Assembly: GCA_001443005.1 (NCBI GenBank)
Contig: LEKQ01000001.1
Coordinates: forward strand, 142,792 to 206,791
Direction of reading: 5' to 3'
Origin: a bacterium GBS-1
Lineage (GTDB): Bacteria; Synergistota; GBS-1
Length of the DNA stretch: 64,000 bases
Of this stretch, positions 1 through 64,000 are shown piece after piece. The position numbers and the translations under genes are program-made. Numbering within the stretch: the stretch's first letter is position 1; every line of letters starts with the position of its first letter. The notes beneath the pieces were generated by a model. That model was not told the origin of the DNA, made no database searches, and worked only from the letters and a program-made list of their open reading frames with translations.

Positions 1-971
1 ACCTGGGTACGGAAAACTGCTATGAGATCTTGAGAGAGATGGAGAAGTTTCTCAAAGAAAGGGTTGAAATAAGGCCTCGCGCCAAGGTTGAAGAGATTCT
101 CATAGACAAAGATGCAAGAAAAGTCAAAGGTGTTATGTTAAAAGATGGTGAGGAAATAAAAGGAAAGTATGTAATCGTTGCTCCTGGACGATCAGGAGCC
201 AGTTGGCTCGAGGAACAGGCTCGCAAACTAAATCTTGGTCTAGAGCGCAACCCCGTTGATATAGGAGTAAGGATAGAAGTCCCTGCGGCCATTATGGAAG
301 ATCTAACAAATACATTCTACGAAGCAAAGCTCGTATATTACTCAAGGTCCTTTGATGATAAGGTAAGAACATTTTGTATGTGTCCTCATGGCGAAGTCGT
401 TGTAGAGTGGAATGAAGAAGAGAAGGTTCTGTCCGTAAATGGACACAGCTATAGGAACAAGAAAACAGATAAAACTAACTTTGCCATTCTTGTGAGTACA
501 TCATTCACAGAACCTTTTCATGAACCAAATCTTTATGGAAGTCATGTTGCAAGACTCGCAAACATGATCAGCGGAAGCGTGATAGTACAGAGACTTGGAG
601 ACCTTTTGAATGGAAGGAGGTCAACTTATGAGAGAATAAGCAGGGGAGTCATTGAACCATCACTAAGAGAAGCGGTACCCGGTGATTTAAGTTTCGTCTT
701 ACCCTTCAGATATCTCCAAAATATAAAAGAGATGCTTGAAGCCATGGATAAACTTACCCCAGGAATATTCTCTCCCTTCACACTCCTTTATGGTGTTGAA
801 GTAAAGTTCTATTCCTCAAAGATAAAGCTCTCTCCAGTTTTAGAAACGGAAGTCCAAAATCTCTTCGCAGGAGGAGACGGCGCTGGGATAACAAGAGGAT
901 TAATGCAGGCCTCCATTTCAGGCATTATAATAGGTCGAGAGATTTTGCGCAGGGAAGCGATTAAGCCTTAA
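1..971 (+). CDS. FAD-dependent protein (COG2509-like NAD(FAD)-utilizing dehydrogenase), 5' truncated by window edge
   Basis: The ORF runs in-frame from the window start to the stop at 971. The GGDGAG motif near the C-terminus is typical of the FAD-dependent protein C-terminal domain family. Confidence 0.6.
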   Translation, partial: LGTENCYEILREMEKFLKERVEIRPRAKVEEILIDKDARKVKGVMLKDGEEIKGKYVIVAPGRSGASWLEEQARKLNLGLERNPVDIGVRIEVPAAIMEDLTNTFYEAKLVYYSRSFDDKVRTFCMCPHGEVVVEWNEEEKVLSVNGHSYRNKKTDKTNFAILVSTSFTEPFHEPNLYGSHVARLANMISGSVIVQRLGDLLNGRRSTYERISRGVIEPSLREAVPGDLSFVLPFRYLQNIKEMLEAMDKLTPGIFSPFTLLYGVEVKFYSSKIKLSPVLETEVQNLFAGGDGAGITRGLMQASISGIIIGREILRREAIKP

Positions 972-983
972 AGAGGAAAAGAA

Positions 984-1142
984 ATGCGAAGAGATATCAT
1001 AATTTTCGTGATTTTTGCTTTAAGTTTAATATTCCTCCTTTACCTCTTGGTAGAGTTTTATACTCCAAATGTGGGAGATAGATTCAGGTTCATCATAGAT
1101 CTCTTAGTTAAAAAACAACTTTGGAGGGAAAGCTTCCGCTAA
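984..1142 (+). CDS. small hypothetical membrane protein (52 aa)
   Basis: ATG at 984 is preceded by a GAGGAAAAG SD-like sequence. Translation MRRDIIIFVIFALSLIFLLYLL gives one hydrophobic helix. The ORF is below the track cutoff. Confidence 0.3.
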   Translation: MRRDIIIFVIFALSLIFLLYLLVEFYTPNVGDRFRFIIDLLVKKQLWRESFR

Positions 1143-1155
1143 AAACTGGGTAAAG

Positions 1156-3204
1156 GTGGTGTTCCCCATAACCAAAAGGGGTAGGATAACTTTCTTTCTA
1201 TTTTTACTCACCCTTTTAATCTTATCCGAAGTAGAAGGATCAATGCCATTAAAAAGCCCTTTACCTCTTCCTGGTTTACTTCCGCCTGAGCAGATCGGCA
1301 CACCAAGGACTATCAAAAGAGAGCCACAAAAGGCCTTGGAAGAGTTTAAAAATGCTCTGGAACTCTTTTGGAACGGACGGTATGACGAAGCCCTAAATGG
1401 ATTCGACAAAGTGATCAAAGCGGACCTTTACGCTTTAGAGCCATATTACTGGAAAGGGATAATTTACTTAAGAAAGGGGCTAATAGAAGAAGCCAAAAAG
1501 ATGTTCCAATACTATCTTGAAGTTAAACCAGCCGAACTTAGAGCTATAAGAGCTTTAGATAGAGCAAAAAAGATCTCTTTCCCTGTCCTAAACCTACCCG
1601 AAGCCCTTTATCCTAAATCTCATAGAGCTGTAAACCCTTTTGTAGGGCTCCGAGAGAAAAGAGGGTTCTTTGAGAGCCTAAAAGTCCATCTTTTTTTCCC
1701 TATATATAATCCATCTGCTATCGCCATAGGACCTGATGAAAATCTATACATAGCTGACTTTGGAAGTGGAAGTATACTCATAATTTCCAGAGAAGGAATT
1801 CCCATAGGATCTTGGAGAGGGCTTAAAAACCCTTCGGGCATAGCCATATCATTGGATGGGAGGGTTTATGTATCCGATTTCTCAGAGAGCAAGATCCTCG
1901 TCTTTGACTTGTCTGGCAAGCTTATCATGACATTCGGTGAAGGTGAGATACTCAATCCGCAGGGAATCAATATAGACCCCTATGGATATATATATGTCTG
2001 TGATTGGGGAAACCATCGTATCTGTAAATATACCTTGGACGGAAAACTAGTAAGAACAATAGGAGAAGGATATTTATGGGAACCTCTTGCCGTATGCATC
2101 GATGATAGAGGAGATATTTGGGTTTCTGATGGAAACGAAAGATGCATATATAAGTTTGGCTGGGATGGACTATTTAAGGGAAAGCTTCTAGAGGATGTCT
2201 TTTCAAGAGGGCTATTCGTAGATTTTAGGAGCAGAATTGGAGTTATTGACGAAGAAAGAAAAAGCCTATTTTTAATAGATAAGGACAAAGTCGTAGAAAA
2301 GATAAACCTCTCAAAGCTTTCAAGTCCTTCTTCTATTTCTAACGATAGCTTTGGAAACCTATTTTTAACAGACTTCGACAATATCTCCCTTTATAGAATA
2401 GATACGCCTTTTCTTTCAGAAAACATTGAAATCAGAATATCCAAGATAAACCAAAAAGAAGATTCAGAAAGAGAGGTAGAAATAGAGGTATCTCAGGGGT
2501 GGTATCCCTTACCGTTAGAGCGCATCGGACTATCCAGTCGAATAATAGAGGATGACTGGATCATCGAACCAAACTCAGTAGAGGAAATAGATAAGCCCCT
2601 AATCATAGGGGTTATAATAGACCCCAATTTTGAAGGTGAAGGAGAAGATTTGCTTAACCTTCTGAAGAATAAGCTCCCAGTCGTAGACAGAGGTTTCGTA
2701 AAGGGGGCTTTTACTTCTCCAGAGCTCCCTCCGAATAGATGGAAATGGGAAAGAAATAAAGAGCCTTTTGATGGGGTTAGACTATTGCAAAACGTGATTG
2801 AAGCTTTAGTGGCAAAAGATGCAAGAAGAATCATAATCTACTGCGGAAAGCCTCCAAACATTCAAGAAGAGGAGATGAGAAGACTAGCTTATTTTGCCAG
2901 ACTGCATCAGATTAGAGTGATACTTCTTACTGATGATGAACCTCCCCCACTATGGGAAAGTCTAATAGCCTATACAGGTGGAAGAGTATGGAGAATACAA
3001 TACCTGAATAGTGAAATGCCTGTAACCCAACTCCTAAGGAGACATCCATTTGAATCCTATAAAATATCTTACACATCTATCTCCCCTGAGAAGAAAGGCT
3101 CAGGAAAGAGATATTTAAGGGTTTTTATAGAGACGCCTTTTGCACACTACGAAGATGAGGTTACCTATTACATTTGGGGAGAACCAGATAAGATACTCCG
3201 ATGA
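1156..3204 (+). CDS. secreted TPR + NHL-repeat beta-propeller protein with C-terminal alpha/beta domain
   Basis: GTG start followed by a signal peptide (KRGRITFFLFLLTLLILSEVEG). A TPR-like segment (YYWKGIIYLRKG) is followed by repeated NHL-type motifs (YIADFGSGSI, VYVSDFSESKILVFD, IYVCDWGNHRICKY). The C-terminal ~300 aa are unassigned. Confidence 0.6.
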   Translation: MVFPITKRGRITFFLFLLTLLILSEVEGSMPLKSPLPLPGLLPPEQIGTPRTIKREPQKALEEFKNALELFWNGRYDEALNGFDKVIKADLYALEPYYWKGIIYLRKGLIEEAKKMFQYYLEVKPAELRAIRALDRAKKISFPVLNLPEALYPKSHRAVNPFVGLREKRGFFESLKVHLFFPIYNPSAIAIGPDENLYIADFGSGSILIISREGIPIGSWRGLKNPSGIAISLDGRVYVSDFSESKILVFDLSGKLIMTFGEGEILNPQGINIDPYGYIYVCDWGNHRICKYTLDGKLVRTIGEGYLWEPLAVCIDDRGDIWVSDGNERCIYKFGWDGLFKGKLLEDVFSRGLFVDFRSRIGVIDEERKSLFLIDKDKVVEKINLSKLSSPSSISNDSFGNLFLTDFDNISLYRIDTPFLSENIEIRISKINQKEDSEREVEIEVSQGWYPLPLERIGLSSRIIEDDWIIEPNSVEEIDKPLIIGVIIDPNFEGEGEDLLNLLKNKLPVVDRGFVKGAFTSPELPPNRWKWERNKEPFDGVRLLQNVIEALVAKDARRIIIYCGKPPNIQEEEMRRLAYFARLHQIRVILLTDDEPPPLWESLIAYTGGRVWRIQYLNSEMPVTQLLRRHPFESYKISYTSISPEKKGSGKRYLRVFIETPFAHYEDEVTYYIWGEPDKILR

Positions 3205-3219
3205 AGGGGGGACAAAGAT

Positions 3220-4089
3220 ATGGAAATCAAGAAGGCAGTTTTTCCTGTAGCAGGACTGGGAACCAGATTTTTACCTGCTACTAAGGTTCTGCCCAAGGAA
3301 ATGCTACCACTCGTAGATAAACCTTTGGTTCAATACTCCGTAGAAGAAGCTATCTCAGTAGGAATAAATCAGCTTATACTAATAACAGGTAGGGGAAAAA
3401 GGGCCATAGAGGACTACTTTGATAGATCTTTTGAGCTTGAGCACATATTGAAAGAAAGAAAAATGGAGGATGCTCTTAAAACGATCACAGACATATCGGA
3501 AACAGCGGAATTCATATTTATTAGGCAGAAGGAACCGAAGGGGCTTGGACATGCTATACTCTGCGCTAAACCTGTGGTTGAATATGAATACTTCGCAGTT
3601 TTTTTAGCAGATGATGTTATAATAGGAGAAAAACCAGCCATATCTTTTCTACTCGACGTTTATAAAAAGTATAAGTTTAGCGTAGTGGCTCTTGAAGAGG
3701 TAACCTGGGATGAAGTTTCAAGATATGGAATAGTTCAAGTTAAGGAAATAGAACAAGACGTTTATGAAATAGTTGATTTGATAGAAAAACCAACTAAAGA
3801 TAAAGCTCCTTCAAACCTAGCTATAATAGGAAGGTATATCCTCTCACCAAAGATATTTAGATGCATAGAGAGGATAAGCTCTGGAGTTGGAGGTGAAATC
3901 CAACTAACAGATGCTATGAAGCTTCTGCTTGAAGAAGAACCCATTTACGGTGTTAAATATAAAGGGAGAAGGTATGATTGCGGTACCATAGAGAGCTTCA
4001 TAAAAGCTACAGTAGAGTTAGCCTTAGAGCACGAAAAGTTAGGCAAAGACTTCAGGTTTTTTCTTGAAAAATTGATTCAAAGGCGGTGA
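3220..4089 (+). CDS. galU: UTP--glucose-1-phosphate uridylyltransferase
   Basis: N-terminus KKAVFPVAGLGTRFLPATKVLPKEMLPLVDKP is the canonical GalU signature. Length is 289 aa. Confidence 0.9.
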   Translation: MEIKKAVFPVAGLGTRFLPATKVLPKEMLPLVDKPLVQYSVEEAISVGINQLILITGRGKRAIEDYFDRSFELEHILKERKMEDALKTITDISETAEFIFIRQKEPKGLGHAILCAKPVVEYEYFAVFLADDVIIGEKPAISFLLDVYKKYKFSVVALEEVTWDEVSRYGIVQVKEIEQDVYEIVDLIEKPTKDKAPSNLAIIGRYILSPKIFRCIERISSGVGGEIQLTDAMKLLLEEEPIYGVKYKGRRYDCGTIESFIKATVELALEHEKLGKDFRFFLEKLIQRR

Positions 4090-4096
4090 ATAAGCT

Positions 4097-5920
4097 ATGT
4101 GCGGAATAATAGGGTATATAGGTTATAGGAACGCAACTCCTATACTTCTTGAAGGGCTATACAGATTAGAATATAGAGGTTATGACTCTGCGGGAATAGC
4201 TATTCTCTCAGACAGTAGGATAAAGGTAGTTAAAACAGCTGGGAAGATTAAGGATTTAGAAAAACTCGTCAAAGAAGAAGATATGATAGGGAGTTCTGGA
4301 ATCGGCCATACTCGCTGGGCTACTCACGGCAGTCCAACCGACGCAAACGCTCACCCTCACTTAGACAAAACTGGAAGATTTGCTATAGTCCATAACGGAA
4401 TCATAGAAAACTATAAAGAACTCAAAAGCGAACTTCAAACAGAAGGAGTTCACTTCACTTCCGAAACAGATACAGAGGTTATAGTCCAGCTTATAAGCAA
4501 GTACTACAGCGGAAATCTTGAGGAAGCCGTTGCTCGCACATTAAAAAGGCTTGATGGTTCCTATGCTATTGCGGTCCTATCCACTGAAGAACCCCGAAAA
4601 TTAGTAGCAGCTCGCTTAGGAAGCCCTCTCGTTCTAGGTGTAGGGGAGGGAGAAATGTTCCTCGCTTCAGATGTTCCAGCGATATTGCCTTATACTAGAA
4701 AGGTAGTATATGTGGAAGACCGCGAAATCGTAGTTATAGAAGAATCTAGCTGGTGGGTTTTTGACATCAATGGAAATTATAAGACAAAACAGATCTACTT
4801 TGTTGACTGGGACAGCTCTATGGTTTCCCGAGGCGGTTATAAACACTATATGCTTAAAGAAATAAACGAACAAGGAAGCGTCGTCAGAAACACTCTTAAA
4901 GGAAGACTGAAAGAAAACAACATAGATTTAAGCGAACTTGAAATAGAAAAGGAACTCATTCACAACATAGACAAGATTTTCATCGTAGCTTGTGGAACAT
5001 CTTACCACGCTGGCCTGGTAGGGAAACATCTATTTGAAAGATGGGCAAAAATTCCCACAGAAGTTGATATTGCCTCAGAGTTCAGATACAGGGACCCTAT
5101 GATATCCCCAAAAAGTTTAACCATAGCCATATCCCAATCTGGAGAGACCGCAGATACACTCGCTGGTCTGAGAGAAGCTAAAGCCAAGGGGTCTTTTTCC
5201 ATAGCGCTAGCTAACGTACAGGGGAGCACTATAACCAGAGAAGCTCACAGAACCCTTTATCTTAAGGCTGGTCCTGAAATAGGCGTAGCCTCAACCAAAG
5301 CTTTTACCGCTCAGCTTTCTGCTTTATACCTTTTAGCACTTTGGTTCGCTGACGTCAGGAACACGATAAGTGAAACTCAAAAGGAAGCTATTATAAGAGA
5401 ACTCTGGCAGCTTCCATATCACATCGAGGCTTGCTTAGCTTTCGCTCCCCAAGTTAAAGAGTTAGCTCAGAAATATTATCACTACAGCAACTTCTTATAT
5501 CTGGCGAGAGGAATCAACTACCCAATTGCAATGGAAGGAGCTTTAAAGCTTAAGGAGATATCTTACATACACGCAGAAGCCTACGCTGCTGGGGAAATGA
5601 AGCACGGTCCTATAGCGCTTATAGACGAGCTAATGCCTGTCCTGGTGTTGGTTCCGAGGGATAGGCTCTATGCCAAAGTCCTAAGCAACATCCAAGAAGC
5701 TAAAGCGAGAAAAGCAAAGCTAATAGCAGTTGCTACAGAAGGAGATGATGCTATAAAGTCTTTTGCCACCGATATATTGTACGTTCCTGAAGTCCCTGAG
5801 GAATTTTACCCGATAGTAAACGTTATCCCGTTACAGCTCTTTGCCTATTATGTTGCCGACATATTAGGGAGAGAGATAGACCAACCAAGAAACTTAGCAA
5901 AGAGTGTTACAGTGGAGTAA
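4097..5920 (+). CDS. glmS: glutamine--fructose-6-phosphate aminotransferase
   Basis: MCGIIGYIGY N-terminal nucleophile Cys. Two SIS domains. 607 aa. C-terminal ...SVTVE is typical. Confidence 0.95.
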   Translation: MCGIIGYIGYRNATPILLEGLYRLEYRGYDSAGIAILSDSRIKVVKTAGKIKDLEKLVKEEDMIGSSGIGHTRWATHGSPTDANAHPHLDKTGRFAIVHNGIIENYKELKSELQTEGVHFTSETDTEVIVQLISKYYSGNLEEAVARTLKRLDGSYAIAVLSTEEPRKLVAARLGSPLVLGVGEGEMFLASDVPAILPYTRKVVYVEDREIVVIEESSWWVFDINGNYKTKQIYFVDWDSSMVSRGGYKHYMLKEINEQGSVVRNTLKGRLKENNIDLSELEIEKELIHNIDKIFIVACGTSYHAGLVGKHLFERWAKIPTEVDIASEFRYRDPMISPKSLTIAISQSGETADTLAGLREAKAKGSFSIALANVQGSTITREAHRTLYLKAGPEIGVASTKAFTAQLSALYLLALWFADVRNTISETQKEAIIRELWQLPYHIEACLAFAPQVKELAQKYYHYSNFLYLARGINYPIAMEGALKLKEISYIHAEAYAAGEMKHGPIALIDELMPVLVLVPRDRLYAKVLSNIQEAKARKAKLIAVATEGDDAIKSFATDILYVPEVPEEFYPIVNVIPLQLFAYYVADILGREIDQPRNLAKSVTVE

Positions 5921-5946
5921 ACTCCAAGGCTAAGGAGGTGAGAGAT

Positions 5947-7110
5947 ATGCCAGAACTAGCCATAATAGGCGCTGGACCAGCAGGCTTAACGTCGGCTATC
6001 TATGCAGCCAGAGCCTTACTTGATGTAGAGGTGTACGAAAAGGGACTCATAGGTGGACAAGTAGCAACCGCAACGCATGTAGAGAACTATCCTGGGTTTC
6101 CCGATGGGATCGAAGGAGTTGAACTTATAGAGAAGATGAAAAAACAGGCAGAATCCTTCGGGGCCAAGATAATATTTTCAGAGATCAAGAAGATAAACTG
6201 GCAAGATAGAAAACTCATGACGACAAGGGGAGAAGTTGAAACAGAAGCATTGATAATCGCTTCTGGAACCTCTCCTCGAGAACTTGGAGTAAAAGGAGAA
6301 AGAGAATTTAAGGGGAAAGGGGTCTCCTATTGTGCTGTATGCGATGGCGCGTTTTACACCGACGAAGAGGTTGCTGTAGTCGGGGGAGGAAACACAGCTG
6401 TGGAAGAAGCCCTTTACCTAACAAAGTTCGCATCAAAAGTTTATTTGATCCATAGAAGAGATTTGCTAAGGGCAGAGCGCATCCTTCAGGAGAGGCTCTT
6501 CTCTAACCCCAAAATAGAGGTACTATGGAACACTGTAGTCAGAGAGATAAAAGGAGATAACTTCATAAAAAGCATCGTTATAGAAAACTTAGTTACTGGA
6601 GAGCTAAAAGAACTTAACATCTCTGGGATATTCATCTACATAGGGTTAAAACCCAACACATCCTTTGTAGAAGGGTTGCTAAAACTCGACAAGGATGGTT
6701 TCATCTTGACAAATGAAGACATGGAAACTTCCGTAGAGGGAATATTCGCTGCAGGCGATGTGAGATCTAAAACTCTAAGGCAAATAGCAACTGCAGTAGG
6801 AGATGGTGCTATAGCTGCAATCTCAGCTGAAAAATACATAAGAGAACAAAAACATATAGAAGAAAGCATCTTTTCTACCGGCAGAAAATACGTCTTCGTA
6901 TTTGACCCATTAGATGAGCTTAATAGAAAGCTCAAGAAGAACCCTCCCTCAGAAAAGATCGTCATTCTTGATAAATATAAGCATTCTAAACTCATTTCCA
7001 AACTTGGCTTGGAAAGCTTCCCGGCCCTACTAATATTTGAAAATAACAAATTGATCTTTAAGAAAGAACCCCTGTTAAGCTGGGAAGAGGTTGAAATAAA
7101 AGACGTTTAA
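5947..7110 (+). CDS. trxB: thioredoxin-disulfide reductase fused to a C-terminal cysteine-free thioredoxin-like domain
   Basis: GAGPAG FAD motif and CAVCDG redox centre are present. ATG at 5947 has AAGGAGGTG 6 nt upstream. About 75 extra C-terminal residues show a Trx-fold pattern (FPALLIFEN) but carry no Cys. Confidence 0.85.
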   Translation: MPELAIIGAGPAGLTSAIYAARALLDVEVYEKGLIGGQVATATHVENYPGFPDGIEGVELIEKMKKQAESFGAKIIFSEIKKINWQDRKLMTTRGEVETEALIIASGTSPRELGVKGEREFKGKGVSYCAVCDGAFYTDEEVAVVGGGNTAVEEALYLTKFASKVYLIHRRDLLRAERILQERLFSNPKIEVLWNTVVREIKGDNFIKSIVIENLVTGELKELNISGIFIYIGLKPNTSFVEGLLKLDKDGFILTNEDMETSVEGIFAAGDVRSKTLRQIATAVGDGAIAAISAEKYIREQKHIEESIFSTGRKYVFVFDPLDELNRKLKKNPPSEKIVILDKYKHSKLISKLGLESFPALLIFENNKLIFKKEPLLSWEEVEIKDV

Positions 7111-7144
7111 AGGAAAACCTTTCCTATAAAAGGAGGGAAAAGAT

Positions 7145-7570
7145 ATGAAAGCGGAACTATTTGCCCTCTTAACTGCAGCGTGTTGGGGTATCGGAAGTTT
7201 TTTTGAAAAGAAGGGACTTGCCCTTGGGAACCTTCCTCCCTTTGTCGGGGCAACAATAAGAACATCAATCTCTCTTATAATACTTCTTTTCTTAGCGTGG
7301 CCAAATATACAAGTAGCATTTAAAACGGGATGGAAACCCATCTTACTTGTCGCCTTTGGGGGAGGCTTCCTCGCAGGAGCCATGGGCATAGCTTTGTTCT
7401 ACACTGCTCTTAAAGCCGGTAGCATAGGAAGGGTCCTCCCCATAGCTTTTACCTCTCCCTTGTTTGGTGTGCTAATAGGATTCCTCTTTGGCACAGAAAC
7501 CCTATCTATTAAGAACCTATTAGGCATGACACTTACAATTGCTGGTATAGTTACTCTAACCCTTAAATAA
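7145..7570 (+). CDS. small EamA/DMT-family membrane protein (4 TM)
   Basis: 141 aa with four hydrophobic helices, resembling a half-size EamA domain. Confidence 0.55.
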   Translation: MKAELFALLTAACWGIGSFFEKKGLALGNLPPFVGATIRTSISLIILLFLAWPNIQVAFKTGWKPILLVAFGGGFLAGAMGIALFYTALKAGSIGRVLPIAFTSPLFGVLIGFLFGTETLSIKNLLGMTLTIAGIVTLTLK

Positions 7571-7585
7571 AAGGAGGGGAAAGAA

Positions 7586-8281
7586 CTGAAGAAGAAGATC
7601 CTTATCGTTTGCAGGGGTAATACCTGTAGAAGTCCGATGGCGGAAGCCTTGATGAAGAAGCTCTTATCCAACGAAAATATAGAGATAACATCTGCTGGCT
7701 TAAGCGCCATTGATGGAATGGAAGCCTCACGTTGGGCTCAAGAGGTAATGCAAGAAAGGGGAATAGACATAAGTCAACACAGAGCAAGAAACTTATCTGA
7801 AAAAGACGTTGAGGAAGCAGACCTGATATTAACAATGAGCTTATCCCAAAAGAGAGAGATAATAGAGAGATTCCCATCAGTTAAGGACAAAGTTTTTCTC
7901 ATAACCGAGTTAGCTTTCCCTGGAATCTCCAGTGCTATAATGGAATATGAAAGGCTGTTTGAGAGAATCCAACAAGAGAAGGAGCGCCTACTAAGTTTAG
8001 AAAGGGATAGGCTCGAAGCACTTAAAAGAAGATATGAAGAGCTTAAGAAAGAGTTGATGGCAACAGAGAGAGAAATCTCTTTGATACTATCGCGAATCGA
8101 AGATCAGCTCTATCCCCAACTCATGCAGCTGCGAAGGCTAGAAGAAAAACTCTCGATGTATGAGATACAGGATCCCTATGGAAAGGGAAAAGAGGTTTAT
8201 GAAAAAGTAGCTCAAGATCTAGAAGATATACTAAAGTTGGTCTCTAAAAGGCTTAAGGAAGAGTGGTTTCCAAACCGATAA
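7586..8281 (+). CDS. low-molecular-weight protein tyrosine phosphatase with ~65-aa coiled-coil insertion; apparent CTG start
   Basis: The CX5R P-loop (VCRGNTCRSPMAEA) lies upstream of the first ATG. In-frame CTG at 7586 is preceded by AAGGAGGGG with 6-nt spacing. The DPYGKG D-loop is found only after an ERLFERIQQEKERLL... heptad-rich insert. Confidence 0.7.
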   Translation: MKKKILIVCRGNTCRSPMAEALMKKLLSNENIEITSAGLSAIDGMEASRWAQEVMQERGIDISQHRARNLSEKDVEEADLILTMSLSQKREIIERFPSVKDKVFLITELAFPGISSAIMEYERLFERIQQEKERLLSLERDRLEALKRRYEELKKELMATEREISLILSRIEDQLYPQLMQLRRLEEKLSMYEIQDPYGKGKEVYEKVAQDLEDILKLVSKRLKEEWFPNR

Positions 8282-8306
8282 AATAATGGGATTGGGATGA
8301 TGGGAA

Positions 8307-8729
8307 ATGAAAGCTTATGAGCAGTATCGCCAGACGCAGATTCAAACGGCGAAACCCGAACAGCTCCTTTTAATGCTCTATGATGGGGCTATAAGTTTTC
8401 TTAAAAAAGCTAAGGTGGCCATAAAAAATAAGAATATTGAAGAAGCACACACTTTCTTAATAAGGGTTCAGGATATCCTAATAGAGCTTATGTCTTCCCT
8501 TAATATGGATGTTGGAGATATAGCAAAAAACCTTTTCAGGCTATATGAGTATATGCACTATCGTTTAGTCGAAGCGAACATCAAAAAGGATGAGAAACCT
8601 ATAGATGAAGTTTTATTCATGCTTCAAGAGCTTAAAGATGCTTGGGAAACAGCTATTAAGAAGCTAAAGGAAGAAAAACCAGGAACAGCACAAACACCCC
8701 TGAAGGGGGGACTTAATATTGCAGGATAA
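8307..8729 (+). CDS. fliS: flagellar export chaperone FliS
   Basis: YRQTQIQTAKPEQLLLMLYDGAISFLKKAK...AHTFLIRVQDILIELMSSLNMD closely matches the FliS family. Confidence 0.8.
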   Translation: MKAYEQYRQTQIQTAKPEQLLLMLYDGAISFLKKAKVAIKNKNIEEAHTFLIRVQDILIELMSSLNMDVGDIAKNLFRLYEYMHYRLVEANIKKDEKPIDEVLFMLQELKDAWETAIKKLKEEKPGTAQTPLKGGLNIAG

Positions 8730-9198
8730 AGAAAAGCGTATATTAGAGATACTACAAAAGGAGCTCGAACTTTACAACTCCCTTGAAGTGCTCGTCAAAG
8801 AACAAGAAAGAAAAATAGAAGAATCCGATATAGAAGGCTTATTAAAGATCATAAGTAAAAAGCAAACATTAATATCGGAACAGGAGAGATTGGACGAAGA
8901 GCTTGAAAAGATGCAAGTCAGCTTATCTAATCCAATCGAAGCTAACCGTAATAAGCTTTCCATCTTAAATCTAGTCTCCGAAGGGGTTAAGGAAGATGTA
9001 GAAAAACTAATGAACCTGATAAAAGAGAAAATCCTAAAAATCCTTGAAGCAGAAAATAAATCGCGGGAAAAACTATCCCTTGAAATCGAGAAAGTAAGAG
9101 AAGCTCTCAAAAATATTAAGAATGGGAAAAAACTAATAAACAAGTACTATGGAAATACTGGGCTTCAAGAGCCCAAATTTATAGACCAACGCAAATGA
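8719..9198 (+). CDS. hypothetical coiled-coil protein, possible FliT/FlgN-like flagellar chaperone
   Basis: 159 aa, highly charged and helical. Lies immediately downstream of fliS and overlaps it, the usual position of fliT/flgN. Confidence 0.4.
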   Translation: MQDKEKRILEILQKELELYNSLEVLVKEQERKIEESDIEGLLKIISKKQTLISEQERLDEELEKMQVSLSNPIEANRNKLSILNLVSEGVKEDVEKLMNLIKEKILKILEAENKSREKLSLEIEKVREALKNIKNGKKLINKYYGNTGLQEPKFIDQRK

Positions 9199-10205
9199 CG
9201 AAATCTTGCTTCATCATAACCATTATCATCTTTATTCTGTCGTTTACCCCAGTAGTTAATGGGGAAGTTAACGAAGCCAAGCTTGGGGAAAATATATCCA
9301 AGGAAGTGGAGAAGGAGTTTCCCTTAGTTAAAGATCCCGTTAAACTATCCCGAGTAGAATCGGTAGGACAGACATTAGCGAGATACTCTACGCGCAAAGA
9401 TATAGAATACAAGTTTAAACTGATATCAAAAGAGGATATAAATGCTTTTTCAATTCCTGGAGGTTATATTTATGTTTTCGCAGGCATGCTTGACTTCGTG
9501 AGAACAGACTCTGAGTTGGCTGCTGTTTTGGCACATGAAATAGCTCACATAGAAGGAAAGCATGCTCTTAAGCAAATGGCTGCCGCTCAAAGGATGACGG
9601 TATACTCCATAGCTATAGCTCTCGCTACAAGAACCGCTGCGGGTGTTTTATTGCCAGACCTATTAAGAATTGCAATTTTAAACAAATATAGCAGAGAATA
9701 TGAGGAGGAAGCAGACATGAGGTCCATAGATCTTATGATAAAAGCTGGCTATAATCCAGTTGCCGCTTTAACCCTAATAGAAAGATTATATGCTACATCT
9801 CTGCGAAAACCCCCTAGAGAACACGGGATAATGATGAGCCATCCAGAGTTAAGGGAAAGGGCTAGCTATATTTTAAAATGCTTAAAAGATAAGGGGATAG
9901 AAATAGAAAGAAGAAAAGCAGCAAACTATCTACCGGTAAAGGTTGGGCAAGATGGCTTAAGCGTTTACATTGAAGATGCACTGATATTTAAAGCTTCTTC
10001 AAAGGAAAAGGCCAAAGAGTTTGCCTCAAACTTGGATAAGCATCTGAAGGTTGATGTGGAACCATTTCAGATAAGGGTAGAAGGTGGTGGTCTTTATATA
10101 AATGGCAGTTTAATCTTAACTGGAAGAGAAGAAGAGCTAAAAACTGTAAAGGAAAAGATCGTTAAAGTTATCTTGGATTTTAGAATTAGATATATGCCTT
10201 TTTAG
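9195..10205 (+). CDS. M48-family zinc metallopeptidase with signal/TM anchor and C-terminal uncharacterised domain
   Basis: HEIAH zinc motif plus downstream EYEEEAD glutamate motif, as in the M48 family. N-terminal hydrophobic segment. Confidence 0.7.
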   Translation: MTKSCFIITIIIFILSFTPVVNGEVNEAKLGENISKEVEKEFPLVKDPVKLSRVESVGQTLARYSTRKDIEYKFKLISKEDINAFSIPGGYIYVFAGMLDFVRTDSELAAVLAHEIAHIEGKHALKQMAAAQRMTVYSIAIALATRTAAGVLLPDLLRIAILNKYSREYEEEADMRSIDLMIKAGYNPVAALTLIERLYATSLRKPPREHGIMMSHPELRERASYILKCLKDKGIEIERRKAANYLPVKVGQDGLSVYIEDALIFKASSKEKAKEFASNLDKHLKVDVEPFQIRVEGGGLYINGSLILTGREEELKTVKEKIVKVILDFRIRYMPF

Positions 10206-10212
10206 AAAAGAC

Positions 10213-10242
10213 TTGCAAAAAGTGGGATAAATATGTTATACT
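10213..10242 (+). promoter_or_regulatory. sigma70-like promoter TTGCAA-18-TATACT upstream of rimP operon
   Basis: -35 TTGCAA at 10213-10218 and -10 TATACT at 10237-10242. It sits in a 100-bp gap before rimP. Confidence 0.5.
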
Positions 10243-10307
10243 TTAAATGCAGATTCGCAAAAGAGTGGGGTTCCCCCCGCTCTTTTGTTTTTAAAGGAGT
10301 GATTCAA

Positions 10308-10811
10308 ATGGATTTTAAATCTATAGCCAAGAGGATCGAAAACGAGATACAAAGCACTGTAGAAAGAGAAGGAGTTGAGTTGCTTGGGGTTGAACTTGTA
10401 ACCGAAGGGGGACGGAAAATCCTTAGAGTTTACATAGATTCCGAAATTGGTATCTCATTAAAAGATTGCGAAAGGGTCAGCAAAGCCATAGACCCTATAT
10501 TAGAAAGAACAGATATCATAGAAGGAAGGTATTTTCTTGAGGTCTCCTCTCCGGGAATAGAAAGACCACTTTTCAAAAAGAAGGACTATGACCGATTTGC
10601 AGGAGAAAAAATTAAGATCACTACTTGCTCTCCGATAGAAGGCAGGAAAAACTTTACGGGAAAAATAAAGCTTACTAAGGAAGATAGCGTTCTTATAGAA
10701 ACTAATGAGGGTGAATTTGAAATATCCTTCGATAATATAAATAAAGCCAAGCTCATACCCAAGGAGTTCGAAGAAATGCCTCAGAAAAGGAGGAAAGGCA
10801 AGCGTGAGTAA
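10308..10811 (+). CDS. rimP: ribosome maturation factor RimP
   Basis: ATG at 10308 with AAAGGAGTG SD. RimP-family sequence and its position upstream of nusA. Confidence 0.85.
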   Translation: MDFKSIAKRIENEIQSTVEREGVELLGVELVTEGGRKILRVYIDSEIGISLKDCERVSKAIDPILERTDIIEGRYFLEVSSPGIERPLFKKKDYDRFAGEKIKITTCSPIEGRKNFTGKIKLTKEDSVLIETNEGEFEISFDNINKAKLIPKEFEEMPQKRRKGKRE

Positions 10812-11856
10812 GGAGTTATCAAGAGTTATAAAACAACTGGAGAGAGAAAAAGGTATTAGCAAAGGCACGCTCATTGATATGCTAAAGGCAGCCCTTATAT
10901 CCGCCTATAAGAAGCACTTTGGAAGCTCTCATAACATAGAAATAGATATAGATCCTATAACTGGAGATATAAAAGTATTTGCTATTAAAAGAGTTGTAAA
11001 AGAGGTAAGGGATCCCCGAGTAGAAATCTCGAAAGAGGATAGTATAAAATATGATGTGAACCCTGAAGAGGGATCTACGGTAAGGATCGAGATAACACCA
11101 AAGGATTTCGGAAGAATAGCAGCTCAAACTGCAAAACAAGTTATAGTTCAACGATTAAAAGAGGCTGAACGGGAAGCAATCTATGAAGAGTTCAAAGGAA
11201 AGGTTGGGGACATAGTAAACGGAAGTATATACAGAAAAGATAAAAACCAGGTAATGGTTAACCTTGGTAAGACTGAAGGTATACTTCCAGCCCAAGAACA
11301 GATTCAAACAGAAGAATACGAGCCAGGACGCTCCTATAAGTTTTATGTTCTTGAAGTGAGAAAAACTACCAAAGGACCTAAAATTGTTTTGTCGAGAACT
11401 CATCCAGGGCTTCTAAAGAGGCTCTTTGAGCTCGAGGTCCCGGAAATCCATGATGGCGTGGTGGAGATAAAAGCTGTCGTTAGAGAACCTGGAACCAGGT
11501 CAAAGGTTGCCGTATGGTCTAACGATCCTAATGTAGATCCAATAGGAGCTTGTGTTGGATCAAAGGGATCAAGGGTACAAGCAGTAAGTAGGGAGCTGTC
11601 GGGGGAGAGAATAGACATAGTTACGTGGAACCCTAACCCCTTAACCTTCATAGCTAACGCTTTAAGCCCAGCAAAGGTAATAAAGATCGAAAAGATAGAA
11701 GGGGAAGAAAAAGGAGCAAGGGTATGGGTTCCACCAGATCAGCTCTCCTTAGCCATAGGTAGAGAAGGACAAAACGCTCGTTTAGTCGCTAGATTAACGG
11801 GTTGGAGGATCGATATAAAACCTTATGAGGGGGAAATAGAGCTTGACAAGGGCTAA
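10804..11856 (+). CDS. nusA: transcription termination/antitermination factor NusA
   Basis: NusA N-terminal, S1 and KH domains (GSKGSRVQAVSRELSGERIDIV). 350 aa. Confidence 0.95.
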   Translation: MSKELSRVIKQLEREKGISKGTLIDMLKAALISAYKKHFGSSHNIEIDIDPITGDIKVFAIKRVVKEVRDPRVEISKEDSIKYDVNPEEGSTVRIEITPKDFGRIAAQTAKQVIVQRLKEAEREAIYEEFKGKVGDIVNGSIYRKDKNQVMVNLGKTEGILPAQEQIQTEEYEPGRSYKFYVLEVRKTTKGPKIVLSRTHPGLLKRLFELEVPEIHDGVVEIKAVVREPGTRSKVAVWSNDPNVDPIGACVGSKGSRVQAVSRELSGERIDIVTWNPNPLTFIANALSPAKVIKIEKIEGEEKGARVWVPPDQLSLAIGREGQNARLVARLTGWRIDIKPYEGEIELDKG

Positions 11857-12121
11857 GCATATCCCGATCAGAACATGTATAGGTTGTGGCGAGAAAAAGC
11901 CCAAGGGAGAGCTACTGAGAATAGTTAAAACTCCCGAAGGAACCTTAACTATAGATCTGGCAGGAAAGAAAGGCGGGAGAGGAACCTACATCTGCTTCAA
12001 CTTAGATTGTCTTGAAAAGGCAATTAAGAAGAAATCTTTACAGAGAAGCCTAAAAGTAAATGAAATAGATAGAGACTTGCTAGAAAGACTTAAAGAACTT
12101 CTGCCCAAGGTCAATAAATGA
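11843..12121 (+). CDS. ylxR: YlxR/RnpM-family RNA-binding protein (DUF448)
   Basis: IPIRTCIGCGEKKPKGELLRIV motif and its position between nusA and the L7Ae-like gene. Confidence 0.85.
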   Translation: MTRAKHIPIRTCIGCGEKKPKGELLRIVKTPEGTLTIDLAGKKGGRGTYICFNLDCLEKAIKKKSLQRSLKVNEIDRDLLERLKELLPKVNK

Positions 12122-12519
12122 AATTGAAAGCCATATTAGGCTTCGCCAGGAAGGCCAGAAAGTTAACCATTGGAAGGAAAGCAACCATAAAGGCTTTGAA
12201 GAAAGGGAAAGTCCGTTTGATCTTGCTTGCTCGTGACGCAGGGAAATCTATTTGTAGGGAACTCTTAAAATATTCCCAGGAAGCAAAGATCAACGCTATT
12301 TCTATATGCTCCAAGAGAGAATTAGGAAAAGCAATAGGTAGGGAAAATTGCAGCGTCCTCGGTTTAATGGACTGGAGGATGGCACAGGAGGTGATGCTTT
12401 TTGAGCAAAATAAGGGTCTACGAGCTAGCGAGAATAACCGGGCTTTCAACAAAGGACCTGATGGAAAAACTAAAGGAACTAGGAGTAGAGGTAAAGACAC
12501 ACATGAGCACAATAGATAA
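12118..12519 (+). CDS. ylxQ: L7Ae-family ribosomal-like protein (YlxQ) with C-terminal tail overlapping infB
   Basis: The KARKLTIGRKATIKALKKGKVRLILLARDAG L7Ae fold is present. The ORF has no stop until 12519 and overlaps the infB start by 119 nt. Confidence 0.65.
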   Translation: MKLKAILGFARKARKLTIGRKATIKALKKGKVRLILLARDAGKSICRELLKYSQEAKINAISICSKRELGKAIGRENCSVLGLMDWRMAQEVMLFEQNKGLRASENNRAFNKGPDGKTKGTRSRGKDTHEHNR

Positions 12520-14149
12520 AGAAATAGCTAAAATAATAGAAGAAACGTTAACCGAAGAAAAAAAGGAAGAAAAAAGAGAGCATCAAGAGGTAACTCAACC
12601 CATAGAGGAAAGAGAAGAAAAGAAGGCAGTGGTTTTAAAGCCAAGACCTCCTGTTGTCACGGTCATGGGGCATGTAGATCATGGTAAAACTACCCTTTTA
12701 GACACCATCAGAAAAACTAATGTTGCCGAACGCGAAGCAGGAGGGATAACGCAAAAAATAGGAGCATCGGTTGTAGAACGTGGAGGGAAGAAGATAGTTT
12801 TTATAGATACGCCAGGACATGAAGCATTTACTAAGATGAGAGCAAGAGGAGCCCAAGTTACAGATATAGCCGTATTAGTTGTCGCAGCTGATGATGGGGT
12901 TAAACCTCAAACAATTGAAGCCGTTAACCACGCAAGAGCAGCTGGAGTTCCAATAATAGTGGCTATAAACAAGATTGATAAACCTAATGCGAACGTAGAA
13001 AAAACAAAAAGAGAGTTAGCAGAGATAGGGTTGATTCCTGAAGAGTGGGGTGGAGATACAATCTGTGTTGAAGTCTCAGCAAAGAAGGGAACAGGAGTAG
13101 ATGAATTACTGGACATGATAATCTTCCTCGCAGAATATATGGAGCTCAAAGCAGAAGTAGATGTTCCCGCAGAGGGATATATATTGGAATCGAGGCTAGA
13201 TAAAGGTAAAGGTCCTATAGCAGACGTTATCGTTAAAAAGGGCGTTCTAAAGAGAGGAGATATAATCCTGACCAAAAGCGCTTACGGCAGAGTTAGAGCT
13301 ATGTTCGATGATAAAGGAAGACAGGTAAATGAGGCAGGTCCATCCATGCCTGTGGAAGTCATAGGCCTAAACTCGCTAGCTGAAGCTGGAGATAAATTTA
13401 GAGTAATTGAAAGCGAAAAGGAAGCTAAAGAAATAGTTGAAGCTTACTTTGAGGAAATCAGAGAGAAGAAATTAGCTACAAAGCCTAAGAAACTGACCCT
13501 TGAGGAACTACTAAAACAAGTTAAAAGTGAAGAAACAAGGGAACTTAGACTAGTTGTGAAGACGAACTCCCAAGGAGAGTTAGACGCTCTTATACCTATC
13601 TTGGAAAGGCTTTCTACTGAAGAGATAAAGGTTAAGTGTATTCATGGAGGTATAGGTAACATTAATGAAAATGACGTAATGTTAGCTTCAGCATCGGAGG
13701 CAATAATAATAGGCTTTAACGTTAAGGTTGATCCCACTGCCAAACAGGAAGCTGAAAGGGAAGGCGTTCAAATAAGGCTATATCAAATAATTTACGACGT
13801 GGAAGAGGATATCAAAGCAGCTATGATAGGAATGCTTAAACCCAAATATGAAGAGGTGATATTAGGCAGAGCAGAAGTTCGAGCTGTGTTTAAAGTCAAG
13901 GGTGGGAAGGTAGCTGGGTGCTATGTGTTAGATGGAAATATCGTTAGAAACGCTCAAGCAAGGGTTAAAAGAAAGGATGCAGTCCTATTTGAGGGTAAAA
14001 TATCCTCTCTTAAAAGATTTAAAGACGATGTAAAAGAAGTAGCTAAAGGTTTCGAGTGCGGCATAGGAATAGAGGGCTTCTCTGACTTTGAAGTAGGAGA
14101 CATAATAGAAGCTTTTGAGGTAAGGGAAGTGAGAAGAACAACGCTTTAA
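12401..14149 (+). CDS. infB: translation initiation factor IF-2
   Basis: TTG start with AGGAGGTG 7 nt upstream. [13 protein letters not shown]-domain. Compact 582-aa IF-2. Confidence 0.95.
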
Positions 14150-14165
14150 TTTGATTTGTACAAAT

Positions 14166-14447
14166 ATGATCGTTGGTATACTTGAGATCCATTTAAGGAT
14201 CTTTTCTGCTAGAACGCTTAAAGAAAAAAGAGCTTGCATTCAAAGGATAATATCCAAGATAAGAAATAGCTTTAACGTCTCTGTCGCAGAGATAGGAGGA
14301 AACGACCAGTGGAAGGAATGCATTCTGGGTATAGCTATGATCGGAAACGAAAAGGCTTTCCTGGATAATGCCTTAAACAATATCCTTTCATTTATAGAAA
14401 AGGAAAAAAGCGTATGGATTGAAAACTGGTCTATGGAAATTCTGTAA
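14166..14447 (+). CDS. DUF503 (YlxP-like) protein
   Basis: MIVGILEIHLRI... is the typical DUF503 N-terminus. Conserved position between infB and rbfA. Confidence 0.75.
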   Translation: MIVGILEIHLRIFSARTLKEKRACIQRIISKIRNSFNVSVAEIGGNDQWKECILGIAMIGNEKAFLDNALNNILSFIEKEKSVWIENWSMEIL

Positions 14448-14478
14448 TGAACTTTGAAAAACTGGGAAGTGATGAAAG

Positions 14479-14853
14479 ATGAGTCAACACCGCTTAAAGA
14501 GAGTTGAAAGAGAGATAAGGAGATTTGTCGGAGAGTTCATATCAAGAGATCTTAAAGATCCAAGGGTCAAAGGGGTAAGCGTAACGAAAGTAGAGGTCTC
14601 AAGGGATCTAAGATGGGCCTGGATTTACGTTAGCATATACGGGGTTCCTGACCCAACTGAAGTTATGAATGGGCTTGACAGCGCAAAAAACTTCATAAGA
14701 AAAGAGCTTGGAAAAGAGCTAAGGTTAAGAATCATACCTGAAATAGTTTTCAAGGAAGACAAATCAATAGGATACAGTTTCTATATAGATGAGATCTTAT
14801 CAAGGGTGGCGAAAAAGAATGGAGAGAAAGATAGTAAAGGAAATAAAGGATAG
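14479..14853 (+). CDS. rbfA: ribosome-binding factor A
   Basis: RLKRVEREIRRFVGEFISRDLKDPRV KH-like RbfA signature. Confidence 0.9.
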   Translation: MSQHRLKRVEREIRRFVGEFISRDLKDPRVKGVSVTKVEVSRDLRWAWIYVSIYGVPDPTEVMNGLDSAKNFIRKELGKELRLRIIPEIVFKEDKSIGYSFYIDEILSRVAKKNGEKDSKGNKG

Positions 14854-15802
14854 AATAGAGAAAGCTAACGCTATATCACTCATATCTCATGAAAGGCCCG
14901 ATGGAGATGCAATAGGAAGCCTTATTGCAATGGGCTTAGGCATAGAAAGGATTGGAAAAAAGGTAAAACTCCTTAGCCCTGATGACGTTCCTGAAGTTTA
15001 CAGGTTCCTAAAGGGAACCGAGAAGATAGAAAAGCTAAACCAATTATGGAATGAAAGGGCCGATATTTGCATCTTCATCGACACTGCAAACCCCTCAAGA
15101 TTGGGAAACGATATAAACTTAAAGAGCTTGGGGAAGTTTATCATTAATATAGATCATCATATCGATAATAAGAGGTATGGCGACATAAACTTCGTAGACC
15201 CCACTGCCTCATCAACTGGAGAGCTCATATATGAAATCCTCTCGCAGTGGGAAAACCTTATAACCCCTGAAATCGCCGACGCTCTATACACCGCTATAGT
15301 TACGGATAGTGGAAGGTTTTCCTACGAATCCACTTCTTATAAAACCCATCTTATAGCAGCAGATCTTCTATCAAAGGGCGCTAACAAAACTATAATAAAT
15401 AAGCGAATTTATGAGATAAAACCCTTCAATGTTCTCAAGCTAATAGGAGAAATGCTATCTCGCGCTCAACTTGCCTTTGGAGGTAAAGTCATCTGGAGCT
15501 TTATAACTTTAGAGAGCTTTGAAAAACACGGCGTTAACCTACTTGACTCAGAAGGCTTTCTTCAATTCCTTAGGATGGCTGAAGGGATTAAGTTGGCGAT
15601 ACTCTTCAGAGAGATAGAAAGAGGTAAAATAAGGGTAAGCTTGCGTTCAACGGACAAAGAAACTAAGGTCCGAGAGATAGCAACCCAATTCGGTGGTGGA
15701 GGACACGAAATGGCAGCAGGCTGCACGATAGAAGCAAACCTTGAAAGCGCAAAGGAGCTCTTATTTAAGAGCATCGAAGAGAAATACGGATGGAAGGCGT
15801 AG
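14819..15802 (+). CDS. nrnA: DHH/DHHA1 phosphoesterase (NrnA-like oligoribonuclease/pAp phosphatase)
   Basis: HERPDGDAIGS and DHH motifs. GGGH near the C-terminus (DHHA1). ATG at 14819 overlaps the rbfA end. Confidence 0.85.
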   Translation: MERKIVKEIKDRIEKANAISLISHERPDGDAIGSLIAMGLGIERIGKKVKLLSPDDVPEVYRFLKGTEKIEKLNQLWNERADICIFIDTANPSRLGNDINLKSLGKFIINIDHHIDNKRYGDINFVDPTASSTGELIYEILSQWENLITPEIADALYTAIVTDSGRFSYESTSYKTHLIAADLLSKGANKTIINKRIYEIKPFNVLKLIGEMLSRAQLAFGGKVIWSFITLESFEKHGVNLLDSEGFLQFLRMAEGIKLAILFREIERGKIRVSLRSTDKETKVREIATQFGGGGHEMAAGCTIEANLESAKELLFKSIEEKYGWKA

Positions 15803-16656
15803 TAAAGGTTTATAAGCCAATTTTGGCTACATCCACGGAATGTGTCGAAGAAGTTAAAAAGGCCTTAGGCGTGAGGAAAGCTGGGCACAGTGGGACTCTC
15901 GATCCCCACGCTGAAGGATTGCTCCTAATATGCCTGAACTCCTCCACAAAGCTAATCCCGTACCTTTTAAACTTAGATAAAGAATACATAGGAGAAGCCA
16001 TTCTTGGGATAAAAACAAACACAGGAGATCGTGGAGGAGTAGTGATAGAAAGCAACCTTAATCGAAAGATAAGCTATGATTCACTTTTAGAAGCAATTCA
16101 AGATTTCAAGGGGAAAATAAAGCAGATTCCCCCACTTTACTCCGCAATCAAAGTGAAAGGAAAGAGGCTTTACGAATATGCAAGAGAGGGGATTGATGAT
16201 GTGGAGCTGGTCCCCAGAGAAGTAACAGTATATGACTTCGACGTTCTATACTTAATTGATGAAAACATCCAAAAGTTCGGTTTCAGGATAAGGTGTTCAA
16301 AGGGAACTTATGTTAGAAGGATAATAGAAGACCTAGGGGAAAGGCTGGGATGCGGGGCTTTTTTATCCAAATTAAGGCGAATTAAAATAGGCCCATTCGA
16401 TTTAGAAGACTCTGTAAAACCGTGGGATAAAGAGAGGTTAAACCAAGCAATTTTAAGCAATGAAGAAGTGGTTAAAAAAATAATGCCAGTTGTGGAGATC
16501 ACACCGGAGGAAGAAAGCAAGATTTCCAGAGGTATTTCTATAAAGTCAAGATTCCCTCTTGAAGGAGAAGTAGGTCTATTTTTAAACAAAACTTTGGTAG
16601 CCATAGCTGAAGGAAAGGATGGGGTTATAAAACCCCTGAGGGTATTTAAAACATGA
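15790..16656 (+). CDS. truB: tRNA pseudouridine(55) synthase
   Basis: HSGTLDPHAEGLLLI catalytic Asp motif plus a PUA-like C-terminus. Confidence 0.9.
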   Translation: MEGVVKVYKPILATSTECVEEVKKALGVRKAGHSGTLDPHAEGLLLICLNSSTKLIPYLLNLDKEYIGEAILGIKTNTGDRGGVVIESNLNRKISYDSLLEAIQDFKGKIKQIPPLYSAIKVKGKRLYEYAREGIDDVELVPREVTVYDFDVLYLIDENIQKFGFRIRCSKGTYVRRIIEDLGERLGCGAFLSKLRRIKIGPFDLEDSVKPWDKERLNQAILSNEEVVKKIMPVVEITPEEESKISRGISIKSRFPLEGEVGLFLNKTLVAIAEGKDGVIKPLRVFKT

Positions 16657-17537
16657 GGGCTATAGCCATAGGAGCCTTCGATGGAGTTCACCTGGGACAC
16701 AAAGAAGTAATAGAAAAAGCGATTCAATTTGGCAGAACTCATAACTTAAAAACTACAATATTGACTTTCTCTCCTCACCCTGAGATATTTTTTAAAGGCG
16801 AAGAATTTAAACTTCTAACAACGGAAGAGGAAAGGGAAGAACTTCTTCTGTCTCTGGGAGTAGATGAAATAATAAAGCTTCCATTCAATGAAGAACTCGC
16901 AAACATGCCACCAGAAAGCTTCTTCAAAGACATACTTATAAGCAAGCTAAACGTGAAATTCATATCCGTCGGGTTTAACTTCACCTTCGGCAAAGAAGGA
17001 AAGGGAACACCAGCTTTACTCAAGAAGCTGTCTAACGAAAGCAAAATAACGGTAGAGATAATTCCACCCAAAGCAGTGATGGGAAGGATAGTATCGAGCA
17101 CCAAGATACGTGAACTTATAAAAGATGGGAAAATAGAAGAGGCTGCTATACTTTTGGGAAGGAATTATAGTATAAAGGGATTGATATCAAGGGGGAACGG
17201 CATAGGGAGGAAAATAGGTTTTCCCACAATTAACATTTCCGTTAATCCTGAAAAACTTTTACCCCCAGATGGAGTTTACGCTACCATAGTCAACTTGGAT
17301 AACAAGAACTTCCTTGGTGCCATGAACATAGGAAAAAGACCAACCATATATGACAAAGGTGAGAGACGAGTTGAAGTTTACATCTTAGACTATGAAGGAG
17401 ACGTTTACGGGAAAACCGTTCGAATAGAAATAACAAATAGGATAAGGGGAGAAAAAAAGTTTAGTAGCCTTAATGAGCTAAGAGAACAAATAGAACGAGA
17501 TATAAACTGGATAAGAAAACACTGCAAGATTGGATAA
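16653..17537 (+). CDS. ribF: bifunctional riboflavin kinase / FMN adenylyltransferase
   Basis: AIGAFDGVHLGH nucleotidyltransferase motif and riboflavin kinase C-terminal domain. Confidence 0.9.
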   Translation: MRAIAIGAFDGVHLGHKEVIEKAIQFGRTHNLKTTILTFSPHPEIFFKGEEFKLLTTEEEREELLLSLGVDEIIKLPFNEELANMPPESFFKDILISKLNVKFISVGFNFTFGKEGKGTPALLKKLSNESKITVEIIPPKAVMGRIVSSTKIRELIKDGKIEEAAILLGRNYSIKGLISRGNGIGRKIGFPTINISVNPEKLLPPDGVYATIVNLDNKNFLGAMNIGKRPTIYDKGERRVEVYILDYEGDVYGKTVRIEITNRIRGEKKFSSLNELREQIERDINWIRKHCKIG

Positions 17538-18154
17538 TGAACTATGATGACTTCATAGATGGCTTTCTAATAAGAAGCATATATATGGGAGCGAAATGGG
17601 CCTTGCGCTTATGGATTCCCTCAAACCCCATGGTAGTTTTAGGGAGATTTTCCAAAGAAAGTGAAGAGATTAAAGAAGAATGCAAGCTCCCTATTAAAAG
17701 ACGCTTGGGTGGAGGTTGTAGCGTAACTATTTACCCGGGAACGATAATAGTTAGCTTAGCCATAAACAGATCGCTACGCCCAGAGATCTTTCCCCGAGAT
17801 TGGATTGCATTCATTAATAGATCCGTAATATCAGCGCTTGAAGCCTTAGGCCTGGACGAAATAGAAGAACAGGGATGGGGAGACATAACCTGCAAAGACA
17901 AAAAAATAGGTGGTATATCTCTTTACTCCTCAAAAGATGTGATATTATATCAGCTTTCCCTCATTTATCACCTAGATATAGAGCTCATAGAAAGTAGCCT
18001 AAAGCACCCTCCAAGGGAACCGAATTATAGAAAAGGCAGGAATCATCGTAGCTTCTTATCCTCTATAAAAGAGATTGCTCCACGCATTTCCCAATATTCC
18101 GTTATGCAAAAGATAGAAGAAAAACTTAGAGAAGACCTATCCAAGGTGGTATAA
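17537..18154 (+). CDS. BPL/LplA/LipB-family protein (short lipoate-protein ligase / octanoyltransferase-like)
   Basis: KRRLGGGCSVTIYPG resembles the RRxxGGGAVyHD motif. KIGGISL matches the Lys-containing catalytic loop. Only 205 aa. Confidence 0.5.
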   Translation: MNYDDFIDGFLIRSIYMGAKWALRLWIPSNPMVVLGRFSKESEEIKEECKLPIKRRLGGGCSVTIYPGTIIVSLAINRSLRPEIFPRDWIAFINRSVISALEALGLDEIEEQGWGDITCKDKKIGGISLYSSKDVILYQLSLIYHLDIELIESSLKHPPREPNYRKGRNHRSFLSSIKEIAPRISQYSVMQKIEEKLREDLSKVV

Positions 18155-18188
18155 TGGTTAGTGTCAACTTATCACGGAGGTGATAAAT

Positions 18189-19040
18189 TTGCGCAAAAAG
18201 GTAACTATACCAGATCTCTTTGATAAGAAGAAGAAAAACGAAAAGATAGTCATGATAACATCCTACGATTACCCTATGACCCAGATAGTGAGCGAAGCAG
18301 AAATAGACATTATACTTGTAGGAGATTCCCTTGGAATGGTAGTTCAGGGCAGGGACTCCACCGTACCAGTAACTATGGATGAGATGGTATATCACTGTAA
18401 GTGCGTCATGAGAGCCAATCCATCTTGCTTTGTCGTAGGAGACATGCCCTTCCTAAGCTACGAGGTTAGTGCTCAAGAAGCGGTTAAAAATGCTGGGAGA
18501 CTGATGAAAGAGGGAGGAGTGGATGGAGTAAAACTCGAGGGAGGAGTTAGAGTAGCAGATAAGGTAGAAGCTATCGTCAAGGCTGGCATCCCCGTTATGG
18601 GACATATAGGACTTACACCACAAAGCGTAAGCTTGCTTGGAGGGTTTAAGGTTCAAGGAAAAGACATAGACTCAGCGAGGAAGATAGTAGAAGATGCGAT
18701 AGCGTTAGAGCAGGCTGGGGTTTTTTCCATAGTTCTTGAATGTGTACCATCAGGTCTCGCTGAGATAATAACCAAAAGGGTCTCTGTACCAACGATAGGC
18801 ATAGGTGCAGGTCCCTATTGCGATGGTCAAGTTTTGGTTCTTCACGATCTTTTAGGGCTTTTCAGGAGATTTAGGCCCAAGTTTGTGAAGGCCTACATAG
18901 ACCTATACGATATAATTCTTAAGACACTCATAGACTATCGCGAAGAGGTTAAGGAAGGAAAGTTCCCAACCAGTGAGCATAGCTTTTCTATGAATGAGGA
19001 AGTCCTAAAGACATTAAAGGAGGAATATCTTAAAGCATGA
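18189..19040 (+). CDS. panB: 3-methyl-2-oxobutanoate hydroxymethyltransferase
   Basis: ITSYDYPMTQIVSEAEIDIILVGDSLGMVVQG signature. TTG at 18189 with GGAGGTGAT SD is likely. The track start at GTG 18180 overlaps the SD. Confidence 0.9.
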   Translation: MRKKVTIPDLFDKKKKNEKIVMITSYDYPMTQIVSEAEIDIILVGDSLGMVVQGRDSTVPVTMDEMVYHCKCVMRANPSCFVVGDMPFLSYEVSAQEAVKNAGRLMKEGGVDGVKLEGGVRVADKVEAIVKAGIPVMGHIGLTPQSVSLLGGFKVQGKDIDSARKIVEDAIALEQAGVFSIVLECVPSGLAEIITKRVSVPTIGIGAGPYCDGQVLVLHDLLGLFRRFRPKFVKAYIDLYDIILKTLIDYREEVKEGKFPTSEHSFSMNEEVLKTLKEEYLKA

Positions 19041-19966
19041 AAAAAATAGCTATTATCGGTGCAGGGGCTATGGGAAGCTTATATGGAGCCTGCCTATCCA
19101 AGACAGCTGAAGTCTACCTCATTGACATATGGGAAGAGCACATCAAGAAGATAAACGAAGAGGGGCTAAAGGTTGAATGGATTGATGGAACCGAAAGAGT
19201 CTTTAAATTGAAAGCCTTTAAGGATCCAAAGAAGTGTGGAAAAGTTGACCTCGTAGTGATATTCGTTAAATCCTATGCAACCGAGGAAGCGACAAAATCC
19301 TCCCTTTCACTTACGGGTGAAGAGACTCTTTTCCTCACGCTTCAAAATGGCCTAGGTAATGCTGAAAGGATAGCATCCATAGTGGGAAAAGATAGGGTTC
19401 TTTGCGGAACCACCACCTTTGGAGCTACTTTTTTAGGTCCCGGTAAGGTTAGATTTGCAGGTTCAGGTGAAACCACATTTGGCCCCTTAGGCAATATTGG
19501 GGACAAAGAGCTACTATCAATCAAAGAACTTCTTGAGAAAGCAGGATTAAACCCCTCTTTAACACACGATCCCTTAAAGAACATATGGCGCAAACTGATA
19601 ATTAACATCGGGATAAATCCTATAACAGCTATCGCAAGGGTGTTAAATGGCCGAATTCCCACAGATCCAAACTTAAGACAGCTTAGCGAACTTCTCGTAG
19701 AGGAAGCTTGCCTAGTCGCAAAAGCAGAGGGTTACAACTTTGACATTGAGGAGATGAAAAGAGTTGTTCTTGAAGTAGCTGAAAAAACAGGGAGAAACCG
19801 CTCCTCAATGCTTCAGGACGTCTTGAACCGCAGAAAGACAGAGATAGATTCGATAAATGGCGAAGTCGTTTCCCGGGGAAAAAAGCTAAAGATACCTGTA
19901 GGAGGAAATGAAGCTATAACCCTCTTGATCAAGTTTATAGAAAGCGGAGGAGGGGATATTACCTGA
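19037..19966 (+). CDS. panE: 2-dehydropantoate 2-reductase
   Basis: MKKIAIIGAGAMGSLYG Rossmann N-terminus and ApbA/PanE family C-terminus. Confidence 0.85.
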   Translation: MKKIAIIGAGAMGSLYGACLSKTAEVYLIDIWEEHIKKINEEGLKVEWIDGTERVFKLKAFKDPKKCGKVDLVVIFVKSYATEEATKSSLSLTGEETLFLTLQNGLGNAERIASIVGKDRVLCGTTTFGATFLGPGKVRFAGSGETTFGPLGNIGDKELLSIKELLEKAGLNPSLTHDPLKNIWRKLIINIGINPITAIARVLNGRIPTDPNLRQLSELLVEEACLVAKAEGYNFDIEEMKRVVLEVAEKTGRNRSSMLQDVLNRRKTEIDSINGEVVSRGKKLKIPVGGNEAITLLIKFIESGGGDIT

Positions 19967-21725
19967 TACGGACATCTAAGCGAGGATAGGGGATCTCTAT
20001 CCCCTCCTCCTTTAATCTATACCATAGGCTGAAGTTCAAATCTGACCGCACCTTTAAAAGATTGCTTTTACTTTGATCTACCCAAAAGTAAAGATCAAAT
20101 AGGAGAGCGCTTTCCCCCATCTCTCTGAATATAACCATAGGTTCAGGAGCAGTGAGAACTTCGCTATGCTTACGGACCTCATCTAACATGACTTTTTCTA
20201 CCACTCTTGGATCCGAATCATAAGAAACACCTATGGTTATTTTGCTTCGAACGATGGGATCTGATTTAGTCCAATTCATAACCATATTTGAGGCTAAAAG
20301 AGAAGAAGGAAGTACAACTTCCGTTCCATCGAAGGTCCTCAACGTAACACATCTATAATCGATTTTAACAATCCTCCCTGTAATAGGAGAACTACTATTT
20401 ATCTCAAGGGAGATTATGTCATTCTGTTTAAAATGTCCTTCCATAAATATTAATATTCCTCCAACGATATTCCTTGCCAAATCTTGAAGTCCCAATCCCA
20501 AACCTATGCCTAAGGTTCCCGCAAATACGGCAAGTATAGATGATCCGACCCCTAATATCCTCAAAGCTATCAATAAACCCACTATAGTTACAAGATAAAA
20601 TATCACCTTTGAAAACAATCTTCTTAACTCAAGGGCCCTAACAATTACATGCCCCTTATTTTCAATAAGCTTTCGTAACACTGAAGCAGTTAAGTAGAAG
20701 AAAACCATTATCATAATAGCGTTTATTATCTGAAGAAGATGAATCCAAGAACCTCCTATTAAGGCTATTGGAAAGCTGAGCCAGGACAAAACTAAACCAT
20801 ATACGCCTAAGAGCTTAAGTATAACTACAAAGCTTATAAGGATCTCAAGAAATATCCACAAAAGACGTAAATCATTACTAACATAAACCAACCCTTCCTT
20901 TTTCCCAAGCTCTGCTACAATGAACTGATGAACAAAAGAAATAGCTACGATAAAGCACATAACACCTACTGCTCTCCAAAAGAGCATCTTGGAAAGCGAT
21001 TCATAACCTAATATCCAAAGAATCCCAACCAAAATAGCAAAGCCCACCAGAACGAAGTAAAACTTTTCCAGAGCATGCTTAACTTTCTTATATGGACCAA
21101 AGTTAATATCAGGCAAGAGAGAAAGAATAATGTCTTTACGAAATAGGATCTGAACGATCGCCCAAAATATAGATAGCTTCAGTGCTAAATACAAAATCGC
21201 CTCAACGGAGCAACTCAACTTCAGATCTCTCACCACAACTAAGGGAAAGCTTATAAACAAAACAGGCCTCAGAACTTTATTCAGCCATAAAGACAGAGTG
21301 CGGTATTTAATCTCTATCCTAGAGCTTAAGAAAAGAATTAAACGATAAAGAAATAGGACAAGCAAAACATCCCCTATAGCTAAAGCAATAGGGTTTGAGT
21401 AACCGATTACACGAAGAATCAAGAAAGCTACACCTGCTAAAGAAGCAATCGGAAAGATCCTAGATAAAAAGAGGTACTTCTCACGTAAAAGAGGCTTGAT
21501 CTTAAAAAGAGAAAAAACATAGATAACCACTAATAGAGTGAAAAATAAGGTTAAAGAATATAGTTCTTTCCCCTCAAGGGAAGAGACCAAGTCTGTAAAA
21601 GCCTTCTTTATTTCTTCAGGAACGTTAGACATCCTCAAAAAAACCTCTCCCATAACTCTTGACCCATAATCAGATTTATAAAAATCTATTGAATCTCTGA
21701 GTTTTATTATATCATGAACTTTCAA
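19959..21725 (-). CDS. mechanosensitive ion channel (MscS family) with extended N-terminal TM region
   Basis: Multiple TM helices followed by an MscS beta-domain (GRIVKIDYRCVTLRTFDGTEVVLPSS). Confidence 0.8.
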   Translation of the reverse strand: MKVHDIIKLRDSIDFYKSDYGSRVMGEVFLRMSNVPEEIKKAFTDLVSSLEGKELYSLTLFFTLLVVIYVFSLFKIKPLLREKYLFLSRIFPIASLAGVAFLILRVIGYSNPIALAIGDVLLVLFLYRLILFLSSRIEIKYRTLSLWLNKVLRPVLFISFPLVVVRDLKLSCSVEAILYLALKLSIFWAIVQILFRKDIILSLLPDINFGPYKKVKHALEKFYFVLVGFAILVGILWILGYESLSKMLFWRAVGVMCFIVAISFVHQFIVAELGKKEGLVYVSNDLRLLWIFLEILISFVVILKLLGVYGLVLSWLSFPIALIGGSWIHLLQIINAIMIMVFFYLTASVLRKLIENKGHVIVRALELRRLFSKVIFYLVTIVGLLIALRILGVGSSILAVFAGTLGIGLGLGLQDLARNIVGGILIFMEGHFKQNDIISLEINSSSPITGRIVKIDYRCVTLRTFDGTEVVLPSSLLASNMVMNWTKSDPIVRSKITIGVSYDSDPRVVEKVMLDEVRKHSEVLTAPEPMVIFREMGESALLFDLYFWVDQSKSNLLKVRSDLNFSLWYRLKEEGIEIPYPRLDVRIR

Positions 21726-21864
21726 AAAGATGCTTTAACAGAAAAGAAAGCTCTCATCTTCATATCACCCTAGCAAGAGAGTATTGACAAAAACAAAAAC
21801 ATGTGTCATCATTTTTTATAGTATAAGGGCGGGAATATGCACTTTTTAAAAGGAGGGGTTGTGC

Positions 21865-22125
21865 ATGGAAGTTTTGAAGGTTTCGGCTCAGTCTAGACCT
21901 AAATCAGTTGCGGGTGCTTTGGCTGCGGTTTTAAGGGAGAAGGGATGTGCGGAGCTTCAAGCCATAGGGGCGGGCGCTGTAAACCAAGCTGTTAAAGCAA
22001 TAGCTATTGCAAGAGGTTATGTAGCTCCTAATGGAATTGACATAGTATGCATTCCCGCTTTTACAAAGGTTGAAATTGAGGGAGAGGAAAGAACTGCAAT
22101 TAAGTTCGTGGTGGAATCCCGCTAA
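21865..22125 (+). CDS. spoVS: SpoVS-family protein (stage V sporulation protein S homologue)
   Basis: MEVLKVSAQSRPKSVAGALAAVLREKG...AIGAGAVNQAVKAIAIARGY matches SpoVS nearly end to end. ATG at 21865 with AGGAGGGG SD. Confidence 0.9.
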   Translation: MEVLKVSAQSRPKSVAGALAAVLREKGCAELQAIGAGAVNQAVKAIAIARGYVAPNGIDIVCIPAFTKVEIEGEERTAIKFVVESR

Positions 22126-22168
22126 GTTAATCCCCGCCCAAGGAGGTTTTCTCCTAATACTGAGAGCT

Positions 22169-22210
22169 GAACCTGCTTGCCTAAATAAGAGGGCAAGCAG
22201 GTTCTTTTTC
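22169..22210 (+). terminator. rho-independent terminator after spoVS
   Basis: Perfect 13-bp stem GAACCTGCTTGCC / GGCAAGCAGGTTC with a 10-nt loop, followed by TTTTTCGGCTTTTT. Confidence 0.8.
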
Positions 22211-22237
22211 GGCTTTTTAAGGAAAGGGGGAAGAAGC

Positions 22238-23500
22238 ATGGAAATAACTGCTCCACGAGGAGTGAGAGATATACTACCGGGTGAAACTGAAAAATGGAGA
22301 TTTGTTGAAGGTGTAGCTTATAACCTTGCTAAAAGGTATAATTATAGAGAGATAATAATCCCTATCTTTGAACATACAGAGCTATTCTCAAGAGGTATAG
22401 GAGAAGCCACAGACATAGTCAGTAAAGAAATGTACACCTTCGAAGATAGGGGAGGAAGAAGTTTAACTCTAAGGCCGGAAGCAACCGCATCTATAGTGAG
22501 AGCTTATTTAGAACACCATTTTGAGCAAAAGCCCCAACCTCAGAAATTTTACTTTTTCGGTCCTATGTTCAGGTATGAAAGACCACAAGCTGGAAGATAT
22601 AGACAGTTTTGGCAAATAGACTTCGAAGCCCTGGGATCTCCAGATCCTCTTTTGGATGTTGAAGTGATAGCCTTAGCTTGGGATTTAATGTTTTCCCTAG
22701 GAATAAAGAACTTGGAGATCCAGATAAATAGCATCGGATGCCCTAAATGCAAGGAAGGCTATAAAATCGCTCTGAAAGAATACCTTGCGGATAAACTAAA
22801 CCTTCTTTGTGAAGACTGTCAAAGAAGATATGAAACAAATGTCCTGAGGATCCTGGATTGCAAGAGGGAAAGCTGTAGATCCATAGTGGAAGGTGCTCCA
22901 AAAATCACAGATTATTTATGTGCTGATTGTAAAAATCACTTTGAAGAGGTAAAAGAAGGGTTAGATCTTCTGTCTTTACCGTACATTTTAAATCCTTATC
23001 TTGTAAGAGGCTTAGACTACTACACTAGAACAACCTTTGAGATAATATCCTATAAATTAGGAGCTCAAAATGCTTTATGTGGCGGAGGGAGATATGATCT
23101 ACTCGCCTTTGAAATAGGCGGTTCTATGGTTCCTGGCGTGGGATTTGCAGCAGGTTTAGAAAGGATAGTGATGGTTCTCGAAGAAGAAGGTTTACTCCAA
23201 GACACAGAAAAGGGTATAGATATATTCATCGTTTCAATAGGAGAAGAAGCTAAAAAGCAAGCCTTTAAGCTTCTGCATATATTAAGAAGAGAGGGAATAT
23301 CTGCAGATATGGATTATACCAATAAGAACTTAAAAGCCCAGATGAAAATCGCAAACCAAAAGAAAGCAGCAAAGGTGCTTATAATTGGTGAAGATGAACT
23401 TTCGGTCGGAATGGTAAAAATTAGAGATATGGATAGTGGTAAACAGGAGGAAGTTTCCTTAAGCGACGTTCTCTCTTATCTTAGGAGGTGGAAAAAATAA
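22238..23500 (+). CDS. hisS: histidine--tRNA ligase
   Basis: ATG at 22238 with GGAAAGGGGGAAG SD. Class II aaRS motifs and HisRS anticodon-binding C-terminus. The upstream part of track ORF 22070 covers the terminator and is not coding. Confidence 0.9.
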   Translation: MEITAPRGVRDILPGETEKWRFVEGVAYNLAKRYNYREIIIPIFEHTELFSRGIGEATDIVSKEMYTFEDRGGRSLTLRPEATASIVRAYLEHHFEQKPQPQKFYFFGPMFRYERPQAGRYRQFWQIDFEALGSPDPLLDVEVIALAWDLMFSLGIKNLEIQINSIGCPKCKEGYKIALKEYLADKLNLLCEDCQRRYETNVLRILDCKRESCRSIVEGAPKITDYLCADCKNHFEEVKEGLDLLSLPYILNPYLVRGLDYYTRTTFEIISYKLGAQNALCGGGRYDLLAFEIGGSMVPGVGFAAGLERIVMVLEEEGLLQDTEKGIDIFIVSIGEEAKKQAFKLLHILRREGISADMDYTNKNLKAQMKIANQKKAAKVLIIGEDELSVGMVKIRDMDSGKQEEVSLSDVLSYLRRWKK

Positions 23501-25275
23501 TGGAGCTCCTAGGAGATTGGAAAAGGACAAATTACTGTGGTGAACTCTCTGAAATAGATATAGGGAAAAAAGTAACCCTTATGGGTTGGGTAAACAGAGA
23601 GCGAGATCATGGTGGACTTACCTTCATAGATATTCGAGATAGGACTGGTATTGTTCAGCTCGTATTTGGTCCAGAAATAAACCCAAGAGCTCATGAAAAG
23701 GCGAAGAAAGTCCGTTCAGAATACGTTATAGCCATAAGAGGAGAGGTAAAAAGAAGGCCACCTGGAACGGAAAACCAAGCTTTAAAAACCGGAAATATAG
23801 AAGTCTGGTGCGAAGAAATTAAGATACTAAACGAGTCTTTGCCCCCTCCCTTCCCTATAGATGACGACTCTTACATTGAAGAAAACGTTAGACTAAAATA
23901 TAGATATCTTGATCTAAGGAGACCCAAGATGCAAAGAAACATCATCCTTAGGCATAAAGCAGCATTATGGGTAAGAAACTTTCTATCCTCTGAAGGCTTT
24001 CTTGAAATAGAAACTCCTTTCTTAACCAAGAGCACTCCGGAAGGAGCGAGGGACTATCTTGTTCCAAGCAGGGTTAACCCGGGATGCTTTTACGCCTTAC
24101 CCCAATCTCCTCAGCTATTTAAGCAAATCTTCATGATATCTGGTTTTGATAGATACTTCCAAATAGTCAGGTGCTTTAGAGATGAAGACCTAAGGGCAGA
24201 TAGGCAACCTGAGTTCACGCAGATAGATATGGAGATGAGCTTCCCTCATGAAGAGGATATATTCAATATAAGCGAGAGGCTAATCGCTGGCCTATTTACC
24301 GAGCTTCTTGGCATAGAGATTAAAACCCCTTTCCCTAGGCTAACTTACCAAGAAGCAATGCTTAGATATGGAAGCGATAAACCAGACCTAAGGTTCGGTT
24401 TAGAGATACAAGATATAACCGACATCTTCAGAAGTACAAATGTAAAGGTATTTAGGGAAATTATAGATAGGGGAGGAAGAATAAGAGCGATAAGGATACC
24501 CGAAGGACATAAGCTATCCCGCAAGGATTTTGATGATCTAACCGAAGTAGCTAAGACCTTTGGAGCAAAAGGGCTCACATGGTTTACCCTTACCTCAGAG
24601 GGAGTGAAATCTCCTCTAGCTAAGTTCTTAGGACAAGACGAGCTAGCAAAACTGAAGGAAGCCCTTCTCTCAAAAGAGGGAGACTTAATACTTGTGGGAG
24701 CCGATGAGAACGAGGAAAAGCTCGCAGAATTTATGGGAAGAGTTAGATTAGCCCTTCCGGAAAAGCTTGGCATAAAACTTGAAGGGTATAAGTTCTTATG
24801 GATAGTGGACTTCCCGCTACTTCAGTGGAACGAAGAAGAAGGAAGATACGAAGCAGTTCACCATCCCTTTACATCTCCAAAGGAGGAGGATATACCCTTG
24901 CTCGATACCGAACCGCTTAAGGTAAGAGCAAGGGCATATGACATGGTGCTTAACGGAATAGAGCTCGGAGGGGGAAGCATAAGAATACACAACAAAGATC
25001 TTCAGGCTAAGATTTTCAAACTACTAAACATTAGTGAGGAAGATGCCAAACAAAAGTTTGGATTTCTCTTAGATGCTCTCTCCTATGGGGCTCCACCTCA
25101 TGGGGGTATAGCCTTTGGATTTGATAGAATCATCATGCTTCTAGCGGGAGAGAGTAGCATTAGAGACGTAATAGCTTTTCCAAAAACGCAAAAAGCCGTC
25201 TGTTTAATGACAGGAGCTCCGTCACCGGTCACTCCAAAACAGCTTAAGGAGCTCCACATAGAGGTGAAGATATAG
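23500..25275 (+). CDS. aspS: aspartate--tRNA ligase
   Basis: OB-fold N-terminus, FRDEDLRADRQPEFTQIDME motif and GGGSIRIH motif 3. Its ATG overlaps the hisS TAA (TAATG). Confidence 0.95.
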   Translation: MELLGDWKRTNYCGELSEIDIGKKVTLMGWVNRERDHGGLTFIDIRDRTGIVQLVFGPEINPRAHEKAKKVRSEYVIAIRGEVKRRPPGTENQALKTGNIEVWCEEIKILNESLPPPFPIDDDSYIEENVRLKYRYLDLRRPKMQRNIILRHKAALWVRNFLSSEGFLEIETPFLTKSTPEGARDYLVPSRVNPGCFYALPQSPQLFKQIFMISGFDRYFQIVRCFRDEDLRADRQPEFTQIDMEMSFPHEEDIFNISERLIAGLFTELLGIEIKTPFPRLTYQEAMLRYGSDKPDLRFGLEIQDITDIFRSTNVKVFREIIDRGGRIRAIRIPEGHKLSRKDFDDLTEVAKTFGAKGLTWFTLTSEGVKSPLAKFLGQDELAKLKEALLSKEGDLILVGADENEEKLAEFMGRVRLALPEKLGIKLEGYKFLWIVDFPLLQWNEEEGRYEAVHHPFTSPKEEDIPLLDTEPLKVRARAYDMVLNGIELGGGSIRIHNKDLQAKIFKLLNISEEDAKQKFGFLLDALSYGAPPHGGIAFGFDRIIMLLAGESSIRDVIAFPKTQKAVCLMTGAPSPVTPKQLKELHIEVKI

Positions 25276-25632
25276 CTGGCGATAATAGGCATAGGAGTAG
25301 ACATAATTCGAATCAGTAGATTCAAAAGCTTAAGCGAAAAGGTGTTAGAAAGAATTTTTACTGCTGAAGAAAGAGGTATATTTATGCAGAAAAGGATAGA
25401 AAGCCTAGCTGCAAACTTCGCCGCTAAGGAAGCTTTAATCAAAGCGATGGGTAAGCTATTTAGTTGGAAAGAGATAGAAGTCCTTAGAGACCGTGAAGGA
25501 AAACCTTACTTAAGATTAAGCGGAAAGACCCTAAAATTTATAAAGGATAAAGGTATTGGGAATATTCATCTTTCCTTATCACATGAGGGAGAATATGCTA
25601 TTGCCTTCCTCATACTGGAAGGAGGATTATAA
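25276..25632 (+). CDS. acpS: holo-[acyl-carrier-protein] synthase; apparent CTG start directly after aspS stop, same frame
   Basis: The conserved N-terminus (M)AIIGIGVDIIRISRF precedes the first ATG. CTG at 25276 has GAGGTGAAG 9 nt upstream. Confidence 0.75.
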   Translation: MAIIGIGVDIIRISRFKSLSEKVLERIFTAEERGIFMQKRIESLAANFAAKEALIKAMGKLFSWKEIEVLRDREGKPYLRLSGKTLKFIKDKGIGNIHLSLSHEGEYAIAFLILEGGL

Positions 25633-27174
25633 ATGAAACTGGTAACTGCAGATGAAATGAGAGAGATAGATAGATATGCTATAGAAGAGCTTGGTATTCC
25701 AAGCATTGTGCTTATGGAAAACGCTGGACTCAGAACCCTAATAGGAATGATGGAAGCAATCCCAAACCTTCTAGATAAAAGAACCTTAGTGGTAGCAGGT
25801 AAGGGAAATAACGCAGGAGACGGTTTTGTCGTTGCCAGACACCTATTTAACTCTGGAGGAACAGTTAGAATAGCCCTTTGCTCACCTTCCTCGGAAATAA
25901 AAGGTGATGCCAAAGTAAACTTAGAGATCGCAAGGAAAACTGGCATTGATGTGTTTGAAGTAAGCGATGTAGAGAAGCTAAGGGATCTATTAGCTTGGAG
26001 TGACATAATTGTAGATGCGATCTTAGGAACCGGAATAAAAGGCAGGGTTGAAGGGTTCTTAGGCGAGGTCATAGAAGAGGTCAATCTCTCAAGAAAACCC
26101 GTAGTAGCTATAGATTTACCGTCAGGACTTGAAGCTTCCACAGGGAAGGTCTACGGCCCTTGTATTAAGGCTAACTGGACATTCACTATGTGCTTACCTA
26201 AGCTTGGGCTCTGGCTCTACCCAGGAGCCTACTATACCGGTAAAATCTTCGTGGTCGATATAGGCATACCCTCCTGGGTCTGGGAGGAAAAGTTCAATAT
26301 TAAAAGAGAATTATTGACCATTCCTTATGTAAAAAGCATTTTTCCTTCCAAGAGAGACCCCCAATCGCACAAGGGAGATTTTGGCAGGGTACTTATTATC
26401 GCAGGATCGCGGGGATTCACAGGAGCAGCAGCTTTAACCTCATTGGGAGCCCTGAGAATTGGCGCAGGCTTGGTTTATTTAGCTGTACCTGAATCTCTAA
26501 TCGATATATTAGAGGCAAAGCTAACAGAAGTTATAAAGATCCCTGTTTCAGAAAGCGATGGGGCTTTCGATATAAAATCTTTCTTGGATCTTAAGGAGCA
26601 CATCGAGAGGAGTGATGTCGTCGTCCTTGGCCCTGGAATAGGAACATCACTGCCAACAAAGGTCTTCGTTCATGAACTTTTAGAAAAAATAGACAAACCA
26701 ATAGTTATAGACGCTGACGGATTAAACTGCCTTTTGGGAAACCTTGACCTTCTTAAAAAGTATAAAGGAAGCATTGTAATAACACCTCACCCTGGAGAGA
26801 TGGCAAGATTAATGGGAATAAAAACCTCAGAAGTTCAAGAAAATAGACTTGACATAGCAGAAAGATTTTCATCTGAGTACAATGTCACACTAGTCCTTAA
26901 GGGAGCAAGAACCATAATATCATCGCCAGATGGTAGAACTTACATAAACCCAACAGGTAACCCTGGTATGGCTACAGGAGGAACGGGGGACGTCCTAACA
27001 GGGATGATTGGAGGGTTAATGGCACAAGGATTAGATCCGGTAGAGGCAAGCTGCATAGCGGTCTTTTTGCACGGTTTAAGCGGTGACATAGTATCTTCCA
27101 AGAAGGGAGAACTTCCTCTAATCGCATCCGATTTACTAGACTTCATCTCAGAAGCTATTAGAGAGGTGTATTAA
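25633..27174 (+). CDS. nnr: bifunctional NAD(P)H-hydrate epimerase / ADP-dependent dehydratase
   Basis: YjeF N- and C-terminal domains (GKGNNAGDG; GDVLTGMIGGLMAQG). 513 aa. Confidence 0.9.
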   Translation: MKLVTADEMREIDRYAIEELGIPSIVLMENAGLRTLIGMMEAIPNLLDKRTLVVAGKGNNAGDGFVVARHLFNSGGTVRIALCSPSSEIKGDAKVNLEIARKTGIDVFEVSDVEKLRDLLAWSDIIVDAILGTGIKGRVEGFLGEVIEEVNLSRKPVVAIDLPSGLEASTGKVYGPCIKANWTFTMCLPKLGLWLYPGAYYTGKIFVVDIGIPSWVWEEKFNIKRELLTIPYVKSIFPSKRDPQSHKGDFGRVLIIAGSRGFTGAAALTSLGALRIGAGLVYLAVPESLIDILEAKLTEVIKIPVSESDGAFDIKSFLDLKEHIERSDVVVLGPGIGTSLPTKVFVHELLEKIDKPIVIDADGLNCLLGNLDLLKKYKGSIVITPHPGEMARLMGIKTSEVQENRLDIAERFSSEYNVTLVLKGARTIISSPDGRTYINPTGNPGMATGGTGDVLTGMIGGLMAQGLDPVEASCIAVFLHGLSGDIVSSKKGELPLIASDLLDFISEAIREVY

Positions 27175-27224
27175 TCCTGAAGTGGGAAAAGAGAAAGCAC
27201 CGTTTAGAGGAAAGCAAAAAAAGA

Positions 27225-27407
27225 TTGAAAAACATCTATAAGAAGAACATCAAGATATACATAATGAGTCTTGTATTTATGACCTTAATGTTACTCTTAG
27301 CTAAAAGGCTAAATCCTGGTATAGACATAAGCAACCCAATTAAAGTTTTAATAGCTCTCATAGGAGGGTGGGTGATAATATTAGTTTTAACTTCGCTAAG
27401 AAAATAA
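27225..27407 (+). CDS. hypothetical small membrane protein
   Basis: 60-aa ORF with one hydrophobic helix. Weak SD and overlap with the tsaE start, so support is low. Confidence 0.25.
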   Translation: MKNIYKKNIKIYIMSLVFMTLMLLLAKRLNPGIDISNPIKVLIALIGGWVIILVLTSLRK

Positions 27408-27883
27408 AGGTTCACACTTGCTCTGAAAGGGAAACAGAGCACTTGGGAAATATAATAGCATCTTGTTTAGAAGGGAAAGAGATCATCTTTCTGATTGGAG
27501 ATTTGGGGAGTGGCAAAACGGTTCTTACAAGGGGTATAGCTATAGGAAGCGGAGTATATAAGAAGATAAGAAGCTCAAGTTTCGTTTTGTTAAGTCAATA
27601 CAAGGGAGAACGATTCCAAATTTACCACGTTGATCTATACAGAGCATCAAAAGAAGATCTCCTCGACATTGGTTTTGATGAGCTCGTCGATAACGGTATC
27701 ATCATAGTAGAGTGGGGAGACAAAGCAGGTGATCTATTAAAACCCTCTATCATGATCAGCATAGATATTTCCGGAGAAAGAGATAGAAACCTTATTATAG
27801 AAGGCGAGGACAGGATAATAAACTGTCTGGAGGGAAGGATAAGAAAGGATGCTCATCTTAGCGATAGATACATCTTGGTTTAA
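27368..27883 (+). CDS. tsaE: tRNA threonylcarbamoyladenosine biosynthesis protein TsaE (start uncertain)
   Basis: Walker A LIGDLGSGKT in the YjeE/TsaE family. GTG at 27368 abuts the AGGAGG, so the true start may be a few codons downstream. Confidence 0.8.
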   Translation: MGDNISFNFAKKIKVHTCSERETEHLGNIIASCLEGKEIIFLIGDLGSGKTVLTRGIAIGSGVYKKIRSSSFVLLSQYKGERFQIYHVDLYRASKEDLLDIGFDELVDNGIIIVEWGDKAGDLLKPSIMISIDISGERDRNLIIEGEDRIINCLEGRIRKDAHLSDRYILV

Positions 27884-28445
27884 AGGAGGAATAGGATTAT
27901 TTGAGGATGAAACCCCCCTCTTCTATATTACCTTCCCGGAAGAAAGAAAGCATGCTATTTATCTCCCTCTTTATGTTCAAAAGGTGTTAAACGAATCTGA
28001 AAAAAAATTGGAAGATATATCTCTGATATCTGTAGCCCTCGGTCCTGGTTCCTTTACTGGATTAAGGGTGGGAATATCCCTAAGTAAGGGGTTATCTTAT
28101 ACCTTAAACATACCTATTAAGGGTGTAGGGTCATTAGAAGCGATCGCTACTAATTTTAAAGGACAAAGAGTTTTACCTACAGTGAGGCTAAGAAAAGACT
28201 TTTACGTCGGCGCAATATTCGAAGGTGGGGTTCCTCCATATAGGCTCTCGGAAATTCTCTCGGGAAATCTCTCCTTCTTCAAAAACAAAGAGGGTGCCCT
28301 TTTAATATCAGAATCCGAACAAAATTACCCTTTCTTAATCCTTAGAGGAATTGCTAGGCTGAGTAAATATCTCTTTGAAATGAATGGAAGTGACAACCCA
28401 TTAACCTTATCCCCAATATATATCGGAGGAGGACAACCGACGTGA
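27849..28445 (+). CDS. tsaB: tRNA threonylcarbamoyladenosine biosynthesis protein TsaB
   Basis: MLILAIDTS... and GPGSFTGLRVGIS are the TsaB/YeaZ signature. Confidence 0.85.
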   Translation: MLILAIDTSWFKGGIGLFEDETPLFYITFPEERKHAIYLPLYVQKVLNESEKKLEDISLISVALGPGSFTGLRVGISLSKGLSYTLNIPIKGVGSLEAIATNFKGQRVLPTVRLRKDFYVGAIFEGGVPPYRLSEILSGNLSFFKNKEGALLISESEQNYPFLILRGIARLSKYLFEMNGSDNPLTLSPIYIGGGQPT

Positions 28446-29437
28446 ATAAAACCCTCGTGAAGTTCCTTTTAATATACGCCACCATAATTGGAAACATTGC
28501 TCTATTTTTTCCATTTGTTTTCAGTGCCCTATTAGCTACTATTGCTATAGTTATCCTATTGGAACCCTTATCTCTAAGGTTAAGTAAAAAGCTTAAGATA
28601 TCAAGGCCAATCTCACATGCTATAGCGCTAATAGTCCTTTTCCTCTCTCTTACCACAATTCTTGTCTTTTTAATACCACCACTTATAAAAGAAACAGCCA
28701 ACTTCTACGAAATGGTAGCCAAGTTTTTCGAAGGAAAAGAGTGGGAAAAGGTTTTATCTCCCACTCTGGCAACCAGGATAAGTCAGATAGTTTCTCTACT
28801 CGAACCAAAGCTATTAAGATTTTTCGAAAGTATGGTCTCAGCTATAACAAAAACGCTTCCTCAGATCTTCACATTTCTATTTTATGTAATCTTGGGTTCA
28901 GTATATCTAACCTACTATTTCCCATCGCTGAAAAAAAACGTCCCCTACCTCTTTCCCAAAAGTTGCAGAAAAGAAGCAATGTTTTTCCTGAGGGACGCTT
29001 ACATTCAACTAAGGCAATACATCTTTTCCGTAACAATAGTAGCTATACTAGTTGGAATCCTAATTGGATTATTACTTTGGATTTTGAAAACAAAATATGT
29101 GGTCCTACTAGGCTTTTGGGCAACCTTCACCAACTTTATTCCCATAATCGGCGTTTTCCTTGAACTTATACCTTTATTTTTAATGACCTTTTCTCTAGGG
29201 CTTAAGTCAAATATTGCACTAGCTATAGGCGTAACTATAATACACATTGTAGCATTTTTGATATTTTTGAAACTTATGGAAGGATATATAAAAATAAATC
29301 CTGTTTCCATAATATTCATAATCATGCTCTTTAGTAGCGCATTAGGTATCTTAGGAGCCTTGATAGCGGTACCCTCAGCCATTATTTTCAAGGCCTTTTG
29401 GTTAAGATTCATAGCACCCTTTCTCAACTCCAAGTAG
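28442..29437 (+). CDS. AI-2E family transporter (UPF0118/PerM-like)
   Basis: 331 aa with 7-8 TM helices and the typical AI-2E topology. Confidence 0.7.
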   Translation: MNKTLVKFLLIYATIIGNIALFFPFVFSALLATIAIVILLEPLSLRLSKKLKISRPISHAIALIVLFLSLTTILVFLIPPLIKETANFYEMVAKFFEGKEWEKVLSPTLATRISQIVSLLEPKLLRFFESMVSAITKTLPQIFTFLFYVILGSVYLTYYFPSLKKNVPYLFPKSCRKEAMFFLRDAYIQLRQYIFSVTIVAILVGILIGLLLWILKTKYVVLLGFWATFTNFIPIIGVFLELIPLFLMTFSLGLKSNIALAIGVTIIHIVAFLIFLKLMEGYIKINPVSIIFIIMLFSSALGILGALIAVPSAIIFKAFWLRFIAPFLNSK

Positions 29438-29449
29438 ATAAAAGAAGTA

Positions 29450-29478
29450 TTTACATTGCGATGGTAATTTTGTAAAAT
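29450..29478 (+). promoter_or_regulatory. strong sigma70-like promoter (TTTACA-17-TGnTAAAAT) with embedded inverted repeat
   Basis: -35 TTTACA at 29450-55, a 17-nt spacer, and extended -10 TGTAAAAT at 29471-78. TTTACA and TGTAAA form an inverted repeat that brackets the spacer. Confidence 0.6.
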
Positions 29479-29519
29479 ATATATAAAAAACTACTACGTG
29501 CGTTAAAGGAGGGGGGACG

Positions 29520-29909
29520 ATGGCACGGTATTTAGCAGCACACTCAGAGGCCTGCAGTGGCTGCAAAACCTGTCAACTTATCTGTGCCCTAATTCACTTT
29601 AAGGAAAATAACCCTAAAAAGGGAGCGATCATCGTCAAGTCTAACTTACCTGAACCTGGGTTTAAGATAACAACTTGTACGCAATGCGGAGTTTGTGCAA
29701 GCGTATGTCCAGTAGAAGCTATATATGAAGAGAATGGAGTCTACAAAATAGACAGAGGGAAATGCATAGGCTGTTACGCTTGTGTAAGCGCTTGCCCAGA
29801 GGAAGCCATGGTAAGGCATCCTGCGGAAACTGCTCCTATAAAGTGCGACCTATGTGGAGAGTGCATTCCCTACTGTGGGCTTAACGTCCTTTACATAGCT
29901 CAGGTATAA
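29520..29909 (+). CDS. four-[4Fe-4S]-cluster ferredoxin (AorA-like electron-transfer subunit)
   Basis: Four CxxCxxCxxxC(P) motifs in 129 aa. Lies immediately upstream of the AOR gene. Confidence 0.8.
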   Translation: MARYLAAHSEACSGCKTCQLICALIHFKENNPKKGAIIVKSNLPEPGFKITTCTQCGVCASVCPVEAIYEENGVYKIDRGKCIGCYACVSACPEEAMVRHPAETAPIKCDLCGECIPYCGLNVLYIAQV

Positions 29910-29939
29910 GGGGGGGAATTAAATATGTTAGGAGGATAT

Positions 29940-31754
29940 ATGAATAAGGTATTAAGGATAAATCTAACAACTGGAGAAATAAGAACAGAACCCCTTGATC
30001 TTAACATGGCAAGAAAGTTCTTAGGTGGAAGAGGTTTTGCCTCTTATACCCTTTACAAGGAGTTAAAAAAGGGAATAGATCCATTAGGCCCAGAAAATAA
30101 GCTGATAATGGCATCTGGCCCTCTTGCAGGTTTATTCCATCCTTGCAGCAGCAAGATCACATTCGCAGCAAAGTCTCCTCTAACTGGAATCTACGGAGAT
30201 AGTAATATGGGAGGTCATCTAGCAGCGGAGCTTAAATACGCTGGTTATGATATGGTAATATTCGAGGGATCCTCAAACAAGCCCGTTTATATAGTTATAG
30301 ATGACGATAAGGTTGAAATTAGGGATGCTTCCCATCTCTGGGGTAAGGGGACAATTGAAACAGAAAAGCAGCTTAAGGATGAGCTTGGAGATGATTTCCA
30401 AATAGCAGTCATAGGACCAGCGGGAGAAAATTTAGTTAAGGTGGCTATAATAAGACACGATTTCGGTAGAGAATCAGGAAGGACTGGTGTGGGTGCAGTT
30501 ATGGGGTCCAAAAAAATAAAAGCTATAGCGGTTCGAGGCACTAAAAGCATACCAGTAGCTGATTTCGATGAATACCTTAGGATTGGTAAAGAGATGTTCA
30601 AATCTTTAATGTCAAGTCCTATATTCCCAGAATTTCAAAGGTATGGAACCACAATGGTTGTAGATTGGGTAAATGAAATAGGAGCATTCCCAACAAGGAA
30701 CTTCGCTACAGGCTATCATGAAAATTACAAAGAGCTAAATGGAACCGCAATGAAGGAAAGAGTCTGGATCCATGACAAGGCTTGTGGTTTCTGCCCCATA
30801 GCTTGCGGAAACTACTCTCGAGTGGAGTATAAAGGAAAAACGTATTACGTAGAGGGACCCGAATATGAAACCATAGGTATGATTGGCGGATGCTGTGTGA
30901 TGCCATCCATATACGAGGTAACTTACGGAAATTATGTTTGTGATAACCTCGGCTTAGATACTATTTCCACAGGTGCGATAATAGCCTTCGCTTACGAATG
31001 TTACGAAAAGGGAATAATAACTAAAAATGATACCAATGGGCTCGAATTGAGATGGGGAGATATAGAATCCTTTGCAAAGCTTGCTGAGATGATCGCAAAG
31101 AGAGAGGGAATAGGAAACATATTAGCTGAAGGAGTTAAGAAGGCCGCTGAAAGTTTCGGTAAAGACTCTATAAAATTCGCCATGCAAGTAAAGGGTATGG
31201 AAATAAGCGCTTATGAATCCCACTGGGCACCTGCTATGCTCCTAGCATACGCTACATGCGATATTGGAGCACATCATAATAGAGCTTGGGCTATAACATA
31301 TGATATAGAAGTAGGAAGAGAGAAGATCACAAAGGACAAAGCTGAAAGGGTTGTGTTCCTGCAACATGCAAGGCCCATGTTCGATGCTCTCGGGGTGTGC
31401 AGGCTGACATGGGTCGAATGCGGATTAAACCTGGAATATTATGCTAAAATCTACAGTGCAGTAACTGGATGGGAAACTACTTTAAACGACCTCCTTAAAT
31501 GCGCTGAGAGAGCCTGGAACCAAAACAGGCTATTTGCCATAAGAGAGATTCCCGATTTCGGAAGGAAATATGATTACCCACCAGCAAGGTGGATGGAAGA
31601 ACCAGCCATAAGCGGACCAACGAAGGGCAGGCTCATTCCTAAAGAAGACGTAGATAAACTACTTGACTTCTACTACGAAGTTAGAGGTTGGGATAAATAT
31701 GGTAGACCTACTCCTGAAAAAATAAAAGAGTTAGAACTGGAGGTGACAGAGTAA
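29940..31754 (+). CDS. aor: tungsten-containing aldehyde:ferredoxin oxidoreductase (AOR family)
   Basis: AOR N-terminal and catalytic domains (NKVLRINLTTGEI; GRESGRTG; DxxCGxC region). ATG at 29940 has TTAGGAGGATAT SD; the track start at 29925 is an upstream in-frame ATG. Confidence 0.9.
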   Translation: MNKVLRINLTTGEIRTEPLDLNMARKFLGGRGFASYTLYKELKKGIDPLGPENKLIMASGPLAGLFHPCSSKITFAAKSPLTGIYGDSNMGGHLAAELKYAGYDMVIFEGSSNKPVYIVIDDDKVEIRDASHLWGKGTIETEKQLKDELGDDFQIAVIGPAGENLVKVAIIRHDFGRESGRTGVGAVMGSKKIKAIAVRGTKSIPVADFDEYLRIGKEMFKSLMSSPIFPEFQRYGTTMVVDWVNEIGAFPTRNFATGYHENYKELNGTAMKERVWIHDKACGFCPIACGNYSRVEYKGKTYYVEGPEYETIGMIGGCCVMPSIYEVTYGNYVCDNLGLDTISTGAIIAFAYECYEKGIITKNDTNGLELRWGDIESFAKLAEMIAKREGIGNILAEGVKKAAESFGKDSIKFAMQVKGMEISAYESHWAPAMLLAYATCDIGAHHNRAWAITYDIEVGREKITKDKAERVVFLQHARPMFDALGVCRLTWVECGLNLEYYAKIYSAVTGWETTLNDLLKCAERAWNQNRLFAIREIPDFGRKYDYPPARWMEEPAISGPTKGRLIPKEDVDKLLDFYYEVRGWDKYGRPTPEKIKELELEVTE

Positions 31755-31755
31755 T

Positions 31756-31779
31756 GGGAAGGGGAAAAAACCCCTTCCC
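31756..31779 (+). terminator. GC-rich hairpin after aor (weak terminator or processing/stability element)
   Basis: GGGAAGGGG-AAAAAA-CCCCTTCCC stem-loop with no clear U-tract. It sits 11 nt before the next start. Confidence 0.4.
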
Positions 31780-31790
31780 ATTACATTAAC

Positions 31791-32018
31791 ATGGCGATAA
31801 AGATTAGAACTGGAGGGCTAACTCTTAAAAGATATATCCCAGATATCTATTATGTAGATATAGATTCGCCCCTTACCGTTAGAGATCTACTCACTAAACT
31901 TGGCATACCTGAAGGACTAATCGCTGGGGTAATCATAGATGGTAAAATAGTAGATAAGTCATACGAGATTAAGGATGGACAGGAAATCGTTCTAATGCCG
32001 CCTATCTCAGGAGGTTAA
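31791..32018 (+). CDS. MoaD/ThiS-family ubiquitin-like sulfur-carrier protein (C-terminal GG)
   Basis: 75 aa ending ...LMPPISGG, with the beta-grasp pattern IIDGKIV...IKDGQEIVLMPP. Confidence 0.75.
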   Translation: MAIKIRTGGLTLKRYIPDIYYVDIDSPLTVRDLLTKLGIPEGLIAGVIIDGKIVDKSYEIKDGQEIVLMPPISGG

Positions 32019-32024
32019 ACAGTA

Positions 32025-33170
32025 TTGAGAAGTTCCGCGGAAGCGGTTATCATCGGTGGAGGAGTTCAAGGCTGCTCACTGGCTTATAACCTCGCTAAAA
32101 GGGGATGCAAGAACGTAGTTTTAGTTGAACAAAAATTCTTAGCCTACGGAGGAACGGGAAGATCGGGCGGGGGAGTAAGACATCAATTTGGAACAGAGAT
32201 AAATTGCAGACTTGCTATCTATAACGTGAAGTGTTTCGAATACTTACAAGATGAATTAGGTTACAAGGAAAGCATAGAGTTTGAACAGGGAGGTTATCTT
32301 TGGATAGCTTATACTGAGCGCCAGCTGGAACAGCTTAGAAAAAACGTTAAGCTCCAGAATAGCTTAGGTATACCCTCCATGCTCTTATCTCCCACAGATA
32401 TAAAAGAATTAATCCCCCAAATCAACCTGGATGGGATAATAGGAGGCAGCTTCTGTGAAAAGGATGGACATATAAATCCATTCCATGTCACATTAGCTTA
32501 CGCTGAAGCTGCAAAAAGGCTCGGTGTTGAGATAAACACTTACACTAAAGTTATAGGAATAAAACTAAAGGGAAATACAATAGATGGGGTATATACTGAC
32601 AAAGGATTTATATCTACCCCCATAGTTGTTAACTGCGCTGGTCCCTGGGGTAAGGAAATAGCCAAACAGATTGGTATCGAAATTCCCCTATATTCTGAAA
32701 GACACCAAATACTAGTCACAGAACCAGTAGAAAGAACGCTAAGAAGCCTTATACTATGTTTAGACGATGGATCTTACTGGAAGCAAACACCGCATGGTAA
32801 CTTTATGCTCGGGATAGGAAACCCAAACGAGGCTAAGGGCTTCAACATGAGTTCGAGTTGGCAATTTCTTGAAGAAGCTTCAAGGAAAATAGTGAAAAAG
32901 ATGCCAATATTATCAAACCTCAGGGTTATAAGACAATGGGCAGGCCTATACGACATAACTCCTGACTCTCAAGCTATTTTAGGACCAACTAAGATAAATG
33001 GATTTTACCTTAATCTTGGATGGAGTGGTCATGGCCTTCAGTTCGCTCCATCCATAGGAAGGGCTTTATCTGAGCTTATACTTGGCGAAAAACCTTTCAT
33101 TGATATAAGTCCATTTTACATTGAAAGATTTGAAAACGGAAAGCTCATTCCTGAACCTGCTTGCATCTAG
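32025..33170 (+). CDS. FAD-dependent oxidoreductase, DAO family (sarcosine/glycine oxidase beta-like)
   Basis: AVIIGGGVQGCSLAYNLAKRG dinucleotide fold and the GTGRSGGGVRHQ motif typical of SoxB/ThiO/ProDH-beta enzymes. Confidence 0.75.
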   Translation: MRSSAEAVIIGGGVQGCSLAYNLAKRGCKNVVLVEQKFLAYGGTGRSGGGVRHQFGTEINCRLAIYNVKCFEYLQDELGYKESIEFEQGGYLWIAYTERQLEQLRKNVKLQNSLGIPSMLLSPTDIKELIPQINLDGIIGGSFCEKDGHINPFHVTLAYAEAAKRLGVEINTYTKVIGIKLKGNTIDGVYTDKGFISTPIVVNCAGPWGKEIAKQIGIEIPLYSERHQILVTEPVERTLRSLILCLDDGSYWKQTPHGNFMLGIGNPNEAKGFNMSSSWQFLEEASRKIVKKMPILSNLRVIRQWAGLYDITPDSQAILGPTKINGFYLNLGWSGHGLQFAPSIGRALSELILGEKPFIDISPFYIERFENGKLIPEPACI

Positions 33171-33196
33171 GGGTGATATGATTTTAACAAGAGGTG

Positions 33197-34180
33197 ATGC
33201 ATTTGCTTATCATTAGGAAGTCAGACATTGAAAAAGCCATAACGATGAGTGATGCTATTAAAGCCATAAGAAGAGGATTTGCAACCTTCTCCAAAGGGAG
33301 AGCAATTGTTCCATTAAGGATACCCATAAGCATAGAAAAGAATACCGTTCTATTTATGCCAGGAGCCCTAACGGACGAGAAAAAAGTTGGTATTAAGGTC
33401 GTTTCTGTATATCCCCAGAATATAGAGAGCAACTTACCCCTGATACATGCAGCAATCCTTCTCATAGATGGGGAAAAAGGCATACCTAAGGCTTTAATAG
33501 AAGGAGGTTACGTTACAGCTATAAGAACAGGAGCTGCAGGCGGTGTCGCAGCTGACCTTCTAGCGAGAAAAGATGCAGAGGTCGCTTTCGTTTTTGGAGC
33601 TGGTGTTCAAGGAAGAAGCCAGCTCGAAGCTTTATGTGCTGTTAGGAACATAAAGCTCGCTTATGTATACGACATAGATTCGACTAAAGCTAAAATCTAT
33701 GAAACAGAGATGAAAGAAAAGCTTGGAATAGAAGTAAGGTTCGTTAAAAACTATGAGCGATTCATTCCCGAAGCTGACATTATAGTCACCGCAACACCAT
33801 CCAGAGAACCTTTTTTAAAAGGTGAGCTTCTCAAAGAGGGAGTTCACATAAACGCCATAGGTTCTCACACAACAGATATGAGCGAACTAGACACGAGTGT
33901 CTTCAAAAGAGCCTCGATTATAGCGGTCGACTCAAAAGAAGCAGTTCTTAAAGAAGCAGGGGAAGTTATAAATGCTATTAAAGCCTCTGTAATTAGAGAA
34001 AAAGACTTAATCGAAATCGGAGAGATAATAAACGACCCATCTAAGTCTAGGAAGCATGAAAGGGAAATAACTATTTTTAAGACCGTAGGTATAGCTATAG
34101 AAGATGTAGTAGTTGGAGAGCTTATATATGAAAAAGCCAAAGAAAAGAGCGTTGGAATAGAAATAAAGGACTTTTTCTGA
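33197..34180 (+). CDS. ornithine cyclodeaminase / mu-crystallin family protein
   Basis: Mu-crystallin Rossmann pattern (VFGAGVQGRSQLEAL) and OCD-family N-terminus. Confidence 0.8.
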   Translation: MHLLIIRKSDIEKAITMSDAIKAIRRGFATFSKGRAIVPLRIPISIEKNTVLFMPGALTDEKKVGIKVVSVYPQNIESNLPLIHAAILLIDGEKGIPKALIEGGYVTAIRTGAAGGVAADLLARKDAEVAFVFGAGVQGRSQLEALCAVRNIKLAYVYDIDSTKAKIYETEMKEKLGIEVRFVKNYERFIPEADIIVTATPSREPFLKGELLKEGVHINAIGSHTTDMSELDTSVFKRASIIAVDSKEAVLKEAGEVINAIKASVIREKDLIEIGEIINDPSKSRKHEREITIFKTVGIAIEDVVVGELIYEKAKEKSVGIEIKDFF

Positions 34181-34220
34181 TCAAGACCCAACCCAGCAGT
34201 TTAACAGACTAGCCAAAGGA

Positions 34221-34571
34221 GTGATTTCATTGAAGCTTAAAGAGGTTATGAACACCCTAGAAGCTAAAATCTACACTGGGGAAGAGCTTCTTGAAAGAGA
34301 AATCAGTTTTGGTTGTGCATCAGATATGATAAGTGATATTCTAGCATTAGCTAAACCTGGTTCACTTTTGCTTACAGGTATAATCGCCCCCCAGATAATA
34401 AGGATAGCGAAAATACTAGATCTATCTGGAATAGTTATTGTTAGGGGTAAAGAGCCCATGGAAGAAACAATAGCTAAAGCAAAAGAAGAAAGGGTTCCCC
34501 TCTTAGGAACTAAATTTCTTTTATTTGATGCTTGTGGAAAACTTTACGAGAAAGGGCTAAGGGGTACATGA
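34221..34571 (+). CDS. DRTGG domain protein
   Basis: 116 aa, with GIVIVRG and the DRTGG-type C-terminus (...KGLRGT). Confidence 0.6.
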   Translation: MISLKLKEVMNTLEAKIYTGEELLEREISFGCASDMISDILALAKPGSLLLTGIIAPQIIRIAKILDLSGIVIVRGKEPMEETIAKAKEERVPLLGTKFLLFDACGKLYEKGLRGT

Positions 34572-35527
34572 GCGAGATAGAGCTTGATTTAATAAGCCAC
34601 CTAAGCGAATATAAAAGGATCTTTAGCTTCTTGACCGCAGAAGATATAATGAAAAAAGAGCTAATAACCTTAACTCCAGAGAACTATCTCTCTGAAGCAA
34701 GAGTTATAATGCGCGACAAGAGAATCTCAGGCATACCTATAGTAGATAAAGAAGGTAAACTTGTTGGTTTAGTTAGCACAGAGCGTATAATAAGAGCTCT
34801 CGAGGAAGGGATAATAAGCAATAAGATAAAGGAATACATGACCCCCCGAGAGAAGATCGTATACTTCAGTCCGAAAGATACCTTCGAAAAAATCGTAGAA
34901 ACCTTTGAAAGATATAGATACGGCAGATATCCTGTGATAGACGAGCATAACAAACTTTTAGGCCTTATAACCAAGCACGACATCTTAAGGGCTATCCTAA
35001 AACAGTTTCATTCAATATATATTCACGACAGAAGGAGAGAAGAGTATCTAAATAGGGAAGTTTCCATTCTTGCAAGTGATAAGTTTATAGAAGACAAGGC
35101 CTCTTTCAGATATGATATAAATACCCAATCCATATCAGAAGCAGGAGAGGGAACAGCCCTTCTAAAGAAGGTATTGGAAAAAAGAGGATATCATAGAGAT
35201 TTCATCAGAAGAGTAAGCATAGGGACATATGAAGCAGAGGTAAATGTAGTGATACACGCGGGAGGAAAGGGCTTGATATTAGCTTTTTTTGAAGAAGATG
35301 GTGTTGTAGTTTTTGTCAGGGACTGGGGGCCAGGAATAGAAGATATAGATTTAGCGATGAAAGAAGGTTTCTCAACCGCACCAGATCATATAAGGGAGCT
35401 GGGCTTTGGGGCTGGTATGGGATTACCAAATATGAGAAGAGCTGCTGACAGACTTGTAATACTATCGCAAAGTGGGAAAGGGACTAGAGTAGAAATGGTA
35501 TTCAACCTAAAGGAGGGAAGAGATTGA
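34568..35527 (+). CDS. CBS-pair sensor fused to GHKL (HATPase_c) ATPase domain
   Basis: Two CBS motifs (ISGIPIVDKEGKLVGLVS; YPVIDEHNKLLGLITKHD). C-terminal ATP-binding Bergerat fold (DWGPGIED...GFGAGMGLP). Confidence 0.7.
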   Translation: MSEIELDLISHLSEYKRIFSFLTAEDIMKKELITLTPENYLSEARVIMRDKRISGIPIVDKEGKLVGLVSTERIIRALEEGIISNKIKEYMTPREKIVYFSPKDTFEKIVETFERYRYGRYPVIDEHNKLLGLITKHDILRAILKQFHSIYIHDRRREEYLNREVSILASDKFIEDKASFRYDINTQSISEAGEGTALLKKVLEKRGYHRDFIRRVSIGTYEAEVNVVIHAGGKGLILAFFEEDGVVVFVRDWGPGIEDIDLAMKEGFSTAPDHIRELGFGAGMGLPNMRRAADRLVILSQSGKGTRVEMVFNLKEGRD

Positions 35528-35859
35528 AAGTAAGGGAGATCATTGAGATTTTAGATTGCGAGGTCCTAACCGGAAACGTAAATCTAGAGGAAGAAGTAAA
35601 ATACGGTTACACAAGTGACCTTCTAAGCGAAGTTATAGGCAAAGCACATCCAGACTCGGTTTGGATTACTATACAAAGTCACCTAAACATCGTTGCTGTA
35701 GCAGTATTGGTAGGTATAAAGGCAATTGTAGTCTGTGAGGGGAAAACAGTAGATCCCAAAGTAGTAGAAAAAGCTATTCAAGAAAAGGTAGCTATAATAA
35801 CTACAAGAGAAAACTCATTCAGAACTTCTGGAAAGCTATACGAAGCTGGACTAAGATAA
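35524..35859 (+). CDS. DRTGG domain protein
   Basis: 111-aa paralogue of 34221 ending ...KLYEAGLR. Confidence 0.6.
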   Translation: MKVREIIEILDCEVLTGNVNLEEEVKYGYTSDLLSEVIGKAHPDSVWITIQSHLNIVAVAVLVGIKAIVVCEGKTVDPKVVEKAIQEKVAIITTRENSFRTSGKLYEAGLR

Positions 35860-35884
35860 AGCTTCTATGTTATAATTTAGCAGG

Positions 35885-36616
35885 ATGTGGTATAAAGCTG
35901 ACCTCCACGTTCATACGGTGCTTTCGGCCTGTGCGGACTGGGAAATGACCCCAACCAACATAGTGCACAGAGCCAAGGAGGTAGGGTTAAACATATTAGC
36001 TATTACTGATCACAATACCGTTAAGAATGTGGGAGCAGGCATTAGAGCAGGTCAAAGAGAAAACATCTTGGTTATACCAGGTGTGGAGATACAAACGAAA
36101 GAAGAAGTCCATATAATAGCTCTTTTCCCCTCTGAAGAAAAAGCCCTCGCGTTTGAAGAATGGTTAAAACCCCTCTTGCCTAATTTAAACAATGATGAGG
36201 ATCTCTTTGGAGTCCAAGTTGTAGTAGATGAAGAAGACAACGTAGTAGAGATAGATAAGAGATTACTCCAAATCTCTGCTAATGCTTCAATAGAGGAAGT
36301 TATGCTTAAAGTGAAGCAACTGGATGGAGTGGCTTATCCAGCTCACATAAACAGAGATTTTTGTGGAATTATACCCACCCTAGGTTTTATTCCCCCTGAT
36401 CTCCCATTTAAAATACTCGAAATTAACCATAACACTGATCTTTCATCTTTCCTCAAAACCCATCCAGAGTTAAACGATTACGTAATATTAATTTCATCAG
36501 ATGCACATTTTCTATCATCTATAGGAAACTCAAGAACGGCCATATACCTACGAAATTTAAGCTCCAGCGAGTTAATTGAAGCAATTCAAGACAAAAGGAG
36601 GGTTAAAGTATGGTAA
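35885..36616 (+). CDS. PHP-domain phosphoesterase
   Basis: DLHVHTVLSACAD...ILAITDHN is the PHP metal-binding signature. Confidence 0.75.
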   Translation: MWYKADLHVHTVLSACADWEMTPTNIVHRAKEVGLNILAITDHNTVKNVGAGIRAGQRENILVIPGVEIQTKEEVHIIALFPSEEKALAFEEWLKPLLPNLNNDEDLFGVQVVVDEEDNVVEIDKRLLQISANASIEEVMLKVKQLDGVAYPAHINRDFCGIIPTLGFIPPDLPFKILEINHNTDLSSFLKTHPELNDYVILISSDAHFLSSIGNSRTAIYLRNLSSSELIEAIQDKRRVKVW

Positions 36617-37083
36617 AATTATCAAAAGAGAAGCTTGATAAAGTTGAAACCATATTGGATCGCTTTCCTAAAGGGCAGTCATCGTTAATAGGGGCTCTTC
36701 ATGCAATACAGCTTGAAATAGGTTATCTTCCAGAGGAAGTCCAAAAGCTTGTGGCTGAAAAACTTGAAATTCCAGAAAGCACCGTCTACGGTGTTGTAAC
36801 ATTTTACAACTTTTTCCGTAAAGAACCCGTCGGAAAGTATATAATAACCGCTTGTCAGGGAACAGCTTGTCACGTGAGGGGAGCAGGAAGCGTAATCGAA
36901 GCTTTCGAAAAAACCCTAGGAATAAAGGTAGGGCATACAACACCAGATGGAAAGTTTACGCTTGACATAGCAAGATGTTTCGGCGCATGTGGATTAGCAC
37001 CTGTTGTTATGGTCAATAACGATATATATGGAAGGATGAGCCCAAAGAAGGTAGAAGAAGTAATAGCAAAATACAGAGATTAA
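36610..37083 (+). CDS. NuoE/HoxE/HydC-like [2Fe-2S] thioredoxin-fold subunit (copy 1)
   Basis: CQGTACH...CFGACGLAPV four-Cys pattern of NuoE/HndA. Confidence 0.85.
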   Translation: MVKLSKEKLDKVETILDRFPKGQSSLIGALHAIQLEIGYLPEEVQKLVAEKLEIPESTVYGVVTFYNFFRKEPVGKYIITACQGTACHVRGAGSVIEAFEKTLGIKVGHTTPDGKFTLDIARCFGACGLAPVVMVNNDIYGRMSPKKVEEVIAKYRD

Positions 37084-37634
37084 TGGAGGAACTATCTCTA
37101 CACCTAATAGACTTAATTGAAAACTCTATAAGCGCTAAAGCCTCTTTAATAAAGATCCTTATCGAAGTAAGTAAATCAAACGATCTAATAAAGATAGTTA
37201 TAGAAGATAACGGAGAGGGTATGAATGAAGAGGAAATCGAAAAGGCAAAAGATCCATTCTTCACAACCAAAAAGAACAAAAAAGTTGGTTTAGGTATTCC
37301 TATATTTGCTCAAATTGTTGAGTCTTGCGGAGGAAGATTTGAAATCGTTAGCCAAAAGGGGAAGGGAACAAAAGTCAACGCTGAGATGAAGCTTAGTCAC
37401 ATAGATCGCCCCCCATTGGGAGATCTCGCTTCAACCTTATTCACATCTATAATAGGGCACCCTGATGTAGACTTTTTAATAAAGATAAAGACTGATGAAG
37501 GAATCGTTGAGATCAACACAGCAGAAATTAAAGAGTTTTTGGGGGAAAGCTCCTTCAACCATCCTGAGGTTATAATCTTTTTAAGAGAGAACATTGATAG
37601 AGAAATAAAAGGCATACTGAAAGGAGGTATATAA
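37083..37634 (+). CDS. histidine-kinase-like ATPase (HATPase_c only) associated with hydrogenase operon
   Basis: N/G1/G2 boxes (IEDNGEGM; GLGIP). No sensor or DHp domain. Conserved position after NuoE, as in bifurcating hydrogenase operons. Confidence 0.7.
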   Translation: MEELSLHLIDLIENSISAKASLIKILIEVSKSNDLIKIVIEDNGEGMNEEEIEKAKDPFFTTKKNKKVGLGIPIFAQIVESCGGRFEIVSQKGKGTKVNAEMKLSHIDRPPLGDLASTLFTSIIGHPDVDFLIKIKTDEGIVEINTAEIKEFLGESSFNHPEVIIFLRENIDREIKGILKGGI

Positions 37635-37985
37635 ATGAAGATTGAGGAGCTCAGGAAACTCAGAGAAAAGGTGAGGGAAGACCTTAAATTAAGGGAAGGA
37701 ATAGAACCTAGAGTAAAGATTATAGTTAGCATGGGGACATCTGGAATAGCTGCAGGAGCAAGAGAGGTATTAAAAGCCTTGTTAGACGAGGTAGCAAAGA
37801 GGGAATTAAAGGATGTGATTGTACTACAAACGGGAGAAAAGGGATTAGCATCAGCTGAACCAATAGTAGAGGTTGTTACTAAAGAGGCTACAATAACCTA
37901 CGGTAGAGTAACACCAGAAATCGCGAGAAAGATTGTTATTGAGCATGTGATAAACGGAAGGGTTCTATCCGAATATGTAATATAA
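37635..37985 (+). CDS. thioredoxin-like ferredoxin-fold protein (HndB-like), cysteine-free
   Basis: 116 aa with the HndB/NuoF N-terminal-domain pattern but no cysteines at all. Confidence 0.55.
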   Translation: MKIEELRKLREKVREDLKLREGIEPRVKIIVSMGTSGIAAGAREVLKALLDEVAKRELKDVIVLQTGEKGLASAEPIVEVVTKEATITYGRVTPEIARKIVIEHVINGRVLSEYVI

Positions 37986-37986
37986 C

Positions 37987-40900
37987 ATGACCCTTAAAGG
38001 AGGCGGTGAGAAATTGCCTAAGAGAACTGACCTTCTAATATGTTTGGGAGCGGGTTGCGTTTCCTCGGGCAGTGAGCTTATAAAGAAAAAGCTTGAAGAA
38101 AAAATAAGAGAAAAAGGACTTGAGAATGAAGTAAGAATTATAGGTACAGGTTGCATGGGTCCTTGTGAAAGGGGACCCGTTATAATGATATACCCAGAGG
38201 GGGTATTTTACCAGAGGATAACCTTAGAAGATGTCGACACTATCGTTGAACAGCATCTGCTTAAAGGGAAGATCGTTGAAAAGCTTCTCCCCAAGGAAGA
38301 ATTAGCCCCAAGCATTAAAGAAAAAGAAATTCCATTCTTCACCAAACAGAAGAAGATAGTTTTATCTAACTGCGGTATTATAGATCCAGAGAAGATAGAA
38401 GAATACATAGCGGTAAACGGATACGAAGCTTTAGCCCGCGTTCTTGAAGGCATGACTCCAGAGCAAGTTATAGCAGAAATAGAAAAGTCTGGATTAAGAG
38501 GCAGAGGTGGCGCCGGATTTCCTACAGGAGCTAAATGGAAGTTTGTGAGAAACGCCCAAGGCAAGCCTAAATTCGTCGTATGTAACGCTGACGAAGGAGA
38601 CCCGGGTGCCTTTATGGACAGAGCGGTATTGGAAGGAGACCCTCACGCTGTCTTAGAGGGAATGCTTATCGCCGCTTATGCCGTAGGAGCGGAGCAAGGG
38701 TACATCTACGTGAGAGCTGAGTATCCCTTAGCCATAAAGAGGCTTCAAATAGCTATAGACCAAGCTCGTAAGTACGGATTCTTAGGGAAGAACATACTGG
38801 ATACGGACTTCTCCTTTGATATAGAGCTCAGAATCGGAGCTGGAGCTTTCGTCTGTGGAGAGGAAACAGCTTTACTTGCCTCCATAGAGGGTAAAAGAGG
38901 CATGCCAAGATCAAAGCCTCCATTTCCAGCAACTCATGGACTTTGGGGTAAACCTACCTTGATAAACAACGTAGAAACCTATGCCAACGTGAGGCATATT
39001 ATACTTAACGGTGCAGACTGGTTTAGAAGTTTTGGAACCCCATCATCTCCTGGAACAAAAGTATTCGCCCTATCTGGAAAGGTTAGGAACACAGGCTTAA
39101 TAGAAGTTCCCATGGGGACAACTCTTGGAGAGATTGTTTTCGACATAGGGGGCGGAATAATAGGAGATAGAAAGTTTAAGGCTGCACAAACGGGAGGTCC
39201 TTCAGGAGGTTGCTTGACTGTTAAGCACCTTAACCTACCGTTAGATTATGAATCTGTGAAAGAAGCAGGAGCAATAGTTGGCTCAGGCGGACTCATAGTC
39301 GTCGATGAAACTACATGCATGGTTGAACTTGCTCGTTACTTTCTAGAATTCTGTCAAGAAGAATCCTGTGGCAAATGTACACCATGCAGAGTAGGAACTA
39401 AAAAGATGCTCGAGATCCTTGAAAGAATAATTCATGGAAAAGGAACACTTGAAGACTTAGATAGGCTTGAGGAAATTGGAATGTGGGTTCAGCAAACCGC
39501 TCTCTGTGGATTAGGGCAAACGGCTCCCAACCCAGTCCTAAGCACTCTTAAATACTTCAGAGACGAATATGAAGCACATATTATAGATAAAAGATGTCCA
39601 GCTGGGGTCTGTGCCGACCTATTTATAGCTCCTTGCGAAAACGCTTGCCCAGCTCACGTGGACGTCCCAGCCTACATAGCTCACATCTCAGAAGGGAGAT
39701 TCAAGGAGGCCTTCTACGTACACATAAAGAATAATCCGTTCCCATCGGTATGCGGTAGAGCTTGTCCAGCACGCTGTGAAAGCTATTGTAGAAGACTTCA
39801 GGTAGATGAATCCATAGCGATAAGACAGCTCAAGAGATTTATGGCAGATAAGGCTATTGAGGAAAAGTGGGAGCTTCCTAAACCTGAAAGATATAACGGC
39901 AAGAAAGTGGCCATAGTTGGAGCTGGTCCTGCAGGATTAAGCGCAGCTTACTTCCTCAACCTTAAAGGATATAAGGTCACCGTCTTCGAAGCCCTTCCTG
40001 AACCTGGAGGAACCCCTACTCACTATATCCCTGAATATCGTCTACCAAAGGAAATAATCCTGGAAGAGGTAAGAAGAATAGAGAGATCTGGAGTCGAGAT
40101 AAGGGTCAATCACCCAATAACTGATTTAGAAGCCCTTAGAAAAGACTATGACGCAGTTTTCTTAGCGTGTGGAAGCATGAAAGAGACGAAGCTTAACGTT
40201 CCTGGAGAGAACCTGAAGGGAGTCCTAAGTGGCATGGAATTCCTAGGTAAAGTCAAGAAGGGAGAGAAGCCAGATATAGGCAAGAAAGTAGTAGTCATAG
40301 GAGGAGGAAACACAGCTATCGATGCTGCAAGAACGGCTTGGAGATTGGGAGCAGACGTTCATGTTATCTATAGAAGAACGAGAGATGAAATGCCAGCCCT
40401 TCATGAAGAAATAGAGGAAGCAGAAAGAGAGGGAATAAAGTTCACGTTCCTTGCAACACCAGTTAAGTTCCTAGAGGAAGATGGAAGGGTTAGAGCTGTT
40501 AGATGTATAAGCATGAAACTTGGAGAGTTTGACTCAACTGGTAGAAGAAAACCCATACCGATAGAAAACTCGGAATTCGATGTAGAAGCTACAAGCGTCA
40601 TAGTAGCAGTTGGACAAAGAGCTGACCTCGCGTTTAAGGTAGATGGTCTTGAACTAACCAGTTGGGGAACTATAAAGGTTGACCTAAGAACGCTTAAAAC
40701 CTCCTTGGAAGGGGTCTTCGCAGGCGGAGATGTTGTTCGTGGACCTTCAACAATCGTAGAAGCTGTAGCTGATGGAAGGTTAGCAGCTTCAATGATAGAC
40801 AAATACCTTGGTGGAGATGGTATACTATGGTACGAAAGTAGGGAATCAGTGAAAACCACATATAATGAGGAAGAATATCTCAAAACCCAGCCAAGGAGAA

Positions 40901-41040
40901 AGCCTGTTATCCTACCAGTAGATAGAAGAAGGAACTTCGCTGAGGTAGAAAAAACTTTCTTTGAAGGACAAGCTGTGGAAGAAGCAAGAAGATGTTTACA
41001 CTGTGACATAAAAGAGGAGGTCTTATTAGAAGAGGGGTGA
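37987..41040 (+). CDS. NuoF-like flavoprotein fused to GltD-like NAD(P)H:FAD oxidoreductase (1017 aa)
   Basis: N-terminal 2Fe-2S Trx-like domain (CLGAGC...CMGPCERGP). NuoF core (GLRGRGGAGFPTG; ESCGKCTPCR). GltD-type Fe-S region (CPAHVD...CGRACPARCE). Two dinucleotide folds (VAIVGAGPAG; VVVIGGGNTAIDAA). Confidence 0.85.
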   Translation: MTLKGGGEKLPKRTDLLICLGAGCVSSGSELIKKKLEEKIREKGLENEVRIIGTGCMGPCERGPVIMIYPEGVFYQRITLEDVDTIVEQHLLKGKIVEKLLPKEELAPSIKEKEIPFFTKQKKIVLSNCGIIDPEKIEEYIAVNGYEALARVLEGMTPEQVIAEIEKSGLRGRGGAGFPTGAKWKFVRNAQGKPKFVVCNADEGDPGAFMDRAVLEGDPHAVLEGMLIAAYAVGAEQGYIYVRAEYPLAIKRLQIAIDQARKYGFLGKNILDTDFSFDIELRIGAGAFVCGEETALLASIEGKRGMPRSKPPFPATHGLWGKPTLINNVETYANVRHIILNGADWFRSFGTPSSPGTKVFALSGKVRNTGLIEVPMGTTLGEIVFDIGGGIIGDRKFKAAQTGGPSGGCLTVKHLNLPLDYESVKEAGAIVGSGGLIVVDETTCMVELARYFLEFCQEESCGKCTPCRVGTKKMLEILERIIHGKGTLEDLDRLEEIGMWVQQTALCGLGQTAPNPVLSTLKYFRDEYEAHIIDKRCPAGVCADLFIAPCENACPAHVDVPAYIAHISEGRFKEAFYVHIKNNPFPSVCGRACPARCESYCRRLQVDESIAIRQLKRFMADKAIEEKWELPKPERYNGKKVAIVGAGPAGLSAAYFLNLKGYKVTVFEALPEPGGTPTHYIPEYRLPKEIILEEVRRIERSGVEIRVNHPITDLEALRKDYDAVFLACGSMKETKLNVPGENLKGVLSGMEFLGKVKKGEKPDIGKKVVVIGGGNTAIDAARTAWRLGADVHVIYRRTRDEMPALHEEIEEAEREGIKFTFLATPVKFLEEDGRVRAVRCISMKLGEFDSTGRRKPIPIENSEFDVEATSVIVAVGQRADLAFKVDGLELTSWGTIKVDLRTLKTSLEGVFAGGDVVRGPSTIVEAVADGRLAASMIDKYLGGDGILWYESRESVKTTYNEEEYLKTQPRRKPVILPVDRRRNFAEVEKTFFEGQAVEEARRCLHCDIKEEVLLEEG

Positions 41041-41047
41041 TTAAAGC

Positions 41048-41512
41048 ATGATTGGAGAGATCCTGAAGAGGTTCGAGCCGAGGAGAGAGAATCTATTGGA
41101 TATACTTCATGCCATGCAAGAAGCATCACCCACCAACAGCCTTTCAAAAGAAGACATAGAAGCTGTTGCTAAGTATGTCGGTATAACACCAGCAGAAGTC
41201 TGGGGAACCGCTACATTTTACTCCATGTTCTCTGTCAAACCTAGAGGAAAGTACGTAATAAGGGTCTGTACCTCACCAGCTTGTCATCTATTAGGAGGAG
41301 AAAGCGTCTTAGAAGCACTTAAAAGGGAACTGGGAATCGATGTAGGAGAAACGACGAAGGACGGAGTTTTCACACTGGAAACCTCGAGCTGCTTAGGAAT
41401 TTGCGGTGTAGCTCCGGCTATGATGATAGATGAAATAGCATATGGGAACCTCACCCCTGAGAAAATTAAAGAGATAATTCTTAGCTATAGAAAGAGGGGA
41501 GAAGAATCATGA
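41048..41512 (+). CDS. NuoE/HydC-like [2Fe-2S] subunit (copy 2)
   Basis: CTSPACH...CLGICGVAPA four-Cys motif. Confidence 0.85.
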   Translation: MIGEILKRFEPRRENLLDILHAMQEASPTNSLSKEDIEAVAKYVGITPAEVWGTATFYSMFSVKPRGKYVIRVCTSPACHLLGGESVLEALKRELGIDVGETTKDGVFTLETSSCLGICGVAPAMMIDEIAYGNLTPEKIKEIILSYRKRGEES

Positions 41513-43074
41513 TAAGAATAGAAAGGGCGCATATTCTCGTCGGCATAGATCAGGGCTCGATCTTAGCTGGAGCAAGGGACGTCCAAAAAAAGCTCGAGGA
41601 AGAGATTAAAAAGCGCGGTCTTGAAACCGAAATAAGAGTCCTTGAAACGGGAAGCCTTGGAATAACAGGAAGGGGAGTCGTTCTTCTAGTTTACCCCGAA
41701 GGCGTATATTACGTTAACGTAAAAGTTGAGGATGTTCCAGAAATAGTGGAAGAACACCTGCTTAAGGGCAGATTCGTTAAACGTCTCATGCTCGAACCTC
41801 AACTGGCAGAAATCCTCGCTAAAGGAGAGTTTCCTAAAAAACTCTCAAAGCAAAAAAGGGTGGTTCTTCAAAATGCAGGTGTTATAAATCCAGACAGCAT
41901 AGAAGAATACATTGCTGTTGGAGGATACGAAGCTTTAGCTAAGGCTCTTGAGTCATCTCCAGAGTGGGTTATAAACGAAATAGATAACTCAGGCTTAAGA
42001 GGCAGAGGTGGTGCTGGATTCCCAACAGGGAAGAAATGGAAGTTCACTGCTGAAGTTAAAGCTCCTCAGAAGTTCATAATATGTAATGCAGATGAAGGAG
42101 AACCAGGTACTTTCAAAGATAGGCTTATACTTGAAGGTGATCCTCACAAGGTCCTTGAAGGCATGGCCATCGCAGGCTACGCAGTAGGTGCAAACAAGGG
42201 CTATCTCTATATAAGAGGTGAATATGACCTGTCTATTCGTAGGATAAGCAAAGCTATAGAAGATGCTTATAAGATGGGATTACTTGGTGATAACGTATTG
42301 GATAGCGGCTTTTCCTTCCATGTGGAAATTAAGAAGGGAGCAGGTGCCTATGTATGCGGAGAGGAAACGGCCTTAATAGAGTCTATAGAGGGGAAGAGGG
42401 GAAATCCTCGTCCCAAACCACCTTACTACCCTGGTATAAAGGGACTTTGGGGGTATCCTACAGTGGTAAATAACGTTGAAACCTTAGCTAATGTCCCTCC
42501 AATAATACTGAACGGAGCAAGTTGGTTTAAGAGTATGGGAACGAAGGAATCCCCAGGCACCAAGGTTTACACCATCTTAGGACATGTTAAAGAACCAGGG
42601 TTAATAGAAGTAGAAATGGGAACAACGCTTAGAGAAGTTATCTTTGAGTTTGGTAAGGGAATGAGAAATAATAGAGAATTCAAAGCTGCACTAATAGGGG
42701 GAGCGGCGGGAGCTTTCTTAGGGAAAGAAGCCCTTGATATCCCTCTATCCTATGAAGGTCTTAGGGAGTATGGGGGAGTCTTAGGATCAGGAGCTATCCT
42801 TGTGCTTGATGACTCGACATCAATCACCGATATGCTACAAAACGTGATATCCTTCTTCAAACATGAAAGTTGCGGGAAGTGTGTCCCGTGCCGAGTAGGA
42901 ATTACTAAGCTACTTGAAAGGATGGAGAAAGGTACCCTACTTGAAAAAGATCTCAAGGAAATGATAGAGATATCAGAAAAGATGGCCGATACAGCACTTT
43001 GTGCTTTAGGCCAATCGTTAATTCTTCCCGTATCAAGTGCAGTCCGTTTCTTCAAAGAAGAACTTACAGCATAG
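41509..43074 (+). CDS. NuoF/HydB-like NADH-binding flavoprotein subunit (copy 2)
   Basis: GLRGRGGAGFPTGKKW and ESCGKCVPCR. The N-terminal Trx-like domain lacks Cys and there is no C-terminal ferredoxin domain. Confidence 0.85.
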   Translation: MIRIERAHILVGIDQGSILAGARDVQKKLEEEIKKRGLETEIRVLETGSLGITGRGVVLLVYPEGVYYVNVKVEDVPEIVEEHLLKGRFVKRLMLEPQLAEILAKGEFPKKLSKQKRVVLQNAGVINPDSIEEYIAVGGYEALAKALESSPEWVINEIDNSGLRGRGGAGFPTGKKWKFTAEVKAPQKFIICNADEGEPGTFKDRLILEGDPHKVLEGMAIAGYAVGANKGYLYIRGEYDLSIRRISKAIEDAYKMGLLGDNVLDSGFSFHVEIKKGAGAYVCGEETALIESIEGKRGNPRPKPPYYPGIKGLWGYPTVVNNVETLANVPPIILNGASWFKSMGTKESPGTKVYTILGHVKEPGLIEVEMGTTLREVIFEFGKGMRNNREFKAALIGGAAGAFLGKEALDIPLSYEGLREYGGVLGSGAILVLDDSTSITDMLQNVISFFKHESCGKCVPCRVGITKLLERMEKGTLLEKDLKEMIEISEKMADTALCALGQSLILPVSSAVRFFKEELTA

Positions 43075-43089
43075 GAGGTGTTTAATACT

Positions 43090-44928
43090 GTGAGAGAGGT
43101 AAAACTCAAGATAGACGGAAAGGAAGTTATAGCAACAGAAGGCATGACAATACTTGAAGCAGCAAGAAAGGCTGGTTTTGAAATTCCTACTCTTTGCTAT
43201 CACGATGGATTATCTGCACATGGTGGATGCAGACTCTGTGTAGTCGAAGTTAAAGGTTCTCCAAGGCTTCTAACAAGCTGTACCACCCCTGTAACCAACG
43301 GAATGGAGGTATCTATAAACACAGACCGTGTTAAAGAGGCTCGTAAATTCGTAATGAACCTTATAATGACCGAAAGAAACCACTTCTGCATGTTCTGCGA
43401 AAAAAGCGGAAGATACGAAGAAACCGATTGTGAACTTCAAAAGAGAGCTTACGAAGTCCAGATAGAACACTTCCCGTTCCCAGTATATGTTAATAAATAT
43501 CCAATAGACACAACGTCACCAGTTATGGTAATGGACCACAACCGTTGCATACTCTGTGGCAGATGTGTTAGAGTCTGTTCGGAAGTCGTAGCTAACTCAA
43601 CCTTAGACTTCAGCTTCAGAGGTTCAAAAGCCTTGATAGCTTCAGATACAGGCTTGAACAGGGGGGAATCAAGCTGCATATCCTGTGGAGCTTGCATGCA
43701 AGTATGTCCTGCGGGAGCGTTGTTCAGCAAGTTTGGAGGATATAAAGGAAAGAAGAGCTTGTGCGAAAAGATAGAAACATTCTGCCCCATATGTGGTGTC
43801 GGTTGTGAAACAACCAACTATGTGCGTTATAACAACATAGTTGAGATAGAGGGAAGCGGTCTGGCTAAGGGAAACTTAGATGGAGGGCAGCTCTGCGAAA
43901 AAGGAAGATACGGTCCCTTGATGGAAACGAGGAACAGGATATCTCTTCCGCTCCTTAGGGATTCCAGAGGAAGATTTGTAGAAAGTAGCTACCAGGAAGC
44001 AATAAACAAAAGTATACAGCTGCTTAAAGCCTATTCCCCAGACAAGATAGTCTTCAGAGTCTCTTCCTTCCTACCAGCGGAAGACCTAGCCTACATAAAA
44101 GGGTTCGCTCTCAAGCTTGGAGTAAAAGATATAGACACCTTCGATGGAGAAATATATAGGAATTTGATATCTTTCGATTACCCTAAAGCGAACTACGAAG
44201 ACATCCTTAACTCAGACCTAATCATACTTGTGGGTGGCGACATTGTGAAAGAACATGGAGTGGTTGGATCTTACATAAGGAGAGCCGTTAGGAATAAAGG
44301 CGCTGAATTAATCATAATCTCTCCAGCAGAAAGCAAGATGGATAGATTCTCCAAGGAGGTAAGGAGAGTTGCGGAAGGCAGTGAAGGTTCAGTCGTCAAA
44401 GAATATGAGGAGAAAATAAGGAAAGCTTCTAACCCAGTGATAATTCTTGAGGGCGCTTATCTTCTTAAAAACAGGGAAGCAATAGAATCATGGCTTAAAT
44501 TCGCTGAAGCGTCAAAGGTTAAAACTCTACCTCTACCCCCCACAGGTAACAGCTTAGCAGCTTGGAAGCTAGGTATATCGTCTAAATCCAACGAGAATAC
44601 AGAATCCGGAAAACTTCTTTTCCTCATCCTCGGAGATATAGATTCTAGCTACTCACCCGCATCCTTAGCTGAGCTAGGCTTCGAAGCAATAATACTCCAT
44701 GGAGCTTATATAGACCCGATGATGAAGCTAGCTGATGTCGTTTTGCCTGGAAAAAGTTGGCTTGAAAATGAAGGAACATATAAGCTAATAAGCGGAGAAG
44801 TTAAGAAGTTTACGCCTATACTCCGGGCAGAAAAGGATGCGAAGAGCCCAAGGGAGCTACTTTCTGAGCTTGCAGACGCCTTAAGATTAGGTAAAATTGA
44901 TATAGATAGTTTAATTACAAGTTTGTAA
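43090..44928 (+). CDS. NuoG/HydA-like Fe-S subunit (2Fe-2S + 4Fe-4S N-terminus, truncated molybdopterin-like C-domain)
   Basis: CYHDGLSAHGGCRLCVV; CILCGRCVRVC; CISCGACMQVCP. No H-cluster motifs. GTG at 43090 has AGGAGGTG upstream; the track start at 43078 overlaps the SD. Confidence 0.8.
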   Translation: MREVKLKIDGKEVIATEGMTILEAARKAGFEIPTLCYHDGLSAHGGCRLCVVEVKGSPRLLTSCTTPVTNGMEVSINTDRVKEARKFVMNLIMTERNHFCMFCEKSGRYEETDCELQKRAYEVQIEHFPFPVYVNKYPIDTTSPVMVMDHNRCILCGRCVRVCSEVVANSTLDFSFRGSKALIASDTGLNRGESSCISCGACMQVCPAGALFSKFGGYKGKKSLCEKIETFCPICGVGCETTNYVRYNNIVEIEGSGLAKGNLDGGQLCEKGRYGPLMETRNRISLPLLRDSRGRFVESSYQEAINKSIQLLKAYSPDKIVFRVSSFLPAEDLAYIKGFALKLGVKDIDTFDGEIYRNLISFDYPKANYEDILNSDLIILVGGDIVKEHGVVGSYIRRAVRNKGAELIIISPAESKMDRFSKEVRRVAEGSEGSVVKEYEEKIRKASNPVIILEGAYLLKNREAIESWLKFAEASKVKTLPLPPTGNSLAAWKLGISSKSNENTESGKLLFLILGDIDSSYSPASLAELGFEAIILHGAYIDPMMKLADVVLPGKSWLENEGTYKLISGEVKKFTPILRAEKDAKSPRELLSELADALRLGKIDIDSLITSL

Positions 44929-44949
44929 TCATTTAAGGAGGAGATTAAG

Positions 44950-45489
44950 TTGGCTAAGGTAAGGGTTGCCACTACATGGCTCGAGTGTTGTTCAGGATGT
45001 CACATGTCCATTCTAGACTTGGATGAAAAATTAGTTGACTTACTATCCAAGATAGAGTTCGATGCAAGTCCAATAACAGATATAAAAGAGTTTGGCGAAG
45101 TAGATGTGGGAATAGTAGAGGGTTCTGTCGGAAATGAAGAACAACTTGAGGTGCTGAAGAAGATACGCGAAAAGGCCAAAATCCTTATAGCCCTTGGTGA
45201 TTGTGCTTGTTTCGGAGGCATACCTGCCATGAGGAATTTCTTCAACAAAGATGAGGTGCTAAAGAGGGTCTACATCGAAACTGAAAGCACTGTTAACCCA
45301 AGCAAGGTTATACCAAGCTTAGATGTTCCTAAGATATTTCCAAGCGTTAAATCTATAGATCAATTTGTTAAGGTTGACGTTTATATACCCGGATGCCCAC
45401 CAGACCCAAGAGCTATAGAATACGCTATAAAGGAGCTCCTTGAAGGCAAGATACCCGTATTACCGCCAGAGCTCTTATCGTATGAATGA
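44950..45489 (+). CDS. [NiFe]-hydrogenase small subunit (group 3, HoxY/HydS-like)
   Basis: WLECCSGCHMS proximal cluster motif and GDCACFGG. 179 aa. Confidence 0.9.
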   Translation: MAKVRVATTWLECCSGCHMSILDLDEKLVDLLSKIEFDASPITDIKEFGEVDVGIVEGSVGNEEQLEVLKKIREKAKILIALGDCACFGGIPAMRNFFNKDEVLKRVYIETESTVNPSKVIPSLDVPKIFPSVKSIDQFVKVDVYIPGCPPDPRAIEYAIKELLEGKIPVLPPELLSYE

Positions 45490-45504
45490 GGAGGTGCTTG
45501 TTCT

Positions 45505-46932
45505 GTGGAACAAAGGATAGAAGTTTTTCCCGTAACCAGAGTCGAGGGACATGGAAAGATAACAATTCATTTAAATGAATCAGGAAAAGTAGAAAAGACC
45601 TTCTTCCATGTAACCCAAATAAGAGGGTTCGAGAAGTTCTGCGAGGGAAGGGTCTTCTGGGAAATGCCTGTAATGACACAAAGAGCTTGTGGAATCTGTC
45701 CTGTAAGTCACCATCTTGCCTCAGCTAAGGCTACAGATAAGATCCTAGGAGTAGAGATACCACCGACAGCTAAAAAGCTCAGAGAGCTTATGCATATGGG
45801 GCAGTTAGTTCAATCTCATTCATTACACTTCTTCCATTTAGCAAGCCCAGATCTCTTACTGGGAATGGATGCTGATCCTAAAATAAGAAATATCGTAGGA
45901 GTGATAGAAAAACACCCCGATCTTGCTGTAAGAGGAGTTAAACTAAGAAAGTATGGACAAGAAGTAATAAAGACCCTTAGTGGGAAAAGGATTCATCCGC
46001 GCTTCGCTATACCAGGTGGGGTTAACAAAGGACTTTCCATAGAAGAAAGAGATATGCTTTTGAGAGACATAGATTGGGTAATAGATAGCCTTAGAGACAC
46101 GGTTAAGCTTATCAAAAATCTCGCTGAGAATTGGGGAGAAAGGTTCAGAAGGTTTGCTTCCTTCCCTTCTTTCTATATGGGGCTCGTTGATGAAAATGGG
46201 AATCTAGACCTATATCATGGCAAGATAAGGCTTTGTGACCATCGTGGAAGAATTATAGATGAGTTCAGCGAGGATAACTACCTTGAAAAGATAGGTGAAT
46301 GGGTTGAGCCTTGGTCTTACATGAAGTTTCCATTCTATAAAGAGCTTGGCTACCCAGAGGGAAGCTACAGAGTAGGTCCATTGGCAAGACTAAATTGCTG
46401 TGATGATATTTCCACTCCCTTAGCTAAAGAGGAACTAACAGCCTTTCGCCAAATGATAGGAGACAAGGTAGCAGAAGGGTCGCTATTCTACCACTATGCA
46501 AGAATGATAGAAGCTTTACATGCTGCTGAACGTTTAAAGGAACTCCTAGAAGACCCAGATATAACTGGGACAGAACTTCGAGCAGTAAGTAGAGAGTTCA
46601 AACCCGAGGGTATAGGAGTTTTAGAGGCACCCAGAGGAACCCTAATTCATCATTATAAGGTGAACGAAAACGGCGAAATAGTAAAGGCCAACCTAATAGT
46701 AGCGACGGTTCATAACAACCACGCCATGAACAAGGCCGTTGAACTTATAGCAAAAGAGTACATTAAGGGACCGGAGATAAAGGAAGGATTCCTAAACATG
46801 CTTGAGGTAGCGATAAGATGCTATGACCCATGCCTTTCATGCGCCACTCATGCTCTTGGAAAGATGCCTCTTCAGGTTATCATCTACGATGCTGAAGGTA
46901 ATAAGGTTAACGAGCTGGTGAGAAATCACTGA
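45505..46932 (+). CDS. [NiFe]-hydrogenase large subunit (group 3, HoxH/HydL-like)
   Basis: N-terminal RACGICPVSHH and C-terminal DPCLSCATH Ni-binding motifs. Confidence 0.95.
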   Translation: MEQRIEVFPVTRVEGHGKITIHLNESGKVEKTFFHVTQIRGFEKFCEGRVFWEMPVMTQRACGICPVSHHLASAKATDKILGVEIPPTAKKLRELMHMGQLVQSHSLHFFHLASPDLLLGMDADPKIRNIVGVIEKHPDLAVRGVKLRKYGQEVIKTLSGKRIHPRFAIPGGVNKGLSIEERDMLLRDIDWVIDSLRDTVKLIKNLAENWGERFRRFASFPSFYMGLVDENGNLDLYHGKIRLCDHRGRIIDEFSEDNYLEKIGEWVEPWSYMKFPFYKELGYPEGSYRVGPLARLNCCDDISTPLAKEELTAFRQMIGDKVAEGSLFYHYARMIEALHAAERLKELLEDPDITGTELRAVSREFKPEGIGVLEAPRGTLIHHYKVNENGEIVKANLIVATVHNNHAMNKAVELIAKEYIKGPEIKEGFLNMLEVAIRCYDPCLSCATHALGKMPLQVIIYDAEGNKVNELVRNH

Positions 46933-47384
46933 TTGCAGTAGTAGGATATGGAAACTACTTGAGAAAAGACGATGGCATAGGTCTGTGGCTTGGAAGCAGG
47001 TTAAGGCTAAAGTTTAAACAAAAAGTAAGAGTTTACCTTTTGCATCAGTTGGTACCTGAAATCGTTGAGGAGCTCAAGGAAGCCGATCACATAATATTCA
47101 TAGATGCTTCATCTTCAAATGAAGAGTGGTCATTAAGAAGGCTCAGTTTAGGGGAGGAAGAGTTTCAACCTCCCCTAAATTGTGATTTTCATACCTTCTA
47201 TCCGGAAGAGCTGGCTTATCTACTAAAAAGACTTTATGGGAAGAAGCCGGAAATCTGGATATTAAGCGTGAAAGGTGAGAATTTTTCTTTTGGGGCTGGC
47301 TTAAGCTTAAATGCACGAAGATTGGCAAAGGAAGCAGAAAACCTGCTTGAGGGATTGATAAGGGTGAAACTAAAAGATGCATGA
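46929..47384 (+). CDS. hydrogenase maturation endopeptidase (HoxW/HycI family); apparent CTG start overlapping hoxH stop
   Basis: The conserved N-terminus IAVVGYGNYLRKDDGIG lies upstream of the first TTG/ATG. In-frame CTG at 46929 is embedded in CTGA with the large-subunit stop. Confidence 0.7.
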   Translation: MIAVVGYGNYLRKDDGIGLWLGSRLRLKFKQKVRVYLLHQLVPEIVEELKEADHIIFIDASSSNEEWSLRRLSLGEEEFQPPLNCDFHTFYPEELAYLLKRLYGKKPEIWILSVKGENFSFGAGLSLNARRLAKEAENLLEGLIRVKLKDA

Positions 47385-47730
47385 GTTTTCTATCGCAGAG
47401 TCTTTAATGGAAATAGTTTTAGAGGAAGCAACAAAACACAGAGCTTCGAAAATACTCAGGGTAAAAATAAGAGCTGGAAAGCTGATGGGAATAGTTCCTG
47501 ACCTCTTAACCTTCGCATTTAAATCCCTCTCAGAGGAAACTATAGCTGAAGGGGCTGAACTTGAAATAGAAGAAATCCCTTTCCAGGGGAAATGCCGCAA
47601 TTGTGGTTTCTTCTTTAGCATAGGTGATTTCTTTGGTATATGTCCCCAATGTGGAAGCGATAACTTGGAAATAGAAGGGGGCAATGATTTAGAATTAGTC
47701 GGACTTGAGATCGAAAGGAGTGAAAATTAG
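47377..47730 (+). CDS. hypA: hydrogenase nickel insertion protein HypA
   Basis: MHEFSIAESL N-terminus and CxxC...CxxC zinc site (CRNCG...CPQCG). Confidence 0.9.
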   Translation: MHEFSIAESLMEIVLEEATKHRASKILRVKIRAGKLMGIVPDLLTFAFKSLSEETIAEGAELEIEEIPFQGKCRNCGFFFSIGDFFGICPQCGSDNLEIEGGNDLELVGLEIERSEN

Positions 47731-48396
47731 TTGGAAATAAAGGTCATAAGAAAGATACTTGAAGCAGGTTCGAAAGTAGCAGAAACGAATAGAAAGATTT
47801 TGAAGGAAAAGGGAATTATTTCATTTAACTTCATTGGAGCTCCGGGAAGCGGAAAAACCTCTCTTCTATTAAGAATAATAGAAGCCTTAAGTGATAAATA
47901 CAAGATAGGCGTAATCGAAGGAGACTTGGCAACAACTAAAGATGCTGAGCTCATACACGAAACCGGGGTTCCCGTAGTTCAAATAAATACCGACGGAGGC
48001 TGCCACCTTGATGCAAATCTAGTAGGAAAAGCACTGGAGGAGCTACCTCTTGACAGGATAGATGTATTAATAATAGAAAACGTTGGCAACCTTGTATGCC
48101 CAACAGCCTTTGATTTAGGTGAAGACTATAAAGTAGGGGTCCTTAGCGTTCCGGAGGGAGATGACAAGCCAGAAAAATACCCTGTGATAGTCAAGGTATC
48201 CAAAGCCATAGTCTTAAATAAGATAGATATGCTACCTTACTTCAGATTTGACAAAGAGAAGTTCTACCAGCCTATAAAAAGGATTTCTCCAAATACCCCC
48301 GTCTTTGAGGTCTCTTGTGAGACAAAAGAAGGTATAAGTAGCTTCGTAAACTGGATGATTTCAAAAATAAACCAAAAGGGGGGCGAGGGGAAATGA
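47731..48396 (+). CDS. hypB: hydrogenase nickel incorporation GTPase HypB
   Basis: GAPGSGKTSLL P-loop and CH motif (GGCHLDA). Confidence 0.9.
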   Translation: MEIKVIRKILEAGSKVAETNRKILKEKGIISFNFIGAPGSGKTSLLLRIIEALSDKYKIGVIEGDLATTKDAELIHETGVPVVQINTDGGCHLDANLVGKALEELPLDRIDVLIIENVGNLVCPTAFDLGEDYKVGVLSVPEGDDKPEKYPVIVKVSKAIVLNKIDMLPYFRFDKEKFYQPIKRISPNTPVFEVSCETKEGISSFVNWMISKINQKGGEGK

Positions 48397-48977
48397 ACAA
48401 GAGGATTCTTATCATCGTGGGGGATTTTGTAGAAGACTATGAGGCTATGGTTCCATATCAGATGCTTCTCATGCTCGGATATAACGTAGATACGGTCTGC
48501 CCAGGTAAGAAAGCAGGGGAAAGGGTTAAAACCGCAATACATGACTTCGAGGGAGACCAAACCTATAGTGAGAAACCTGGTCATCTTTTCGCCATAACCA
48601 AGGATTTCGACAGCGTAAAAGTCGAGGATTACGACGGATTAGTTATCCCTGGTGGGCGAGCTCCTGAATATCTCAGGACCAATCCGAAGGTCATCGAACT
48701 CGTAAAGAAGTTCGCAGACGCTAAGAAACCCATAGCGGCAATATGCCATGGCCCACAACTTCTAACAGCAGCAAGAATCATAAGCGGAAAGAAAATCTGT
48801 GCTTACCCTGCAGTGGGAGCTGAAGTAGAACTTGCAGGGGCAACATATGTACCTCCAAATGAAACCTTCTCAAACGCTGTGGTAGACGGGATATTCGTAA
48901 CAGCACCAGCCTGGCCGGCACATCCGGAGTGGATCAGAAAATTCGTAGAGTTACTCGGGGCTAAGATAGAGATATAG
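48393..48977 (+). CDS. DJ-1/PfpI family protein
   Basis: AAICHGPQLL nucleophile-elbow Cys in a DJ-1/PfpI fold. 194 aa. Confidence 0.85.
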   Translation: MNKRILIIVGDFVEDYEAMVPYQMLLMLGYNVDTVCPGKKAGERVKTAIHDFEGDQTYSEKPGHLFAITKDFDSVKVEDYDGLVIPGGRAPEYLRTNPKVIELVKKFADAKKPIAAICHGPQLLTAARIISGKKICAYPAVGAEVELAGATYVPPNETFSNAVVDGIFVTAPAWPAHPEWIRKFVELLGAKIEI

Positions 48978-48988
48978 AGGCCAACGGC

Positions 48989-49027
48989 GTTGGAAGAAAG
49001 AGCCGCTAGTAAGCTCTTTCTTCCAAC
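48989..49027. terminator. bidirectional terminator hairpin between convergent pfpI-like and ABC ATPase genes
   Basis: Perfect 15-bp stem GTTGGAAGAAAGAGC / GCTCTTTCTTCCAAC with a 9-nt loop. Confidence 0.7.
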
Positions 49028-49037
49028 CCAAACAGAT

Positions 49038-50078
49038 TTAAGCTTCAAAGACATGAACGGCAGTAGCCTTAAATCCAGCAAAGAGTTTCTTGCCTGGCTG
49101 TATGCCAATTTCAACTGCTGAGGAACGCGTTACCAAGGCTTTGAGTGTTAACCCTCCAACATCCAAGGTAACCTTAAATAAACCTCCAATATCCATAACA
49201 TCTACTACAGTAGCCTCAAGCATATTTCTAAGCGAGCTCCTAAAAGGCTCTTCGGATAGAATTATATCCTCAGAGCGAACAGCTATCCTAACTCTACCAA
49301 AGTACCTCGTGGGAAGCACTATCCTGACTCCATTGGCTTCAAGAAGTTCACCGTTAGCCATACCCTCGATTATGTTCTCAAAACCCAAAAAGGAGGCAAT
49401 ATTCTCATCCCTAGGGTTAGAAAAGACTTCCTTCACACTTCCAACCTGAGACATCCTTCCATCTAACATTACCCCCACTCTATCTCCAAGAAGCAGAGCC
49501 TCCTCGAAGGAATGGGTAACATGTATCACAGTTAAGCCAAGCTCTCGTTTCCAAACCTTCATCTCAAGGATCAACCTAGAAGTAGTTGATGGATCAAGGT
49601 TAGCGAAGGGCTCATCTAAAAGCAAAAACTTACTACCAATAGCTAAACCTCTAGCAATAGCAACGCGCTGCGCTTCGCCTCCGCTTAGCGTTGAAGGCCT
49701 TCTTTCAAGAAGGTGCTCTATGTTAAGTACTGACGCTATATTTTTAACTACGTTTGAAATCTTATCTTCGGAGAGTTTTCTAATCTCAAGCCCATAGGCT
49801 ATATTTTCATAAACGGTCATATGGGGGAAGAGGGCATAGTTTTGAGGAACATAGGCAAAGCCCCTTTTTTCCGGCTCAAGAAACGTGATATCCTTCCCCT
49901 TCCATATTATCCTTCCCCTATAGGGGAAAAATATACCAGCTATAATCTCAAGTAATAAAGTTTTACCGGCCCCGCTTGGTCCAAGAACTATAAAATAATC
50001 CCCTTCGTAAACCTTGAAAGACACATCGTTAAGACTAAAATCTTTCCAACTTCTATATACACTTTGAAGCTCAAGCAC
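49038..50078 (-). CDS. wtpC: molybdate/tungstate ABC transporter ATP-binding protein with C-terminal TOBE domain
   Basis: GPSGAGKT Walker [16 protein letters not shown] signature, and a C-terminal TOBE-like domain. Confidence 0.8.
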
Positions 50079-50829
50079 TCTTACTTAACCTCCCTATCAA
50101 TGCCCTAAGTAAAGCAAAGGCTCCTAAGCTTAATCCCATAAGTATTACGGCAATGGGTCTTGACGCAGCAAGACCATAGTTGTTGAAATACTCCATAACA
50201 ACCACCTGCGCGGTCTTAGGATAATAAGCTACCACCATTATCGCTCCAACCTCGCTCACTGCCCTCGCCCAAGCCATTACCCCCCCAGTTGCTATAGAAT
50301 GAAAGGCGATAGGGAGAGAAACAGTAAAGAAAACTCTAATTTTAGAGGCACCAAGGCTCCGCGCCACATACTCAAGCTTAGGATCAACAGCCAAGAACCC
50401 ATCTCGGGAGGAGTTAACTACAAAAGAAACGGACACAAATAACATAACCATGATTATCCCCGTGTAACTGTCAAGGATTCTCCTAGAAAAAGCAAGTAAA
50501 AGCATTATACCTACCACTGAATGGGGGATAACTACTGGGAGATCCACTATACCCTGAACTAAAGCTTTACCCTTAAATTCCCTTTTAGCCAAAAGATATC
50601 CTAAAGGAACCCCAAGGATCAAGGCCAGGAAGGTGGAGATTAGAGAGGTAAACAGAGTATTTCTTAATGCTTCAAGAACAACTTCATCGCGAAAAGCTTT
50701 AAGTAAGCTACCTATATCTACAATCTGCTCACCAAAAAGGGTTAATATAGGGTAAAGGACATAAGCTATTAAAACGCTTCCTATGCCTGCAAAAAGATAG
50801 TCGAAATAATCCCGCTTAGATTTATTCAC
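50071..50829 (-). CDS. wtpB: molybdate/tungstate ABC transporter permease
   Basis: Six-TM MetI-like permease with an EAA loop region (ARSLGAS). Confidence 0.8.
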
Positions 50830-51842
50830 CTTACCTCCACCAACCTCTCTATCTCCTTGGGAACTTCTCCAAAGGCAATGGGCTTTTCCAGAAAATCATG
50901 ATAATTATCTATGAAAGCCCTTCTACCCTCACTAAGCATATAGCTTATAAAGTCAAGAGCAAGATCCCTATTGGGAGCATCCCTAAGCATAGCAATACCA
51001 TAGACCACAGGGATTCCTTTTATTTTACTCCCGATATATTCAAGAAAAACAATAGTCCTCTCATAGATGTTATCGAAAGAAATGTTTCCCAAGTTTATCT
51101 CAGAAGGCAGCTCAACATAGCCCAAACCATGTTGCTTTGCAACGCTTTTATAGATGAAAAGGTAGTCCAGGGCACCACTTTTTACCAACCCAGCCAGATC
51201 TACTTCCTTCGGTCTTATAACTATCTTTCTTGAATTAACCTTTATAATTTTAGGAACGTGTATCTCACAGTTTAAAGAAGTTATATTAGTATTAGAAGCA
51301 ATCAAAGAATTAAATACCGGTTTACCGTAATAGAACTCAGAAAGCTTGATAACCATTAGGCTTCTATATCCACAGGGATCCTGATTAGGATCACCAAATC
51401 CAAAAGAAACACCTTCTTTAGATAGAACATCATACCAATTTTGAGAGTTTATACTATCCCTATACTTACTTTTCTCAGAGTAGGCCAGCACTATCTCATT
51501 AGTTGCAAAAAGAATGTAGAAAGAGGCATGTTTAGGAAAGAGAAGCTGAGGAATTAAAGCATAGTCAGCAACGGCTATTATATCACCCCTTTTACCAAGA
51601 TCAGTCACCTTTCTTATCGCCTCAATGCTTCCAGATATCTCACTTCTAAAAGACACTTCTTCCCCGAACCTTTCCATATAGTAACTCTTAAAACTCTCCT
51701 GAAGCGCTTTAAACGGGATGCTTAAGGAGCCTGCGTGAAACATGATGAGTTCTTTACTCCTCACACTTGATAGAAAGCTTGAGGTTAAAAGCAAAACCAG
51801 TAAGAAGAATATCGATACCTTCTTACATGGCAAGTTAAACAT
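50826..51842 (-). CDS. wtpA: tungstate/molybdate ABC transporter substrate-binding protein (WtpA-like)
   Basis: Signal peptide, then [13 protein letters not shown] matching the WtpA FHAGSL motif. Confidence 0.7.
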
Positions 51843-51962
51843 GGTTCATCCCGTTAAGTTAAAAATTAAAGTTCCTTTCACAAAGCTAAGCAAGGGAAGC
51901 ATCTTTCGATCATAGACGACCTTTAAAATTATAACATATCTTCAGGGCTTATCTATAAGCGA

Positions 51963-51992
51963 TTGACCAAGTCTTGGAATTGGGAGTATAAT
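51963..51992 (+). promoter_or_regulatory. sigma70-like promoter TTGACC-18-TATAAT
   Basis: Near-consensus hexamers 40 nt upstream of the 52033 start. Confidence 0.6.
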
Positions 51993-52032
51993 TCAAGTAA
52001 CTGTTTTTATTTTTACTAAAGGAGGTGAAAAA

Positions 52033-52677
52033 ATGACTAAGAATAGATTTATAACACTTGATATTTGTCTATTAATATTCTTACTATTAGCCTTAGCTGA
52101 AAGATCGGAAGCGCAAAGCATTTATTATAAGGAGATACTCACAGACGAAGATGTAAGCCTAAGCCCACGCACTTGGGTTATCCTTAATGAAATAACTACA
52201 TGGGACCAAATAGTAACCTACACTGGAGATCCTAACCTCCATAACCTTGAAAATATTATAAGGTCAAGCCCAAAAGTCCAACCAGATTCTGATGTATATT
52301 TATACGGACTAGGAATGTACTTTTGGAGCGCGGTAATTGAGAACGATCTGTTCATCACCATCAGCTCTCTATATTATGATAGCCAAGAAGACCTAGTCAT
52401 AGCTTTTAACCCTTGGATAAGAACTTGGCACATTATAGATGAATTCTCCTCAGGAGCTTACATAGAAAACGCTTACCCACTAACGTTATGCATCGAAGAT
52501 GACTCTATATATGATGCAACTCCTGGAACTCCCCAACCAGAGATAACTTTCATAGTCGTAATAGCTAAGGTCTATAACTATGGTGGAGGAGGTGGATGTA
52601 CTACAGGAGAGAAAGAAAGCCTAAATCTTTTGTTATTACTACTTCCTCTCGGACTAATGATATTTAAAAAACGTTAA
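52033..52677 (+). CDS. secreted protein with Gly/Cys-rich C-terminal sorting-signal-like tail
   Basis: Signal peptide (LLIFLLLALAERSEA). C-terminus YGGGGGCTTGEKESLNLLLLLLPLGLMIFKKR, that is a Gly run with Cys, a TM helix and a basic tail. Confidence 0.6.
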   Translation: MTKNRFITLDICLLIFLLLALAERSEAQSIYYKEILTDEDVSLSPRTWVILNEITTWDQIVTYTGDPNLHNLENIIRSSPKVQPDSDVYLYGLGMYFWSAVIENDLFITISSLYYDSQEDLVIAFNPWIRTWHIIDEFSSGAYIENAYPLTLCIEDDSIYDATPGTPQPEITFIVVIAKVYNYGGGGGCTTGEKESLNLLLLLLPLGLMIFKKR

Positions 52678-52714
52678 GATTGGATTTAAAAGACGAAACT
52701 AAACTTTGCTAAAA

Positions 52715-52753
52715 GCGGGGTAGCTCTGATAAAGTGAAAAGGAGCTGCCCCGT
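52715..52753 (+). terminator. stem-loop downstream of 52033 gene (putative terminator)
   Basis: GCGGGGTAGCTC / GAGCTGCCCCGT stem with a 15-nt loop. The U-tract is weak. Confidence 0.4.
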
Positions 52754-52787
52754 ACTTTCTAAAGCTTATTAAAAGGGAGGTATAAGC

Positions 52788-53624
52788 TTGAGGGTATCCA
52801 TAATAGGAGTAGGCCTCATGGGAGGATCCCTTGGAATGGCTCTCAGGAAAAGGCTAAAAGCCTTCGTTAAAGGACATGTTAGAAGGGAAGAAACAGGCAT
52901 GAAAGCGGTAGAGCTTGGTGCCCTAGACGAGTGGAGCCTATCTCTCGAAGAAAGCGTTAAAAATGCTGATTACGTATTTTTTGCCACCCCCGTAAAGAGC
53001 ATAATTAACATCTTTAAGGAAGCCCAGCCTTTCCTAAAAAAGGGGACTTTAGTAAGCGACCTTGGAAGCACCAAGAGAAGCATAGTTAGGGAAATAACCC
53101 CCGTTCTAAGAGACGATCTTGCCTTTATAGGAGGTCATCCCATGACGGGATCAGAAAAAAGCGGTATAGAGCACGCAAGAGCTGATCTATATGAAGGAGC
53201 AACCTACATACTAACACCAGTTCCCCCCTACGATAGAGGAAGAATTGACGAGCTCATAGAAATAATTAAATCCTTAGGTGCTAACCCTTTTATAATCGAT
53301 CCGGAAAAACACGATCTACTCGTAGCACTTGTAAGCCATCTACCATACCTGATATCCGTTTCCTTGGTTAAACTTCTCGATGAAGATCCGGAAGCAGAAA
53401 AGGTAGTCGCAGGCAACTTCAGGGATTTAACCAGACCGGCATCGAGCGACCCAACGATGTGGAAAGACATACTGAGAGATAACAGGGATTTTATAAAAGG
53501 TAAGCTCTTTAAACTCTATGAGATCATGGTAAAAGTGCTTGAAATGAAAGAAGAAGACTTATACCAATTCCTTAGCAGCATCAAGAATAGAAGAGATTCC
53601 ATATTTCTCACAAGGCTTTCTTAA
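52788..53624 (+). CDS. tyrA: prephenate dehydrogenase
   Basis: IIGVGLMGGSLGMAL Rossmann N-terminus. TTG start with AGGGAGG SD. Confidence 0.85.
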   Translation: MRVSIIGVGLMGGSLGMALRKRLKAFVKGHVRREETGMKAVELGALDEWSLSLEESVKNADYVFFATPVKSIINIFKEAQPFLKKGTLVSDLGSTKRSIVREITPVLRDDLAFIGGHPMTGSEKSGIEHARADLYEGATYILTPVPPYDRGRIDELIEIIKSLGANPFIIDPEKHDLLVALVSHLPYLISVSLVKLLDEDPEAEKVVAGNFRDLTRPASSDPTMWKDILRDNRDFIKGKLFKLYEIMVKVLEMKEEDLYQFLSSIKNRRDSIFLTRLS

Positions 53625-54643
53625 CTAACCTGACCAGATGGATAAGAACCAAGAAGCTTTACAAAGATAGACATTTCTTCAAGTTCACTTAAGGCCTCCT
53701 TAACTTCTTTATCTTTTAGACTTCCCTTAAAATCCATAAAGAAGATATAATCCCACGGTTTAGTTTTAACCGGCCTTGAATGGATGCTAGTTAAATCTAT
53801 CCCTCTCTCAGCAAAGGGACGTAAAGCGCGATAAAGAGCTCCGGGAACGTTTTTAACGCTAAATATTAGACTCGTCTTATCCCCTTCAACTTGCTCCCTT
53901 GATATAACTATAAACCTAGTATAATTGTTCTTCCTATCCTGGATCGACCTCTCTATAACCCTCAATCCATATATCTCAGACAAAAGCTCAGCTCCTATCA
54001 CCGCTTCTCCCCTCTCTTTAGCTATCTGAGCTGCTTTCGAGGTACTCTCCACACTTATAAGCTTCGCATTGGGGAACCTTTCAGAAATATAATCCCTACA
54101 CTGCTCCAAGGCGTGAGAATGAGAATATATCTCTCTTATATTGCCAATGTCTTTTTCAGAAAGAAGACATAAATCTATCCTCTCGTACCTCTCCCCAACG
54201 ACATAAACGTTCCTTTCCAACAACAAATCTAATACTTCTCCAACTGGACCAGCCAAACTGTTATCTATAGGCAAAATTGAAAACTCACTCCTTTTACCCT
54301 CAACCATATCAAAAAGCTCCCTGAAATTCCTACAGGGGCTTAACTCCACATAATGCGAAAAGGCATTTATAGCAGCTTGGTGAGAAAAACTTCCCTCGGG
54401 TCCCAGAAAGCAAACCCTTACAGGCTCCTGAACCCTCCTACAAAGACCGATTATTTCTCTGAAGATCTCTTTATACCTCCCAGCCCAAAGAAGTATCTCC
54501 TGCTCTCTCTTGGGATCCCAAAAGGGAATATTTTCCCTCCTTTTATACTCTCCCAACTTCTTAGCAATTTCAACTCTCTCATCCAGAAGAGACCTTATCT
54601 TCTCATCTATTTGAGAGATCCTTTGCCGCAACTCTTCAAGCAT
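53621..54643 (-). CDS. pheA: bifunctional chorismate mutase / prephenate dehydratase
   Basis: CM_2 domain (LEELRQRISQIDEKIRSLLDERVEIAKKLGEYK), PDT domain and ACT domain. The track ORF extends 7 codons upstream to 54664. Confidence 0.85.
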   Translation of the reverse strand: MLEELRQRISQIDEKIRSLLDERVEIAKKLGEYKRRENIPFWDPKREQEILLWAGRYKEIFREIIGLCRRVQEPVRVCFLGPEGSFSHQAAINAFSHYVELSPCRNFRELFDMVEGKRSEFSILPIDNSLAGPVGEVLDLLLERNVYVVGERYERIDLCLLSEKDIGNIREIYSHSHALEQCRDYISERFPNAKLISVESTSKAAQIAKERGEAVIGAELLSEIYGLRVIERSIQDRKNNYTRFIVISREQVEGDKTSLIFSVKNVPGALYRALRPFAERGIDLTSIHSRPVKTKPWDYIFFMDFKGSLKDKEVKEALSELEEMSIFVKLLGSYPSGQVS

Positions 54644-54774
54644 CCCCTGAACACCTCCTTTCAACTATAAATTTAGTATAACACACAATCGCCAAAAAGC
54701 GATATTTCCAAAGGTTGTTCTGTAATGAACATTCTATTCCAAAGGTAGAGGATGGATTAAACATATTTTCTATT

Positions 54775-54805
54775 TTATCAAAAATTTTCTTGCTTTTTTT
54801 GATAA
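54775..54805 (+). promoter_or_regulatory. 10-bp perfect inverted repeat (TTATCAAAAA-N11-TTTTTGATAA) overlapping a putative -35 TTGATA
   Basis: The two arms are exact reverse complements. The IR lies 45 nt upstream of the first gene of the EPS locus, with a TATATC/TTATAT -10-like element downstream. Confidence 0.45.
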
Positions 54806-54848
54806 TTAGTGATAACATATTTATATCTTCAGGAAAGGGGATAAAAAC

Positions 54849-55964
54849 ATGAAAAGAGTTTTGGGGAAAAAGGGGATGTTTTTAACACTACTTGCTATTG
54901 TTTTACTCTCACTGGCATGTGGAAGCGGAAACTCCTATAATGGAGGGATTGGGGATGCTGCTGAACCCACGTTCTACCAGTTAAAGGAAGACATAGCACG
55001 CGGCTTAGAAACCCTAAGATCACCGCAAGGGTTGTTATATACCTCTACGACAGAAAAGAGTTTCTTATCTGAGACCATAGGTCTTGAGATGCTTTGGCGT
55101 GTGATGATAGAAGACAAGGCAAATTTCGACAAGCAATACGCTCTTTTGAAGAAATATTTTATCTCCCCAGGGGGATTACTTTACTGGAAGCTAAGCGCAA
55201 ATCTGAAACCCTCTAACGCAAATGCATCCGTAGACGATTTAAGGGTCTGTAAAGCTCTCCTATTGGCTTACAAGAAGTGGGGAGACTCAAACTATCTTAG
55301 CGCCGCAAAGCAGATAGCAGATGGACTACTTAAATATTGTGTTAAAGACTACATACTATTAGACGGAGCTTCTTGGCAGAGCGGGGGAATATACGGAGGC
55401 GTGAAAATAACCGGAGTAATTAACCAGATAACGCTTTCTTATCCAGACATTGAAACGATGATACTTTTAAGAGACATTAACGGCGAATGGCTCAAGGTTG
55501 CTCAAAAAACAGCTGGTGTGGTCCTATTGGGAGCAACCCTTAAGGAACACGATGTATACTGGGGATATGATTTAGTAAAAGAAAGCTACTTTGATCTAGG
55601 TGAAGAAAACTTAATAAACGTATTTCTTCATCTTTTTCATCTAGCAAGTATTGGAAGCATACCTGTAAAAAATGTCAGCTATTTCGCATCCAATTTAAAA
55701 AGCGAGGGAGGAATATACATAAATGGAGTTGATGAAAACGTAGCCGTTTACGCTGTTGCAAGCATGGTTTTTCATTATAGCGGATTCCCGGAAGAGAGAG
55801 ACACCTGCCTTAAAAAGCTATTTGATTTTCGCTTAGATAACGGTCTTTTAGGCTACTTGCTCGATGGGGGCAAAGTAAATGCGTGGGCATTTGACAACTT
55901 ACTTGCTCTAATTTCGCTCGAAATAGCGATGAAAAGTAAGGAGGCTCAAACAAGTAACCCATGA
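54849..55964 (+). CDS. putative lipoprotein glycoside hydrolase (GH8-like alpha/alpha-toroid)
   Basis: Signal peptide with Cys (LLSLAC). TSTTEKSFLSETIGLEMLW and ASVDDLRVCKALLLAY resemble the GH8 SEGQSY / D-x-x-IAxALL motifs. The assignment is tentative. Confidence 0.45.
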   Translation: MKRVLGKKGMFLTLLAIVLLSLACGSGNSYNGGIGDAAEPTFYQLKEDIARGLETLRSPQGLLYTSTTEKSFLSETIGLEMLWRVMIEDKANFDKQYALLKKYFISPGGLLYWKLSANLKPSNANASVDDLRVCKALLLAYKKWGDSNYLSAAKQIADGLLKYCVKDYILLDGASWQSGGIYGGVKITGVINQITLSYPDIETMILLRDINGEWLKVAQKTAGVVLLGATLKEHDVYWGYDLVKESYFDLGEENLINVFLHLFHLASIGSIPVKNVSYFASNLKSEGGIYINGVDENVAVYAVASMVFHYSGFPEERDTCLKKLFDFRLDNGLLGYLLDGGKVNAWAFDNLLALISLEIAMKSKEAQTSNP

Positions 55965-56857
55965 GAAAAGAAAGCAATTCAAGCCCTAATGACCCAACCC
56001 CCTTAGAGAAAAGCCTTAAGGAAAGGTTCTATATTCTTACAAGCATCGTGCTTATACTATTTACTATTTTACAAACATGGCTATTTATGAATGGCGCCTA
56101 TAACATAGAGCAATTCATATTACTTACATTAAGCATCTTCTTACTATATGTGGGATTAATTGGTGGATTGAAAATCACCATGATTGCGAACCTTATTTTC
56201 GTGCTTGGATATGGACTTTTGAACACCTTCCTATACTTTAAATTTTATTTAGAAGCGAAAATAGGAATCAACCAGTTTATATGGCTAATAATCACTCCAC
56301 TAATAGCATACATAGGAGGGCTAATACACGAAGAGTGGAAAAAGCTTTTAACACAGCTTGTAGCTTTGGTAAGCGAGGGTGAGAGCTTTAACACATTAGA
56401 TAGGACAGTTGGGCTAACCAAGGCAGAAAGCTTCGCTCTCAGAGTTAATCAGGAAATCTCAAGGGTTAAAAGGCACGGTGGAACTTTTAGTATCCTGCTA
56501 ATTAAAGTTGAACACCTCAAGGAACTTTCGGACATATACGGAGAAAGGATAAGAGATACGGTTTTGGGAAAGGTGACCGAAGCTCTTAAGAAACTCAAGA
56601 GAGAAGAAGACTCCCTTTATTACATATCAGAAGGGGAATTTGCCCTTCTCTTACCAGATACCAACAAAGAAGGGGCTAATCTGATGTTAAAAAGAATTAA
56701 GCAGGATCTGAACTATGTTGATATCTCGGGTGAAAAGGATTTTATGAGAATAAAGATCAATATCCGGATAGGAGCATCAACATACCCAGACGATGGAGAA
56801 GATTACATACCCTTGATATGGGCAGCTAGAAAGGAGTATGAGTATGACATTAAATAA
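55961..56857 (+). CDS. membrane protein with degenerate GGDEF domain (SEGEF) and intact RxxD I-site
   Basis: Four or five N-terminal TM helices. The GGDEF fold is recognisable: REED-SLYYI-SEGEF in place of RxxD-x5-GGDEF. Confidence 0.65.
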   Translation: MRKESNSSPNDPTPLEKSLKERFYILTSIVLILFTILQTWLFMNGAYNIEQFILLTLSIFLLYVGLIGGLKITMIANLIFVLGYGLLNTFLYFKFYLEAKIGINQFIWLIITPLIAYIGGLIHEEWKKLLTQLVALVSEGESFNTLDRTVGLTKAESFALRVNQEISRVKRHGGTFSILLIKVEHLKELSDIYGERIRDTVLGKVTEALKKLKREEDSLYYISEGEFALLLPDTNKEGANLMLKRIKQDLNYVDISGEKDFMRIKINIRIGASTYPDDGEDYIPLIWAARKEYEYDIK

Positions 56858-58454
56858 CCGAAGGACAAGGATTATACATTTTATAGCTTCTTACCTGTTC
56901 TTCTCCTTATTTATAATAGCGCTATCTAATCCCGCCACAGCACTCGGCAAAAGATCAGCCTTAGTTCTATACGATGAAGTAACGCAAGACTATGGAACTA
57001 GTTTAGTAAATATCTTAGGACACTTCTACAATGAGTATGATGTAAATCTGATTAACATCTCTAAAGCCGATCTTGAAGAAGTTAAAGAAGTAGATGCTCT
57101 ATTTTTACTTGCCACTTACTTTTCTTTTAACTACGATATCAACCTGATTAAAGTGATAGGGGAGAGGGAGATTCAAGGAAATAAAATAACATGTCTTATA
57201 GGAACTCCACCCTGGCTTAAAAGAAGTAAAACCATGAAAAGCTTCACATATGTAAGCTACAAAGGTAATGACTACAGAGAGGGAACTTATGACCTGTTTC
57301 CTGTAGATATAGATTTTGACATCACATTAGCAAAATTACATATGGGAGACAAAACCGACGAAACCCCTTTAATAGCAAGGAGAGGAAACCTTTGGATCAT
57401 CCAAGGGTTTCCCATATTTGGCATACACTCCTGGATTTTAGGCGATGCACTACACGACATCCTTGAGGTGAAACACAAAGATGACAAAAACGTATCTCTT
57501 AGGCTCGAAGATGTTAACCCTTCTTACTCTGATCGAGATATTAAGAACTTAGAAGAATGCATAGAATATCTTCATAGCGAAAACATTCCCTTTTTCGTAG
57601 TAGTCTATCCCGTATTCATAGACCGTAAGAGTAATAAGATCATAACTCTAGCGCAAAATCCAAAGCTTATATCCGTACTTAAGAAGGCTGAAAAAATGGG
57701 AGGTAACATAGTGATGCATGGAGTAACTCACCAGCATCAATACATGGAGGTCTCTGGAGAGGGATCTGAGTTCTGGGACATGATTGAAGACAAACCGCTA
57801 TATAATGAAGTGGAATTCTTTAATGAAAGGATATCCTATGGGCTTAAAATCTTCAAGGAGGCCGGATTAAATCCATTGTTTTTCGAAGCACCTCACTATA
57901 ACCTTTCATTAAACTTACAGTTCGAACTTTCTAAATACTTTAGCACGCTACTCGGATCAGTTTTGATAAGCGATAGAACCTATAGAATCTCCCAAAGCTT
58001 TCCATTCTTAATATACAAAAGCTACTCCGGATTGATGGTTATTCCTGAACAGCTGGGCTATATCTCAGTGGACGATATCTCTGGATCGATAAGCTCGATA
58101 AAGGAAAAAGCCCTAAAACTTAAGAACATCGTCAGAGACCCTATGGCCTGTTTCTTCTATCACCCCTTCGTCAATGGCGTAGTTCCCTTAAAGGAGCTAA
58201 TTTCCTTCTTCATAAATGAAGGGTTCAGTTTTGTTAATATCTCTTCATACGTTCAACCTCCAAAAGCTCTCACGATAGATACTTCTTCTTCGAAACCCAT
58301 AGAGGATATAACAAAAATTGGAAGAAAACCGATCTATATAGGAAAGACCTTCGCAACGTTTTCCATAGCTTCCTCTATACTCTTTTTTCTAATTTACCTT
58401 AAGATTCTAAAGAAGAGAAAGAGGAGGCTTTTTGAAATTGATAAACCTTCTTGA
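56838..58454 (+). CDS. polysaccharide deacetylase-like protein (CE4/DUF2334-like) with N-terminal domain and C-terminal TM anchor
   Basis: Signal/TM N-terminus. LRLEDVNP and VMHGVTHQH resemble CE4 metal-binding motifs. A C-terminal hydrophobic helix is followed by KKRKRR. Confidence 0.55.
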   Translation: MSMTLNNRRTRIIHFIASYLFFSLFIIALSNPATALGKRSALVLYDEVTQDYGTSLVNILGHFYNEYDVNLINISKADLEEVKEVDALFLLATYFSFNYDINLIKVIGEREIQGNKITCLIGTPPWLKRSKTMKSFTYVSYKGNDYREGTYDLFPVDIDFDITLAKLHMGDKTDETPLIARRGNLWIIQGFPIFGIHSWILGDALHDILEVKHKDDKNVSLRLEDVNPSYSDRDIKNLEECIEYLHSENIPFFVVVYPVFIDRKSNKIITLAQNPKLISVLKKAEKMGGNIVMHGVTHQHQYMEVSGEGSEFWDMIEDKPLYNEVEFFNERISYGLKIFKEAGLNPLFFEAPHYNLSLNLQFELSKYFSTLLGSVLISDRTYRISQSFPFLIYKSYSGLMVIPEQLGYISVDDISGSISSIKEKALKLKNIVRDPMACFFYHPFVNGVVPLKELISFFINEGFSFVNISSYVQPPKALTIDTSSSKPIEDITKIGRKPIYIGKTFATFSIASSILFFLIYLKILKKRKRRLFEIDKPS

Positions 58455-59709
58455 TTATGCCTTCATCTTCTCTGTAATGGTGATATGGACCCTACTGTTG
58501 TACCATGTCATACTGTCCTTCTTAGGCTTTAGATATTCTCTAATCTCAGAAAGAGAAAAGGAGAGGTTCGATTTAACACCCCTTAACGAAAGCAGTCTTC
58601 CAAAGGTAACGATACTTATACCTGCTCATAATGAGTCAGCTGTTATAGAAAGAACCTTAATAGCTATGGGAAACCTTAACTATCCTAAGGAGAAGCTCGA
58701 GATTCTTTGCCTTAATGATAACTCCACCGATAACACTGAATCGATCGCAAGAAGGACAGCTGAAAAAATAGGAAAGCATATAAAGGTGGTCAATGTCCCT
58801 CGTGAAAGGGGCAAGCGGGGAAAGTCGTCAGTCCTAAACTATGGCTTAGAGATAGCTACAGGAGAGGTAATAGCTGTATATGACGCTGATAATACTCCCG
58901 AAAGCAATTCCTTACTCTACCTAGTCCGAAACCTTTTAGAGGGTAGAGGGAAAATTGGAGCAGTTATAGGTAAGTTTAGAACCAGGAATAGGGAAAGAAA
59001 CCTTTTAACCCACTTCATAAACTTAGAAACCATATTTTATCAGTGGACAACGCAGGCCGGCAGATGGCATCTATACAAGCTAGCTACACTTCCAGGAACA
59101 AACTTCGTAATATGGAAGAGCCTTTTAAATGAACTAAACGGATGGGATACAAAGGCCTTAACAGAGGATACCGAGCTTTCTTTGAGAATCTACCTTAAAA
59201 ACCTGCTTATAAAGATGGTTCCATATGCAATAACCTGGGAAGAAGAACCCGAAAGGTTAAGCGTTTGGTTCAAACAAAGAACAAGATGGGCTCAAGGTAA
59301 TCTCTATGTTCTTAGGAAATACTTTTTCCCTCTTCTTTTTTCCGGAAACTTTATGCTTTTCTTCGATTTACTTTACCTCATAATAGTGTACTTCCTTTTT
59401 CTTTCGAGCATCGTAATTTCCTTGTTTATATTCCTAACAGGAATAATGGGGTTATGGAGAGTAAATGTAGAAGGACCATTTAATCTGCTATGGTTCATGG
59501 CCATTATCCTTTTCATACTTGAACTGGGAATAACGCTTACGTCTGAACCAGGGGAAAACAGGCTAGGAAATCTTTTGCTTGGGCTATTGATGTACTTCAC
59601 ATATACTCAGCTTTGGATTTTAGTTGTGATAAACGCCCTATGGCAATCTATAAAATCGATTTTAAAGAGAGAAGGACTCTCTTGGTATAAAACAGAAAGG
59701 GCAGGGTGA
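58432..59709 (+). CDS. family-2 processive glycosyltransferase (PgaC/IcaA/BcsA-core-like synthase, no PilZ)
   Basis: N-terminal TM, GT-A fold with ILIPAHNES, DAD (DxD) and QRTRWAQG (QxxRW), then four C-terminal TM helices. 425 aa. Confidence 0.85.
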   Translation: MKLINLLDYAFIFSVMVIWTLLLYHVILSFLGFRYSLISEREKERFDLTPLNESSLPKVTILIPAHNESAVIERTLIAMGNLNYPKEKLEILCLNDNSTDNTESIARRTAEKIGKHIKVVNVPRERGKRGKSSVLNYGLEIATGEVIAVYDADNTPESNSLLYLVRNLLEGRGKIGAVIGKFRTRNRERNLLTHFINLETIFYQWTTQAGRWHLYKLATLPGTNFVIWKSLLNELNGWDTKALTEDTELSLRIYLKNLLIKMVPYAITWEEEPERLSVWFKQRTRWAQGNLYVLRKYFFPLLFSGNFMLFFDLLYLIIVYFLFLSSIVISLFIFLTGIMGLWRVNVEGPFNLLWFMAIILFILELGITLTSEPGENRLGNLLLGLLMYFTYTQLWILVVINALWQSIKSILKREGLSWYKTERAG

Positions 59710-59715
59710 GAGAAA

Positions 59716-61770
59716 TTGACAAAATTATGCTTAATACTGATGTTTCTTATAGTAGCGCTACAGGAACCAACCCTAGCTAACCAGAATGCTTATCCAAACG
59801 AGGAAAAACCGGAAAGCTTAAACATATTTCTAACTATAGAGGATATAAGCATATCCTCTATATTTGGTTATAAGGATTTCTATTTCACAATACCACCATC
59901 ATGGAAGCTTCTACCAGGATCATTTCTAGACCTAGTTATAAGTCATTCCAAGGCGATTAAACCTGATTTATCGGGTTTAACAATCTACCTAAATGGAATG
60001 CCAATCTATTCAATCCCACTAGATGATAGTAACTCATTGAAAACATCGATCAAAATTCCAATTCCAGAAGGAAACCTGAAGAGGGGCATTAACATTTTAG
60101 AAGTTAAAGGCTTCTTGAAAACTACCGGTAGGGGACTCACTGACGTGGGCAATCCTATCAATTGGGTAAAAGTTCATAAGGAGAGTTATGTCCGCTTAAA
60201 ATACTTCCTAAGAAAGGATCTGAGTATAAAAGATTTTCCTTCTCCATACTTTGAGGAAAACGTTCCACAGGATGAAATGACCGCCTTTATTCTTCCACAA
60301 AATTGGTCTGATACCGAGCTTAAGGCTGTCCTAGTAATAGTCCTCGATTGGGTTCGAAGATCACCGTTAAAGTGGTTCGCCCCTAAAATATTCACATTTG
60401 ATGAGCTTAACGAAGAGATAAAAGAAACCTACAATTTAATCTATATAGGAAAAGCCACTTCCTTTACACCTGAGGTCTTAAAGGAGTTCAACGTAGATAT
60501 TCCAAGCTTAGGAGAGGGTACCATCATTTCAAGCCTTATAAGTAAAAATAAAAAAGCAAAACTTCTCGTTTCATCTAAAGGAGACGATGGGATAAGCAGA
60601 GGAGCTTTATCTCTTCTATCCCCAGAAATTACAAAACAAATCGAAGGCGATAAAGCTTACATTCCACCCTACGTAAAGATTCCTTCACTAAGCCAAAAAG
60701 CTTTAACCACAGGAAATATCGTATATTTTAATGACCTAATAAAAAGGGATATAGTATTTAAGGGGGCCTATTCTCACTCAGATGCGATTGCACTTAGAAT
60801 ACCTCAAAACTGGTTGATAAAGGGAACACCATATTTAGCGATTCAATTTAGGCATTCCCCAAATCTAAATAGTAAACGTTCAGCCTTAACCATATTGATA
60901 AATGGCATTCCAATTAAGTCGGTAGAGCTTTCTCCCCAAAATGCAGCAGGGGATAAAGTTACCATACCTATACCCTATGATTCTATAAAGCAGGGCTTAA
61001 TATACGTTACTTTCGAAGCTTATTTAGACATAGATATTTTAGACACTGATTACAACTATCCAGAAATAGCTTGGCTTGTAATAGAAAAATACTCTTATTT
61101 CAGCATACCTCATGAGATAGGACTTATGGCAACGACCTTAGAAAACCTTCCTTATACGATCCCAAATGCTATAGGGGTTCTCCTGGGAAGGGAAAAGAGC
61201 AGCAAAGCTCTAAACACCTTACTTTACTGCCTAATGGGCCTACAAAAGCTAAATCCACAAACCCTGCAAATCTCAATATTAAACCTAGATAAAGAGAAAC
61301 TTCTAGAGAACAGCTTCAAAACCCTGATAGTACTAGCACCTATAGAGGAACTCGAAAAAGCTGGCATAAAAATTCCTTTGAATGAAATACCAGCTCTTCC
61401 AAGCTTCATTGAAAACGCAACATTGTGGCAAACTCAAAACCTTAAAGGAAAAGAAAACCCTTTAGTATTAGTAATATCTTGGATAAAGAATCATCCCAAA
61501 CTATATCCTGAGTATGAAAAGACTCTTTTAGAATGGAAGCTCAAAGGGAATATAGCGATGGTTTCCGGTAATGGAGAGGTAATTCCATTTTACATCTCTG
61601 AAGCTCCTACCAAATTACTAGAAGTAAAAATTAAAGAGCAAAGCTTCTTTGAAAAGATATGGGCAAATCTCTCACAAAACCGAAATTTCTTAGGCCTATT
61701 TTTGCTAACGTTTATCACTATCTCGATAGTTATATTAATAATCTTCATAAAAATTAGGAAACAAGAGTAA
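59716..61770 (+). CDS. BcsB-like periplasmic co-polymerase subunit with C-terminal TM anchor
   Basis: Signal peptide. Two repeats of the BcsB-like pattern (LTIYLNGMPIYSIPL...GINILEV...NWVKV; LTILINGIPIKSVEL...IAWLVIEKY). Single C-terminal TM. Confidence 0.6.
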   Translation: MTKLCLILMFLIVALQEPTLANQNAYPNEEKPESLNIFLTIEDISISSIFGYKDFYFTIPPSWKLLPGSFLDLVISHSKAIKPDLSGLTIYLNGMPIYSIPLDDSNSLKTSIKIPIPEGNLKRGINILEVKGFLKTTGRGLTDVGNPINWVKVHKESYVRLKYFLRKDLSIKDFPSPYFEENVPQDEMTAFILPQNWSDTELKAVLVIVLDWVRRSPLKWFAPKIFTFDELNEEIKETYNLIYIGKATSFTPEVLKEFNVDIPSLGEGTIISSLISKNKKAKLLVSSKGDDGISRGALSLLSPEITKQIEGDKAYIPPYVKIPSLSQKALTTGNIVYFNDLIKRDIVFKGAYSHSDAIALRIPQNWLIKGTPYLAIQFRHSPNLNSKRSALTILINGIPIKSVELSPQNAAGDKVTIPIPYDSIKQGLIYVTFEAYLDIDILDTDYNYPEIAWLVIEKYSYFSIPHEIGLMATTLENLPYTIPNAIGVLLGREKSSKALNTLLYCLMGLQKLNPQTLQISILNLDKEKLLENSFKTLIVLAPIEELEKAGIKIPLNEIPALPSFIENATLWQTQNLKGKENPLVLVISWIKNHPKLYPEYEKTLLEWKLKGNIAMVSGNGEVIPFYISEAPTKLLEVKIKEQSFFEKIWANLSQNRNFLGLFLLTFITISIVILIIFIKIRKQE

Positions 61771-62070
61771 AATATCTTAGAAGATCAGATGCTTGACTCT
61801 CATGAAAGAATAAAAATTGAGATCGATAACATCCTTAAGAACAAGTGGATCTTGACATCATCTTATGTGGCGGTATAGAGGATATTGATAAAACCTATCA
61901 GTTTGAAAGGATCTTTTGAAAAGAATCTATCCTTCCTAATCGGTCTATTTAACATAAGATACATTATCCGACATAATGATCTAGAGCATATATTTTATTA
62001 AATCCCACGGACGAAGAAACATAAAAACTGTGTTTTTCCTTACCCATCGGCTCTTCAACATTCTGGGACG

Positions 62071-62967
62071 TTAGAAAGAAGTCAGAGAGTAAGCTATCTC
62101 TAGGGCTTCATGTGGTCCGAATATGCCACTCGGGGCTTCCAAAGCTTTCTTAAGAAAAATCCTCTCAGTCTTAAGCTTTAGGGCCCCTATAGCTTTCGAT
62201 CCTATACCATAAACGCCGGAAAGAACCTCGTTAAGCATGTGATTCGCAGTTATTCCCTCTATACCATGAGGAGGAACAGGATTACTATCTACAAGAAGTC
62301 TACATTTGTTAAGCTTCCTTAAAAGCTCCATACTCACAATTCTAACCCCTGGTGGACCTGTAGATATTATCAAATCTGATGCAAGGCAAGCCTCCTCAGC
62401 TTCCTCTAACTTAAAAAGATGCACTTTTTCGTCCCCAATCTCAAGATTAGTAGAAGAAACCGACTCCATAGCACGTCCCAAGTCTATATCCACTACATTA
62501 ACCTTTACTCCCTGATAAGCAAGAAGATAAGAAGTCATAGAACCTATATTTCCTCCACCAGCAAAAACAGTAGCAATCTTACCATCTAAAGTTTCTCCTA
62601 GCTTCGCAAAAAAGCGCTTCACGAGAGCCACTATAGCTGCCGAAGTTGTAGAAGCCCCTCGAGGGTCAAAAGCAACGGATATTTCAAAGGGCGGGAAAAG
62701 GGTTCTCTTAACCTCCTCAAGCAGCCTTTTCCCTTCTTTAACAGTGCTTCCACCCACGAAAATAGCTGTATTTTTAATACCCTCAGGCCCTCTAGAAAAC
62801 ATCGTATCGATTATCAAATTTCTAACTTCCTCAGGAAGAACGTTACCATAAGGAATAACTATATCAGCACCTGCATCATACATCACAAAAAGATCAAAAG
62901 GACTAGGGTGCTTTTCACTTGTTATAAAAAGAAATATCTTTTTCCTATCTTCCAAGCAAAACACCAC
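62071..62967 (-). CDS. MtdA-like NAD(P)-dependent methylene-tetrahydromethanopterin/tetrahydrofolate dehydrogenase family protein
   Basis: IFLFITSEKHPSPFDLFVMYDAGADIVIPYGNV and TAIFVGGS...FPPFEISVAFDPRGASTTSAA align with the MtdA N-terminal domain. GGGNIGSMTSY Rossmann fold. Confidence 0.6.
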   Translation of the reverse strand: MVFCLEDRKKIFLFITSEKHPSPFDLFVMYDAGADIVIPYGNVLPEEVRNLIIDTMFSRGPEGIKNTAIFVGGSTVKEGKRLLEEVKRTLFPPFEISVAFDPRGASTTSAAIVALVKRFFAKLGETLDGKIATVFAGGGNIGSMTSYLLAYQGVKVNVVDIDLGRAMESVSSTNLEIGDEKVHLFKLEEAEEACLASDLIISTGPPGVRIVSMELLRKLNKCRLLVDSNPVPPHGIEGITANHMLNEVLSGVYGIGSKAIGALKLKTERIFLKKALEAPSGIFGPHEALEIAYSLTSF

Positions 62968-62968
62968 C

Positions 62969-63739
62969 TTAAAGGGCTAAATCTGCATTCTTAATGTCAG
63001 TTATAAACATATGGCCTGGCGAATGGGTTATCATTAGCTCTGGTCTAACATGCATGGCAACAGCCTGAGGAGTAACTCCACACGCCCAAAAGACCATAAC
63101 ATCTCCATCCTCAACTACCGGCGGATCCCCAAAATCCGGCTCCATAATATCCCTTATACCTATTAACTCTGGATATCCTATATGAACTGGAGCACCATGA
63201 ACCTTAGGAAACCTAGAAGTGATTAAGACAGCTTTCACCACAAGATTATAGGGAATGGGACGAGCACTGACCACCATTGGACCATGGAATCTACCTGCAG
63301 GAATGCATTGAATGTTAGTTATATACATCGGTACATTTCTCCCATTTTCTACGTGTCTAACTGGTACCCCCTCTTCCATAAGCGCCCATTCAAAAGAAAA
63401 ACTGCAACCGATCAAAAAACCCACTAAATCTTCTCTCCAATATCGCTCTATGTCCGTCGGTTCATCTACCAGCTCTCCCCTGACATAAACTCTATACTTG
63501 GGCAAATCGTAACGTATATCAGCATCTGAAGCTGTAATCTTAGGCTTAGGATCTCCTACATCTAGGACCTCCAATATAGGACAGGGCTTAGGATTTCTCT
63601 GAGCGAAGAGAAGAAAATCATAAGCATGGTCTTTCGGTAATATAACAAGATTAGCTTGAGCATAAGATGGAGCCAACCCCGCTGTAGGCTTATCCCATTT
63701 CTTCTCCCTAATCATCTTTCTTATCTCCTTAGGTGTCAT
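62969..63739 (-). CDS. DUF1445-family putative hydro-lyase (D-glutamate cyclase-like)
   Basis: 256 aa. [36 protein letters not shown] matches the UPF0317/DUF1445 family. Confidence 0.55.
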
Positions 63740-63816
63740 CTTCCTATTCCTCCCACATTCATTCTTCGTATCATTATCTTAAGTATACCACAAAGGTCTA
63801 TGATATAATAATTAAC

Positions 63817-64000
63817 ATGAGGAAAGAAGCAATAAAGGTAGCTCTTGTGGGAAGCTTGTATGCCGCTCTTACTATAGTTCTAGCTCCCATAAGTTATGGC
63901 CCTGTCCAAGTTAGAATCGCAGAAGCCCTCACCGTTTTACCTTATATAAGAAGAAACTACATGTGGGGATTGTTCGGAGGATGCATAGTAGCTAATATAT
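63817..64000 (+). CDS. queT: queuosine precursor transporter QueT-like (ECF S-component), 3' truncated by window edge
   Basis: MRKEAIKVALVGSLYAALTIVLAPISYGPVQVRIAEALTVLPY matches the QueT N-terminus. A TATAAT box lies 7 nt upstream of the ATG. Confidence 0.55.
   Translation, partial: MRKEAIKVALVGSLYAALTIVLAPISYGPVQVRIAEALTVLPYIRRNYMWGLFGGCIVANI

What the first reader, a model, noticed from the sequence alone, without database searches (positions are those of the whole stretch)
37987..41040. 1017-aa NuoF::GltD fusion flavoprotein
A single ORF contains four parts. First, a Cys-bearing thioredoxin-like 2Fe-2S domain. Second, a complete NuoF (51-kDa) FMN/NADH/4Fe-4S core. Third, a GltD-type di-cluster region. 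Fourth, the two Rossmann folds of NADPH-dependent glutamate-synthase small-subunit-like oxidoreductases. That gives two different nicotinamide sites plus FMN and FAD in one polypeptide. It is placed with its own NuoE inside a hydrogenase operon. This is the cofactor layout expected for NADH/NADPH/ferredoxin confurcation.
Basis: seen in the sequence. Interest (0 to 1): 0.6.

Follow-up and report, generated by a model that had tools for sequence, protein, structure and literature searches.

The report
Hydrogenase flavoprotein with built-in NADPH module
This gene is real: it encodes the NADH-binding subunit of an electron-bifurcating [NiFe] hydrogenase whose usual ferredoxin-docking end is replaced by an NADPH/FAD module, a widespread variant noted once in silico (2024) but never tested, which probably links H2 to NADH and NADPH without free ferredoxin.

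Summary
Full-length homologues occur in more than 120 protein clusters and at least 50 species-level genomes from over 15 phyla. An 85%-identical orthologue sits in an identical operon.

The protein is not a generic NuoF::GltD. It is the B subunit (HydB/BfuB) of an Acetomicrobium mobile-type NiFe-HydABCSL hydrogenase. Its first 546 residues are about 70% identical to A. mobile HydB. Directly after the conserved Zn-site motif, the ferredoxin-like C-terminal domain (clusters B3/B4, where ferredoxin is reduced) is replaced. The replacement is a StnC/NfnA-type GltD-like module with two [4Fe-4S] clusters, FAD and an NADP(H) motif.

The FAD-proximal cluster has the Lys ligand typical of non-bifurcating StnC, not the Glu of bifurcating NfnB. 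My best reading, which is inferred, is that NADP(H) replaces ferredoxin on the low-potential branch, giving H2 <-> NADH + NADPH.

The architecture was already noted in silico as "sub-type I BfuB" of [FeFe] hydrogenases (Zheng & Huang 2024). Not reported in the papers I could search are the [NiFe] and formate-dehydrogenase partners and an unexplained extra NuoE2/NuoF2 pair of complex-I type. I found no biochemistry for this family.

The parts
34221..35859 (+). Regulatory-looking genes that precede HydABC-type operons: DRTGG (34221-34571), CBS+HATPase (34532-35527), DRTGG (35524-35859)
   Evidence: Pfam. The same gene order lies upstream of related operons (L007, L034, L036, L043, L058, L066 and others; L083).
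35885..36616 (+). PHP-domain protein
   Evidence: Pfam PHP 3.2e-9. It is conserved in related operons.
36610..37083 (+). NuoE1 = HydC/BfuC-like [2Fe-2S] subunit, the presumed partner of the fusion (C1 cluster)
   Evidence: Pfam 2Fe-2S_thioredx 4.5e-53. Best PDB hits are HydC 8a6t_C at 5.7e-48 and A. mobile 7t2r_C at 1.3e-41. A NuoE gene is adjacent to 51 of 56 fused genes.
37083..37634 (+). HisK-like ATPase (the 'hisK' of hyd operons)
   Evidence: Pfam HATPase_c 2.9e-16. In A. mobile, hisK and hydD are in the operon but not in the holoenzyme (PMC9304861).
37635..37985 (+). HydD-like small protein with a thioredoxin-like-ferredoxin signal but no cysteine
   Evidence: NCBIfam fdxn_Clost 3.9e-7. 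The translation contains no Cys.
37987..41040 (+). HydB(BfuB)::GltD-like fusion flavoprotein (1017 aa from the ATG; probably 1008 aa from TTG 38014)
38023..38286 (+). N-terminal thioredoxin-like domain with the B5 [2Fe-2S] ligands Cys19, Cys24, Cys56, Cys60
   Evidence: Pfam. It aligns to A. mobile HydB residues 5-100. Cys56/60 are present in 77/77 fused homologues and Cys19/24 in 61/77.
38374..39579 (+). NuoF-type core: FMN/NAD(H) site and B1 [4Fe-4S] (Cys461/464/467/507), with the Bfu-type loop EGDPGAFMD
   Evidence: Complex1_51K, SLBB and NADH_4Fe-4S. About 70% identity to 7t2r_B. Ala208 and Met210 are invariant, against Thr and Lys in NuoF2 and complex I.
39577..39633 (+). Zn (B2) site motif His531-x5-Cys537-x4-Cys542 (with Cys444), followed immediately by the fusion junction
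   Evidence: These ligands correspond to A. mobile H525/C531/C536/C438 and T. sibiricus H524/C529/C534/C437 (PMC9304861; PMC12018979). They are 77/77 conserved.
39592..39867 (+). GltD-type di-cluster region. FAD-proximal (A7-like) cluster: Cys554, Cys593, Cys597, Lys616. Distal (A6-like) cluster: Cys550, Cys601 plus Cys1003/Cys1006. An extra Cys589 is also present.
   Evidence: Fer4_20. Residue-by-residue alignment to C. saccharolyticus NfnA (9bov_A) and StnC (8oh5_C) is. A7 ligands come from PMC11829005.
39901..40776 (+). FAD Rossmann fold (GAGPAG, residues 645-650) and NADP(H) Rossmann fold (GGGNTA 772-777; YRR 795-797)
   Evidence: Pyr_redox_2 9.9e-42. The GxGxxA motif is read as NADP(H)-specific in StnC (PMC7483475). 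It is conserved in 76-77 of 77.
40993..41004 (+). C-terminal Cys1003-x2-Cys1006 in the 'EEARRCLHC' tail, which folds back to the di-cluster region
   Evidence: It aligns to the 'EA.RCLxC' tail of the GltD-like domain in 9bov_A, 9n5u_A and 8oh5_C and is 77/77 conserved.
41048..41512 (+). NuoE2, a second NuoE/HydC-like [2Fe-2S] protein
   Evidence: Pfam 1.4e-48; PDB hits.
41509..43074 (+). NuoF2, a short complex-I/Hox-type flavoprotein (521 aa). It has FMN and B1 only: no N-terminal Cys, no Zn site, no C-terminal domain.
   Evidence: It belongs to a separate clade in the NJ tree.
43078..44928 (+). HydA (BfuA), a NuoG-like Fe-S subunit with a cofactor-less molybdopterin-like domain
   Evidence: Pfam. 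Best PDB hit is A. mobile 7t2r_A at 1.9e-104.
44950..46932 (+). [NiFe] hydrogenase small subunit HydS (44950-45489) and large subunit HydL (45505-46932)
   Evidence: Pfam Oxidored_q6 and NiFeSe_Hases. HydL's best PDB hit is A. mobile 7t2r_D at 1.3e-190.
46959..48396 (+). Maturation genes: hydrogenase protease (46959-47384), HypA (47377-47730), HypB (47731-48396)
   Evidence: TIGR00072 at 58.9 bits; Pfam HypA and cobW/HypB.

Best explanation
The gene encodes the flavoprotein (B) subunit of a Bfu-family, A. mobile-type [NiFe] hydrogenase (HydABCSL). This part is shown. The N-terminal 546 residues keep everything that marks a bifurcating HydB: the FMN/NAD(H) site with the Bfu-type loop, B1 [4Fe-4S], the B5 [2Fe-2S] domain and the His/Cys3 Zn site. 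Directly after the Zn motif, the ferredoxin-like C-terminal domain (clusters B3/B4) is replaced by a StnC/NfnA-type GltD-like module with two [4Fe-4S] clusters, FAD and an NADP(H)-type Rossmann fold. In solved Bfu enzymes that C-terminal domain takes low-potential electrons from the mobile [2Fe-2S] of HydC and passes them to ferredoxin. The next part is inferred. The module's distal [4Fe-4S] (first ligand Cys550, 8 residues after Zn ligand Cys542) occupies the B3/B4 position. The low-potential branch then runs FMN -> C1 (NuoE1) -> 2x[4Fe-4S] -> FAD -> NADP+. The enzyme behaves as a Bfu core with a hard-wired ferredoxin:NADP+ oxidoreductase. The complex would couple H2 (via HydL/S/A and B1) reversibly to NAD(H) at FMN and NADP(H) at FAD: 2 H2 + NAD+ + NADP+ <-> NADH + NADPH + 2 H+, without free ferredoxin. 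The FAD acts as a simple 2e/1e converter, not a second bifurcation site. From textbook physiological potentials (NADH about -280 mV, NADPH about -380 mV), this would allow H2 evolution up to about 1e-3 bar H2, or direct NADPH supply from H2. Confidence in the identity and anatomy is about 0.9. Confidence in NADP(H) replacing ferredoxin is about 0.4.
For: Identity. The best solved relatives of HydB, HydC, HydA and HydL are all chains of A. mobile NiFe-HydABCSL (7t2r_B 9e-246, 7t2r_C 1.3e-41, 7t2r_A 1.9e-104, 7t2r_D 1.3e-190). Replacement. Unfused HydBs continue after CPAxVC with a CxxCxxCxxxCP ferredoxin domain, whereas fused ones continue with PCxNxCP of the GltD module. Role of the lost domain. 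C1 -> B3 -> B4 -> Fd is the low-potential path, and ferredoxin binds between the HydC C-terminal domain and the B-subunit Fd-like domain, 12.8 A from B3/B4 (PMC11829005; PMC12018979). Module type. It is closest to the GltD-like domain of NfnA/StnC (1.1e-131, 8.3e-129, 3e-106), with the Lys ligand (69/77; His in 8) that marks non-bifurcating StnC against Glu in NfnB (PMC12018979). All cluster, FAD and NADP(H) motif residues are 76-77/77 conserved. The fused B can be the only flavoprotein: in L085 (67% identity) the operon is just NuoE-fusion-HydA-HydS-HydL, and T. toyohensis has HydC-HisK-HydD-fusion-[FeFe]HydA. Where the partner could be classified, it is an H2- or formate-type subunit (about -420 mV): 19 [FeFe], 6 [NiFe] and 8 Fdh-like of 56, while 15 have unclassified NuoG-like partners. 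Stand-alone Fer4_20+Pyr_redox_2 proteins are proven ferredoxin:NADP+ oxidoreductases (PMC12221290). No ferredoxin gene lies in the operon. The AF2 model is confident (pLDDT 82.7, pTM 0.76).
Against: No biochemical data exist for any member of this family. Bifurcating to an acceptor at about -380 mV wastes much of the driving force a Bfu core can generate. Ferredoxin might still dock on the GltD clusters, as it does on NfnB. In this operon a second NuoE2/NuoF2 pair exists whose role is unknown, so the fusion may not be the flavoprotein that contacts HydA here.
Confidence: 0.42

Rival explanations
1. This operon makes two separate enzymes. NuoE2-NuoF2-HydA-HydS-HydL would be a Hox-like, non-bifurcating NAD-linked [NiFe] hydrogenase. 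NuoE1 plus the fusion would be a stand-alone two-subunit NADPH:NAD+ (or NADPH:ferredoxin/NAD+) oxidoreductase, a minimal Stn-like transhydrogenase lacking an A subunit.
For: The gene order E2-F2-A-S-L mirrors HoxEFUYH. NuoF2 has the complex-I/Hox signature (EGEPGTFKD) and lacks every Bfu-specific cluster and the Zn site. The fusion with NuoE1 already contains both nicotinamide sites. A BfuA-less 'Type 4' class of Bfu enzymes is accepted (PMC9304861).
Against: In L085 and at least 40 other loci the fused B is the only flavoprotein next to HydA, HydASL or FdhA. The same E2F2 pair is also added to operons with ordinary HydB (L058, L059, L066, L072), so it looks like an add-on to a HydABC-type complex. 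The fusion's core and the HydA/S/L proteins are all closest to the same A. mobile complex.
Confidence: 0.2
2. The complex has two bifurcation centres. This is the proposal of Zheng & Huang 2024 and, in effect, of the first reader. The FAD of the GltD module would be a second, Nfn-like bifurcating flavin, ferredoxin would dock on the GltD clusters, and the complex would couple NADH, NADPH, ferredoxin and H2.
For: The module is homologous to bifurcating NfnB/NfnL (4ylf_B 9.1e-99, 5jca_L 3e-98). NfnB's own [4Fe-4S] pair reduces ferredoxin. PMC11406978 raises this possibility for the same architecture.
Against: The diagnostic fourth ligand of the FAD-proximal cluster is Lys (69/77) or His (8/77), never Glu. 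StnC, which has the same Lys, was shown experimentally not to bifurcate. There is no NfnA-like [2Fe-2S]/FAD partner to take the high-potential electron. The module is closer to StnC/NfnA than to NfnB and shares their C-terminal CxxC tail.
Confidence: 0.13
3. The hydrogenase is uncoupled and dual-cofactor. The GltD module would simply add an NADPH entry/exit to the Fe-S wire, so the enzyme reduces or oxidises NAD(H) or NADP(H) independently, with no energetic coupling and no bifurcation.
For: Loss of the ferredoxin-reducing domain could mean loss of bifurcation altogether. Both pyridine nucleotides have the same standard potential. Non-bifurcating HydB relatives exist (PMC7311640).
Against: Non-bifurcating HydB homologues lose the His/Cys Zn site, the DPGAFMD loop and the N-terminal cluster domain (PMC9304861; NuoF2). 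The fusion keeps all of them at 77/77 conservation, which argues that the gating machinery is still in use.
Confidence: 0.15
4. The fusion is artificial, created by a frameshift, sequencing error or mis-assembly.
For: None was found.
Against: All 120 listed clusters are full length at 56-100% identity. The identical sequence is on 5 contigs from NCBI, JGI, Logan and ENA. There are 56 fused genes in species-level genomes. The alignment is ungapped across the junction, with fully conserved flanking Cys. The orthologous operon is syntenic at 85% identity.
Confidence: 0.01

Closest known systems
Acetomicrobium mobile NiFe-HydABCSL (NiFe-Bfu; PDB 7t2r/7t30)
   Same: The subunit set is the same (HydC, HydB, HydA, HydS, HydL), and hisK and hydD lie in the operon. 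Every subunit here has its best solved relative in that complex. The HydB core, Zn site, B1 and B5 ligands are conserved.
   Different: The ferredoxin-like C-terminal domain of HydB (B3/B4) is absent and replaced by a 470-residue FAD/NADP(H)/2x[4Fe-4S] module. An extra NuoE2/NuoF2 pair is inserted between hydB and hydA. A. mobile Cys476 is not conserved (Ile482 here).
Sub-type I BfuB of group A3 [FeFe] hydrogenases (Zheng & Huang 2024, mSystems, PMC11406978)
   Same: The domain architecture is the same: the B3/B4 domain is replaced by DPD_II (two [4Fe-4S]) plus a C-terminal FAD/NAD(P) domain. It is reported in Hydrogenedentota, Spirochaetota, Planctomycetota, Verrucomicrobiota, Thermodesulfobacteriota and others. 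My scan finds the same phyla.
   Different: It was described only in silico and only with [FeFe] HydA. Here the partner is a [NiFe] HydA-S-L module, and in other loci a formate-dehydrogenase-type A subunit. Those authors suggest a second bifurcating FAD, whereas the Lys ligand found here argues against that.
StnABC / NfnABC (Nfn-Bfu transhydrogenase; PDB 8oh5, 9bov, 9n5u)
   Same: The BC core is the same. The GltD-like module type is the same (45-55% identity, Lys-ligated proximal cluster, C-terminal CxxC tail, GxGxxA NADP(H) motif). NADPH, NAD and Fe-S wiring sit in one complex.
   Different: There the module is inserted in the NuoG-like A subunit and feeds the mid-potential branch (A7-A6-A3-A2-A1-B1), and the B subunit keeps its ferredoxin domain. 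Here it is fused to B in place of that domain, and the A subunit carries a hydrogenase.
NfnAB / NfnSL (bifurcating NADH-dependent ferredoxin:NADP+ oxidoreductase)
   Same: The C-terminal half is homologous to NfnB/NfnL (3e-98 to 9e-99; Foldseek TMt 0.77 to 5jca_L).
   Different: There is no NfnA/NfnS partner. The cluster ligand is Lys, not Glu. The CxxC ligands are supplied from the C-terminal tail.
Cac_0764-type [4Fe-4S]/FAD ferredoxin:NADP+ oxidoreductases (PMC12221290)
   Same: The domain pair is the same (Fer4_20 + Pyr_redox_2), acting as a non-energy-conserving Fe-S-to-NADP+ converter. This is the function I assign to the fused module.
   Different: Those are free-standing enzymes that take electrons from soluble ferredoxin. 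Here the module is covalently attached to the electron source.
Hox / soluble NAD-reducing [NiFe] hydrogenase (HoxEFUYH; PDB 5xf9)
   Same: NuoE2-NuoF2 resemble HoxE/HoxF-type non-bifurcating diaphorase subunits. HydL hits 5xf9_D at 2.2e-138.
   Different: HydA is 616 aa with a molybdopterin-like domain, unlike the roughly 240-aa HoxU. The operon also carries a full bifurcating-type BC pair.

Membership tests
Bfu family, B subunit (HydB/BfuB) | NuoF-type FMN/NAD(H) core with B1 [4Fe-4S] and the Bfu-specific loop residues (A. mobile A202, M204) | tested here: met
   Complex1_51K and NADH_4Fe-4S. Cys461/464/467/507, Ala208 and Met210 are 77/77 conserved. Identity to 7t2r_B is about 70%.
Bfu family, B subunit (HydB/BfuB) | His/Cys 'B2' (Zn) site, absent from non-bifurcating homologues | tested here: met
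   His531, Cys444, Cys537 and Cys542 are 77/77 conserved. They correspond to H525/C438/C531/C536 and H524/C437/C529/C534.
Bfu family, B subunit (HydB/BfuB) | N-terminal thioredoxin-like domain carrying B5 ([2Fe-2S] or Zn) | tested here: met
   Pfam 2Fe-2S_thioredx at 13-89, and four Cys are present.
Bfu family, B subunit (HydB/BfuB) | C-terminal 2x[4Fe-4S] ferredoxin-like domain (B3/B4; InterPro IPR017896 was used to define BfuB) | tested here: not met
   No Fer4-type domain follows residue 546. Fer4_20 and Pyr_redox_2 take its place. By the strict 2022 definition it is therefore not a canonical BfuB.
Bfu family, B subunit (HydB/BfuB) | Adjacent BfuC (NuoE-like, C1 [2Fe-2S]) and a BfuA partner | tested here: met
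   NuoE1 is at 36610-37083 and HydA at 43078-44928. A NuoE gene is adjacent in 51 of 56 fused loci.
Bfu family, B subunit (HydB/BfuB) | Catalyses electron bifurcation with NAD(H), ferredoxin and a third substrate | not testable with these tools
   This requires the purified enzyme.
Sub-type I BfuB (Zheng & Huang 2024) | B3/B4 domain replaced by DPD_II (Fer4_20) plus a C-terminal FAD/NAD(P)-binding domain | tested here: met
   One search compared with the description.
Sub-type I BfuB (Zheng & Huang 2024) | Encoded in a group A3 [FeFe] hydrogenase BfuAB(D)C cluster | tested here: not met
   The partner here is NuoG-like HydA plus [NiFe] HydS/HydL. [FeFe] partners are found in other loci.
NiFe-HydABCSL (A. 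mobile type) | Five subunits A, B, C, S, L, each homologous to the A. mobile proteins | tested here: met
   HydS was identified by Pfam and NCBIfam only.
NiFe-HydABCSL (A. mobile type) | HydB with a ferredoxin-reducing C-terminal domain; reaction 2 H2 + NAD+ + Fd(ox) | tested here: not met
   The C-terminal domain is absent. The reaction is not testable here.
StnABC / NfnABC (Nfn-Bfu) | GltD-like domain with a Lys-ligated FAD-proximal [4Fe-4S], a C-terminal CxxC tail and an NADP(H) GxGxxA motif | tested here: met
   Lys616, Cys554/593/597, Cys1003/1006 and G772-x-G774-x-x-A777.
StnABC / NfnABC (Nfn-Bfu) | The GltD-like domain is inserted in the NuoG-like A subunit, and B keeps its ferredoxin domain | tested here: not met
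   The module is at the C-terminus of B. HydA here (616 aa) has no Pyr_redox or Fer4_20 domain.
NfnAB / NfnSL large subunit (bifurcating NfnB/NfnL) | Glu ligand on the FAD-proximal cluster, and an adjacent NfnA/NfnS gene | tested here: not met
   The aligned position holds Lys or His, never Glu. No NfnA-like gene was found among the window ORFs annotated.
Glutamate synthase small subunit (GltD proper) | Partner GltB large subunit encoded nearby | tested here: not met
   No Glu_synthase/GltB-type domain was found in the operon or in the other large ORFs of the window. TIGR01317/TIGR01318 scores are below their cut-offs.
Respiratory complex I NuoF | Stand-alone protein of about 420-450 aa with an EPGTFKD loop, in a nuo operon | tested here: not met
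   TIGR01959 scores 521 bits, below its 558.65 cut-off. The loop is DPGAFMD and the operon is a hydrogenase operon. The database name 'NuoF' is an over-generalisation.

The most novel reading that the evidence does not exclude
The fused B subunit may define a ferredoxin-independent branch of the Bfu family. In it, NADP(H) would be the obligatory low-potential partner of the FMN/B1/C1 bifurcation site, through a hard-wired FAD/2x[4Fe-4S] module. H2 or formate oxidation would then be coupled to simultaneous NAD+ and NADP+ reduction, or NADH + NADPH would be confurcated to H2. The family occurs in more than 15 bacterial phyla and some archaea. The window would show its most elaborate form: a [NiFe] complex with three nicotinamide sites, including an extra complex-I-type NuoEF pair that may switch the same hydrogenase between coupled and uncoupled modes.
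Probability: 0.33. Interest if true: 0.75.

Novelty: new variant of a known kind. Interest (0 to 1): 0.5.

Why it matters
How Bfu enzymes bifurcate, and how they hand low-potential electrons to ferredoxin, is an open and active question. Structures date only from 2022-2025. This protein is a natural experiment: the ferredoxin-reducing domain is swapped for an NADPH-producing module while every 'gating' feature is kept.

If NADP(H) does replace ferredoxin, it would add a new reaction class (H2 or formate <-> NADH + NADPH). It would change how redox budgets are modelled for many uncultured anaerobes, including syntrophs, Chloroflexota, Desulfobacterota, Planctomycetota and Asgard archaea. It would also offer an oxygen-sensitive but ferredoxin-free route from H2 to NADPH for biocatalysis.

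There is a practical consequence too. These 1000-aa proteins are currently annotated 'NuoF' or 'hydrogenase', and they are missed by the domain rule used to define BfuB.

Tried and rejected
- **Frameshift or artefact:** rejected on conservation and synteny.
- **True glutamate-synthase subunit:** rejected. No GltB is present, and the module is StnC/NfnA-type.
- **Promoter and terminator scan of 31.5-50.5 kb:** fewer sites than in shuffles, so it is uninformative for operon limits.
- **Rfam scan of the window:** no hits, so no rRNA or riboswitch to identify the organism. The organism remains unidentified. It is a bacterial chromosome of about 41% GC carrying NusA, IF-2, HisRS and AspRS.
- **NJ tree of HydB cores:** fused and unfused forms are interleaved. 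There are no support values and the sampling is biased, so I cannot say whether the fusion arose once or the C-terminal modules were swapped repeatedly.
- **Literature:** seven full-text searches found no biochemical study of a fused HydB. I found only the 2024 in-silico note. The library holds open-access papers only.
- **AF2 model:** it could not be used for cluster-to-cluster distances because coordinates are not returned. Foldseek found no solved chain covering both halves (maximum TMq 0.49).
- **Ferredoxin gene inside the operon:** none found. The only CxxCxxCxxxC motifs are in HydA and in a polyferredoxin ORF just upstream of the AOR gene.

Full report
**1.

ORF 37987..41040 (+) is uninterrupted for 1017 codons. 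Pfam finds, in order:
- a thioredoxin-like [2Fe-2S] domain (residues 13-89; 29.7 bits against a cut-off of 24.8)
- Complex1_51K (165-336; 2.9e-49)
- SLBB (359-408)
- NADH_4Fe-4S (448-531; 6.6e-36)
- Fer4_20 (536-627; 2.9e-23)
- Pyr_redox_2 (639-930; 9.9e-42)

NCBIfam agrees: nuoF_fam covers 134-532 and GltD-like families cover 502-1009.

The probable true start is TTG 38014, ten bases behind AAAGGAGG. This gives 1008 aa, the length of several cluster members. It also gives an N-terminus (MPKRTDLLIC) that fits the family consensus MxxRxDVLVC.

**2. The fusion is not an artefact**

- A search of 5.8 billion proteins returned only full-length (about 990-1030 aa) relatives among the best 120 clusters, at 56-100% identity. 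The identical sequence is on five contigs from four repositories.
- A scan of species-representative genomes gave 56 fused genes. They come from Desulfobacterota, Chloroflexota, Bacillota, Spirochaetota, Planctomycetota, Verrucomicrobiota, Acidobacteriota, Bacteroidota, Armatimonadota, Omnitrophota, Nitrospirota, Gemmatimonadota and Actinomycetota. Two archaeal MAGs also carry it, one of them Promethearchaeota Loki_b31.
- An 85%-identical orthologue lies in a gene-for-gene identical operon.
- Across 77 distinct fused sequences the junction is ungapped and both halves are conserved. Median identity to the window protein is 60% for the N-half and 46% for the C-half.

**3. The N-terminal half is a bifurcating-type HydB**

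- Its best solved relative is HydB of the A. mobile electron-bifurcating NiFe-HydABCSL (7t2r_B, 9e-246, about 70% identity over residues 13-546). HydB, StnB and NfnB of other Bfu enzymes follow.
- It keeps the four N-terminal Cys (B5) and the B1 ligands Cys461/464/467/507.
- It keeps the loop EGDPGAFMD, where Ala and Met are Bfu-specific. Complex I has EPGTFKD.
- It keeps His531/Cys444/Cys537/Cys542. These correspond to the 'B2' site, now assigned as Zn, that non-bifurcating homologues lack (PMC9304861; PMC11829005; PMC12018979). All are conserved 77/77.

**4. The C-terminal half is a StnC/NfnA-type GltD-like module**

- Its closest solved relatives are the GltD-like domain inserted in the A subunit of Bfu-type transhydrogenases: C. 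saccharolyticus NfnA 9bov_A (1.1e-131), T. sibiricus NfnA 9n5u_A (8.3e-129) and S. ovata StnC 8oh5_C (3e-106). These rank ahead of NfnB/NfnL and true GltD.
- Residue-by-residue, Cys554, Cys593, Cys597 and Lys616 match the A7 ligands C108, C147, C151 and K170.
- Cys550, Cys601 and the C-terminal Cys1003-x2-Cys1006 supply a second cluster. The 'EA.RCLxC' tail is shared with StnC and NfnA.
- Motifs GAGPAG (FAD), GGGNTA (GxGxxA, read as NADP(H)-specific in StnC) and YRR are essentially invariant.
- The Lys is diagnostic. Bifurcating NfnB has Glu at this position, while StnC has Lys and its FAD was shown not to bifurcate. In the fused family this position is Lys in 69 of 77 and His in 8 of 77, never Glu.

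**5. The key anatomical point: what the module replaces**

Unfused HydBs read ...H-x5-CPAxVC-x12-CxxCxxCxxxCP..., where the last motif opens the ferredoxin-like C-terminal domain with clusters B3 and B4. Fused proteins read ...H-x5-CPAGVC-xxLFxxP-CxNxCP..., which is the GltD di-cluster region. So the module replaces the C-terminal domain exactly.

In solved Bfu enzymes the mobile [2Fe-2S] of the C subunit carries low-potential electrons from the FMN site to B3/B4. Ferredoxin binds between the C-subunit C-terminal domain and this B-subunit domain, 12.8 A from B3/B4. The fusion therefore lacks the known ferredoxin-reducing domain. In its place it has a module whose stand-alone relatives are ferredoxin:NADP+ oxidoreductases.

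The AF2 model is confident (pLDDT 82.7, pTM 0.76) except for the 543-545 linker. Foldseek matches each half to HydB-type and NfnA/StnC-type chains respectively. No solved chain covers both halves.

**6. Context**

The operon reads: DRTGG, CBS-HATPase, DRTGG, PHP, NuoE1 (HydC), HisK-like, HydD-like, fusion, NuoE2, NuoF2, HydA, HydS, HydL, protease, HypA, HypB.

HydC, HydA and HydL all have their best solved relatives in the A. mobile complex. That operon also carries hisK and hydD, which are not part of the holoenzyme.

The fused B can serve as the sole flavoprotein:
- A 67%-identical relative has just NuoE-fusion-HydA-HydS-HydL.
- Thermanaeromonas toyohensis has HydC-HisK-HydD-fusion-[FeFe]HydA.

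Among the 56 fused genes, the neighbouring catalytic partner is:

| Partner | Count |
|---|---|
| [FeFe] HydA | 19 |
| [NiFe] HydA-S-L | 6 |
| Formate-dehydrogenase-type A subunit (Molybdopterin + Molydop_binding) | 8 |
| Other NuoG-like | 15 |
| Lost at a contig end | 8 |

Every partner that could be classified uses H2 or formate (about -420 mV).

**7. Mechanism**

The shown facts are the cofactor-binding anatomy, the exact domain replacement, the Stn-type Lys ligand, and the partners.

From these I infer the following. The GltD clusters sit where B3/B4 sit, because the first ligand is 8 residues after the last Zn ligand. NADP(H) would therefore replace ferredoxin at the end of the low-potential branch, with FAD as a 2e/1e converter. 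The reaction would be 2 H2 + NAD+ + NADP+ <-> NADH + NADPH + 2 H+.

This is my own estimate from textbook physiological potentials (NADH about -280 mV, NADPH about -380 mV; values as used in PMC9304861). The mean of about -330 mV equals the H+/H2 couple at about 1e-3 bar. That would allow NADH re-oxidation at roughly 30-fold higher pH2 than NADH alone, or direct NADPH supply from H2. I put about 0.4 on this model.

The rivals are:
- two separate enzymes in this particular operon (0.2)
- an uncoupled dual-cofactor hydrogenase (0.15)

The Lys ligand and the missing NfnA partner weigh against the last of these.

**8. The unexplained part**

NuoE2/NuoF2 sit between hydB and hydA. NuoF2 (521 aa) is complex-I/Hox-like: it has EGEPGTFKD, no N-terminal Cys, no Zn site, and it ends after the four-helix bundle. 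The same short clade accompanies both fused B (L003, L034, L083, L086) and ordinary HydB (L058, L059, L066, L072), and it forms its own branch in the tree. It may be an extra NADH module, or an alternative non-bifurcating diaphorase for the same hydrogenase. I found no description of it.

**9. What is known, and novelty**

The architecture has been noticed before. Zheng & Huang (2024) describe 'sub-type I BfuB' of group A3 [FeFe] hydrogenases, with B3/B4 replaced by DPD_II plus an FAD/NAD(P) domain. They state that no such enzyme has been studied.

The 2022 Bfu survey defined BfuB by a domain set that includes the Fer4 C-terminal domain, so it would have missed these proteins. My searches found no biochemical or structural study.

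Relative to that note, what I add is:
- the [NiFe] HydABCSL and Fdh-type partners
- the exact junction
- the StnC/NfnA-type identity of the module and the Lys-ligand argument against a second bifurcating flavin
- the spread to archaea
- the NuoE2F2 add-on

I file it as a new variant of a known kind, with interest 0.5. It is not surprising as a domain combination, but it is a clean and widespread natural test case for the Bfu low-potential branch.

Noticed in passing
window 41048-43074: A second NuoE2/NuoF2 pair of complex-I/Hox type (EGEPGTFKD loop, no N-terminal Cys, no Zn site, no C-terminal domain) is inserted between hydB and hydA. The same short clade recurs in HydABC-type operons with fused and with ordinary HydB (L003, L034, L058, L059, L066, L072, L083, L086).
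   Followed up: partly
window 37635-37985: The HydD-like 116-aa protein gives a thioredoxin-like [2Fe-2S] ferredoxin signal (NCBIfam 3.9e-7) but contains no cysteine at all, so it cannot bind a cluster.
   Followed up: partly
window 38014 (TTG) versus 37987 (ATG): A strong Shine-Dalgarno sequence (AAAGGAGG, 37996-38003) sits inside the first codons of the ORF, ten bases before an in-frame TTG. The real protein is probably 1008 aa.
   Followed up: yes
L012, L024, L029, L038, L045, L051, L061 (fused gene next to an 890-1030-aa protein): The same fused B subunit is paired with formate-dehydrogenase-type A subunits (Fer2_4, NADH-G_4Fe-4S_3, Molybdopterin, Molydop_binding). The variant is therefore not restricted to hydrogenases.
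   Followed up: partly
L039:10001-12997 (Promethearchaeota Loki_b31) and L049:3238-6300 (uncultured archaeon): Full-length fused B subunits (46-47% identity) occur in archaeal MAGs, next to NuoE and a small NuoG-like or [FeFe]-like protein.
   Followed up: no
window residue Cys589 of the fusion (nt 39751-39753): An extra Cys in the di-cluster region is conserved in 67 of 77 fused proteins. It is Ile, Leu or Val in StnC and NfnA. It may be an alternative ligand of the FAD-proximal cluster, comparable to Cys114 in StnC.
   Followed up: partly
window 29500-31754 and 49038-51842 (minus strand): A roughly 140-aa ORF with four CxxCxxCxxxC motifs (polyferredoxin-like) lies directly upstream of an aldehyde:ferredoxin oxidoreductase (AOR). 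A TOBE-type ABC transporter, possibly for tungstate or molybdate, flanks the hyd operon on the other side. The AOR is not present at this position in the 85% relative (L083).
   Followed up: no
window 32025-34180: A DAO-family FAD oxidoreductase and an ornithine cyclodeaminase/mu-crystallin protein lie between the AOR and the hyd operon and are conserved in L083/L084. This suggests an amino-acid-fermenting lifestyle.
   Followed up: no
L014:about 5000-9000 and L033: These are intermediate HydB forms of about 552-560 aa. L014_HydB_552 has N-terminal Cys and the CPAGVC motif, but a complex-I-type EPGTFKD loop and no C-terminal domain.
   Followed up: no

Follow-up and report, generated by a model that had tools for sequence, protein, structure and literature searches.

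A five-gene locus from an apparently Synergistota-related bacterium is probably a Yda/Pss-type, c-di-GMP-switched exopolysaccharide operon

Within the window, the 64,000-nt stretch of DNA that we analyzed, five adjacent genes combine parts reminiscent of several classical exopolysaccharide (EPS) pathways, which raises the question of whether they form an undescribed system or a copy of one that is already known. The original prediction held that the genes were co-directional, and we found all five open reading frames intact on the + strand. Overlaps of 4–23 nt had been claimed throughout; these were present between genes 1 and 2 (4 nt), 2 and 3 (20 nt), and 3 and 4 (23 nt), whereas genes 4 and 5 lie 6 nt apart. 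In public gene calls, genes 3, 4, and 5 begin later (536, 423, and 676 aa). Ribosome-binding site spacing favors starts at 56844 for gene 3 and 58438 for gene 4, which are likely the true ones, and gene 5 has a better signal peptide when read from the earlier TTG start at 59716. Profile annotation reproduced every domain call, namely Glyco_hydro_8, GGDEF, DUF2334, GT2, and BcsB.

Gene 4 (58432–59709, + strand, 425 aa) appears to encode a membrane-embedded, YdaM/PssC-type processive GT2 synthase. Its product matched only GT2 families in Pfam (Glyco_tranf_2_3, 3.5e-28), and the profile search detected no PilZ domain in it. We identified the motifs DAD151, TED244, and QRTRW282 along with 4–5 transmembrane (TM) segments, in agreement with the predicted 425-aa processive GT2 that has D, DxD, and QxxRW motifs and lacks PilZ. 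The protein is 47% identical (5e-123) to a UniRef entry named "Uncharacterized glycosyltransferase YdaM"; the corresponding Listeria protein, PssC, has been described as a GT2 with about 30% identity to IcaA (PMC4125290, PMC6307706). The best NCBIfam match was likewise PgaC_IcaA (TIGR03937; 4.6e-44, nearly full length), and this match, together with the deacetylase-fold protein in the operon, is what a PNAG (Pga/Ica-type) system making a partially deacetylated beta-1,6-GlcNAc would be expected to show. The match reached 151 bits, however, far under the family cut-off of 422, and the operon contains neither an ORF for a small PgaD/IcaD partner nor a PgaA porin. Its deacetylase is a DUF2334 protein, with no Polysacc_deac_1 (PgaB/IcaB) match in the operon, and the synthase's partners are a BcsB-like protein and a GGDEF receptor, which is the Yda/Pss arrangement. 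The Listeria authors met the same ambiguity, and the Listeria polymer turned out to be something other than PNAG (PMC4125290, PMC6307706). We consider a PNAG system very unlikely here.

A second candidate product is cellulose, made by a Gram-positive-style operon in which a BcsA-like synthase, BcsB, and a BcsZ-like endoglucanase would produce beta-1,4-glucan. The solved structures closest to the gene 4 protein are indeed BcsA chains (6e-17), but the absence of PilZ speaks against this reading, as do the NCBIfam scores, since PgaC_IcaA outscored the cellulose models CelA (TIGR03030; 98 bits, cut-off 699) and NF008558 (75 bits, cut-off 992). The partner protein gave a similar picture. Gene 5 (59716–61770, + strand, 684 aa) encodes a YdaN/PssD-type, BcsB-like, predicted extracytoplasmic protein that matched Pfam BcsB (2.8e-31) over residues 42–466. 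A lack of BcsB similarity in this protein, combined with loss of the CE4 Asp/His triad in the gene 3 protein, would have reduced the locus to a generic GT2 with hypothetical neighbors; the BcsB similarity was detected. The two halves of the gene 5 protein can be aligned to one another (28% identity over 124 aa, E = 4e-12), and TM segments are predicted at residues 4–22 and at about 660–678, the latter a C-terminal anchor; the internal repeat and TM helix agree with the two BcsB-like repeats and C-terminal TM that had been proposed for this 684-aa protein. We propose that behind its signal peptide lies a carbohydrate-binding module in two copies, followed by the C-terminal TM helix, and that the protein would guide the nascent chain. 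Listeria PssD has also been described as a BcsB orthologue (PMC4125290). Although a BcsB-like partner is what a cellulose operon would contain, the gene 5 protein scored at most 42 bits against the NCBIfam BcsB equivalogs, whose cut-offs are 750–1667.

The hydrolase also bears on the cellulose reading. Gene 1 (54849–55964, + strand, 371 aa) gave a partial Pfam match to Glyco_hydro_8 (5.5e-9), which would suit an endoglucanase and is in keeping with the "GH8-like lipoprotein" of the original prediction. The hydrolase assignment stood, but the family did not, as the protein is better placed in GH126, the family of PssZ. Its best PDB matches were 3REN (CPF_2247; 1e-16, full length) and 6R2M (Listeria PssZ; 4.4e-9), and in the latter match it keeps the catalytic Glu. 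In the 3REN alignment, E75, D129, R132, Y198, and Y301 align to the GH126 signature residues, so that all five are present; in CPF_2247 numbering these are Glu84, Asp136, Tyr194, and the family-specific Arg139 and Tyr307 (PMC7479077). The N-terminus is hydrophobic, with LSLAC at residues 20–24, and gene 1 is thus predicted to encode a lipoprotein with a GH126 (alpha/alpha)6-barrel hydrolase domain of the PssZ family. The GH126-specific Arg and Tyr and the match to PssZ are at odds with a cellulose operon, and an unsubstituted glucan would give little reason to conserve a CE4-fold protein whose metal site is intact. The characterized Listeria relative, moreover, makes a ManNAc-Gal polymer, beta-1,4-ManNAc with alpha-1,6-Gal (PMC6307706, PMC5422440), and Listeria is the only organism for which the polymer of such a system is chemically defined. 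Cellulose synthesis at this locus is accordingly a very unlikely reading.

The CE4-fold protein is the product of gene 3 (56838–58454, + strand, 538 aa), a YdaL/PssB-type protein with a strong Pfam match to DUF2334 (5.3e-45). It is predicted to be extracytoplasmic, with an N-terminal ThuA/GATase1-like domain and the C-terminal DUF2334 domain lying between terminal hydrophobic helices. The DUF2334 and CE4-like character ascribed to it by the original prediction held, whereas the single TM anchor gave way to hydrophobic helices at both ends. The predicted structure of the DUF2334 domain has a CE4 fold. The triad was not lost: the CE4-like Asp/His/His set and the candidate catalytic residues were invariant in all 21 homologues compared, with Glu224 as the candidate catalytic base in the place of the Asp of CE4 enzymes. 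We propose that gene 3 encodes a polymer de-N-acetylase, by which deacetylation may occur; our literature search found no paper on deacetylase activity of any DUF2334 protein. A DUF2334 or divergent DUF2334 gene occupies the position before the synthase in both yda-type and pss-type loci, and the genes at the PssB position in Paenibacillus and Acetobacterium gave only sub-threshold DUF2334 matches. By operon position, B. subtilis YdaL and Listeria PssB would themselves be DUF2334 proteins. In Listeria, PssB is given as the EPS deacetylase, and cells that lose it have no cell-wall-associated EPS (PMC6307706, Table 1).

Gene 2 (55961–56857, + strand, 298 aa) is of the YdaK/PssE type, with 3–4 predicted N-terminal TM segments followed by a GGDEF domain (Pfam, 3.3e-21). 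The RxxD motif, REED at residues 214–217, is followed by five residues (SLYYI) and then by SEGEF, a degenerate signature; these features agree with the membrane-anchored degenerate-GGDEF protein that had been predicted. Alignment to the solved cyclase 3IGN placed REED on the I-site RQSD and SEGEF on GGEEF, confirming the register. Across operon-linked homologues of gene 2, the RxxD motif was invariant and the signature degenerate in every case (71/71). The same layout is found in YdaK, which has RxxD and SDERI (PMC5422440), and in PssE, whose degenerate GGDEF domain has RxxD five residues before DKDDA (PMC4125290). We propose that gene 2 encodes a putative I-site c-di-GMP receptor that would activate the synthase. 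The 64-kb window contains no diguanylate cyclase. The host organism presumably uses c-di-GMP.

Taken together, these observations make it very probable that we are dealing with an intact chromosomal operon whose type is that of YdaJKLMN (B. subtilis) or PssABCDE plus PssZ (Listeria), specifying a synthase-dependent EPS that would be switched post-translationally by c-di-GMP. Most likely, it serves to synthesize, export, partially deacetylate, and trim a polymer based on N-acetyl-hexosamine, with c-di-GMP activating the synthesis. The gene 4 GT2 would polymerize a UDP-sugar, most likely an N-acetyl-hexosamine, and thread the chain through a membrane channel of its own. The gene 5 BcsB-like protein, its C-terminal helix beside the synthase, would then take the chain and guide it beyond the cytoplasmic membrane. 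Because the synthase lacks PilZ, activation would fall to gene 2, whose membrane-anchored degenerate GGDEF protein may bind c-di-GMP at its RxxD I-site. The gene 3 DUF2334 protein would remove some of the N-acetyl groups via its CE4-like metal site, and the gene 1 GH126 lipoprotein may cleave, trim, or release the polymer. The logic originally proposed was borne out: a synthase-dependent EPS locus in which a degenerate-GGDEF protein acts in trans as c-di-GMP receptor, alongside a protein with a deacetylase fold.

The further proposal that this combination had not been described was not. It would imply a hybrid EPS system mixing cellulose-, PNAG-, and Pel-type parts, and the parts do resemble those of three classical systems (BcsB at 2.8e-31, PgaC_IcaA as the best NCBIfam match, and a degenerate GGDEF domain); in addition, none of the five proteins is named by an NCBIfam equivalog, and their public copies are unnamed. 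Nevertheless, ydaJKLMN has been published in the same order and Listeria pss is made up of components of the same kinds (PMC5422440, PMC13274460, PMC4125290), and the cassette is widespread, with relatives of the synthase in at least 541 species genomes. This cassette recurs in many genera: among 80 species-genome loci that were fetched, J-K-L-M-N order was seen in 11 from other organisms, or 14 when loci with a duplicated DUF2334 (L) gene are included, and K-L-M-N order in 14, while others had the Listeria-like M-N-K order. A BcsB-like gene lies directly 3′ of the synthase gene in nearly all 80. The Listeria-type layout, with the receptor last, was found in Paenibacillus and Acetobacterium loci, and pss-type loci carry an additional gene, without a Pfam match, at the PssA position. 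Cassettes with intact gene order were found in uncultured, thermophile-like lineages of Synergistota and Atribacterota, and variant layouts in metagenome-assembled genomes of Dictyoglomota, Bacteroidota, and Sumerlaeota. The neighboring genes on both sides of the operon are the same in L008, the closest relative. Given the published systems and this distribution, an undescribed hybrid is highly improbable, and we retain the Yda/Pss-type reading.

A perfect 10-bp inverted repeat had been noted near the putative promoter, and we located it in the 184-nt intergenic region 5′ of gene 1, with arms at 54775–54784 (TTATCAAAAA) and 54796–54805 (TTTTTGATAA) separated by 11 nt. An equally long inverted repeat arose in 2.5–5% of shuffles and in 9 of 347 window tiles of the same size, and its excess over chance is marginal. 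No conserved counterpart precedes the orthologous operon in L008. The repeat is possibly an operator, and we regard it as weak evidence for anything. From the sequence, a sigma-70-like candidate promoter with an extended −10 element can be read at 54790–54818 on the + strand, comprising TTGCTT (54790–54795), a 17-nt spacer, and TGa-TAACAT (hexamer at 54813–54818); the spacer contains the repeat's right arm. This putative promoter scored under the threshold of our consensus scan; the L008 operon is preceded by a similar arrangement, TTGACT ... TGaTAAGAT.

The locus represents a system of a known type in well-preserved form and reveals no new kind of system, and we judge its overall importance to be modest. 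It extends the Yda/Pss cassette, with gene order intact, from Bacillus and Listeria to uncultured Synergistota and Atribacterota, and it is useful for annotation because public databases give its five proteins no names and NCBIfam has no equivalog for them. The receptor pattern, in which RxxD is invariant and the active site always degenerate, provides comparative support for a mechanism derived from genetics in two model organisms. The invariant CE4-like site and modeled CE4 fold of the DUF2334 protein do likewise, and point to YdaL/PssB as a candidate deacetylase family. The host is an uncultured, low-GC anaerobe of apparently Synergistota-related lineage, a label taken from a relative with 73% identity. 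Synergistota possess an outer membrane, and to our knowledge the Yda/Pss machine has been studied solely in single-membrane Firmicutes; no component for export across the outer membrane is encoded in the locus itself. If the host is diderm, the polymer may be a periplasmic or outer-membrane-associated glycan, or may exit by an unrecognized route. We see a small but real chance that such a host represents a new envelope context for Yda/Pss and, separately, that the YdaL-type protein, which joins a ThuA-like to a CE4-fold domain, carries Glu for Asp, and is anchored at both ends, represents a biochemically uncharacterized family of polysaccharide deacetylases.

We compared the locus with four known systems. 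Pel uses the GT4 enzyme PelF with PelG, PelE, PelB, and PelC, has its hydrolase and deacetylase fused in PelA, and shares with our locus a degenerate-GGDEF receptor, PelD; profile searches found none of the other Pel families (GT4 PelF, PelG, PelE, PelB, PelC, PelA) in the locus. The Bcs cellulose synthase resembles it in having a processive GT2 (D, DxD, TED, QxxRW), a BcsB-fold partner with a C-terminal TM anchor, a clan-related (alpha/alpha)6 hydrolase, and activation by c-di-GMP, which we propose here. In contrast to Bcs, our locus has no BcsC, uses GH126 instead of GH8, adds a CE4-fold protein, and falls far under the cut-offs of all Bcs equivalog models; with no PilZ on its synthase, c-di-GMP would therefore be sensed in trans.

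The Listeria pssA-E and pssZ genes are much closer, encoding a GT2 without PilZ (PssC), a BcsB-like protein (PssD), a degenerate-GGDEF I-site receptor (PssE), a deacetylase (PssB), and a GH126 hydrolase (PssZ), which hydrolyzes the Listeria polymer (PMC4125290, PMC6307706, PMC7479077). They differ in their A-B-C-D-E order with the receptor last, in the extra gene at the PssA position, and in the placement of the hydrolase in a separate c-di-GMP operon.

For B. subtilis ydaJKLMN, the published order is a putative hydrolase, YdaK as the receptor for c-di-GMP, YdaL, the synthase YdaM, and YdaN; YdaK has four TM helices and a degenerate GGDEF domain, YdaM and YdaN are the synthase components, and the function of the operon has been tested genetically (PMC5422440, PMC13274460, PMC9800504). 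YdaK, YdaL, YdaM, and YdaN are required and YdaJ is dispensable, and lectin data suggest alpha-Gal or GalNAc in the polymer; in both B. subtilis and Listeria, c-di-GMP dependence acts via the RxxD motif. The B. subtilis host belongs to Bacillaceae, whereas ours is apparently the uncultured Synergistota-related lineage, and the B. subtilis operon is SigB-dependent (PMC13274460), whereas the candidate here is sigma-70-like. The proposed orthology of genes 2–5 to YdaK-N and PssB-E rests on published descriptions, gene order, and database-transferred names. With B. subtilis, our locus shares the synthase family, the receptor layout in which RxxD lies five residues upstream of a degenerate signature (SDERI in YdaK, SEGEF here), and the same five-gene order, from the hydrolase to the large extracytoplasmic partner.

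All five genes lie on the + strand, and a mechanical ORF list returned them at exactly the coordinates originally read from the sequence: gene 1 at 54849–55964, gene 2 at 55961–56857, gene 3 at 56838–58454, gene 4 at 58432–59709 and gene 5 at 59716–61770. Overlaps of 4–23 nt had been described for the junctions, and this holds for junctions 1/2, 2/3 and 3/4 (4, 20 and 23 nt, computed from the longest ORFs) but not for junction 4/5, which is a 6-nt gap. In public contigs with identical sequence, later starts are called for genes 3, 4 and 5, giving proteins of 536, 423 and 676 aa. Spacing to AGGAG-like sequences favors the later starts of gene 3 (56844) and gene 4 (58438), and gene 5 has a complete signal peptide from the earlier TTG at 59716, the start also used in the JGI call. 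Every domain named in the original prediction was recovered in Pfam, namely Glyco_hydro_8 (gene 1, 5.5e-9), GGDEF (gene 2, 3.3e-21), DUF2334 (gene 3, 5.3e-45), GT2 families (gene 4, best 3.5e-28) and BcsB (gene 5, 2.8e-31), and the membrane anchors were backed by hydropathy analysis. The component annotation was correct, and the observation is confirmed.

The product of gene 1 had been described as a GH8-like lipoprotein. Its N-terminus, a hydrophobic run followed by LSLAC, is compatible with a lipoprotein signal, and the Glyco_hydro_8 match stands, but a better family could be assigned. The best PDB match, over the full length, was 3REN (CPF_2247 of Clostridium perfringens, 1e-16), followed by 6R2M (Listeria PssZ, 4.4e-9); these are the two characterized members of CAZy family GH126, which is related to GH8 and GH48 but has a distinguishing Arg and Tyr (PMC7479077). 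All five GH126 signature residues, mapped via the 3REN alignment, are present in gene 1 (E75, D129, R132, Y198, and Y301). From these residues and the PDB relatives, we refined the assignment to GH126, the PssZ family.

Gene 2 encodes three to four transmembrane segments at its N-terminus and a GGDEF domain with the sequence REED-SLYYI-SEGEF, in agreement with the membrane-anchored degenerate-GGDEF protein first proposed. When aligned to a solved diguanylate cyclase, REED falls over the I-site RQSD, and SEGEF over GGEEF. The same pattern was found in 71/71 synthase-linked GGDEF genes from the fetched loci, all of which retain the Arg and Asp of RxxD and have a degenerate GG(D/E)EF; the sole intact GGEEF in the collected GGDEF set belongs to an unrelated gene on the opposite strand. 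An invariant RxxD with a degenerate signature is the sequence pattern expected of a dedicated I-site c-di-GMP receptor.

The gene 4 product is, as predicted, a processive GT2 synthase (DAD151, TED244, and QRTRW282) in which Pfam finds no PilZ domain. It scored best against PgaC_IcaA (151 bits) and next against CelA (98 bits), both far under the curated cut-offs. The closest solved structures in a PDB sequence search were BcsA chains, and no Yda/Pss complex structure was found there for the synthase. Family members are named “Uncharacterized glycosyltransferase YdaM” or “ydaM” in their source databases, and the synthase is 47% identical to one database protein bearing the YdaM name. Gene 5 reaches the Pfam BcsB domain threshold, with all BcsB equivalog models far below cut-off, and its halves align to each other (E = 4e-12), bearing out the two BcsB-like repeats. 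Neither the equivalog scores nor the partner genes fit a cellulose or a PNAG system, and both assignments were rejected. Neither gene 3 nor gene 5 gave a meaningful match in the PDB sequence search, and a literature search linking DUF2334 to exopolysaccharide turned up no paper, nor any DUF2334 protein with demonstrated deacetylase activity.

Upstream of gene 1, a putative promoter can be read from the sequence (TTGCTT, 17 nt, TGaTAACAT), and the 10-bp perfect inverted repeat said to cover it does exist and overlaps this plausible but weak promoter. Its significance is only marginal: when the intergenic region was shuffled, 2.5–5% of the randomized sequences had an equally long repeat, as did 9 of 347 tiles of the same size taken from the window. 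The repeat is also absent upstream of the orthologous operon in L008, the locus of the closest species-representative genome (synthase 71% identical). The repeat was rejected as a conserved operator on these two grounds, and an operator role for it is conceivable. A promoter/terminator consensus scan gave matches no commoner than in shuffles, with none upstream of gene 1. No Rfam family, c-di-GMP riboswitch or otherwise, was found anywhere in the window, nor were any tRNAs.

On one side of the operon is pheA (chorismate mutase/prephenate dehydratase, − strand), and on the other is an Mpt_N-domain gene in convergent orientation. In L008 the operon lies between the same flanking genes, and we therefore regard it as a stably inherited chromosomal locus. 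The rest of the window holds housekeeping genes (nusA, infB, truB, ribF, hisS, aspS, and glmS) and anaerobic redox genes, among them aldehyde:ferredoxin oxidoreductase and NuoF-like proteins with NiFe hydrogenase. No diguanylate cyclase, sugar epimerase (UDP-GlcNAc 2-epimerase was sought), outer-membrane exporter or mobile-element gene was found in the 64 kb. A + strand cluster at 37987–46932 encodes a 1017-aa NuoF-like/pyridine-nucleotide oxidoreductase fusion, a second NuoF-like protein, a NuoG/molybdopterin-type subunit and the NiFe hydrogenase large subunit; together with the aldehyde:ferredoxin oxidoreductase at 29925–31754, it resembles an anaerobe's redox module of the electron-bifurcating type. 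Adjacent + strand genes at 3220–5920, about 50 kb before the operon, encode a sugar-nucleotidyltransferase and GlmS (glutamine:fructose-6-P amidotransferase), a pair that could supply hexosamine precursors but is housekeeping and unlinked to the operon. A predicted secreted protein of 214 aa (52033–52677, +), with no Pfam match and conserved beside the same neighbors in L008, has a Gly-rich, hydrophobic and basic, sorting-tag-like C-terminus (GGGGGC...LLLLLLPLGLMIFKKR).

Proteins identical to the five of the window are present in NCBI, JGI and ENA, all unnamed. The synthase is 73% identical to one labeled Synergistota, and the next named relatives are from Thermovirgaceae; the phylum of the window itself is inferred. 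Scanning one genome per species placed close synthase relatives in at least 541 genomes, and we surveyed the layout of the 80 best of these loci with the five window proteins as probes, setting aside contigs fetched earlier, copies of the window's own region among them. The same five-gene order (hydrolase, receptor, DUF2334 protein, synthase, BcsB-like protein; J-K-L-M-N) was found in 11/80 loci, including Tepidanaerobacteraceae, Peptoclostridium, Tepidibacter, Cohnella and Atribacterota, and with the L gene doubled in three more (two Thermovirgaceae MAGs and one Cohnella). K-L-M-N occurred in 14/80, chiefly Clostridium, and the Listeria-like M-N-K in Paenibacillus and Acetobacterium loci, where the gene immediately 5′ of the synthase matches DUF2334 only below threshold and the preceding gene has no Pfam match.

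Several of the fetched loci differ in content. Two from Clostridium botulinum (L004 and L005) carry GGDEF, DUF2334, GT2 and BcsB genes with no GH126 gene upstream, and instead have a GH113-family hydrolase gene downstream (about 12068–13162), suggesting that hydrolases are swapped within this kind of system. Synergistales metagenome contigs (L006 and L007) and Thermovirgaceae MAGs (L009 and L010) have two DUF2334 genes in tandem, and the BcsB-like gene of L006 and L007 is longer (835 aa), with a faint AMIN-domain match at the N-terminus; these features could be relevant to placement of the machine in a diderm envelope. In Eubacteriales, Sumerlaeota and Bacteroidota MAGs (L047, L054, L056, and L072), DUF2334 homology lies inside giant ORFs of ~1,300–1,700 codons directly 5′ of the synthase, with no BcsB-like gene detected downstream, and these may represent a fused or BcsB-less cassette variant.

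In the best-supported model, the synthase and BcsB-like protein would form a c-di-GMP-gated synthesis/translocation pair activated in trans by the I-site receptor, the DUF2334 protein would carry out putative extracytoplasmic de-N-acetylation, and the GH126 lipoprotein would trim the polymer. The present analysis supplies the anatomy, motif conservation and predicted fold behind this model; its regulatory logic and the need for each component would carry over from B. subtilis and Listeria genetics. The polymer is probably based on N-acetyl-hexosamine, given the PgaC/IcaA-leaning synthase, the conserved putative deacetylase site and the Listeria product. What remains of interest is the envelope context, a possibly diderm host with no outer-membrane export component in the locus, and YdaL/PssB as a putative deacetylase family.

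The combination had not been recognized as a described system, yet it is already published as B. subtilis yda and Listeria pss. The gene order of B. subtilis yda is identical to that of the window operon; polymer production there needs YdaK, its RxxD motif and its transmembrane helices, as well as YdaLMN, and YdaJ is dispensable (PMC5422440; PMC13274460; PMC9800504; PMC7064775). In Listeria, where the operon is pssA-E, PssC is a GT2 ~30% identical to IcaA and ~25% to BcsA, PssD is a BcsB orthologue, PssE is a degenerate GGDEF I-site receptor, PssB is listed as a deacetylase, PssZ is the cognate hydrolase, and the polymer is beta-1,4-ManNAc with alpha-1,6-Gal decoration (PMC4125290; PMC6307706; PMC5422440). 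PssZ, via the PDB, was the only B. subtilis or Listeria reference protein compared by sequence, and the synthases of these two species were not among the matches listed in the homologue searches or the one-genome-per-species scan. Gene order and domain content, together with names transferred by databases and the published descriptions, place the locus in the YdaJKLMN/Pss kind, in an unusual lineage.

What the first reader, a model, noticed from the sequence alone, without database searches (positions are those of the whole stretch)
55961..56857. Degenerate GGDEF (SEGEF) with intact RxxD I-site as probable c-di-GMP receptor of the EPS synthase
The GGDEF fold is clearly present, but the active-site GG(D/E)EF is replaced by SEGEF, so cyclase activity is unlikely. 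An R-E-E-D tetrad sits exactly five residues upstream, at the canonical I-site position. Degenerate GGDEF proteins that retain the I-site are known c-di-GMP receptors that activate EPS synthases (PelD-like logic). The N-terminus has 4-5 TM helices for membrane co-localisation with the GT2 synthase.
Basis: partly seen in the sequence, partly recalled or inferred. Interest (0 to 1): 0.55.

Follow-up and report, generated by a model that had tools for sequence, protein, structure and literature searches.

The report
YdaK-type c-di-GMP receptor for polysaccharide synthase
This gene encodes a membrane protein whose cyclase-like domain has lost its catalytic residues but kept its c-di-GMP-binding pocket. 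It sits in a five-gene sugar-polymer operon with the same layout as the studied Bacillus subtilis ydaJKLMN operon, so it is a correct but ordinary find in an uncultured hot-spring bacterium.

Summary
[quoted passage not shown] The AlphaFold model matches solved GGDEF domains at 1.9 A rmsd. The active-site pentapeptide is SEGEF (223-227), and R214-E-E-D217 lies exactly five residues upstream. The metal-binding Asp position is Lys182 and the 'ND' Asn is Ser190, so cyclase activity is very unlikely.

The gene is translationally coupled in the order GH8, GGDEF*, DUF2334, GT2 (no PilZ), BcsB-like. This is the gene order of B. subtilis ydaJKLMN. YdaK residues 117-219, rebuilt from published HDX-MS peptides, align without gaps to residues 129-231 here (29% identity, E 2.6e-13). 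YdaK R159, R202 and D205 fall on R171, R214 and D217.

Among 45 orthologues next to DUF2334 genes (Synergistota, Atribacterota, Clostridia, Paenibacillaceae; median identity 30%), only six columns are invariant. Three of them are R171, R214 and D217. The GGDEF pentapeptide is never canonical.

The closest model is YdaK/PssE, not PelD, because there is no GAF domain and no pel genes. c-di-GMP binding, and the presence of cyclases elsewhere in this genome, remain untested. This is a new member of a known kind, of low to moderate interest.

The parts
54665..54848 (+). AT-rich intergenic region between divergent pheA (- strand) and the first operon gene; presumed promoter and 5' UTR
   Evidence: 184 nt with no called gene. 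No Rfam family reaches threshold, including c-di-GMP riboswitches. The sigma-70 consensus scan found no site in this spacer; its best + strand hit (54912) is inside the GH8 gene. The promoter is inferred, not shown.
54849..55964 (+). GH8-family glycoside hydrolase with N-terminal signal or lipoprotein-like sequence (YdaJ/PssZ/BcsZ-like)
   Evidence: Pfam Glyco_hydro_8 E 5.5e-9. Hydrophobic segment 4-29 followed by Cys. Its TGA stop overlaps the ATG of the next gene (ATGA). First gene of the operon in 16+ related loci.
55961..56857 (+). The finding: 298-aa membrane protein, 4 TM plus catalytically degenerate GGDEF domain with intact I-site (YdaK/PssE-type receptor)
56027..56326 (+). Membrane anchor, residues 23-122: four hydrophobic segments (23-43, 51-69, 72-93, 103-122). 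Family-conserved Trp108, Pro113 (invariant) and Gly120 lie in TM4
   Evidence: Hydropathy. AlphaFold helices 14-43, 49-95, 103-143. Conservation. The TM region is required in B. subtilis YdaK (PMC5422440).
56399..56830 (+). GGDEF-fold domain, residues 147-290
   Evidence: Pfam PF00990 E 3.3e-21. Foldseek target TM-score 0.82-0.90 to T. maritima GGDEF.
56462..56473 (+). R168-V-K-R171, the 'RxxR' secondary I-site element; R171 is invariant in 45 of 45 orthologues
   Evidence: Aligns to YdaK R156/R159, inside peptide 154-163, which c-di-GMP protects from H/D exchange.
56504..56533 (+). K182-VEHLKEL-S190-D: degenerate counterpart of the DxDxFKxxND metal- and base-binding stretch of active cyclases
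   Evidence: Ungapped alignment to 3ign, 6d9m and 6zxm. Position 182 is never Asp in 45 orthologues.
56600..56611 (+). Primary I-site R214-E-E-D217 (RxxD)
   Evidence: R214 and D217 are invariant in 45 of 45 orthologues. They align to YdaK R202/D205, whose Ala substitutions abolish EPS production.
56627..56641 (+). S223-E-G-E-F227: degenerate A-site pentapeptide in place of GG[DE]EF
   Evidence: This position is hypervariable across the family and never canonical. YdaK has SDERI here.
56838..58454 (+). DUF2334 protein (YdaL-like), with N- and C-terminal hydrophobic anchors; probable extracytoplasmic polysaccharide-modifying enzyme (deacetylase-like; inferred)
   Evidence: Pfam DUF2334 E 5.3e-45. 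Hydrophobic segments 10-33 and 501-525. Overlaps the receptor gene by 20 nt. Public gene callers start it at 56844. Invariant E224/D225/H294/H298 in homologues.
58432..59709 (+). Processive family-2 glycosyltransferase (YdaM/PssC-like synthase), membrane-embedded, with no PilZ domain
   Evidence: Pfam GT2 families, E down to 3.5e-28. Best NCBIfam match is PgaC_IcaA, E 4.6e-44, below its cut-off. DAD151, TED244, QRTRW282; hydrophobic blocks 1-34, 299-373, 381-403. Overlaps the DUF2334 gene by 23 nt.
59716..61770 (+). BcsB-like subunit (YdaN/PssD-like), with signal peptide and C-terminal membrane anchor
   Evidence: Pfam BcsB E 2.8e-31. Hydrophobic segments 1-22 and 655-683. 6-nt gap after the GT2 gene.

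Best explanation
The gene encodes a YdaK/PssE-type c-di-GMP receptor. Four transmembrane helices hold it in the cytoplasmic membrane next to the GT2 synthase and its BcsB-like partner, which are made from the same translationally coupled operon. Its cytoplasmic GGDEF domain cannot make c-di-GMP. It is proposed to bind c-di-GMP, probably as an intercalated dimer, in the I-site pocket formed by R214 and D217 (RxxD) and R171. Binding would change the conformation of the whole domain and switch on, after translation, synthesis and export of an exopolysaccharide by GT2 plus BcsB-like. The polymer would then be modified or trimmed outside the cell by the DUF2334 protein and the GH8 hydrolase.

Shown here: the domain architecture, loss of catalytic residues, retention and family-wide invariance of the I-site residues, homology to YdaK, and the conserved operon.

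Inferred from YdaK and PssE experiments: c-di-GMP binding, activation of the synthase, and a cognate cyclase as signal source.
For: 1. Fold and architecture. The GGDEF domain is supported by Pfam and NCBIfam, by PDB sequence hits and by the AlphaFold model plus Foldseek. There are four hydrophobic segments.

2. Catalytic residues are gone. SEGEF replaces GG[DE]EF, Lys182 replaces the metal-binding Asp, and Ser190 replaces the Asn, in ungapped alignments to active cyclases.

3. I-site selection. I aligned 45 orthologues that lie directly upstream of DUF2334 genes. They come from Synergistota, Atribacterota, Clostridia and Paenibacillaceae, with median pairwise identity 30%. The only invariant columns are P113, D147, F158, R171, R214 and D217. 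The A-site pentapeptide is hypervariable and never canonical. Three prespecified positions being among 6 invariant columns has P of about 3e-5 by a simple count. The same pattern holds in about 75 full-length, roughly 280-aa hits from 1.84 billion representative proteins.

4. Direct homology to the characterised protein. B. subtilis YdaK 117-219, rebuilt from HDX-MS peptides, aligns ungapped to residues 129-231. Identity is 28 of 96, BLASTP E 2.6e-13, and 89.7 bits to the orthologue HMM. YdaK R156, R159, R202, D205 and SDERI fall on R168, R171, R214, D217 and SEGEF.

5. Conserved operon. GH8, GGDEF*, DUF2334, GT2, BcsB-like here, with overlapping or abutting genes. The identical order occurs in 16 other loci, and GGDEF*-DUF2334-GT2-BcsB in 14+ more. 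This is the ydaJKLMN order (PMC13274460).

6. The synthase has no PilZ or other c-di-GMP domain of its own.

7. Experiments on relatives:
- YdaK binds c-di-GMP. R202A and D205A abolish EPS production. The TM helices are required (PMC5422440).
- c-di-GMP protects YdaK peptides 131-164 and the I-site region from H/D exchange (PMC7064775).
- PssE binds c-di-GMP with Kd 0.79 uM, two molecules per protein, and is essential for EPS (PMC4125290).

8. Some orthologous operons have canonical GGDEF or GGDEF-EAL genes next to them (L032, L017, L064, L044).
Against: - No binding or activity data exist for this protein.
- No diguanylate cyclase, EAL, HD-GYP or PilZ gene lies in the window or in about 16 kb of flanks, roughly 80 kb in total. 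No c-di-GMP riboswitch was found. So c-di-GMP signalling in this organism is not demonstrated.
- The window's own clade departs from the family consensus in the D-x-x-T-G-x-x-N stretch: Val150 for Thr (96% in the family) and Lys154 for Asn (98%). This stretch is strongly protected by c-di-GMP in YdaK.
- How YdaK activates its synthase is unknown even in B. subtilis.
- The YdaK comparison used 96 of 283 residues.
Confidence: 0.8

Rival explanations
1. It is a c-di-GMP-independent membrane scaffold. The degenerate GGDEF domain is only a protein-docking module that assembles or positions the synthase complex, as S. aureus GdpS recruits DgkB without any c-di-GMP signalling.
For: GdpS is a precedent for a membrane GGDEF protein that works without c-di-GMP (PMC11962490). 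An NCBIfam GdpS model matches residues 22-271 at E 4.8e-11. No c-di-GMP turnover gene lies in about 80 kb around the locus. In YdaK the R202A change also breaks binding to the cyclase DgcK regardless of added c-di-GMP, so the I-site can also be a protein interface.
Against: The GdpS score is 42 bits against a cut-off of 400. A pure scaffold would not be expected to keep exactly the three c-di-GMP-contacting residues invariant across 45 orthologues from several phyla while the rest of the domain drifts to 30% identity. The two studied family members bind c-di-GMP.
Confidence: 0.1
2. It is a weak or unconventional diguanylate cyclase that supplies c-di-GMP locally to the synthase, using a non-canonical SEGEF active site.
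For: Some cyclases with non-canonical first residues remain active, for example AGDEF in V. cholerae VCA0965 (PMC3974145, title and abstract listed). Glu226 and Phe227 of the motif are retained.
Against: The second Gly and the third (catalytic or metal-binding) acidic residue are both lost (S-E-G-E-F). The DxD metal-binding Asp is Lys182 and the base-binding Asn is Ser190. The protein ends before the C-terminal GRN-type phosphate-binding motif (motif identity from my own knowledge). These positions vary freely across the family. YdaK itself does not synthesise c-di-GMP (PMC5422440).
Confidence: 0.03
3. The conserved pocket binds a different nucleotide, for example another cyclic dinucleotide, (p)ppGpp or GTP, so the operon answers to a signal other than c-di-GMP in this lineage.
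For: GGDEF domains can bind other nucleotides: PleD has been crystallised with c-di-GMP plus ppGpp or pppGpp (entries 9g85 and 9g86, listed). The window's clade differs from the family in the c-di-GMP-responsive DxxTGxxN stretch. Cyclases have not been found in the region examined.
Against: R171, R214 and D217 are the residues used for c-di-GMP in YdaK and in I-site structures. Nothing in the sequence points to another ligand.
Confidence: 0.05

Closest known systems
Bacillus subtilis YdaK (ydaJKLMN operon)
   Same: - Architecture: about 283-298 aa, 4 TM helices plus a degenerate GGDEF domain.
- RxxD five residues before the degenerate pentapeptide, and an upstream RxxR.
- Ungapped alignment over the 103 positions compared (29% identity, E 2.6e-13).
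- Same five-gene order: GH8, receptor, DUF2334, GT2, BcsB-like.
   Different: - Pentapeptide is SEGEF rather than SDERI.
- Val150 and Lys154 replace the family's Thr and Asn.
- 12 extra N-terminal residues.
- The host is an uncultured thermophile that depositors label Synergistota, not a Bacillus.
- SigB control and the DgcK partnership are not known to apply.
- Only 96 YdaK residues were available for comparison.
Listeria monocytogenes PssE (pssA-E operon)
   Same: A membrane-anchored degenerate GGDEF I-site receptor, essential for an EPS made by an IcaA-like GT2 (PssC) and a BcsB orthologue (PssD). A GH8-type glycosidase acts on the polymer (PMC4125290).
   Different: In Listeria the receptor gene is last in the operon and the glycosidase is encoded elsewhere, next to cyclase and phosphodiesterase genes. 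The PssE sequence was not compared here.
Pseudomonas aeruginosa PelD
   Same: Same logic: an inner-membrane protein whose degenerate GGDEF domain binds c-di-GMP at RxxD and licenses a polysaccharide synthase (PMC7112168, listed; details from my own knowledge).
   Different: PelD has a GAF domain between the membrane anchor and the GGDEF domain, and works with a GT4 (PelF) in a pel operon. Here the TM-to-GGDEF linker is a single helix of about 24 residues, Pfam finds no GAF, and the neighbours are GT2 and BcsB.
BcsA-BcsB cellulose synthase (PilZ-gated) and PgaCD
   Same: A processive membrane GT2 with D, DxD, TED and QxxRW motifs, paired with a BcsB-like subunit and a GH8 hydrolase; the output is controlled by c-di-GMP.
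   Different: The synthase here has no C-terminal PilZ domain (425 aa). The sensor is a separate protein. The GT2 is closer to PgaC/IcaA than to BcsA (E 4.6e-44 versus 3e-28), but it is below the cut-offs of both.
Staphylococcus aureus GdpS
   Same: A membrane-anchored single GGDEF-domain protein with a non-enzymatic role; weak full-length NCBIfam match.
   Different: GdpS keeps GGEEF, acts independently of c-di-GMP and recruits DgkB. The score here is far below the family cut-off (42 versus 400 bits).

Membership tests
YdaK/PssE-type I-site receptors of GT2-BcsB exopolysaccharide operons | Roughly 280-300 aa with an N-terminal four-helix membrane anchor and a single C-terminal GGDEF domain, and no other domain | tested here: met
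   298 aa. Four hydrophobic segments. GGDEF is the only Pfam domain above cut-off. AlphaFold model. AlphaFold merges TM2 and TM3 into one helix, so the count of 4 rests on hydropathy and on the YdaK precedent.
YdaK/PssE-type I-site receptors of GT2-BcsB exopolysaccharide operons | Degenerate A-site (no GG[DE]EF; catalytic residues lost) | tested here: met
   SEGEF; Lys182 for the metal-binding Asp; Ser190 for Asn. 0 of 45 orthologues are canonical.
YdaK/PssE-type I-site receptors of GT2-BcsB exopolysaccharide operons | Intact primary I-site RxxD five residues upstream of the pentapeptide, plus the upstream Arg (RxxR) | tested here: met
   R214/D217 and R168/R171. R171, R214 and D217 are invariant in 45 of 45 orthologues.
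YdaK/PssE-type I-site receptors of GT2-BcsB exopolysaccharide operons | Sequence homology to B. subtilis YdaK | tested here: met
   YdaK 117-219 from HDX peptides versus residues 129-231: no gaps, 28 of 96 identical, E 2.6e-13, 89.7 bits to the orthologue HMM. This is a partial sequence; the TM region and C-terminus of YdaK were not available.
YdaK/PssE-type I-site receptors of GT2-BcsB exopolysaccharide operons | Encoded in an operon with a GT2 synthase, a BcsB-like subunit, a DUF2334 protein and (often) a GH8 hydrolase | tested here: met
   The same order occurs in 16 other loci, and without GH8 in 14+.
YdaK/PssE-type I-site receptors of GT2-BcsB exopolysaccharide operons | Binds c-di-GMP through the I-site and is required for polymer production | not testable with these tools
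   Shown only for YdaK and PssE.
PelD | GAF domain between the membrane anchor and the degenerate GGDEF domain | tested here: not met
   No GAF hit in Pfam at E <= 0.01. Only a helix of about 24 residues (123-146) links TM4 to the GGDEF domain.
PelD | pel operon context (PelA-G, GT4 PelF) | tested here: not met
   The neighbours are GH8, DUF2334, GT2 and BcsB.
Active diguanylate cyclases (GGDEF enzymes) | GG[DE]EF motif and the DxD metal-binding Asp | tested here: not met
   SEGEF and Lys182.
GdpS (NCBIfam NF047872) | Score at or above the curated cut-off (400 bits) | tested here: not met
   42.4 bits.
PilZ-gated BcsA cellulose synthase (for the neighbouring GT2) | C-terminal PilZ domain on the synthase | tested here: not met
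   Only GT2 families hit. The protein is 425 aa and ends in TM segments.

The most novel reading that the evidence does not exclude
In this thermophilic, Synergistota-affiliated lineage the YdaK-type pocket may not read c-di-GMP made by the cell's own cyclases. Either the genome lacks cyclases and the invariant R171/R214/D217 pocket binds another nucleotide, or it serves purely as a docking surface. The clade-specific changes at Val150 and Lys154, in the stretch that c-di-GMP protects in YdaK, would then mark a re-tuned receptor. My evidence (80 kb without any c-di-GMP turnover gene, and no binding data) does not exclude this.
Probability: 0.07. Interest if true: 0.6.

Novelty: new member of a known kind. 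Interest (0 to 1): 0.25.

Why it matters
The finding extends a c-di-GMP receptor-plus-synthase module, studied only in Bacillus and Listeria, to an uncultured hot-spring bacterium (77 C) that depositors label Synergistota. The same operon is also present in Atribacterota and many Clostridia, including C. difficile and C. tetani.

The comparative result is useful to the field. Across 45 orthologues, only the three I-site residues, one Asp at the domain entry, one Phe, and one Pro in TM4 are invariant. This gives a compact signature for annotating these proteins as receptors; public records currently label them 'diguanylate cyclase'.

A thermostable orthologue could also be a good subject for solving a receptor-GT2-BcsB complex structure. 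None of this overturns current understanding.

Tried and rejected
1. A 14-sequence DUF2334 alignment (A2) was too divergent for the genome scan. A 7-sequence subset (A3) worked.

It was replaced by A5, built from database hits.

3. I tried to retrieve B. subtilis YdaK by a profile search. The hit list was swamped by C. difficile variants. B. subtilis was also not among the 80 loci kept. I solved this by rebuilding residues 117-189 and 197-219 from HDX-MS peptides in a supplement. A search of the supplement with tab-containing terms found nothing.

4. No c-di-GMP riboswitch or any other Rfam family was found in the window or in the operon leader. The one sub-threshold sRNA hit (E 0.57) is noise.

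5. The promoter and terminator consensus scans were no better than shuffled sequence and were not used.

6. The Pfam Csm1_B hit (E 0.0017, below cut-off) was rejected as Palm-fold cross-talk.

7. A search for other GGDEF or EAL genes by phmmer on the six-frame window and by precomputed Pfam calls over about 80 kb found none. This is too little of the genome to conclude anything.

8. A literature search for 'DUF2334' plus 'c-di-GMP' returned nothing.

9. The organism could not be named from the protein clusters of the operon genes, which carry no names. Only the neighbouring D-Glu-cyclase cluster carries depositor labels (Synergistetes/Synergistota; 'bacterium 42_11'). The taxonomy look-up of that name failed on syntax.
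Full report
**What is there**

The ORF at 55961-56857 (+ strand, ATG to TAA) encodes 298 residues. Pfam places a GGDEF domain at residues 147-290 (E 3.3e-21, 76 bits against a cut-off of 23.8), and NCBIfam's generic GGDEF model agrees. An AlphaFold2 model built on 21 homologues has mean pLDDT 81.6. Its C-terminal half superposes on solved GGDEF domains. The best matches are Thermotoga maritima 4urs and 4urg, with target TM-scores of 0.82-0.90 and rmsd of about 1.9 A.

Kyte-Doolittle analysis gives four hydrophobic segments: 23-43, 51-69, 72-93 and 103-122. AlphaFold draws helices 14-43, 49-95 and 103-143. The TM2/TM3 hairpin is therefore the least certain element, and the count is 4, not 5. 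With four helices, the Lys/Arg-containing N-terminus and the GGDEF domain are both cytoplasmic (inference from the sequence).

**The motifs**

SEGEF occupies residues 223-227. R214-E-E-D217 lies upstream with exactly five residues between them. HMMER alignments to solved, active cyclases run without gaps through this region. 'RQSD-SAGRY-GGEEF' of 3ign lies over 'REED-SLYYI-SEGEF', and 'DIDHFKPVND' lies over 'KVEHLKELSD'.

So the degeneracy goes beyond the pentapeptide:
- The first Asp of the DxD stretch is Lys182. From my own knowledge, this corresponds to the Mg-binding D327 of PleD.
- The Asn of 'ND' (PleD N335, guanine contact) is Ser190.
- The protein ends at '...ARKEYEYDIK', before the C-terminal GRN-type phosphate-binding motif.

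Cyclase activity is therefore very unlikely. A second basic motif, R168-V-K-R171, aligns with the Arg pair that precedes beta-1 in the active enzymes.

**Context**

The gene is the second of five tightly packed + strand genes:

| Gene | Coordinates | Evidence |
|---|---|---|
| GH8 hydrolase with a signal or lipoprotein-like N-terminus | 54849-55964 | |
| The GGDEF* gene | 55961-56857 | |
| DUF2334 protein with N- and C-terminal anchors | 56838-58454 | E 5e-45, |
| Membrane GT2 with DAD, TED and QRTRW motifs and no PilZ domain | 58432-59709 | |
| BcsB-like protein with a signal peptide and C-terminal anchor | 59716-61770 | Pfam BcsB E 2.8e-31, |

The junctions are an ATGA overlap, a 20-nt overlap, a 23-nt overlap and a 6-nt gap, which implies one translationally coupled operon. 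Upstream lies a 184-nt AT-rich spacer facing the divergent pheA gene. No Rfam family, including c-di-GMP riboswitches, reaches threshold there or anywhere else in the window.

**Provenance**

Identical proteins occur on metagenome contigs from Great Boiling Spring at 77 C and from other samples. The neighbouring D-glutamate-cyclase gene falls in a cluster at 90% identity or more whose named members are MAGs labelled Synergistetes/Synergistota and 'bacterium 42_11'. The window's own genome was not in the species-representative genome collection. The best locus there, L004, is an unclassified MAG at 53% identity.

**Related sequences**

An exhaustive HMMER search of 1.84 billion representative proteins gave 73,334 GGDEF hits. 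About half of the top 150 are proteins of roughly 280 aa that match the query nearly end to end (residues about 22-297). In these, the pentapeptide is anything but GG[DE]EF, the DxD Asp is replaced, and RxxD is kept.

Independently, I scanned one genome for each of 185,579 species with a DUF2334 alignment. This found 307 loci, of which 80 were fetched. I annotated them with HMMs built locally from the five window proteins:
- 16 loci have exactly GH8-GGDEF*-DUF2334-GT2-BcsB.
- At least 14 more have the same order without GH8. These include Clostridioides difficile, Clostridium tetani, Paraclostridium and Romboutsia.
- Synergistota and Atribacterota loci carry a duplicated or fused DUF2334 gene.

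**Selection on the I-site**

I aligned the 45 GGDEF* proteins that sit directly upstream of a DUF2334 gene. Their median pairwise identity is 30%, with a minimum of 18%. Only six columns are invariant: P113 (TM4), D147, F158, R171, R214 and D217. The pentapeptide column block reads SEGEF, GRDEF, ESDMI, ENDTL, QKDMI, EDDTF and so on, and position 182 is never Asp. By simple counting, three prespecified positions being among six invariant columns has P of about 3e-5.

This is the signature expected if selection acts on c-di-GMP binding and not on catalysis.

**Tie to experiment**

B. subtilis ydaJKLMN has the same five functions in the same order (PMC13274460).

YdaK is a 4-TM protein with the degenerate motif SDERI.
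- Its RxxD (R202-D205) lies five residues upstream of that motif. It also has an upstream RxxR.
- It binds c-di-GMP but does not make it.
- R202A or D205A abolishes EPS production, and deleting the four TM helices does the same (PMC5422440).
- c-di-GMP reshapes the whole domain, and the I-site is needed for contact with the cyclase DgcK (PMC7064775).

I could not retrieve YdaK from the databases. I rebuilt residues 117-189 and 197-219 from the HDX-MS peptide table of that paper. The fragment aligns to residues 129-231 of the window protein without a single gap (offset +12). Identity is 28 of 96, BLASTP E is 2.6e-13, and it scores 89.7 bits against the HMM of the 45 orthologues.

YdaK D135, R156, R159, R202, D205 and SDERI fall on D147, R168, R171, R214, D217 and SEGEF. 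The peptides most protected by c-di-GMP in YdaK cover the counterparts of the invariant D147 and R171. Peptide 132-148 drops from 8.4 to 4.2 Da at 10 s, and peptide 154-163 drops from 3.1 to 1.4 Da.

Listeria PssE is a second characterised relative of the same kind. Its Kd is 0.79 uM, it binds two c-di-GMP per protein, and it is essential for an EPS made by an IcaA-like GT2 and a BcsB orthologue (PMC4125290).

**Mechanism proposed**

The membrane anchor places the protein next to the GT2/BcsB-like synthase. c-di-GMP binds the R214/D217/R171 pocket, and the resulting conformational change turns on polymerisation and export. The DUF2334 protein and the GH8 enzyme act on the polymer outside the membrane.

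- Shown here: the architecture, the loss of catalytic residues, the invariance of the I-site residues, homology to YdaK, and the conserved operon.
- Inferred: ligand binding, activation of the synthase, and the existence of a partner cyclase.

The synthase's lack of a PilZ domain fits a sensor that acts in trans. The GT2's best family match is PgaC/IcaA (E 4.6e-44, below cut-off). The DUF2334 family keeps invariant Asp and His residues. Together these hint at an N-acetyl-hexosamine polymer that is partly deacetylated. This is speculation.

**Weak points**

- Nothing here shows that this organism makes c-di-GMP. The window plus about 16 kb of flanks (roughly 80 kb) contains no other GGDEF, EAL, HD-GYP or PilZ gene. 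That is a small fraction of a genome. Flagellar chaperone genes fliS and flgN are present, which is compatible with a motile-to-sessile switch but proves nothing.
- The window's clade replaces the family's Thr150 and Asn154 with Val and Lys, in a c-di-GMP-responsive stretch.
- S. aureus GdpS shows that a membrane GGDEF protein can work with no c-di-GMP at all (PMC11962490). The match to the GdpS model is far below its cut-off (42 versus 400 bits), and a scaffold-only role would not explain the invariance of the I-site residues.

**Comparison and verdict**

The right comparator is YdaK/PssE rather than PelD. PelD shares the logic, but it has a GAF domain and sits in a pel operon, and neither feature is present here.

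This is a new member, in a new lineage, of a known kind of system. Its main practical value is as an annotation signature and as a possible thermostable subject for structural work. Many database entries for these proteins read 'diguanylate cyclase'.

Interest is 0.25.

Noticed in passing
L049, L052, L055, L057, L058, L065, L066, L068, L069, L074, L075 (also L033, L063, L071): Many Bacillaceae carry a variant operon, DUF2334-DUF2334-GT2-GH8 (or DUF2334-GT2-GH8), with no YdaK-like receptor gene and no BcsB-like gene detected. L044 and L064 have large GGDEF or GGDEF-EAL genes nearby instead. How these variants are regulated is unclear.
   Followed up: partly
L061, L062, L072, L073, L076-L080, L082, L083: Loci from the Bacillus cereus group and related Bacillus and Bacillaceae records show a DUF2334 gene with none of the other four operon genes within 8 kb, so DUF2334 also occurs outside this system.
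   Followed up: no
L005 4341-7486, L006 6415-9509, L040 6288-9413: Synergistota loci have two tandem DUF2334 genes, and an Atribacterota locus has a single 1041-aa ORF that looks like a fusion of two. The window has only one copy.
   Followed up: no
window 56408-56425 (residues 150-155): The window's clade (with P0002-P0006 and L004) has Val at the family's 96%-conserved Thr150. The family's 98%-conserved Asn154 is variable in this clade and is Lys in the window. This lies in the stretch that c-di-GMP most strongly protects in B. subtilis YdaK.
   Followed up: partly
window 56105-56245 (residues 49-95): AlphaFold models TM2 and TM3 as one continuous 47-residue helix, whereas hydropathy and the YdaK literature indicate a two-helix hairpin with a very short GGLK turn.
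   Followed up: no
L011, L012, L021, L026 (about 1.1 kb downstream of the BcsB-like gene); L032 7460-8590; L017 860-3325: Several orthologous operons are flanked by additional GGDEF-domain genes. The L032 gene carries a GGDEF pentapeptide, and L017 has an EAL-like motif but no canonical GGDEF. They are possible partner cyclases, comparable to DgcK-YdaK.
   Followed up: partly
window 37987-48977: A large cluster for a bidirectional (Hox-type) NiFe hydrogenase: a 1017-aa NuoF/GltD-like fusion protein, HoxH at 45505-46932, and the maturation genes hypA and hypB. It lies just upstream of a molybdate or sulfate-type ABC transporter on the opposite strand.
   Followed up: no
window 8307-9198 and 21865-22125: The flagellar chaperone genes fliS and flgN sit among translation genes, and there is a SpoVS-family gene, in a lineage labelled Synergistota.
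   Followed up: no
window 1-48000 versus 48000-64000: GC skew and AT skew are strongly positive, with nearly all genes on the + strand, up to about 48 kb. After that the skew sign and gene orientation become mixed, and cumulative GC skew peaks near 46-48 kb.
   Followed up: no
PMC5422440 text versus Dataset S1 of PMC7064775: The YdaK 'RxxR' is given as R157-R160 in the text, but the HDX peptide numbering puts it at R156-R159. The Methods also name the mutant D204A, while the Results say D205A. These are small numbering inconsistencies in the literature.
   Followed up: yes
P0200-P0222: The C. difficile orthologues of this receptor are named 'diguanylate cyclase' in public records, although their pentapeptide is QKDMI and the metal-binding Asp is absent. 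This is likely systematic mis-annotation.
   Followed up: partly
window 59716-61770: Public gene callers disagree on the start of the BcsB-like gene (684 versus 676 aa). They also start the GT2 gene at 410, 423 or 425 aa and the DUF2334 gene at 536 versus 538 aa.
   Followed up: no
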